Positions 1 through 29,359 of a stretch of 29,359 bases of DNA are shown here, piece by piece; positions within the stretch are counted from its first letter, which is position 1, and each line of letters starts with the position of its first letter. Made by a program: the position numbers and the translations under genes. Location of the stretch: positions 1 to 29,359 of the forward strand of contig JABCOX020000072.1 in NCBI GenBank assembly GCA_013333395.2, read 5' to 3'. The notes beneath the pieces were generated by a model. The model was not told where the DNA came from and did not search any database. It saw only the letters and a program-made list of their open reading frames with translations. Origin of the DNA: Clostridiales bacterium (lineage in GTDB: Bacteria; Bacillota; Clostridia; TANB77; CAG-508).

Positions 1-518
1 CAGGTGAAAGCATGTTCTTAAGCAAATTTACAGCAACAGAAGATGGATCAAAAATTTCATTCTCATCATCATTCCCAGGAGAAATCTTAGCAGTAGATGT
101 AACACCAGAAAAATCATACATTATTCAAAAAAGTGCATATTTAGCATCAGAAGAAGGTGTAGAATTAAGCACACATTTCCAAAAGAAATTAGGAGCTGGA
201 TTCTTTGGTGGAGAAGGTTTCATCATGAATAAATTAACAGGAAAAGGAACAGCGTTTGTTGAAATCGATGGAACATCAATTGAATATGATTTAAAAGCAG
301 GTGAAGAAATCATTATAGCAACAGGACATTTAGCAATGATGGAATCAACATGTACTATGGACATTAAAGGTGTAAAAGGACTAGGAAATGTACTATTTGG
401 GGGAGAAGGAATTTTCAACACAGTAGTAAGAGGACCTGGAAAAGTAATAATGCAAACAATGACAATTGGAGAATTATCAGCAAGAATTGCACCATATATG
501 GCATATAGAGGAAGATAA
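1..518 (+). CDS. AIM24/TIGR00266 family protein, 5'-truncated by the window edge
   Basis: Frame is open from position 3 (GESMFLSKF). Repeated FGGEG motifs (GFFGGEGFIMNKLTGKG, LFGGEGIFNTVVRGPGKV) are typical of AIM24-like proteins. Confidence 0.85.
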   Translation, partial: GESMFLSKFTATEDGSKISFSSSFPGEILAVDVTPEKSYIIQKSAYLASEEGVELSTHFQKKLGAGFFGGEGFIMNKLTGKGTAFVEIDGTSIEYDLKAGEEIIIATGHLAMMESTCTMDIKGVKGLGNVLFGGEGIFNTVVRGPGKVIMQTMTIGELSARIAPYMAYRGR

Positions 519-533
519 TAGGTAGGAGAAAAA

Positions 534-1625
534 ATGTCTAACATAAATGATTATCTAAAATGGAGAGGAGATATATCTCTAAAACATGATGAATTAAATG
601 AAATTGATGAATTAATTTTAGCAAGATATTCATACTTTCCATTTTTCAAGATAGAAATGGAATCAGAAGAAACAATTAGTGACATCTCAAAAAAAATGTC
701 TAAATTTAAAGATGATGAATACAATTATCTTGGTGACAGAGAGATGAATGCACTAATTGGAAAGTCAGTACGATTTAAGAATTTAAAAGTTACAGATTAC
801 AAAGAAAGTAATGATCAAGAGGAAGAAAAGCAATTTTCTGCAATTACTATTACATTAAACGATGAACTAAAATATATTTCGTTTTTAGGAACTGATAAAT
901 CAATCATAGGTTGGAAAGAAGATTTTAATTTATCATTTACACAAGACATTCCTGCGCAAATAGAAGCATTAAAATATGCAAATAATATGATGAAAAAATA
1001 TCCAAATTCAAAATTTATTTTTGGAGGACATTCTAAAGGAGGAAACATTGCTATTTACGCAGCAATAAATTCTTCTTTAGAAAATAAATCAAGAATTCTA
1101 AAAGTATTAAATTACGACGGACCAGGATTTCCAGAAGAAATTATTGAATCAGATAAATTCAATCAAATAAAAGAAAAAATACATACCTACCTACCACAAG
1201 AATCCATAATTGGTAGAATTATGGATCAAGGGGGCAAGGTAACAGTAGTAACAAGTACAGAAAAAAATATTTATCAACATGATATTTATTCATGGCAATT
1301 AATTGCTAAGAAATTTAACAAACGAAACAAACCAAATCAAAAAAGTGAAATAGTATATAAATCACTAAGAAAATATCTTCGTGAAACAGAAGCCGAAAAT
1401 AGAAAGAAAGCAATAGATTTGATATTTAAAATATTTATAGATTCTGAATTTGAAACTTTTGCAGAAATAGGTGAAAATAAAGTAGAAAATATTATGAAAA
1501 TAATAGGACAAGTACGCGAATTAAAAAAAGAAGATAAAGATTTGATTGTTAAAATGCTAAGTGAATTAGCAAAAACTTATATATCGACAAGAACAAAAGA
1601 CATGAAAAAAAGAAGAAAAAAATAG
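534..1625 (+). CDS. DUF2974 / Mbeg1-like alpha/beta-hydrolase (putative lipase)
   Basis: N-terminal YLKWRGD, FLGTDKSIIGWKEDF, nucleophile elbow GHSKGGNIA, DGPGF and QHDIYSW. AGGAG RBS upstream. Confidence 0.85.
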   Translation: MSNINDYLKWRGDISLKHDELNEIDELILARYSYFPFFKIEMESEETISDISKKMSKFKDDEYNYLGDREMNALIGKSVRFKNLKVTDYKESNDQEEEKQFSAITITLNDELKYISFLGTDKSIIGWKEDFNLSFTQDIPAQIEALKYANNMMKKYPNSKFIFGGHSKGGNIAIYAAINSSLENKSRILKVLNYDGPGFPEEIIESDKFNQIKEKIHTYLPQESIIGRIMDQGGKVTVVTSTEKNIYQHDIYSWQLIAKKFNKRNKPNQKSEIVYKSLRKYLRETEAENRKKAIDLIFKIFIDSEFETFAEIGENKVENIMKIIGQVRELKKEDKDLIVKMLSELAKTYISTRTKDMKKRRKK

Positions 1626-1636
1626 GAGAATATTAA

Positions 1637-3217
1637 ATGTTAACAGCAAATGGAGTATCAGTAAGATTCGGAAAAAGAAGCTTATTTGAAGACGTAAATT
1701 TGAAATTCAATAAAGGATGTTGTTATGGAATAATAGGTGCAAATGGTGCCGGAAAATCAACATTTTTAAAAGTATTATCAGGAGAATTGGAACCAAGTAA
1801 AGGCGAAGTAAGCAAAGATAAAACAGAAAGAATTTCTGTTTTAAAACAAAATCACTTTGAATTCGAAGACAAAAGCGTAATTGATACAGTAATAATGGGA
1901 AATAAGGAATTATACGAAATCAAAAATGAAAAAGATATGATTTATGCAAAGCCAGAATTCACAGAAGAAGACGGAATGATTGCGGCAAGACTTGAAGAAA
2001 GATTTGCAGAGTTGGACGGATGGAATGCAGAATCAGATGCAGAAACATTATTAAATGATTTAGGAATAAAACCAGAAGACCATTATAAGCTAATGTCAGA
2101 ATTAGAACCAAAGGATAAAGTTAAAGTATTATTAGCACAAGCACTATTTGGAAATCCAGATATTTTACTATTAGACGAACCTACAAACGATTTAGACTTA
2201 AAATCAATAGGATGGTTACAAGAATTTTTAATTAATTTTGAAAACACAGTAATTGTAGTATCACACGATAGATATTTTTTAAATAAAGTATGTACTCACA
2301 TTTGTGATGTGGATTATGGGGAAATAAAATTATATCCAGGAAATTATGATTTCTGGTATGAATCAAGCCAATTAATTCAAAAACAAATGAGAGAGCAAAA
2401 CAAGAAAAAAGAAGAAAAAATAAAAGAACTTCAAGAATTCATTCAAAGATTCAGTGCAAACGCATCAAAATCAAAACAAGCAACATCAAGAAAAAAATCA
2501 CTTGAAAAAATTGAATTGGAAGAAATAAAACCATCAAACAGAAGATATCCATATGTAGATTTCAAACCAGACAGAATGCCAGGAAATGAAATATTACAAG
2601 TTGAAGGAATCAGCAAAACATTAAATGGTGAAAAAATATTAAATAATGTTTCATTTAAAGTAAAAGAAAATGATAAAATCGCATTTTTAGCAGATAATGA
2701 AAATGCAATGACATTATTATTCCAAATCATTGCAGGAGAAGTTGAACCAGATGAAGGAACAATCAAATGGGGAACAACAATAACACATAGTTATTTCCCT
2801 AAAGACAACAACTATTTGTTCACAGGAAATGAAAGCATAACAGACTGGTTAAGACAATACTCAAAAGATCCAGATGAAACATATGTAAGAAGTTTCCTAG
2901 GAAGAATGTTATTCTCAGGAGAAGAAGCATTGAAAAAAGTAAATGTAATCTCAGGAGGAGAAAAGGTTAGATGTGTTCTATCAAAAATGATGTTATCAGG
3001 AGCGAATTTCTTGATAATGGATGAACCAACAAACCATTTAGATATGGAATCGATAACAGCATTGAACGAAGGAATGGAAAAATTCAAAGGAAATATGTTA
3101 TTTACATCACACGACCATCAATTAATGCAAACAGTAGCAAACAGAATAATTGATATAAAAGCAGACGGAATAATAGACAAAGAAATGACATATAATGAAT
3201 ACTTAGAAATAGAATAA
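1637..3217 (+). CDS. ABC-F family ATPase (YbiT/YkpA-like ribosome-associated protein)
   Basis: Two NBDs with no TM segments. GANGAGKS, LLLDEPTN, VVSHDRYFL, YPGNYDFW linker, ISGGEK, MDEPTNHLD, TSHD. Confidence 0.92.
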   Translation: MLTANGVSVRFGKRSLFEDVNLKFNKGCCYGIIGANGAGKSTFLKVLSGELEPSKGEVSKDKTERISVLKQNHFEFEDKSVIDTVIMGNKELYEIKNEKDMIYAKPEFTEEDGMIAARLEERFAELDGWNAESDAETLLNDLGIKPEDHYKLMSELEPKDKVKVLLAQALFGNPDILLLDEPTNDLDLKSIGWLQEFLINFENTVIVVSHDRYFLNKVCTHICDVDYGEIKLYPGNYDFWYESSQLIQKQMREQNKKKEEKIKELQEFIQRFSANASKSKQATSRKKSLEKIELEEIKPSNRRYPYVDFKPDRMPGNEILQVEGISKTLNGEKILNNVSFKVKENDKIAFLADNENAMTLLFQIIAGEVEPDEGTIKWGTTITHSYFPKDNNYLFTGNESITDWLRQYSKDPDETYVRSFLGRMLFSGEEALKKVNVISGGEKVRCVLSKMMLSGANFLIMDEPTNHLDMESITALNEGMEKFKGNMLFTSHDHQLMQTVANRIIDIKADGIIDKEMTYNEYLEIE

Positions 3218-3222
3218 CAAAA

Positions 3223-3258
3223 AAGCATGTATTTTAAAAATAAATTAAATACATGCTT
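3223..3258. terminator. Hairpin between the convergent ABC-F and HD-GYP genes (probable bidirectional terminator)
   Basis: AAGCATGTATTT / AAATACATGCTT 12-bp inverted repeat flanked by A and T runs. Confidence 0.7.
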
Positions 3259-3935
3259 AATTTTTTGGTTTATATTTACTGATAATTTTAGCGATTGACT
3301 CATAATCATTCTCAACAATATCTAAGAAAGCAAACAAAATTCCGTGGATCAAACTGAGTTCCAGAATATTTTTTTAGTTCATCCACAACTTTTTCAAGAG
3401 GAATCACATCCCTATAGCTTCTTCGAGAAGTCATTGCATCAAAAGCATCAACAATTGTGCAGATTCTAGCCAAATAAGGAATATCATGTCCACGCAGTCT
3501 ATTAGGATAACCACTGCCATCAAATTTTTCATGATGATGTAAAATAATAGGCAGACAATCATAGAAAAAATCAGAATTTCCGAGAATTTGAACCCCTACA
3601 ATAGGATGCATTTTTATTTGAGAATATTCTTCATCAGTCAACTTAGATTCTTTAAGTAAAATTGAATCAGGAATACCAATCTTTCCAATATCATGGAATA
3701 ATCCACCAATTTTAAGAGTAATTAAGTCTTTTTTAGGTAGGGCTAATTTTTTACCAAGTAAAACTGAATAAGCAGAAACTCGATCAGAATGACCTCTAGT
3801 ATAAGGATCTTTAGCTTCAACGGTTTGTCTAAGAATTTCAATTGTATCAATATAGTGTTTTTCTATGTCACGAGTGATATCAATAAAATCATCATTTTTA
3901 TCATAAGTATTTGAAGAAAAATCATTATTATTCAT
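3257..3935 (-). CDS. Stand-alone HD-GYP domain phosphodiesterase. In-frame stop is at 3312; the likely true C-terminus is in the +1 frame, ending at 3257.
   Basis: KDPYTRGHSDRV, HDIGKIGIPDSIL, HHHEKFDGSGYP, DAFDAMTS.RSYR, GTQFDP. After FDP the +1 frame reads GILFAFLDIVENDYESIAKIISKYKPKN*. Confidence 0.88.
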
Positions 3936-4021
3936 AAAGTCTCCAATCCTTAAATTTGTATCATTATATCACAAAATTAGACTAAAAAGCTAATAAAAAC
4001 AGATAAAATTACAGAAAATAC

Positions 4022-4050
4022 TTGATTAAATTATGTAAATCGATTAAAAT
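4022..4050 (+). promoter_or_regulatory. Sigma-A-like promoter, cassette 1
   Basis: TTGATT-17 bp-TAAAAT; same architecture in all three cassettes. Confidence 0.7.
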
Positions 4051-4072
4051 AAATTTGTAATTGACTTTTAAA

Positions 4073-4136
4073 AAGCTTTCACGTAACTCATTAACTTGGA
4101 GGCTTGGCCTCCGCAGCAACCTGCAAAGGAGGTAAT
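4073..4136 (+). promoter_or_regulatory. Structured 5' leader (putative translational switch), cassette 1
   Basis: AAGCTTTCA can pair with TGGAGGCTT. GGAGGC pairs with GCCTCC. CCTCCGCAG pairs with CTGC(AAA)GGAGG, which contains the RBS. Confidence 0.6.
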
Positions 4137-4472
4137 ATGCAATCAGAAAATAAGCACAAAATTGAAGGAGTGCTGTTTTCAAGTAGCGAATTGAAAAATA
4201 ACGAGACGGTATTAACCGTCTTAGAGGAAGCAAGAAAGCTTAGAGAAAGGCCAGAAGTTCTTGCAACTCTCGGATACATTCTTGAAAAAACAAACTCTGC
4301 AAAACATACATGGTTTGTAAACCGTATGGTGACGTTAGAGATTTCAAGGACAACTGAACACAAAGGAATTAGGTTTAGAAGATATTCTGAGAAGTTGTAC
4401 AGTGGCGAGGATCTATATTATATTAGGTCCATCTATAGGAGGAAACGCAATAATTGCAAAGAGGAGTGCTAA
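4137..4472 (+). CDS. Hypothetical 111-aa protein, paralog 1 of a tandem family
   Basis: AAAGGAGG RBS before ATG 4137. Aligns with the next two ORFs (GVxF, ATxxxIxxKT, GxRxxRxSxxLxxGED). Confidence 0.8.
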   Translation: MQSENKHKIEGVLFSSSELKNNETVLTVLEEARKLRERPEVLATLGYILEKTNSAKHTWFVNRMVTLEISRTTEHKGIRFRRYSEKLYSGEDLYYIRSIYRRKRNNCKEEC

Positions 4473-4489
4473 ATAGCGCTCCTCTTTTT
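4458..4489 (+). terminator. Intrinsic terminator, cassette 1
   Basis: AAAGAGGAGTGCT / AGCGCTCCTCTTT hairpin followed by a T run. Confidence 0.85.
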
Positions 4490-4506
4490 ATAATTAATTA
4501 AAGAAC

Positions 4507-4535
4507 TTGCAAAATTTATGTAAAATTGATAAAAT
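4507..4535 (+). promoter_or_regulatory. Sigma-A-like promoter, cassette 2
   Basis: TTGCAA-17 bp-TAAAAT. Confidence 0.7.
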
Positions 4536-4559
4536 AAATCGGTAATCAATTTTTTTGTA

Positions 4560-4623
4560 GAGCTTTCATGTAACTCGTTAAGTTGGAGGCTTGGCCTCCA
4601 AAGCAACCTGCAAAGGAGGAAAA
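4560..4623 (+). promoter_or_regulatory. Structured 5' leader (putative translational switch), cassette 2
   Basis: GAGCTTTCA pairs with TGGAGGCTT; TTGGAGGC pairs with GCCTCCAA; CCTCC can alternatively pair with the RBS GGAGG. Confidence 0.6.
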
Positions 4624-4962
4624 ATGCAGAAAAGAGAACTCAGCAAAGTTGAAGGAGTACTATTTGCAAGCTATGAGCTTGAAAATGACGACTTCAAGAA
4701 GAAGGTGTTGAAAGAGGCCGAGAGTCTGAAAGAGAGACCGGAAGGTTTAGCAACTAGAGGATACATATTTCAGAAGACCAAAAGTGGACTTCATACGAGA
4801 TTTGTAGCAAGACTGGAAAGACTAGAACTTGGACGCTCAATAGATTTTGCTGGAGTAAGATATAAGAGAGTATCTGAAAGTCTTTTTGTAGGAGAGGACA
4901 TTTACATGTTACACTCCAGATACAGATGCAAAAAGATGGACGTATGGGAAGAGGGCACTTAA
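4624..4962 (+). CDS. Hypothetical 112-aa protein, paralog 2
   Basis: AAAGGAGG RBS before ATG 4624. KVEGVLF, LKERPEGLATRGYI and GEDIY match paralog 1. Confidence 0.8.
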   Translation: MQKRELSKVEGVLFASYELENDDFKKKVLKEAESLKERPEGLATRGYIFQKTKSGLHTRFVARLERLELGRSIDFAGVRYKRVSESLFVGEDIYMLHSRYRCKKMDVWEEGT

Positions 4963-4978
4963 TAGTGCTCTCTTTTTT
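4949..4978 (+). terminator. Intrinsic terminator, cassette 2
   Basis: AAGAGGGCACT-TAAT-AGTGCTCTCTT followed by a T run. Confidence 0.85.
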
Positions 4979-4988
4979 ATATAAAAGC

Positions 4989-5016
4989 TTGAAAAATTAT
5001 GTAAATAAGTTAAAAT
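4989..5016 (+). promoter_or_regulatory. Sigma-A-like promoter, cassette 3
   Basis: TTGAAA-16 bp-TAAAAT with the same TTATGTAAA spacer motif. Confidence 0.65.
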
Positions 5017-5038
5017 AAACTAGTAAGCTATTTAGAAA

Positions 5039-5101
5039 AGCTTTCAAGGGAACTTGGAGGCTGCATAAGCCTCCTTAACAAATGTTGCATGGAGGTTCAA
5101 T
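5039..5101 (+). promoter_or_regulatory. Structured 5' leader (putative translational switch), cassette 3
   Basis: AGCTTTCAAG-GGAA-CTTGGAGGCT 10-bp stem with a GNRA loop. Alternative GGAGGCT / AGCCTCC stem. CCTCC can pair with the RBS GGAGG at 5091-5095. Confidence 0.6.
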
Positions 5102-5413
5102 ATGCAATATAAAATCATAAATGGAGTAATCTTCTCAGAATTTGAAATAAATGATAAAGAGAAGATTAAAAAAGTCTTGAAAGATGTTCAGGTCTTAAAT
5201 GACCGAACAAAGACTTTTGCAACGTTAAAGGGAATTTTGGAAAAGACAAGGCTAGATCATGATTCGGCCTTTATTCAACGCCTGGTCAGACTAGATATTT
5301 CCAGAACCACAGATTATCTTGGGGTAAGGTATACCAGACACTCCAAGCTCTTGTATAGTGGAGAAGATTTACATTATCTTCGAAAACTATACTTAGAGGG
5401 TAAACTGGTATAA
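5102..5413 (+). CDS. Hypothetical 103-aa protein, paralog 3
   Basis: GGAGG RBS. INGVIFS, ATLKGILEKT, ISRTT and LYSGEDL are shared with paralog 1. Confidence 0.8.
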   Translation: MQYKIINGVIFSEFEINDKEKIKKVLKDVQVLNDRTKTFATLKGILEKTRLDHDSAFIQRLVRLDISRTTDYLGVRYTRHSKLLYSGEDLHYLRKLYLEGKLV

Positions 5414-5414
5414 A

Positions 5415-5443
5415 AAAAGGGAGCACTGAATAGTGCTCTTTTT
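5415..5443 (+). terminator. Intrinsic terminator, cassette 3
   Basis: GGGAGCACT-GAAT-AGTGCTCTT followed by a T run. Confidence 0.85.
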
Positions 5444-5456
5444 CAGTTAAATACCA

Positions 5457-5485
5457 TTGAAATAGATTAATAAAAAATATATAAT
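5457..5485 (+). promoter_or_regulatory. Sigma-A promoter of the acyl-CoA synthetase gene
   Basis: TTGAAA-17 bp-TATAAT. Confidence 0.75.
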
Positions 5486-5512
5486 GAATTCAAATGAAAA
5501 GGGGTGTAATAA

Positions 5513-7242
5513 ATGGCAAAAATAGAAGAGAAAAGAAAATTAAATAATTTTAGAGAATTAATTGATTATACAGAAGAAACATATGGAGACAATATTTGCT
5601 ATAAATACAAGAAAGACATCAAAGAAAAACCTGCAACAATCATAGAAACTAGTTTTAAAACAGTTGCAACTAAAGTTAGAGGATTAGCAACATTTATATT
5701 AAATTATGAAAAAGAAATGAAAAGAATTGTCGTAATCGGCGATAATAGCGAAAAATGGGTGGAAGGATATTTAGGAGTAGCAACATCAGGAAAAATTGTT
5801 GCTCCGATGGATAAATTACTACCAGAAAAAGAAATAGAGTCTTTATTAAAAAGAAGTGATATAGATGCTGTTATAACAGACAAAAACCATTTAGAAATAT
5901 TTACAAGATTAAGAGACAAAAAAGACAATAAATTAGAAACAATAATTTGTATGGAAAAAGTAAATATTAAAGACATAATTGACATGGAAACAGCAATTGA
6001 AGAAGGCCTTAAATTACTTGAAATGGCGATAAAAAATACAATGAAGTTGAAATAAAAGATGATGAAATGAATATAATGTTATTTACATCAGGAACAACTG
6101 ATAAATCAAAAATTGTAATGCTAACACAAGCAGGAATAATGTCAAATGTATACAGTATTCAATTCCATGTAGAAATAACAACAAAAGACACATTACTATC
6201 GTTTTTACCAATACACCACACATTTGAAAACACAATTACAATTTTATTATCAATGTATAAAGGCGGAACAGTAGCATTCTGTGATGGGTTAAGATATATA
6301 GCAGATAACTTGAAAGAGTACAAAATAACAATATTTGTCGCAGTTCCACTGGTAATGGAAACAATGTACAAAAAGATTCAAAAAGGACTAGCTGAAAAAG
6401 GAAAAGACAAGTTAATAGCTAAAATGATAAAAATATCAAACGCACTATTAAAATTACACATTGACTTAAGAAAAGTAATATTTAAACCAATACATGCAGT
6501 ATTTGGAGGGCATTTAAAGAAAGTTCTATACGGATCAGCAAGTATTTCCAAAGATACAATAACTGCTTATAATAATTGGGGAATTAATTTAATACAAGGA
6601 TATGGATTAACAGAAACATCTCCAGTATTAACAGCAGAAAGTGAAACAAGACATAAGATAGGATCTGCCGGATTCTGCATATTGAATCAAGAATTGAAAA
6701 TAGAAAATCCAGATAAAGATGGAATCGGTGAAATCGTAGCAAAAGGAAAAAATATCATGTTAGGATATTATAATGATGAAGAAAAAACAAAAGAAGCATT
6801 CACAGAAGATGGATTTTTCAAAACAGGGGACTATGGATACATAGACAAAGATGGATTTTTATTTATAACAGGTAGAAAAAAAGACATAATTGTACTAAAA
6901 AATGGAAAAAATGTATATCCACAAGAGCTAGAATTTTTAATAACAAAATTAGATTATGTATTAGAATGTATCGTATTTCCAAGGAACAAAGATAAAACAG
7001 ACACAGTAATTCAAGCAAAAATCGTATATGATAAAGATAGAATAAAACAAATATATGGAGAAAAAACCGAAGAAGAATATAAAAAAGATATATGGAAAGA
7101 TATTAAAGAAATCAATAAAGATTTAGTAACATACAAACATATCAAAGAAATAGAAATAACAGACATCCCTATGGAAAAAACAACAACACAAAAAATTAAA
7201 AGATATGTAGAAATAGAAAAAGAAAAAGAAAATAAAAAATAA
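5513..7242 (+). pseudogene. Long-chain fatty acid-CoA ligase (AMP-binding), split by a single-base frameshift near 6021-6023
   Basis: 5513..6055 is the N-terminal part. 6067..7242 has LFTSGTT, QGYGLTET, FKTGD and GRKKDIIVLKNGKNVYPQELE. Adding one A gives LLENGDKKYNEVEIKDDEMNIMLFTSGTT. May be a sequencing error rather than a true pseudogene. Confidence 0.8.
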
Positions 7243-7247
7243 AACAG

Positions 7248-7274
7248 ATCCAGTATGTATTTTGCATACTGGAT
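7248..7274 (+). terminator. Hairpin after the acyl-CoA synthetase gene
   Basis: ATCCAGTATG / CATACTGGAT inverted repeat. Confidence 0.6.
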
Positions 7275-7291
7275 TAATTAACATACAAAAT

Positions 7292-7318
7292 AAAAAGCAC
7301 CATTAAGATGGTGCTTTT
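7292..7318 (-). terminator. Terminator immediately 3' of the tRNA (likely bidirectional)
   Basis: AAAAGCACCAT-TAAG-ATGGTGCTTTT. Confidence 0.7.
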
Positions 7319-7394
7319 GGTGCAACAGGAGGGATTCGAACCCCCGACCTCTCGGTTCGTAGCCGAGTACTCTATCCAGCTAAGCTACTGTTGC
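7318..7394 (-). tRNA. tRNA-Arg (ACG)
   Basis: Reverse complement GCAACAG...CTCGG-CTACGAA-CCGAG...GGTTCGAATCC...CTGTTGC-ACCA folds as a cloverleaf with encoded CCA. Upstream TTGTTT-17-TATAAT on the minus strand. Confidence 0.96.
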
Positions 7395-7509
7395 ATATTA
7401 AATAACAATCACATTATACAAGAAATAAATGCAAAAAACAATAAAAACAAGAGAAATATTGAGAAAAAAAGAAAAATGTGGTAATATAAAAGATATATGG
7501 GGAGCAAAA

Positions 7510-8094
7510 ATGAGAGAAGAAAAGTTAAAAGAAATTGATAAACATATAGAACATTTTAAAACAATAAAAAAATCAAATCCATTTGAAAGTGAAGGATTTA
7601 TAACAGTAAAAAACTATGAAATAGAATTGAATAACGGAAAAACAATTCATAGGGAGCAAATATATAAGAACGGAAGAGAAGGAAACTCAATAACTGTATT
7701 GCCAATAACAAAAGATAAAAATGTAATATTAGTAATAGAACCAAGAGTTTTCACAAAGAGAACCGTAGGGGTAGAAGCACCTGCCGGATATGTAGAATAT
7801 GGAGAAAAACCGATTGAAGCAGCAGAAAGAGAATTGCTTGAAGAGACTGGTTTAAAAGCAAAAGAATTGATTCAATTAAGAGAATATTATTGTGATATGG
7901 GATCATTTGCAGGAATTACATCATCATTTATAGCAAAAGACTGTGAAAAAGTATCAGAACAAAAATTAGATTCAGATGAATTCATAGCAATCGTAGAATG
8001 CACTATAGATGAAGCAAAAGAATTAATTGATATGGAATATATTAAAGATATCAACACAATATATTTAATAGAAAATTTAGAAAAATTTATATAA
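7510..8094 (+). CDS. Nudix hydrolase (ADP-ribose pyrophosphatase-like)
   Basis: Nudix box PAGYVEYGEKPIEAAERELLEETGL. Start moved to ATG 7510 because of a GGGGAG RBS and a TTGAGA-17-TAATAT promoter at 7459-7487. Confidence 0.88.
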   Translation: MREEKLKEIDKHIEHFKTIKKSNPFESEGFITVKNYEIELNNGKTIHREQIYKNGREGNSITVLPITKDKNVILVIEPRVFTKRTVGVEAPAGYVEYGEKPIEAAERELLEETGLKAKELIQLREYYCDMGSFAGITSSFIAKDCEKVSEQKLDSDEFIAIVECTIDEAKELIDMEYIKDINTIYLIENLEKFI

Positions 8095-8136
8095 TACACA
8101 AAAGATAGAGATACGAAAACATAAAAGGAATTAATA

Positions 8137-9270
8137 ATGAATATACTTTTTGTAATAGATCAGATGGATAATATGAGCAGTGGAGTAACAGTAATTGCGA
8201 ATAAGCTAGCTGATGAACTATCAAAAATGGGACATACAATTTATTGGATAGGCATTGGAGATATGGCCAGAAATAAAATAGAATGTCAAGAAATTAAATT
8301 CAAACTATTAAAAGATAAAATAGCTGATAAAGAGCTAAAATTCGCTAAACCAAATATCAGAGAAGCAGAAAAATTAGTAAGAAAAGTTGATTTAGTACAT
8401 TTTTTTACACCATTTAGATTATCAAGAAAAATATTAAAAATAGCACAAAAAGAAGATGTGCCATGCACAGCAGGATTTTACATACAACCACAAACTATAA
8501 GTAATTTAATAAACATGGAAAAAAGCAAATTGGTAAATAAATTAATTTTTATGTATTTAAAAAGATTTTATAACCAAATCGAACATGTACATTGTCCAAG
8601 TAATTACATAGTAAACGAATTAGAAGAACAAGGATTTATTTCAAATTTACACGAAATATCAAATGGAATTAGCGATGAATTGCACTATTTAAAATTGAGC
8701 AAACCAAGTAGATTCGCAGATAAATTTATAATTGCAACAGCAGGAAAATATGTAAAAGAGAAAAAACAAGATATCATAATAGATGCAATTGCAAAATCAA
8801 AATATGAAAAAGTGATTCAATTGATAGCCGCAGGAGATGGACCAGAAGAAAATGCATTAAGAAAAAAATCATATAAGCTAACAAATTTACCAATATTCAA
8901 TTGGTATTCAAAAGAAGAGCTATATGAGATATTAGGATATTCAGATTTATATATCCATCCATCAGACTTTGAATCAGAACCAATAACCTGTATGGAAGCA
9001 ATGGCATTAGGAAGAGTACCAATCATTGCAGACAGTGAAGAAACAGCAGCCAAGCAATTCGCAATAGATAAAAAATCACTATTTAAATCTAACAATAGTA
9101 CTGATTTAGCGAAAAAAATCGATTTTTGGATAGAACATCATTCATTAAAAGAAAGAGTTGAAGAAGAATATACAATTTTAATGAAAAAATATAAATTAAG
9201 CGATTCAGCAGAAAAAATAGAGAGAATGTTCAAAGAAGCAATAAAGGATTTTGAAGATGGACAAGATTAG
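8137..9270 (+). CDS. Glycosyltransferase family 4 (GT-B fold)
   Basis: MNILFV N-terminus, SGVTV, CPSNY, ISNGI, GKYVKEKKQD, GDGP, and the ESEPITCMEAMA (Ex7E) motif. Confidence 0.88.
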   Translation: MNILFVIDQMDNMSSGVTVIANKLADELSKMGHTIYWIGIGDMARNKIECQEIKFKLLKDKIADKELKFAKPNIREAEKLVRKVDLVHFFTPFRLSRKILKIAQKEDVPCTAGFYIQPQTISNLINMEKSKLVNKLIFMYLKRFYNQIEHVHCPSNYIVNELEEQGFISNLHEISNGISDELHYLKLSKPSRFADKFIIATAGKYVKEKKQDIIIDAIAKSKYEKVIQLIAAGDGPEENALRKKSYKLTNLPIFNWYSKEELYEILGYSDLYIHPSDFESEPITCMEAMALGRVPIIADSEETAAKQFAIDKKSLFKSNNSTDLAKKIDFWIEHHSLKERVEEEYTILMKKYKLSDSAEKIERMFKEAIKDFEDGQD

Positions 9271-10051
9271 TGAAGAATCAAAACAACAAAAAGACAAAGA
9301 TGAATTACTAAAATCAAAAATAAAAGATAAAATTAAAATAGCAAAAAACAAAAATCGTTATATGGAAACCGATTTTTTAGATTTAAGAGAACAAGAAATA
9401 GTAAAAAGTGAAATAATAAAAAACAAATATCAAAATACAACACTATACGGAGGACACGAAAAAGCCGAAAGAAAAGTTTTAATAGTATATACCGAACAAT
9501 ATGAATATATACTAGAAAATATTTATGATGAAATATTAAAAATTATCAGAATAGAAAATCCAAAAGAATATTATCAAAAATATGAACATAGAACATATTT
9601 AGGAGCATTAATAAAACTAGGAATAAAAAGAGAAAAAATTGGTGATATAATAGTAAAAGAAAACGGCGCAGATATAATATGTAAAAGCAGTATTTCGGAA
9701 TTTATTGCCAGCAATATCAACACATTAACAAGATTTCAAAAATCTAAAATAACTATAGAAAATATATCAGAACTAGAATATAATGAACCTGAAAAACAAA
9801 AAGTAAACATCATTGTACAATCAATGAGACTAGATTCAATAATAGCAGAATTAGCAAGAACTTCGAGAAGCAAAGCCCAAGAACTAATACAACAAGAAAG
9901 AGTATTTGTCAATTTTAAAGAAGAATTAAGAACAAGTATAAAAATAGAAGAAGATTCCTATATAACAATAAGAGGTAAAGGACGATTTAAAATAAATAAA
10001 ATTTTAAATAATACAAGATCAGGAAAAATAGTTGTAGAAATAGAAAAATAA
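9257..10051 (+). CDS. ylmH: YlmH/Sll1252 family S4-domain RNA-binding protein
   Basis: TDFLD, YGGHEKAERK, HRTYLGALIKLGIKREKIGDI, SMRLDSII, IRGKGRF. AAGGA RBS favours ATG 9257. Confidence 0.88.
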   Translation: MDKISEESKQQKDKDELLKSKIKDKIKIAKNKNRYMETDFLDLREQEIVKSEIIKNKYQNTTLYGGHEKAERKVLIVYTEQYEYILENIYDEILKIIRIENPKEYYQKYEHRTYLGALIKLGIKREKIGDIIVKENGADIICKSSISEFIASNINTLTRFQKSKITIENISELEYNEPEKQKVNIIVQSMRLDSIIAELARTSRSKAQELIQQERVFVNFKEELRTSIKIEEDSYITIRGKGRFKINKILNNTRSGKIVVEIEK

Positions 10052-10065
10052 CAAAAGAGGAAAAT

Positions 10066-10860
10066 ATGAATAATACGATTGAAATAATAATGAAAATATT
10101 GAATGGCAAGATTTTTTATTCAATAGTAATAGTAGTTGTAAGCTTTTTGATATTTAGAGGATTTAATCATTTAATAAAAAAAGCTAGACATACAAACACA
10201 AATAACAGAGCATTTAAAAATAAGACAATAATTGGAATAACATTGAGTTCTCTAAGATATATAATGATGATAGTAGTTGTTCTAATGCTATTACAAGTAA
10301 ATGGAGTCAATGTAAGCTCAATGCTAGCCGGAGTCGGAATTATTTCCGCAATCGTAGGTTTATCAATACAAGATGCTCTAAAAGATATAATAAGAGGATT
10401 TACAATAGTATCTGACGAATATTTTAAAGTCGGAGATATTATAAAATATAAAGACATAACTGGGAAAGTATCAATGATAGGCATACGTTCAACAAAAATG
10501 TATGATATAAAAACAGGAAATGAAATAACAATAGCAAATAGAAATATTGAGCAAGTTGAAAAAATATCAAAAGAATTATATGTAAGAATTAATTTTCCAT
10601 ATGAAATAAAGATGAAAAAGGCAGATAAAGTAGCAAATTTAATAGCAGATTTATTAAATAAGGAAGAATTAATTTACACAGCTAAAAATGTAGGATTGGT
10701 AGAATTTGCAGGATCAAGCAAAGACTATTGTATAGCAATAACATGCCATCCAGAAGATAAATTAAAAGCAAATAGAATTGCATTAAGAACAATAGCAGAT
10801 GTAATGGAAGAAAACAATATCGATATTCCATATCAACAAATTGATATACACAATAAGTAG
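10066..10860 (+). CDS. MscS family small-conductance mechanosensitive channel
   Basis: Three hydrophobic segments, LAGVGIISAIVGLSIQD, FKVGDII, IGIRST, IANRNI, IDIPY. Confidence 0.88.
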   Translation: MNNTIEIIMKILNGKIFYSIVIVVVSFLIFRGFNHLIKKARHTNTNNRAFKNKTIIGITLSSLRYIMMIVVVLMLLQVNGVNVSSMLAGVGIISAIVGLSIQDALKDIIRGFTIVSDEYFKVGDIIKYKDITGKVSMIGIRSTKMYDIKTGNEITIANRNIEQVEKISKELYVRINFPYEIKMKKADKVANLIADLLNKEELIYTAKNVGLVEFAGSSKDYCIAITCHPEDKLKANRIALRTIADVMEENNIDIPYQQIDIHNK

Positions 10861-11781
10861 GTGAATAAAATGATAAATTTACCAGAATGGTTAGAAAATG
10901 AGTTAAAAGCTCAATATAATGATGAAATAGTAGAGCAGATAAAGCAAGGATTTGAATCAGAAAGAAAAACAACATTCAGAGTAAATACAATAAAGTCAAA
11001 TGATCAAGAAATAATAGAAGAGTTAGAATCAAATCAAATTAAATATAAAATAATAAACAAAAACCTTGTGGAAAATGTGCAAACTCCAACCATTTTTGTA
11101 TTAGAAAATGATATTGAAATCAGAAAAACAAAAATATATAACGAAGGAAAAATATACATTCAGAATTTATCTTCAATGATGCCACCATTATTTTTGAATC
11201 CAAAAGAACAAGAAGATATATTAGATATGGCAGCAGCGCCTGGAGGAAAAACAACACAAATGGCAGCAATGTCCAATAATAAAGCAAATATTACAGCTTG
11301 TGAAAGAAACACAATAAGACTTGACAAGATGTTGTATAATATAAATAAGCAAGGTGCAAATATCTATTGTATAAATAAAAATTCAATAGAGTTAGATGAT
11401 TTCCTAAAGTTTGATAAAATATTATTAGACGCTCCATGTACAGGAAGTGGAACAATAAACGATAAAACAAACTTTGAAAAACATTTAACAAAATCCTTGT
11501 TAGAAAAAACAACAAAAACACAAGAAAAATTACTAAATAAGGCAATAAAACTACTGAAAAAAGATGGTGAATTAATATATTCAACATGTTCCATTTTCAA
11601 AAAAGAAAATGACGAAATAATTCAGAAAGTAATATCACAAAACCCCAATATCCGCTTAGAAAAAATAGATATTTTAAATAAAGAAAATATTAATATGATA
11701 AAAGGAATTGAGGAGAAAACAATAACAATATTACCAAATGAATATTTTGAAGGATTTTATATTGCTAAATTAGTAAAATAA
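10861..11781 (+). CDS. RsmB/RsmF (NOL1/NOP2/Sun) RNA m5C methyltransferase
   Basis: LDMAAAPGGKT, ILLDAPCTG, YSTCS, EGFYIAKL. Start may be ATG 10870. Confidence 0.9.
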   Translation: MNKMINLPEWLENELKAQYNDEIVEQIKQGFESERKTTFRVNTIKSNDQEIIEELESNQIKYKIINKNLVENVQTPTIFVLENDIEIRKTKIYNEGKIYIQNLSSMMPPLFLNPKEQEDILDMAAAPGGKTTQMAAMSNNKANITACERNTIRLDKMLYNINKQGANIYCINKNSIELDDFLKFDKILLDAPCTGSGTINDKTNFEKHLTKSLLEKTTKTQEKLLNKAIKLLKKDGELIYSTCSIFKKENDEIIQKVISQNPNIRLEKIDILNKENINMIKGIEEKTITILPNEYFEGFYIAKLVK

Positions 11782-11792
11782 AGGAGGAAAAT

Positions 11793-12107
11793 ATGGTAAA
11801 ACAATTAACAAACCAAGAGTTTGAAAACAGTGTTAAAAATTCAGATAATTTAGTATTTGTAGATTTTTATGCAGATTGGTGTGGACCATGTAGAATGATG
11901 GCACCAATCGTAGAAGAAATATCAGAAGAAGTAGAAGGTGTAGAATTTTATAAAGTAAACTGCGATGATGAACAAGAATTAGCAGCAAAATATGAAGTAA
12001 TGACAATACCAACATTACTAATTTTAAGAAAAGGTGAACAATTAAAAGAATTTATTGGAGTTACAGATAAAGACGAAATAATTGAAGCATTAAACAATTT
12101 AAAATAA
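11793..12107 (+). CDS. trxA: Thioredoxin
   Basis: DFYADWCGPCRM, IPTL, 104 aa, AAGGAGG RBS. Confidence 0.95.
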   Translation: MVKQLTNQEFENSVKNSDNLVFVDFYADWCGPCRMMAPIVEEISEEVEGVEFYKVNCDDEQELAAKYEVMTIPTLLILRKGEQLKEFIGVTDKDEIIEALNNLK

Positions 12108-12113
12108 CAAATG

Positions 12114-12148
12114 AACAGCGGTAATTAAGTTATCGCTGTTTTATTTTT
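12114..12148 (+). terminator. Intrinsic terminator after thioredoxin
   Basis: AACAGCGGTAA / TTATCGCTGTT followed by a T run. Confidence 0.8.
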
Positions 12149-12168
12149 GAAATAAAACAGTAATAATG

Positions 12169-12197
12169 TAGAAATATTTCACAAAAAATGATATTAT
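12169..12197 (+). promoter_or_regulatory. Extended -10 promoter of the PhoH-like gene
   Basis: TAGAAA-17-TATTAT with TGn. Confidence 0.5.
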
Positions 12198-12252
12198 ATA
12201 GATGTAACAATGGTACAATAGTGCACGCCATTAATATGGCAGAAAGGGAAAC

Positions 12253-13464
12253 ATGATTGTTTTAAGTAAAAAAGCTCTAAGAAAGGTTTTGAACAACCGG
12301 AAAATTATCAATGATATTGCAGAAGAAGGGCAGAAGATAGTATTTCCGGTAAATCTCCTAAAAACTCTAGATCCTGAAGAGGTTTCAGAGGTTTTAAGCA
12401 TCAAGGAAATTAAACTTGAGGAATCCAGAAGAAAGACTCCATTAGGATTTTTGGATGATGAGGAATTAGAGGTTGCAAAAGTTCTTGAATCCAACAAAAA
12501 AGAGGAGAACATCATAGTATATCTAGAAGACGAATTCAGGATTGAAGCCTTGGTGCGTGTTCAAGGCATTTCTGGAAAGAAACTTTCGAACAAGAAGGAA
12601 AAGTATCAAACTCCTCAAGTCCATCTTGAAAATGATGACTCTCAAATCTTTAAGAAAGGTTTAGACATTAAAATTGACCAAGATTTAAAGGAAAACTCAT
12701 TGGTTATTATTAACGGATACTATGCCGCTAAGTACAGAGAAGGTAAGCTTTTAAGGATTTCAAAGCAGCCATCAGCAGGATGCACGTTAGACGACCCCTA
12801 CATAAAGTACTACAATGAGGCATTGAAAATCTCAGCAAAAGAAGCACCACTACTCATAGTGGTAGGGGACGCTGGGACAGGTAAGACCTACATGGCCATC
12901 AATGCAGCGCTGGATGGTATAGAAAGTGGTGAATATGAGCAAATTATAGTAACTGCCCCAACAGTAACGACTGGAGGGGAAGACTTAGGATATTTACCAG
13001 GAGAAATCTCAGAAAAGATGACTCCTTATTTAGGAGGGTTTGAGGATTCAATATTTAAGAGACTTCTGAATTTTGAGATAAGGAAGAACAAATCGGAAAA
13101 GAAGATTTCAGAATTAAGAGCTGAAGCAAAAAACAAGTTGGCTGAAATGCTTTTATCCGAAACCATAAAGATTCTTCCATTAGGATTTTTAGCAGGACAT
13201 TCGCTTGATAAATGCTATGTTTTAGCGGATGAAATGCAGAATTCGAATTGGAGCCAGGTAAAATCCTTGATAACTAGAACAGGAGAAGGAACTAAACTCG
13301 TTATGATTGGCGACACCAATCAAAGCCAAAGTGAGGCAGATATAAATGTCTTGGACAAATTGATTAAAAGGTGGAGCGACGAGCCACTTTGCTGGAAAGT
13401 CAATCTTTCTGAAAGTAGAATCAGAAGATCTGCAATTTCAGGAATTGCGGTTAGAATCATGTAA
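12253..13464 (+). CDS. Divergent PhoH-family ATPase with an N-terminal extension (PhoH2/YlaK-like size)
   Basis: Walker A GDAGTGKT, DLGYLPGEISEKMTPY, DEMQN, TRTGEGTKLVMIGD. Confidence 0.85.
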   Translation: MIVLSKKALRKVLNNRKIINDIAEEGQKIVFPVNLLKTLDPEEVSEVLSIKEIKLEESRRKTPLGFLDDEELEVAKVLESNKKEENIIVYLEDEFRIEALVRVQGISGKKLSNKKEKYQTPQVHLENDDSQIFKKGLDIKIDQDLKENSLVIINGYYAAKYREGKLLRISKQPSAGCTLDDPYIKYYNEALKISAKEAPLLIVVGDAGTGKTYMAINAALDGIESGEYEQIIVTAPTVTTGGEDLGYLPGEISEKMTPYLGGFEDSIFKRLLNFEIRKNKSEKKISELRAEAKNKLAEMLLSETIKILPLGFLAGHSLDKCYVLADEMQNSNWSQVKSLITRTGEGTKLVMIGDTNQSQSEADINVLDKLIKRWSDEPLCWKVNLSESRIRRSAISGIAVRIM

Positions 13465-13471
13465 CAAAAAT

Positions 13472-13499
13472 AGGGCCTCGGAAACTTCCGAGGTCCTTT
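13472..13499 (+). terminator. Terminator after the PhoH-like gene
   Basis: AGGGCCTCGGAA / TTCCGAGGTCCT GC-rich hairpin. Confidence 0.75.
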
Positions 13500-13551
13500 A
13501 ATGCGTAAATATTAAATTAATTTTAAAAGAATATTAATTTTAGTTTACATA

Positions 13552-13580
13552 TTGCACAAAAGCTCTAAATATTGTATAAT
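13552..13580 (+). promoter_or_regulatory. Sigma-A promoter of the thioester-domain adhesin
   Basis: TTGCAC-17-TATAAT. Confidence 0.75.
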
Positions 13581-13630
13581 ATAATAGTAGTGTAAACTAA
13601 AATAAATAAAATATAAAGAGAGATTAAAGT

Positions 13631-16600
13631 ATGAAAAAATTAAAAGTTTTTATTATTTTAGCTGGAATCTTATTAGCAGGAATTTTAATGATGTCAAGTA
13701 AAATTTATGCTGTAGATTCTTCAGCAAATCCAATGTATTTAGGATTATATAACAATAGTAATGCTAGAAAAACAGGCTTTTATGATTACTTAGATGCATC
13801 TAAAGCACGTAGACCAGCAATAAAAATTGTCAAATATGAAAATGCACAAGGATTAGGAAATGTAGATTATCTTACACAAATATATTGTTTAAGACATGGA
13901 ATAGGATTTGGATCAGAAGGTTCAACAGCAGCCATAGTTCCATATACACAACATTTTGATATGAAACAACCAGAAACAATTGGTAACGAATACAAAGAAG
14001 CCATTGGAATAACTGCAGGAGTAACACCAAATTATAATAAAATAATGTGGATATTAAACATGGTAGCAAATCCAAATAATCAAGAATCAATTATTGCATT
14101 ATTTGAAGCAGCAGGAATCAATATTGATGATTTCAAAGGTGATAAAGCTCAAATGACTCAAGAAGAAATGATAGATATAATAGAGGCTGCACAACAAATG
14201 GCAATCTGGTATTATACAAACCCAACAGGTGATTATCATCCATCAGGAACAAATGAATCATTAAGAGTAGGATTAACAAATCAAAATAATTCAAAATCAC
14301 CAGTGGTATCAAAATACTACAATGACGAAATAAATTATCCATTAAATGAATTATATAGATATTTAATAACAAAATCTGAAGAAGCAGTTAATAGAGGATA
14401 TACATATCAAACAGCAGCAACAACAATTAACTTTAATAAGGATAATGCAACATATGTTGAAGAAGGAGCGAATTATAAATTTGGACCATATAATTTAACA
14501 TATACAAATAACCCAGGGATTAATGTTAATATTGAAGCAGATGTACAATTAGGAAATAATATAAGAATTGTAAATGCACAAGGTGTTGAATATCCAGGAA
14601 ATACAGTATCAGAAAAGATATTAAATGCAAATGGTACAGACTTTTATGCTGTAGTACCAAAATCAACAAATGTAAAAACATTTAAAATTGCAGTTTCAGC
14701 CAATTATCAAACAACAGATATTACATATTGGTCAACATCTGCAAATATTGCACAAAGAAATCAACCAGTAGTAATTGTACAAAAAGCACCAAAAGCTTTT
14801 AATGACGAAAAAATAATTCAAGTTAGAGAAATTCCAAAAGAATTTGACTTAGCATTAAGAAAATTCATTACAGGAATTAGAAGTGCAACAGGAGTTGCTA
14901 AACAAGTAGAAAGTAGAGAGCCAGTAATAACACAACAAGCATTAGAAGATTTAGCAACTGGACGTACAGAATTTAAAACAACAGCAGTAAAAACACATAG
15001 AAAAGATGCTTTAACAGTTGAAACAGGTGACATCGTAACATATACAATTAGAGTATACAACGAAGGAGATGTTGATGGATATGTTGATCAAATAACAGAT
15101 TATCTACCAGCAGGATTAGAGCTAACAGAAAATAGTAGAATAAATCAAGCCAATAGATGGGCAAAAGATGGAAAAGTTTTAAGATCTGAATTACACACAA
15201 AAGACTTACTAAAAGCTTTTGATAAAAATACAAAAACATTAAGCTATGTAGATTATCAAGTTGAATGTACAGTGTTAGACACAACAAACTTAACAACAAG
15301 AGACTTAACAAACGTAGCAGAAATAACAGCACAAAGACCAGTTGATAATCAACAAATAAGAGATAGAGACTCAGTACCAAATAATCTAACAAGAGATCAA
15401 ATCACAAATTATAACCCAGGAACATCTGAAAAAGGTAAAGGTTATGAAGATGATGATGATTATGAGCCATTAAAAACATCAAACAAAGAGTTCGACTTAG
15501 CATTAAGAAAATTCATAACAGGAATCAGAACATCTACAGGAGTTGCTAAACAAATAGGAAGTAGAGAACCAGTAATAACAAAACAAGCATTAGAAGATTT
15601 AGCAACAGGACGTACAGAATTCAAAACAACAGCAGTAAAAACACATACAAAAAATCCTTTACAAGTTGAAAAAGGAGATATCGTAACATATACAATTAGA
15701 GTATATAACGAAGGTGAAGTAGATGGATATGTTAGAGAAATAGCAGATTATCTACCAGCAGGATTAGAATTAACAGAAAACAGTAGAATAAATCAAGCAA
15801 ATGGATGGAACAAAGATGGTAAAACATTAAAGTCACAATTCCATGCAAAAAATATAATTAAAGCTTTTGATAAAAATACAAAAACATTAAGCTATGTAGA
15901 TTTCCAAGCTGAATGTACAGTATTAGATACAACAAATTTAACAACAAGAGACTTAACAAACGTATCAGAAATAACATCACAAGATCCAAAAGAAGGAGTT
16001 AATGTAAGGGATAGAGATTCAATTCCAAGCAATTTAAGAAAAGAACAAATCTCAAACTATAACCCAGGAACATCTGAAAGAGGAAAAGGTTATGAAGATG
16101 ATGATGATTATGAACCATTAAAGCCAGTAGAAAAAGAATTCGACTTAGCATTAAGAAAATTCATAACATCAGTAAATGGAACAGAAGTAACAAGTAGAAT
16201 TCCAGATGTAGATGTAACACCATTAGTAAATAAAACAGATACAACAGCAATATACAGACATTCAAAAGAACCAGTAAAAATTAAGATATCAGATATCGTA
16301 ACATATACAATTAGAGTATATAACGAAGGAGATATAGATGGTTATGCAGATGAAATAGTGGATCACTTACCAGAATACTTGGAATATATTGATAACGATT
16401 TCAATAAACAATACGGATGGCAATTAGATCCATCAGATAATACAGGAAGAACAATAAAAACAAACTATTTATCTGATAGAACAAATAAAGCTAATATAAT
16501 TAAAAAATTCGATGGAAAAACATTGGATTATAAAGAATTAAAAATTCAAACAAGAATTAAATCAGGAGTAAAACCAACTAAATATCTAACAGATATTGCA

Positions 16601-18043
16601 GAAATCACAGAGTCACACAACGAATTCAAAATTCCTGATAGAGATAATTACAAAAAAGTAGTATTACCAAAAACAAGTGATGAATTCTCAGAATATAAAG
16701 GACATAACTCAAACAAAAAAGACTTGAGCGACAAACGTTATTACTATAAAGGACAAGAAGATGATGATGATTTTGAAAAAGTAGTAGTAGAAGGAGAATT
16801 CGATTTAGCACTAAGAAAATTCATTACACAAGTAAATGAAGAAGCAGTAACAAACAGAATTCCACAAGTAGATACATCAAAATTCGGAACCATTGGAGCA
16901 GATGGTAAACCAGTAACTACAATGACATATAACCACACAAAAGAACCAATATTAGTTAATACAACTGATATCGTAACATATACAATTAGAGTATATAACG
17001 AAGGTGAAGTAAATGGATATGCAACAGAAGTTAAGGATGACCTTCCAGAAGGATTAGAATTCTTACCAGACAATGCAACAAATAAAGAATACAGATGGCA
17101 ACTATTAGACAAAGATGGAAAAGTTACAACAAATGTAAAAGAAGCAGTATCAATAATCACAGATTATTTATCAAAAGAACAAGAAAAAACATCAGGATCA
17201 AATCTATTAAAAGCATATGACAAAACAACAATGAAAACACCTGATTACAAAGATGTAAAAATAGCATTTAGAGTAACAGAACCACAAACATCTGATAGAA
17301 TATTAATAAATAAAGCTCAAATCAGCAAACATCATGATGAATTTGGAAAAGAAGTAAAAGATAGAGATTCAACACCAAACAAATGGAATGAAGGTGAAGA
17401 TGATCAAGATATTGAAAAAGTACGTGTAAGATACTTTGACTTATCATTAAGAAAATGGGTTACACAAGTAATCGTAATCGAAGATGGAAAACAAAAAGTA
17501 AAAGACACAGGTCATTATGCAGAACAAGATCCAGAACCAGTAGTAAAAGTTGAAGTTAATAAGAAGAGATTAAAAAATACAGTAGTAAAATTCAGATATT
17601 CAATCAGAGTTAAAAACGAAGGTGAAATCGAAGGATATGCAAAAGAAATTTCAGACTACATACCAAGTGGTTTAAAATTCAATAAAGCAGATAACCCAGA
17701 CTGGGTAGAAAAAGATGGTAAAATAGTAACAACTAAACTAAAAGACACACTATTAAAACCAGGAGAAACTGCTGAAGTAACAGTATTATTAACATGGATC
17801 AATGGTGAAGAAAACATGAAAGTAATGACAAACAATGCAGAAATCAGCGAAGATTACAATAAGTATAAAACACCTGATAGAGATTCAAAGCCAAACAACA
17901 AGAAAAAAGGTGAAGATGATCAAGATGATGCACCAGTAACAGTCACAACAGTAAGTGGTTCAACACCAGTATATATTGGAATTGCTGTAACAGGAATTGC
18001 AATAATAGCAATCGGCGGAATATTAGTAAAAAGATATATTTAA
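13631..18043 (+). CDS. Surface adhesin: signal peptide, Cys-Gln thioester domain, five DUF11-like Ig repeats, C-terminal membrane anchor
   Basis: MKKLK plus hydrophobic signal. IYCL and AQQMAIWYY resemble the TED YC...QxAIW motifs. Repeats FDL(A/S)LRK...TYTIRVYNEG...DYLP.GL...N.AEI. C-terminal hydrophobic helix followed by KR. Confidence 0.85.
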   Translation: MKKLKVFIILAGILLAGILMMSSKIYAVDSSANPMYLGLYNNSNARKTGFYDYLDASKARRPAIKIVKYENAQGLGNVDYLTQIYCLRHGIGFGSEGSTAAIVPYTQHFDMKQPETIGNEYKEAIGITAGVTPNYNKIMWILNMVANPNNQESIIALFEAAGINIDDFKGDKAQMTQEEMIDIIEAAQQMAIWYYTNPTGDYHPSGTNESLRVGLTNQNNSKSPVVSKYYNDEINYPLNELYRYLITKSEEAVNRGYTYQTAATTINFNKDNATYVEEGANYKFGPYNLTYTNNPGINVNIEADVQLGNNIRIVNAQGVEYPGNTVSEKILNANGTDFYAVVPKSTNVKTFKIAVSANYQTTDITYWSTSANIAQRNQPVVIVQKAPKAFNDEKIIQVREIPKEFDLALRKFITGIRSATGVAKQVESREPVITQQALEDLATGRTEFKTTAVKTHRKDALTVETGDIVTYTIRVYNEGDVDGYVDQITDYLPAGLELTENSRINQANRWAKDGKVLRSELHTKDLLKAFDKNTKTLSYVDYQVECTVLDTTNLTTRDLTNVAEITAQRPVDNQQIRDRDSVPNNLTRDQITNYNPGTSEKGKGYEDDDDYEPLKTSNKEFDLALRKFITGIRTSTGVAKQIGSREPVITKQALEDLATGRTEFKTTAVKTHTKNPLQVEKGDIVTYTIRVYNEGEVDGYVREIADYLPAGLELTENSRINQANGWNKDGKTLKSQFHAKNIIKAFDKNTKTLSYVDFQAECTVLDTTNLTTRDLTNVSEITSQDPKEGVNVRDRDSIPSNLRKEQISNYNPGTSERGKGYEDDDDYEPLKPVEKEFDLALRKFITSVNGTEVTSRIPDVDVTPLVNKTDTTAIYRHSKEPVKIKISDIVTYTIRVYNEGDIDGYADEIVDHLPEYLEYIDNDFNKQYGWQLDPSDNTGRTIKTNYLSDRTNKANIIKKFDGKTLDYKELKIQTRIKSGVKPTKYLTDIAEITESHNEFKIPDRDNYKKVVLPKTSDEFSEYKGHNSNKKDLSDKRYYYKGQEDDDDFEKVVVEGEFDLALRKFITQVNEEAVTNRIPQVDTSKFGTIGADGKPVTTMTYNHTKEPILVNTTDIVTYTIRVYNEGEVNGYATEVKDDLPEGLEFLPDNATNKEYRWQLLDKDGKVTTNVKEAVSIITDYLSKEQEKTSGSNLLKAYDKTTMKTPDYKDVKIAFRVTEPQTSDRILINKAQISKHHDEFGKEVKDRDSTPNKWNEGEDDQDIEKVRVRYFDLSLRKWVTQVIVIEDGKQKVKDTGHYAEQDPEPVVKVEVNKKRLKNTVVKFRYSIRVKNEGEIEGYAKEISDYIPSGLKFNKADNPDWVEKDGKIVTTKLKDTLLKPGETAEVTVLLTWINGEENMKVMTNNAEISEDYNKYKTPDRDSKPNNKKKGEDDQDDAPVTVTTVSGSTPVYIGIAVTGIAIIAIGGILVKRYI
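14843..17940 (+). repeat. Five tandem ~212-220 aa domain repeats
   Basis: FDL starts at 14843, 15491, 16139, 16799 and 17435 (spacings 648, 648, 660, 636 nt). Copies 1 and 2 share long identical DNA stretches. Confidence 0.9.
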
Positions 18044-18048
18044 TAAAG

Positions 18049-18083
18049 AAAATAATGGATGATTAAACATCCATTATTTTTTT
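18049..18083 (+). terminator. Intrinsic terminator
   Basis: AAAATAATGGATG / CATCCATTATTTT followed by a T run. Confidence 0.85.
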
Positions 18084-18091
18084 GCCTAAAA

Positions 18092-18120
18092 TTGTATAAT
18101 TAAGATATTATTGATATAAT
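18092..18120 (+). promoter_or_regulatory. Sigma-A promoter
   Basis: TTGTAT-17-TATAAT with TGn extension. Confidence 0.7.
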
Positions 18121-18153
18121 ATCTACAATAATTTAATGAAGAAAGGACTACAA

Positions 18154-18948
18154 ATGAAGAAAAAGATAACGATAATCGTATCAGTAATAATATTAATAGG
18201 AATACTAGTAACACTAATATTAGCAATGAAAAAGTCAGATAGTGACATATTAAAATCAGAAAAATCCTACTTGGAAATGCTAGTAAGAAATCAAAAATTA
18301 GACAAAGTAGACAAAATACTAAAGAGAACTAAAACAAAAGAACCTAGATATCAAGCAATTGAAAAGGCATATAAAAATTACTATTTAGATTATATTAATA
18401 ATATAAAAGACATACAAACAGAGATTTCAAAAGCAACTACAAAATATTTTATAAATTTCACTGCAATTTCAAAAGGAAAAGAAGCACAAGAAGGTTTAAG
18501 AGTAATAATAGATAGAGAAATAGACATAGTAAACAAAATTACTGATATATATAAGAAACTAAATGAAAAAGAAGAAATGCTAAAATATGCAAAAGAGCAA
18601 AAATTAAGCGAAGAAGATGAAAAGCTATACTATCAAATGGTAGGTGGAGACAACGAAATCAAAGAAGATGATGTTGTTGTAAAAAAACTGGGATCAACAA
18701 AAGAAAATTTTAAAATGCAAGAAAAATTAATAAAATATTTAATAGAAGAAAACGGAAATTATACTATAAATCAAGTAAATAAAACAATTGAGTTCAAAGA
18801 TGAAGAGAAAAAAGCAACTTATCAAAATTTAATAACAGCAATTAACTACAATATAAATGAGATAATGTTGAATAATAAAGCAATATCAAGCATTTTGGAC
18901 AATTTGAAAAAAACTCAAAACTTAATAACAGAAAATTCAAAAAAATAA
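18154..18948 (+). CDS. Hypothetical N-terminally membrane-anchored/exported helical protein
   Basis: AAAGGA RBS before ATG 18154. MKKK followed by a long hydrophobic segment, then a Lys/Glu-rich body; no family recognised. Confidence 0.75.
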   Translation: MKKKITIIVSVIILIGILVTLILAMKKSDSDILKSEKSYLEMLVRNQKLDKVDKILKRTKTKEPRYQAIEKAYKNYYLDYINNIKDIQTEISKATTKYFINFTAISKGKEAQEGLRVIIDREIDIVNKITDIYKKLNEKEEMLKYAKEQKLSEEDEKLYYQMVGGDNEIKEDDVVVKKLGSTKENFKMQEKLIKYLIEENGNYTINQVNKTIEFKDEEKKATYQNLITAINYNINEIMLNNKAISSILDNLKKTQNLITENSKK

Positions 18949-18967
18949 AATTAATAAAAAAAACAAC

Positions 18968-19004
18968 AAAAATCAGGCAAAAAATAACAATTTGCCTGAT
19001 TTTT
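18968..19004 (+). terminator. Intrinsic terminator
   Basis: AAAAATCAGGCAAA / TTTGCCTGATTTTT. Confidence 0.75.
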
Positions 19005-19280
19005 CAACTTAATTTTTTTCACGCCAACAAAGGGATTCAAAGAAAAATGAAAAAAATATATCAAAAAAGTAATGAAATAAGCAGCTAAAAAAGTAAATAA
19101 AAAATCATCCGAAAAATAAAAAATAAAAATGTAACAAACAAATAAATAAACTGTAATAAAAAAACACATATCACTCTCCATATATAGGAAAATTAGACTT
19201 GTAAAAAATACCAATATTGCAAAACAGGCGGAAATATTAGAAGATGAGGAAAGAAGAAAAAATAAACAGGAGAGAGAAAG

Positions 19281-22200
19281 ATGTTGAAAATAAGCAGTAA
19301 AATGAAGAAAATACTTACAGCAATAATAAGCTTAATCGCATTAGTTGGAATTGGAATAGCAACAAACATGGTTGTTACAAACAATAATATACAATTAAAT
19401 AGCAAAGCGCATAAAGCACCTTCAATTGAAGAAAGAAGAGCAATCAATGGCACAGTAAATGTAACGTTTGATGCATACTTCTTAAACAATTCAGAGAGAA
19501 CAAATGAAGTTCTATTAGGGCCAATTGTAGGACCAATTGTAAGGACAATTCCGACAAAAGACATTTATATGGAATTAAGTGTAGTAGGAGATGGTTACCT
19601 AAAAGATGGAAAAATCCTACTTCAACCAACAAATGGAAAGATTTCAACAACATTAGTTACTGACAATGTAATTAATGGAACATATGTAGGAACACCTGGT
19701 GAAATAAAATTAAAAAATGTTCAAAGTGGTACAACAAGAATAATCAAAGGAGTTGTGAATCCTTTAATATTAGGAAAAGATTATTTTTTACGAAATGATA
19801 ATAAAATAATATTTAAAGGAACATATGTATCTGCAGATGGACAAGAAACTCCTCTTGAAAAAGAAGTTCGATATACTGTAGAAAGTATGTACGAATATGT
19901 TAAAGCATATTCATACAATGATTATAGAAGTGATAGAGAAATACCAAAAGAATATTATTCAAAAGACACTAAACCATATGCCTATTTTAGAATATTCAAT
20001 CGTGGAGAACAAATAAATGAGTCATATGGCCGTACATATAACAATTATGTGGCAATAACAGCAAATACTTTAAAAGATTTGGAATATAGAGCAATAGTTC
20101 CTGAGTTTAATGGGTATAAAGCAGAATCAGTGGAAGTTACAGTAAACTATAAATTGAACAATGAAAAAGTAACAACAACATATAATAAAGATACACGTGA
20201 ATTATTGATAAAGTATAAAGAAATTGGTAATAACCAAAATACTATAATACATGTGACTTATCCAAAAGAATCAGGAGATTCTAAAGCTAGTGAGGAAGTA
20301 GAATTAATAGGAACTTTAAGGTTGTCATCAGACAATAATCCTAGATACACAAATCCACTAGAAGACACTGTGACATCAATAGACAAAAGAAAAATTGAAT
20401 ATTATGAAAGGCAAGAATTAAGATATTCTCCAAATTATATAGATATATTAAAAACGCCAACAGCAGATAATCCTTTGGATAGATATGACGGTAACACAAC
20501 ATTAGCCAAAACAGAAGAATATTCAGTTGCATGGAGCCCATATAGTGAAAAAATAACAACATACGAAATTGAATTAACTGAATATAAGAGAAATTACGGC
20601 GATACTTTAGGTGCTCCAGAAATCAAAATAAAAGATGTTGTTGTAGACAAAGGAATAAAATTTACAATAAATCCTAATAGTTTAACAGAAAACTCAACAA
20701 TTAAAATATATGATGATGAAACGAATGAATTAATTAGAGAATATAATAGAACAGAAATTTTAGAAAATAATAGCAAAGACTATAAATATAATCGTCCTAT
20801 AAAGCATGTTAAAATAGTATTAAATAATATAAAAATACACAATAGAAGTGATAATTACTTCATACATTATAAAGAAATTAACGATGAAGAATTAATAAAA
20901 TTAATAAATAAAGAAGCATTTGAAAAACTTGGGTATATAAAATCAGGATTGACTCAAAAAATAGGAACAACAAATGTATATGCAGAAGATAGCAATCCAT
21001 ATAGAAAAACAAGTGAGCCAACAGTAAATATAGGGATGTATTACCATAATAAGATTAATGAACAAATTGCGTATAATGGAATCAAACAAGAAAAAGATAA
21101 TGATTTTATATATAATATGGTAATGTATTTTACAAAAGGTACAAAAGGGATTAGATTGGTAGATGATAGTGGATTCTTTTTGTTAAAAAGTGATAGAAAT
21201 TTTGAAAATGGAATCAACGCTTCTGAATATATGAAGTACAAAGGAATTTATTTCGATTCAAGACAAAATTTAATAGATAACTTTAATTTAAAAATATATG
21301 ATAATGATACAAACGAGTTATTAGCAACCTTTACTAAAGCGGACATTGGAAAATACAATAAAGAAGAAACAGCATTTATTTACCCAGAAAAAGTAAAACA
21401 TATAAGAATAGATTCTAATGATAATATTTCAATGTCACACATAATTAATATTGATAATAATAAATTAGTACAAAATGTAGATTTGAATACATATATTGAT
21501 GAAATTAAGTACTTCGGAATAAAGTCAAAATTTGCAAGAATTGTTGAAGAAGGACAAGAATATACTAAGTTTAAAGATATATCAACAACAATAGATGCAT
21601 ATATACAAAAATCAAGAATTGAAGCACATGTTGATAAACCAGTAAATACTTATCAAAAACAAAAAGATATAACAAATACGATTTATTTAAGAAATGTGGC
21701 AAAAAATAATAAAGAATCTTATGAACTAACATTCAATGGGTGGAAAGATTCAATAATACTAATTGAATATCCAGAAGAAATTAAAAAAGTTGAAATTAAT
21801 AAAATAACAGCAAGTGATGAAAATATTAAAATATTAGGATATGATAAATTTGAATTTGAGGGAAAACAATATTTAAAAATTTATATAAAATCAAATGTTG
21901 AGTACCAAGGGAAAAGTATAAATATTAATGAAAATTTAACAGCAGATCCCTTAGCAAAGTCAAAAGATGCACCAGCCAAAATATATTACTATAATGCTTA
22001 TCCAGTAGAGCGTTCACAATATGAAACAGAAACAGCAGATAAATTTGATATAAATAACAATGGAAGAACAGATGACATCATTGGATTAGCAAGTTTTCAA
22101 ATAGGTATAGTTAGTCCAGATACATTAGTAGTAACACAAGAGATAACTGGTTATAATACTAAGAATGAAACAACATATGCTCCAGGAACTGGTATAATTG

Positions 22201-25200
22201 AAAGCAATGGTTCAGGGACAGCAACAGTAAAAATACAGTTAGCAAATTATTGGACACCAACAGTATCAAATGTTAAGTTAATAGGAAAAATACCATTTAG
22301 AAATAATATAACACCATTAAGTAAACAAACATTAAAATCAACTTTCTCAACAACAATGACTGAGGATGGAATTCAACTACCAGAAGAGTTAAAAAGATTT
22401 GCAAAAGTATACTATTCAGAATTAGAAGATCCTGCAATGAATGAGGCAAGTGCTTGGAAAGAAAAGGCACAAGTAACAAATTGGAATAATATCAAATCAT
22501 TCTACATTGACTTAGGTGGTAAAATACTAAGCCCAACAGAAAAACAAACAATAACATATAATGTAAATGTTCCATTAAACACACCAGTAAATGAAAAAAC
22601 ATATTCAACAGTAGCAGCAAGTTTTGATTTGAACACAGAAAGAGATGGTAATTTATCTTCAACAGCTGAATCAAACAAGGTCGGTATTCAATTATTAAAA
22701 CGATATAATCTAAATATATCATCTTTAGTTAAAGGAAGAATAAATCCTATTGCAGATTCAGTTTACAGTGTTGAAAATAATGAAGATGATGAAGATTTAG
22801 CAATATCAAAAACGGTAGTAATAGATCAATCAGGAAATGCAATTGTAAAAGATTTAAGAGTAAATGAAGAATATACTTTAACAGAAAAATCAATCGATTC
22901 AAATTATGAAGAAAGAAATATAAAAATTAAGTTCAAATTAGTTGAACAAAATGGAAGACTAGAGTTACAAGTAACTGAAGGAAATGAATATGTAAAAGAA
23001 AAATCAGAAGTTCAACCAACAGAAAGAACAAATGCAACAGCAAATATTAAGTTTGAATATTTGAAAAAATATAAAATAACTATAAATAAGAAATCAGAAA
23101 AAACAAAAGAAAATTTAAAATACGTAGTTTATAAATTATCAGGAAATGATGACAGTGCAACTCAACTAGGAAGTACTGATGAAAATGGAAATTTAACATT
23201 TAGTAGTTTGAAGACAAATGTTATATACACATTAACTGAAACATTTGCACCAAAACATTATATTAATGCTCCTATAACATTTAGAGCAACAGAGACTAAT
23301 GGCGTTCCAAATATTGAATTATTATCTGGACATTCAGAAAGTCTAACAATAAGCGAAACTAATGAAAAACAAAATCAAGCAAATATTAGTATATTTGACG
23401 AAATGGTAAAAACATATACATTAAAAGTTGTAAAATATGAAAAAGGAAATTTAAATAAGAAATTAAAAAATGCACAATTTTTAATAAAAGGTGACGGGAT
23501 ACCAAATGGTAAAGTTATCGAAACAGATGAAAATGGAGAAGCAACACTTACAGATTTATATGAATATAAAGAAGGCCAATCATACAAAGGTAAATATACT
23601 ATTGAAGAAATAGTTGCACCAGAAGGATATAAAGGTAAATACAAAGTAGATGTATTAGTAAAAAGAGATGAAGCTCAAATAGCAAGAGTACATGCAACAA
23701 CAACAGAGTTAGATATTAAAAATGCAGAAAGTGATCACCCAACAGTGTATTTCTTCGTACCAAATGAACCATTATTTAAAATAATTAAAAAGGATGCTAA
23801 AACACAAGAACTATTACCAAATACTAAATTTGCAATAGTTAAAGTAGATGAATCAGGAAGAGAGTCTGAAGCATTAGATATAAATGATAATCCAGTAGGA
23901 ACTCAAGAAGAGATTAATGGTAAAACATACCGCACAATATTAACAGATGAAAAAGGAGAATATACAGCAGGATTAAAAGCAGGTAGATATAAATTTATAG
24001 AACTACAGGCTTCAAATGATAAATATGATTTACCAGAAAAAGAAGAAGATAGAACATATACAGTAAACGTTGGAGAAGCAACTAAGGCTAAATATGTATT
24101 GAAAGAAAATACAAATATAAGTAGAGCCATCGATAATAGAGATTTTTATGAAAGTACTGGAGTAAAAGTAACATATGTCAATGGGCAAAGTGTTACATAC
24201 AAAATAACTGATGAAAATGGTAAAAAGTATTTAAATGTTTATGACAAAGAATTTAATGTAACTAAAAAAATAGAACTAAAAAATATGAGAGAAATTAATC
24301 AAAGTACTGAAGTAAATATCGGAAAAGATGGCTCAATATATGTATATTCTGAAAAAATAGGAACAACAAAATTTGATTCGGAAGGTAACTTCTTATATAG
24401 AAGTAACGATGGATATTTTGGAGGAATTTACAATAATGGTATAAGGGGACCTTCAAATCAATTCGGAAGTTTTTTAATAGATAATGATAATAAAATTTTA
24501 GCAGGTAGTGATTTGAGTGAAATAACGGTATATAGTAATAAAACTAGTGAAGGATTACTACATCATTATAATTATACCTTTAACGGAGAAAAGAGAATAG
24601 GAAAACCAAGCTTTTTAGATGGATTCTTAGAATTAGTTTATGGTACAAATAATGGAGTTGTTAATATTTATAATAATGATTTATCAATTAAAAATACTTT
24701 TAATGTTGCTATAAGAAGTAATGGAAATATTAGGACATTATCAAACATAGCAAAATTATATGAAGACACTGAAGGAAATATATATGTAGAAAATACAGAT
24801 GAAAATAAAATTGATGTATATAATCGTGAAGGAACTCTATTAAAGCAAATCAACAAGTTAGGAAATGAATTTACAGTATTACCAGATGGAAAAATATATT
24901 TTATTGATTTTAAACATGAAGAAAAAAAGCAAATTAATGTTAAATTAATATTAACAGAAAATAATGGTAAAAAAATTTATGAAAAAGATTTAGAAAACAT
25001 TAAATATGATTATAGAGAGAACTATTTAGGAATAAACATTAATGCAGATGGAACAATAGATTATACAAAAAGTACAAACAACAATATATATGATGAACGA
25101 ATAACTAATAGACTAGACTTAGAAATCGAAACTCCAGCCCAACCTCCAAAATCAGAAATTGTAGTAGAAAATAAATTAAAGAAATTTAAAATAACAACAT

Positions 25201-28200
25201 CAAGCGTTGGTGGTGGAACAATTTCGGGTGTAGGTGAAAATCCATATGAGGAAGTAGAAATATATTCAGATTCAAAGAAAGATATTGTAGTTCAAGCATA
25301 TAGAGGATTTATGATTTCTAAAATAACCATTAATGGAGAAGAATATCCTATTCCAGATCAAGTATTCAATCCAACTAGATCTGAAACAATAGTCCTAGAT
25401 AAATTTACTAATATGACAGAAGACAAACATATCAATGTAGAATTTACAACATTTGCTAAAGGACCAAGAAAGGTAGCAGTAAGAACCTACCATTATCTAA
25501 AAGGTACAACAACAGAAGTAGCACCAACAACTAGAAAGATATATTTACAAAATGAATCATATACAACTGAGCCAAAAATTTTAGAAAAATATGAATTAGA
25601 AAAGAATGAAGATGGTGAATATATAATACCTGATAATGCAACTGGAACTACAAGTGAACCACAAGCAAGTGGTAATTATAACGTAATCTATTACTACGTA
25701 AAGAAAAAAGCAAAAGTAATAACAAAATACATTCTAGAAAAATCAGATGGAAGCACAGAGGAAATAAAACCTAAAGATGAACAAACACTAGAAGTAGATT
25801 CAGAATATAGAACATCTGGAGAAATTAATAATCCAAAATATGAATTAATAAGAATTGATGGAAACGCAAGAGGAACAGTCGAAAGTACAGAAGACATTAA
25901 TGTTACATATGTATATAAATTAAAAGATGCTAAAGTAAATGTAAAATATTTAGATGTAACAGAATCTGAGACAGGAACACCATTATCAAGTAGAGATGGT
26001 ACAACAATTGAAGATAAAGTAATAAATGGACAAGTAGATGAGGCATATAGAACTCAAGAAGCAGAAAACGTTCAACCAAATTACAGTTTAGTTGAGACAC
26101 CAAGAAATGCATCAGGAACAATGACAATAGATCCTATAACAGTAGATTATAAATATAGAAAAGTAGCACCAACTATTAATGATATAAATGTAACAAAAGT
26201 AGGACCAAACAAAATTGTGTCAAAAAATCAATTAAACACATATAATATTACATTTAACGTAGACATATCAAATTATATTGGTTCAGGAAAAGTAAGATTA
26301 ACAGATAAATTACCATATGAAATTCATTATGAAGACACAGACGAATTAGCAAGAGGATTATTCCTAGACGGTGGAATTTATAATAATGAAACAAAAGAAA
26401 TAATATGGGATATTCCAATAACAGATATTAATACATATAAGCAAGCCGATGACAGAAATGAAGATAATGTAGTAATAACTCAAAACGGAAATAGTGCTCA
26501 CATAACAATAAACAAAACAATATCAATTAGATATAAAGATTTACCAAATTACAATCAAGGTGAAGAACCAAAGATTGAAAACAGTATATTTGGAAAAGTA
26601 ATACTAGATAGAAACAATGAACGCGAAGTAAATAGTAAATACAATTCACCAGCAAATTATAATACTGCAATAACTGTTAAAAAGAAATGGAATGATAACA
26701 GCAACTCAGCTGAAAAACGTCCAACATCAATAACTTTTGCATTGTACAAAACAATAAATGGACAAGAAACAAAAGTAAAAGATTATACATTAACAGGTAA
26801 TAAAACAACAAACGATGGCTGGGAAACAAAGATTGAACAATTACCAATCTATGATGGGGTAACTCAAAGTAGAGAAATAGGCCTTGAAAGAGCAGGTGAA
26901 TTAGGTAATAGAATAACATATAGAGTTGAAGAAACTACAAATAATAAATTCTATCAATCAGTAGGAACAACTCCTTCAGAAAATGAATTTTTATTAACAA
27001 ACACATTCACAGTACCAGATGAAAAAATCGAAGTACAAGTAAATAAAGTTTGGGATGACAATTCAAATGCAAATGCTAAGAGACCAACAAGCATTAAATA
27101 TGTATTAAATGGTGGAAAAACACCAGTAGAACAAGTTGTAACAGGAAATAGTACAACAAATGATGGTTGGGGATATAAATTCACTAACCTAGCAAAATAT
27201 GATGATTTAGGAAACGAAATCACATACACAGTATCAGAACAAGAAGCAACAACTGATGGATTAAAATTCTATACAAACAGAGTATCTGGAGAATATAAAG
27301 CAGGCATAACAATCACAAACACATTCACAGTACCAGATAACAAAGTAGAAGTAATAGCAACAAAACATTGGGAAGATGCAAACAATGCCAACGGAAAGAG
27401 ACCATTGAGTATTAAATATGTATTAAATGGCGGAAGAACACCGATAGAGCAAGTAGTAAGTGGAAATAGAACAACTGATGCAGATTGGAGATACACATTT
27501 ACAAATCTTCCAAAATATGATGCACAAGGAAACGAAATATCATATTCAGTAGACGAACAAGAAGTAAATTCAGGAGATTTAAAATTCTATACAAAATCAA
27601 AATTAAAAAATAGAATGATCAATACTTTTACAGTACCTGATGAAAAAATTAATGTCCCAGTAACAAAACATTGGGAAGATGGAAACAATGCAAATGGAAA
27701 AAGACCAACAAGTATCAAATATGTATTAACAGGAAACGGTTTAACAAAAGAGCAAGTGGTAACTGGAAATGCTACAAGTGATGCAGATTGGAACTACACA
27801 TTTACAAATCTTCCAAAATATGATGCGCAAGGAAACGAAATTTCTTACACAGTAGAAGAGCAAGAAGTAAACGCAAACGATTTAAAATTCTATGCAAAAT
27901 CAAAGACAAACTATGATTTAACAAATACATTCAAAGTTCCAAACGAAAAAATTAAAGTATCAGTAACAAAACATTGGGAAGATAATTCAAATGCAAATGG
28001 AAAGAGACCAGCAAGTGTTAAATATGTATTAACAGGAAACGGTTTAACAAAAGAGCAAATAGTAACAGGAAATAGAACAACTGACGATAATTGGTCATAC
28101 ACATTCACAGATTTACCAAAATACAATAGCCAAGGAAATGAAATTGTATATACAGTTGATGAACAAGAAGCAAACAAAGATGGATTGAAGTTCTATCAAA

Positions 28201-29359
28201 AATCAATTAGAGGTTCAAACATCATAAATACATTCACAGTACCAGATGACAAAATCGAAGTAGCTGTAACAAAAACTTGGTTAGATAGCAATAATACAAA
28301 TAGAAAAAGACCAACAAGCGTTAAATACATAGTATCAGGTAACGGATTAAATAAAGAACAAGTTGTAACAGGAAATAGTACAACAGATGAAAATTGGAAT
28401 TATACATTTACAAACCTTCCAAAATATGACGCACAAGGAAATGAAATCGTATATACAATTGATGAACAAGAAGTAAACCCAAATGATTTTAAATTCTATA
28501 CAAAACAAGTAACAGGATTAAATGTAACAAACACATTTACAGTACCAGATGACAAAATAACAATAAAAATCGTAAAAACTTGGCAAGACAATGAAAATGA
28601 ACATGGAAAAAGACCAACATCAATTAAGTACATCTTAAAAGGTGGAAAAACTGAACAAGAAAAAGAAGTAACTGGAAACAGAACAACAACTGATGGTTGG
28701 GAATATGTTTTTACAGACTTGCCGAAATATAACGAAGTTGGCGACGAATACAGATACAAAATTGAAGAAGAAATAACAGAAAATGCTCATCTATATCAAA
28801 AACAAATTTCATCATCAATTCTTGATGATGAAAGAGTAAAATTCGATGTATTAAACACATTTGAAGTTCCAAACGAAAAAATTGAAGTACCAGTAACAAA
28901 ACATTGGGAAGACAACTCAAATGCAAACGGCAAAAGACCGGCATCAATCAAATATGTATTGAAAGGTGGAGCAGCACCAGTAGAAAAAGAAGTAAGTGGA
29001 AACACAACTACAGATGAAAACTGGGGTTATACATTTACAGACTTACCAAAATATAATCAAGCAGGCGATTTAATAAGATATACGATAGAAGAACAAGAAG
29101 TAAATGCAAATGATTTGAAATTCTATACAAAATCAATTAGAGGATATGATGTAACAAATACATTCTCAGTACCTGATGAAAAAGTTGAAGTACAAGTAAA
29201 TAAAACTTGGGCAGATGACAACAACGCAAACGCTAAGAGACCAACAAGTGTTAAATATGTATTAACAGGAAATGGTCAAACACAGGAAAAAGTAGTAACT
29301 GGAAACACAACTACAGATGAAAACTGGGGTTATAAATTTACAGACTTACCAAAATACAA
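19281..29359 (+). CDS. Giant modular surface protein/adhesin, >3359 aa, 3'-truncated by the window edge
   Basis: ATG 19281 after an AGGAG RBS. N-terminal KMKK plus hydrophobic segment. The same frame reads sensibly wherever checked, up to the last bases (YKFTDLPKY), and the ORF track lists no closed + strand ORF here. Contains SpaA/prealbumin-like repeats (TDENG...YTIEE..APEGY), MucBP-like repeats (~25470-26160) and CnaB repeats. Confidence 0.88.
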   Translation, partial: MLKISSKMKKILTAIISLIALVGIGIATNMVVTNNNIQLNSKAHKAPSIEERRAINGTVNVTFDAYFLNNSERTNEVLLGPIVGPIVRTIPTKDIYMELSVVGDGYLKDGKILLQPTNGKISTTLVTDNVINGTYVGTPGEIKLKNVQSGTTRIIKGVVNPLILGKDYFLRNDNKIIFKGTYVSADGQETPLEKEVRYTVESMYEYVKAYSYNDYRSDREIPKEYYSKDTKPYAYFRIFNRGEQINESYGRTYNNYVAITANTLKDLEYRAIVPEFNGYKAESVEVTVNYKLNNEKVTTTYNKDTRELLIKYKEIGNNQNTIIHVTYPKESGDSKASEEVELIGTLRLSSDNNPRYTNPLEDTVTSIDKRKIEYYERQELRYSPNYIDILKTPTADNPLDRYDGNTTLAKTEEYSVAWSPYSEKITTYEIELTEYKRNYGDTLGAPEIKIKDVVVDKGIKFTINPNSLTENSTIKIYDDETNELIREYNRTEILENNSKDYKYNRPIKHVKIVLNNIKIHNRSDNYFIHYKEINDEELIKLINKEAFEKLGYIKSGLTQKIGTTNVYAEDSNPYRKTSEPTVNIGMYYHNKINEQIAYNGIKQEKDNDFIYNMVMYFTKGTKGIRLVDDSGFFLLKSDRNFENGINASEYMKYKGIYFDSRQNLIDNFNLKIYDNDTNELLATFTKADIGKYNKEETAFIYPEKVKHIRIDSNDNISMSHIINIDNNKLVQNVDLNTYIDEIKYFGIKSKFARIVEEGQEYTKFKDISTTIDAYIQKSRIEAHVDKPVNTYQKQKDITNTIYLRNVAKNNKESYELTFNGWKDSIILIEYPEEIKKVEINKITASDENIKILGYDKFEFEGKQYLKIYIKSNVEYQGKSININENLTADPLAKSKDAPAKIYYYNAYPVERSQYETETADKFDINNNGRTDDIIGLASFQIGIVSPDTLVVTQEITGYNTKNETTYAPGTGIIESNGSGTATVKIQLANYWTPTVSNVKLIGKIPFRNNITPLSKQTLKSTFSTTMTEDGIQLPEELKRFAKVYYSELEDPAMNEASAWKEKAQVTNWNNIKSFYIDLGGKILSPTEKQTITYNVNVPLNTPVNEKTYSTVAASFDLNTERDGNLSSTAESNKVGIQLLKRYNLNISSLVKGRINPIADSVYSVENNEDDEDLAISKTVVIDQSGNAIVKDLRVNEEYTLTEKSIDSNYEERNIKIKFKLVEQNGRLELQVTEGNEYVKEKSEVQPTERTNATANIKFEYLKKYKITINKKSEKTKENLKYVVYKLSGNDDSATQLGSTDENGNLTFSSLKTNVIYTLTETFAPKHYINAPITFRATETNGVPNIELLSGHSESLTISETNEKQNQANISIFDEMVKTYTLKVVKYEKGNLNKKLKNAQFLIKGDGIPNGKVIETDENGEATLTDLYEYKEGQSYKGKYTIEEIVAPEGYKGKYKVDVLVKRDEAQIARVHATTTELDIKNAESDHPTVYFFVPNEPLFKIIKKDAKTQELLPNTKFAIVKVDESGRESEALDINDNPVGTQEEINGKTYRTILTDEKGEYTAGLKAGRYKFIELQASNDKYDLPEKEEDRTYTVNVGEATKAKYVLKENTNISRAIDNRDFYESTGVKVTYVNGQSVTYKITDENGKKYLNVYDKEFNVTKKIELKNMREINQSTEVNIGKDGSIYVYSEKIGTTKFDSEGNFLYRSNDGYFGGIYNNGIRGPSNQFGSFLIDNDNKILAGSDLSEITVYSNKTSEGLLHHYNYTFNGEKRIGKPSFLDGFLELVYGTNNGVVNIYNNDLSIKNTFNVAIRSNGNIRTLSNIAKLYEDTEGNIYVENTDENKIDVYNREGTLLKQINKLGNEFTVLPDGKIYFIDFKHEEKKQINVKLILTENNGKKIYEKDLENIKYDYRENYLGININADGTIDYTKSTNNNIYDERITNRLDLEIETPAQPPKSEIVVENKLKKFKITTSSVGGGTISGVGENPYEEVEIYSDSKKDIVVQAYRGFMISKITINGEEYPIPDQVFNPTRSETIVLDKFTNMTEDKHINVEFTTFAKGPRKVAVRTYHYLKGTTTEVAPTTRKIYLQNESYTTEPKILEKYELEKNEDGEYIIPDNATGTTSEPQASGNYNVIYYYVKKKAKVITKYILEKSDGSTEEIKPKDEQTLEVDSEYRTSGEINNPKYELIRIDGNARGTVESTEDINVTYVYKLKDAKVNVKYLDVTESETGTPLSSRDGTTIEDKVINGQVDEAYRTQEAENVQPNYSLVETPRNASGTMTIDPITVDYKYRKVAPTINDINVTKVGPNKIVSKNQLNTYNITFNVDISNYIGSGKVRLTDKLPYEIHYEDTDELARGLFLDGGIYNNETKEIIWDIPITDINTYKQADDRNEDNVVITQNGNSAHITINKTISIRYKDLPNYNQGEEPKIENSIFGKVILDRNNEREVNSKYNSPANYNTAITVKKKWNDNSNSAEKRPTSITFALYKTINGQETKVKDYTLTGNKTTNDGWETKIEQLPIYDGVTQSREIGLERAGELGNRITYRVEETTNNKFYQSVGTTPSENEFLLTNTFTVPDEKIEVQVNKVWDDNSNANAKRPTSIKYVLNGGKTPVEQVVTGNSTTNDGWGYKFTNLAKYDDLGNEITYTVSEQEATTDGLKFYTNRVSGEYKAGITITNTFTVPDNKVEVIATKHWEDANNANGKRPLSIKYVLNGGRTPIEQVVSGNRTTDADWRYTFTNLPKYDAQGNEISYSVDEQEVNSGDLKFYTKSKLKNRMINTFTVPDEKINVPVTKHWEDGNNANGKRPTSIKYVLTGNGLTKEQVVTGNATSDADWNYTFTNLPKYDAQGNEISYTVEEQEVNANDLKFYAKSKTNYDLTNTFKVPNEKIKVSVTKHWEDNSNANGKRPASVKYVLTGNGLTKEQIVTGNRTTDDNWSYTFTDLPKYNSQGNEIVYTVDEQEANKDGLKFYQKSIRGSNIINTFTVPDDKIEVAVTKTWLDSNNTNRKRPTSVKYIVSGNGLNKEQVVTGNSTTDENWNYTFTNLPKYDAQGNEIVYTIDEQEVNPNDFKFYTKQVTGLNVTNTFTVPDDKITIKIVKTWQDNENEHGKRPTSIKYILKGGKTEQEKEVTGNRTTTDGWEYVFTDLPKYNEVGDEYRYKIEEEITENAHLYQKQISSSILDDERVKFDVLNTFEVPNEKIEVPVTKHWEDNSNANGKRPASIKYVLKGGAAPVEKEVSGNTTTDENWGYTFTDLPKYNQAGDLIRYTIEEQEVNANDLKFYTKSIRGYDVTNTFSVPDEKVEVQVNKTWADDNNANAKRPTSVKYVLTGNGQTQEKVVTGNTTTDENWGYKFTDLPKY
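26670..29359 (+). repeat. At least nine Cna B-type domain repeats (mostly 303-nt period)
   Basis: KxW Trp codons at 26688, 27051, 27369, 27672, 27975, 28278, 28581, 28905 and 29208. Consensus VxKxWxDxxNxxxKRPxSIKYVL...WxYTFTxLPKYDxxGNEIxYTVxEQE...NTF. Confidence 0.92.

Follow-up and report, generated by a model that had tools for sequence, protein, structure and literature searches.

The analyzed DNA, hereafter the window, is a stretch of 29,359 nucleotides from a Clostridiales bacterium (class Clostridia, GTDB order TANB77; contig JABCOX020000072.1). Between a minus-strand HD-domain gene and a split gene for an AMP-binding enzyme, it carries three tandem units. Each unit opens with a sigma-70-type promoter (predicted), followed by a leader of 79–82 nt, an orphan ORF, and a terminator-like hairpin (Table 1). 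The transcription starts are predictions, placed 7 nt past the -10 box, and GTAA is the predicted 5' start of all three leaders. Averaged over 300 nt, the GC content rises to 0.37–0.40 over the three ORFs, as compared with 0.26–0.33 in the flanking genes.

Table 1. Features of the three tandem units and of their surroundings in the window.
Feature	Positions	Strand	Remarks
HD-domain gene	3312-3935	-	
Promoter 1 (predicted, sigma-70-type)	4022-4050	+	TTGATT-17-TAAAAT, spacer with TTATGTAAA; promoter scan; predicted start G4057
Leader 1	4057-4136	+	segment 1 4074-4081, decoy segment 2 4097-4104, anti-RBS 4107-4112, RBS 4128-4132
Orphan gene 1	4137-4472	+	111 aa (P0001)
Intrinsic terminator-like hairpin 1	4458-4487	+	terminator scan
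Promoter 2 (predicted)	4507-4535	+	TTGCAA-17-TAAAAT; promoter scan; predicted start G4542
Leader 2	4542-4623	+	segments 4561-4568, 4584-4591, 4594-4599, RBS 4615-4619
Orphan gene 2	4624-4962	+	112 aa (P0002), 49% identity to gene 1
Terminator-like hairpin 2	4950-4979	+	with T run; sequence reading, scan did not flag
Promoter 3 (predicted)	4989-5016	+	TTGAAA-16-TAAAAT; promoter scan; predicted start G5023
Leader 3	5023-5101	+	segments 5039-5046, 5055-5062, 5069-5074, RBS 5091-5095
Orphan gene 3	5102-5413	+	103 aa (P0003), 43% identity to gene 1
Terminator-like hairpin 3	5421-5444		A run 5', T run 3'; scan: minus strand; plus-strand T run from sequence reading
AMP-binding enzyme gene, split	5513-7242		two ORFs, 5513-6055 and 6067-7242
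tRNA gene	7321-7394	-	
Repeat protein	13631-18043		1470 aa; ~650-nt repeats
Repeat protein	19281-29357		>3359 aa, 3' end open; 303-nt repeats

The element TTATGTAAA sits in the spacer between the two boxes of each window promoter (4030-4040, 4515-4525, and 4996-5006) and likewise in the promoters of several homolog genes that have other leaders. It is possibly an operator or a promoter element common to accessory genes. In the wider leader family described below, TATG(T/A)AA was found in the promoter spacer of 26 of 76 leaders. Hairpin 3 is possibly a bidirectional terminator. The two ORFs of the AMP-binding (acyl-CoA ligase-like) gene match consecutive parts of one Pfam domain, and the split is a frameshift or an assembly error. 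The two very large repeat proteins are probably surface proteins.

Orphan proteins and their homologs

The three window proteins belong to no family in Pfam, NCBIfam, or PADLOC (0/3 matched in the last) and have no significant PHROG match. Neither a solved relative nor an Atlas look-alike was found for them, and searches of phages, plasmids, and IMG/VR returned no carriers. Nine proteins passed an E value of 0.001 among 1.84 billion representatives, eight of them real; P0043, a 1307-aa repeat protein, was rejected as a chance match. Two confident AlphaFold2 models (pLDDT 79.5 and 86.4; the second, for the product of gene 3, with pTM 0.75) show an alpha/beta architecture. Structural comparison of two models gave no clear match, the best Z values being 2.7 and 4.0 (PAS-like, rmsd 3.4, 69 aligned). 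Foldseek gave no match to the models at E up to 0.001, a result that does not in itself show the fold to be new. The family has invariant G, R, S, and G residues around a C-terminal hairpin, and is rare, with about 5 carriers in 401 genomes across the order.

Distant homologs were found in L093 (hhalign 94%) and L095–L098 as free-standing genes of raised GC. Four of these loci share a second leader (L093:1372-1443+, L095:1801-1871-, L096:1804-1876-, and L098:1367-1437+), built of an outer stem, an internal loop, and an inner stem with a bulged A. Four of its 12 pairs are changed on both sides, a score reached by 3 of 500 shuffles, with the structure derived from the same four sequences. The second leader has no Rfam match, and it also precedes an unrelated 109-aa gene in L249. 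Its presence on both kinds of gene indicates that leaders and genes have been reassorted. Leader model R1 had no match in the window, and model R2 had none in the distant homologs. Adjacency to a tRNA gene, seen at 4/6 loci of the protein homologs, was rejected as a general feature since it held for only 4/30 leader loci.

Folding of the window leaders

Each leader contains a 5' arm (segment 1), a decoy GGAGG (segment 2), a single anti-RBS CCUCC (segment 3), and the RBS GGAGG (segment 4). The arm pairs with the decoy region, and the anti-RBS can pair with either GGAGG copy. The initial annotation had described these four segments in all three leaders and assigned them two exclusive folds, 1:2+3:4 (OFF) and 2:3 (ON). 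Rereading the sequence confirmed the coordinates, and recounting gave the same contiguous 1:2 pairs (9, 9, and 10 in copies 1–3), the same 2:3 pairs (7 with one G-U, hence six Watson–Crick, then 8 and 7), and the GGAA loop of copy 3 (5049-5052).

The OFF fold is the minimum free energy (MFE) structure of all three leader stretches, but copy 2 is predicted to prefer 2:3 (P = 0.86) once 15 nt of coding sequence are added. The MFE z-scores were -3.7, -1.4, and -3.4; copy 2 on its own is thus not above shuffles. Both helices were stronger than most of those obtained after dinucleotide shuffling of the upstream sequence, with p values for copies 1–3 of 0.011, 0.02, and 0.002 for the 1:2 duplex and 0.06, 0.02, and 0.045 for the 2:3 duplex. 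An RBS paired with an anti-Shine–Dalgarno (anti-SD) sequence, as in type I toxin mRNAs, was predicted for copies 1 and 3, and not for copy 2. Prefix folding of copies 1 and 3 gave the order 1:2, then 2:3, then 1:2+3:4.

Pairing 2:3 had been expected to release the RBS. It would free the RBS from the anti-RBS, but the release is not full, as a UGCA(U) immediately 5' of the RBS is able to form 4, 5, and 9 bp (copies 1–3) with the AUGCA of the start; in leader 3, positions 5082-5090 have the same option of pairing around the start codon. Because this further hairpin can hide the start codon, the window copies reach an ON state that is only partial. The predicted cost of opening the ribosome footprint was 8.3, 9.3, and 10.1 kcal/mol in copies 1–3 with 2:3 formed, and 9.3–14.9 kcal/mol overall, as compared with a median of 5.1 and a maximum of 10.7 kcal/mol for 14 host genes of the window. 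In silico, deletion of segment 1 lowered the cost by 3.5–5.2 kcal/mol in all three copies, and destruction of segment 2 left copies 1 and 3 off and locked copy 2 off.

Distribution of the leader family

The cassette occupies the same place in eleven metagenome loci, in one to three copies each. Copy number varies from one to three among L008, L009, and L010, and P0004 is a chimera of gene 1 and gene 2; both point to recombination between the tandem units. The window and these loci yielded 20 distinct leaders, with the frameshifted L007 excluded, and the leader cores are nearly invariant among them. Within this lineage, 11 leaders of the copy 1/2 type gave no covariation beyond shuffles, which scored as high in 500/500 cases for the OFF fold and 236/500 for the ON fold. 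Helix 1:2 is lost in L009 (p = 0.80) and weak in L008 (p = 0.23). On close relatives alone, the switch would be unproven.

A covariance model built from the 11 copy 1/2-type leaders matched 8 of 121 related genomes. Seven of the eight matches contain the four segments, each behind a similar promoter and before an unrelated ORF (one of 10 aa). We then searched for the family with a pattern of segments 2, 3, and 4 only, leaving out the segment 1 arm. This pattern matched five of five genomes from that set, with up to 8 copies in one, and 109 of the 241 genomes sampled across the order. By hand tally, the 241 genomes gave 181 matches versus about 56 for the reversed control.

The loci studied comprised 30 chosen by the tool and 80 regions picked from the 150 matches listed, with omission of matches already included and of those that looked GC-rich or coding. 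Among the former, a promoter was present 30–75 nt upstream of 24, 28 had an ORF no shorter than 40 aa, and 24 had a significant arm:decoy duplex, a feature that the pattern did not require. The corresponding counts for 82 hand-picked hits were 61, 76, and 46, and reading of the output showed that many of the segment 1 misses pair 3' of the 12-nt test window. The 132 distinct hits were reduced to 99 with promoter and ORF, and to 76 below 80% identity.

In IMG/VR, five of eight hits to a subfamily pattern were true leaders. Four of these viral leaders, examined further, have endolysin, holin, tail, or integrase genes no more than a few kb away, a usual setting for accessory genes. They may belong to prophage accessory genes or to host flanks, an ambiguity that arises because the loci are near contig ends. 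A strict pattern of the window type gave only 5 chance viral hits, and no true leader was found among 80 examined hits to a CCAUACC pattern. One IMG/VR contig of different composition (L433:601-637+, GC 0.44) has a similar decoy/anti-RBS layout before a 27-aa hydrophobic peptide which looks like a type I toxin.

Outside the order, a stricter pattern occurred in 14 of 121 class genomes, three of them order genomes already seen. Fourteen other class matches were folded. Only L412 had a promoter-like box and a start codon properly placed, and its MFE structure lacks 1:2. The leader was not found beyond the order among the class genomes searched.

Rfam 15 gave one match at threshold in the window, the tRNA gene. 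Positions 3900-5550, searched at E up to 5, gave 11 matches, all below threshold, and 20 other leader loci gave two sub-threshold matches only. The leader has no Rfam family at the gathering threshold. We found no description of it in the literature searched, which did not extend to subscription papers and supplementary motif tables. As far as searched, the leader family is undescribed.

Covariation of the two exclusive helices

The 76 non-redundant leaders carry the main evidence for the two folds. The three outer pairs of 2:3 hold in 72/76, 71/76, and 59/76 (p = 0.0002 each), in permutation tests that ignore relatedness and make no phylogenetic correction, leader subfamilies being visible. 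The first is C-G in 35 leaders and U-A in 30; a fourth outer pair holds in 30/76 only. In the OFF helix, the same 3' bases pair in just 9/76 and 19/76. Since they are unpaired in OFF, selection at these positions belongs to the ON fold.

For 1:2, the register was fixed from the pyrimidine core alone, and a unique core was present in 43/76 leaders. The inner flank pairs form in 36, 35, and 37 of the 43, and the outer ones in 38, 35, and 26. Five of the six flank positions gave p < 0.03 in the same tests; inner +2 is nearly invariant and uninformative. At inner +1 (36/43, p = 0.0004), G-C occurs 23 times and A-U 11 times; at outer -1 (38/43, p = 0.0002), the pairs are G-C (14), A-U (11), and C-G (11), and outer -2 holds in 35/43. 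At the position just 5' of the decoy, a base change is matched in both pairing partners (G,C,G in 22/43 and A,U,A in 8/43). Hairpin 1:2 has a median length of 11.5 bp. The arm cores that face the decoy are G-U-rich (UCUUC in 12, CCUUU in 9, and CUUCC in 7 of 43; CCUCC in none), and the decoy is left partly unpaired by the arm in 31/76.

The 3:4 core is conserved by construction, because it is part of the search pattern, and its outer extension is weak (37/76). Independent support for 3:4 comes from folding with ViennaRNA, which predicted OFF in 58/76 leaders versus 11.4 expected with the arm shuffled.

Both exclusive helices thus covary outside the window's lineage. To our knowledge, natural RNA switches with compensatory changes in both alternative helices are uncommon. 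A cis-regulatory RNA switch, as initially proposed for the three window copies, is supported by this covariation, by the in silico mutants, and by the lack of an Rfam match. The occurrence of one leader family before many unrelated orphan genes goes beyond that proposal. From the sequences, we consider it very probable that the leaders form a two-fold switch.

Repeated DNA that spreads and is self-complementary without any role at the RNA level would also explain up to 8 copies in a genome and the tandem copies of the window. The leaders hold a fixed sense-strand place between promoter and RBS, contain many G-U pairs, and keep their pairing despite divergence, and this explanation has next to no likelihood.

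Predicted switching and its possible trigger

The remaining 18/76 leaders were predicted ON at equilibrium. The predicted gap between the two folds has a median of 2.3 kcal/mol (quartiles 0–5.2). Removal of the arm produced 2:3 in 67/76 leaders, and trimming from the 5' end flipped 52 of the 58 OFF leaders, after a median of 19 nt.

We favor, at a probability of roughly 0.4, an mRNA off-latch on translation that would be released when RNA processing removes the 5' arm. In this model, a strong shared promoter would transcribe unrelated accessory genes, which would stay untranslated until a generic signal acts on the RNA. The arm:decoy hairpin is predicted to form first in transcription, leaving the anti-RBS free to pair with the real RBS (OFF). 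Cutting or trimming of the A/U-rich 5' part would free the decoy, which would capture the anti-RBS and open the RBS (ON). Release by arm loss is favored because 1:2 must form first, and the three-step relay would transmit a 5'-end event to the RBS. The trigger may be generic, as the leaders have no shared loop sequence and no translated decoy: no conserved loop or tail word was found in the 76 leaders (the most frequent 5-mers, runs of A/U, each occur in no more than 17/76), and a start codon 4–12 nt past the decoy is present in only 10/76. No nuclease site was identified. The energy of 8–10 kcal/mol still needed to open the ON fold of the window copies speaks against the latch, as do the 18/76 leaders predicted ON and, in the window's lineage, the lack of covariation and the lost or weak 1:2 helix of L009 and L008.

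Another point against it is the behavior of the growing transcript. Before the RBS is made, 2:3 was favored in 64/76 nascent leaders, a preference that a folding timer (or pause sensor) would explain at least as well. Such a device would let the fresh transcript be translated briefly in 2:3 before it relaxes to the stable OFF fold, giving a pulse with a yield set by transcription speed. The OFF state of 58/76 complete leaders, the order of prefix folding in copies 1 and 3, and the G-U-rich or incomplete pairing of the arm with the decoy are consistent with this explanation. The Levivirus maturation leader is a precedent (PMC4615214). Against the timer, the 1:2 hairpin, which forms first, would have to melt its outer stem within about 10–20 nt before the RBS appears. 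We rate it as possible and somewhat doubtful.

The gap between the folds is small, and it varies among paralogs and strains (-2.5 to 7.8 kcal/mol). An untriggered leader would suit these values: its balanced folds would damp translation to a low constant level, so that the cell could tolerate foreign genes despite their strong promoter. One weak anti-RBS hairpin would suffice for this purpose, however, and would make two further covarying helices unnecessary; constant damping therefore appears improbable.

The relay has the logic of known expression platforms, and the word A/G-C/U-A-A-U/C recurs in the 3–4 loop of 21/76 leaders; these two points speak for a ligand riboswitch, an antisense-RNA target, or a thermometer. 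Against the first two, the 76 leaders contain no conserved aptamer-like or seed sequence. In the window, where a trans-acting RNA was also sought, no minus-strand promoter pattern lies across the three starts. The number of leaders predicted OFF at 25, 30, 37, 42, and 50 °C was 59, 59, 58, 56, and 53 of 76. The lack of a shared loop sequence and a predicted state that barely moves with temperature argue against a riboswitch or a thermometer, and the genes downstream are unrelated. We judge this group of explanations very improbable. As for a leader-peptide attenuator, the short overlapping ORFs of the window are not common to all three copies.

Downstream genes

The 99 downstream ORFs, many represented to about 200 aa only, fall into 72 protein clusters. 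At E 1e-4, 68 of 71 representatives had no match in Pfam; the exceptions were SPFH, VanW with SH3, and TPM. Two of the 68 Pfam-less proteins matched PHROGs of unknown function, and PADLOC gave one weak match (E 6e-4) in 50 proteins. A terminator-like hairpin lies 3' of 51/78 complete ORFs. A harmful or defensive role of the downstream genes is conjecture.

One conserved gene of 243–259 aa, with host-like GC and no Pfam match, has the leader in eight genomes (L311, L313, L315, L316, L318, L319, L321, and L324), an indication that a gene inherited vertically has retained the switch as well. An SPFH/Band 7 gene has it in four genomes (L303, L306, L317, and L333).

These genes bear on the possibility that a host- or phage-encoded protein turns the leader on by binding its arm or hairpin 1:2, in which case latent defense or toxic genes would be expressed only upon infection or stress. 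The orphan nature of the genes and the four viral loci near endolysin, holin, tail, or integrase genes are in line with it. It also has a precedent in phage Orf1, which raises abiD1 translation 13- to 27-fold (PMC2661086). The leaders, on the other hand, offer no common single-stranded sequence to read, the PADLOC and PHROG matches are few, and some downstream genes (SPFH, VanW, and TPM) look ordinary. Self-regulation by the encoded protein was rejected as a general trigger, as 99 leaders precede 72 protein clusters and the distant homologs of the window proteins carry other leaders. Overall, we regard a binding protein as unlikely, and a latch released at the 5' arm stays our preferred explanation, ahead of the timer, the binding protein, and constant damping.

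Discussion

The switch has no sensor domain, yet it is found ahead of genes for at least 72 unrelated protein clusters, of which nearly all lack a known family. If it is a true latch, it would be one way for bacteria to carry orphan genes at little cost. In this uncultured lineage, the leader would then flag candidate genes for defense or stress. At about 80 nt, the switch is compact and easily tested with reporters. A far-reaching form of this idea, which we put forward as speculative, is an order-wide, aptamer-free latch on newly acquired orphan genes of bacteria and prophages. Dozens of uncharacterized stress or anti-phage proteins would then form a hidden regulon, turned on by a single generic signal (an RNase or phage factor that acts at the 5' arm), and the leader would be a tag by which they can be found.

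The relay of 1:2+3:4 versus 2:3, in which an anti-anti-SD sequence controls the anti-SD, is established in translational riboswitch platforms and attenuators. Unlike these, the leaders show no aptamer, leader peptide, Rfam match, or functional coherence downstream. Among type I toxin systems, tisB and zorO have mRNAs processed at the 5' end. The window products differ from type I toxins, usually short hydrophobic peptides, in being soluble-looking proteins of 103–112 aa, and a search of the window found no antitoxin RNA.

In Helicobacter pylori aapA3 and in hok, the primary mRNA is translationally inert until its long-range anti-SD is removed by processing of the 3' end, and the antitoxin is an antisense RNA (PMC6733600). 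The leaders resemble these mRNAs in that a CU-rich anti-SD is predicted to mask the RBS, that a hairpin formed early would guide folding to the inert state, and that activation, in our model, would follow removal of an RNA end. The leader relay differs in being local, lying at the 5' end, using a decoy RBS, and preceding unrelated genes.

In Lactococcus abiD1, weak A/U-rich stem-loops are bound by phage Orf1, and the system is cold-responsive (PMC2661086). Shared with abiD1 are an accessory gene that is poorly translated and activation through the leader at the level of translation (both predictions in our case). The leaders differ in their small predicted response to temperature, and no downstream protein matched a known Abi family.

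The 5' UTR of the Levivirus (MS2) maturation gene forms a transient hairpin that sequesters the anti-SD, so that the RBS is free before the stable inhibitory cloverleaf is made (PMC4615214). The leaders likewise contain a predicted transient hairpin that sequesters the anti-SD and frees the RBS ahead of an inhibitory fold. MS2 uses the arrangement for one gene of an RNA phage, whereas here it is compacted into a leader of about 70–90 nt, precedes many chromosomal or prophage genes, and includes an upstream arm that opposes the permissive hairpin.
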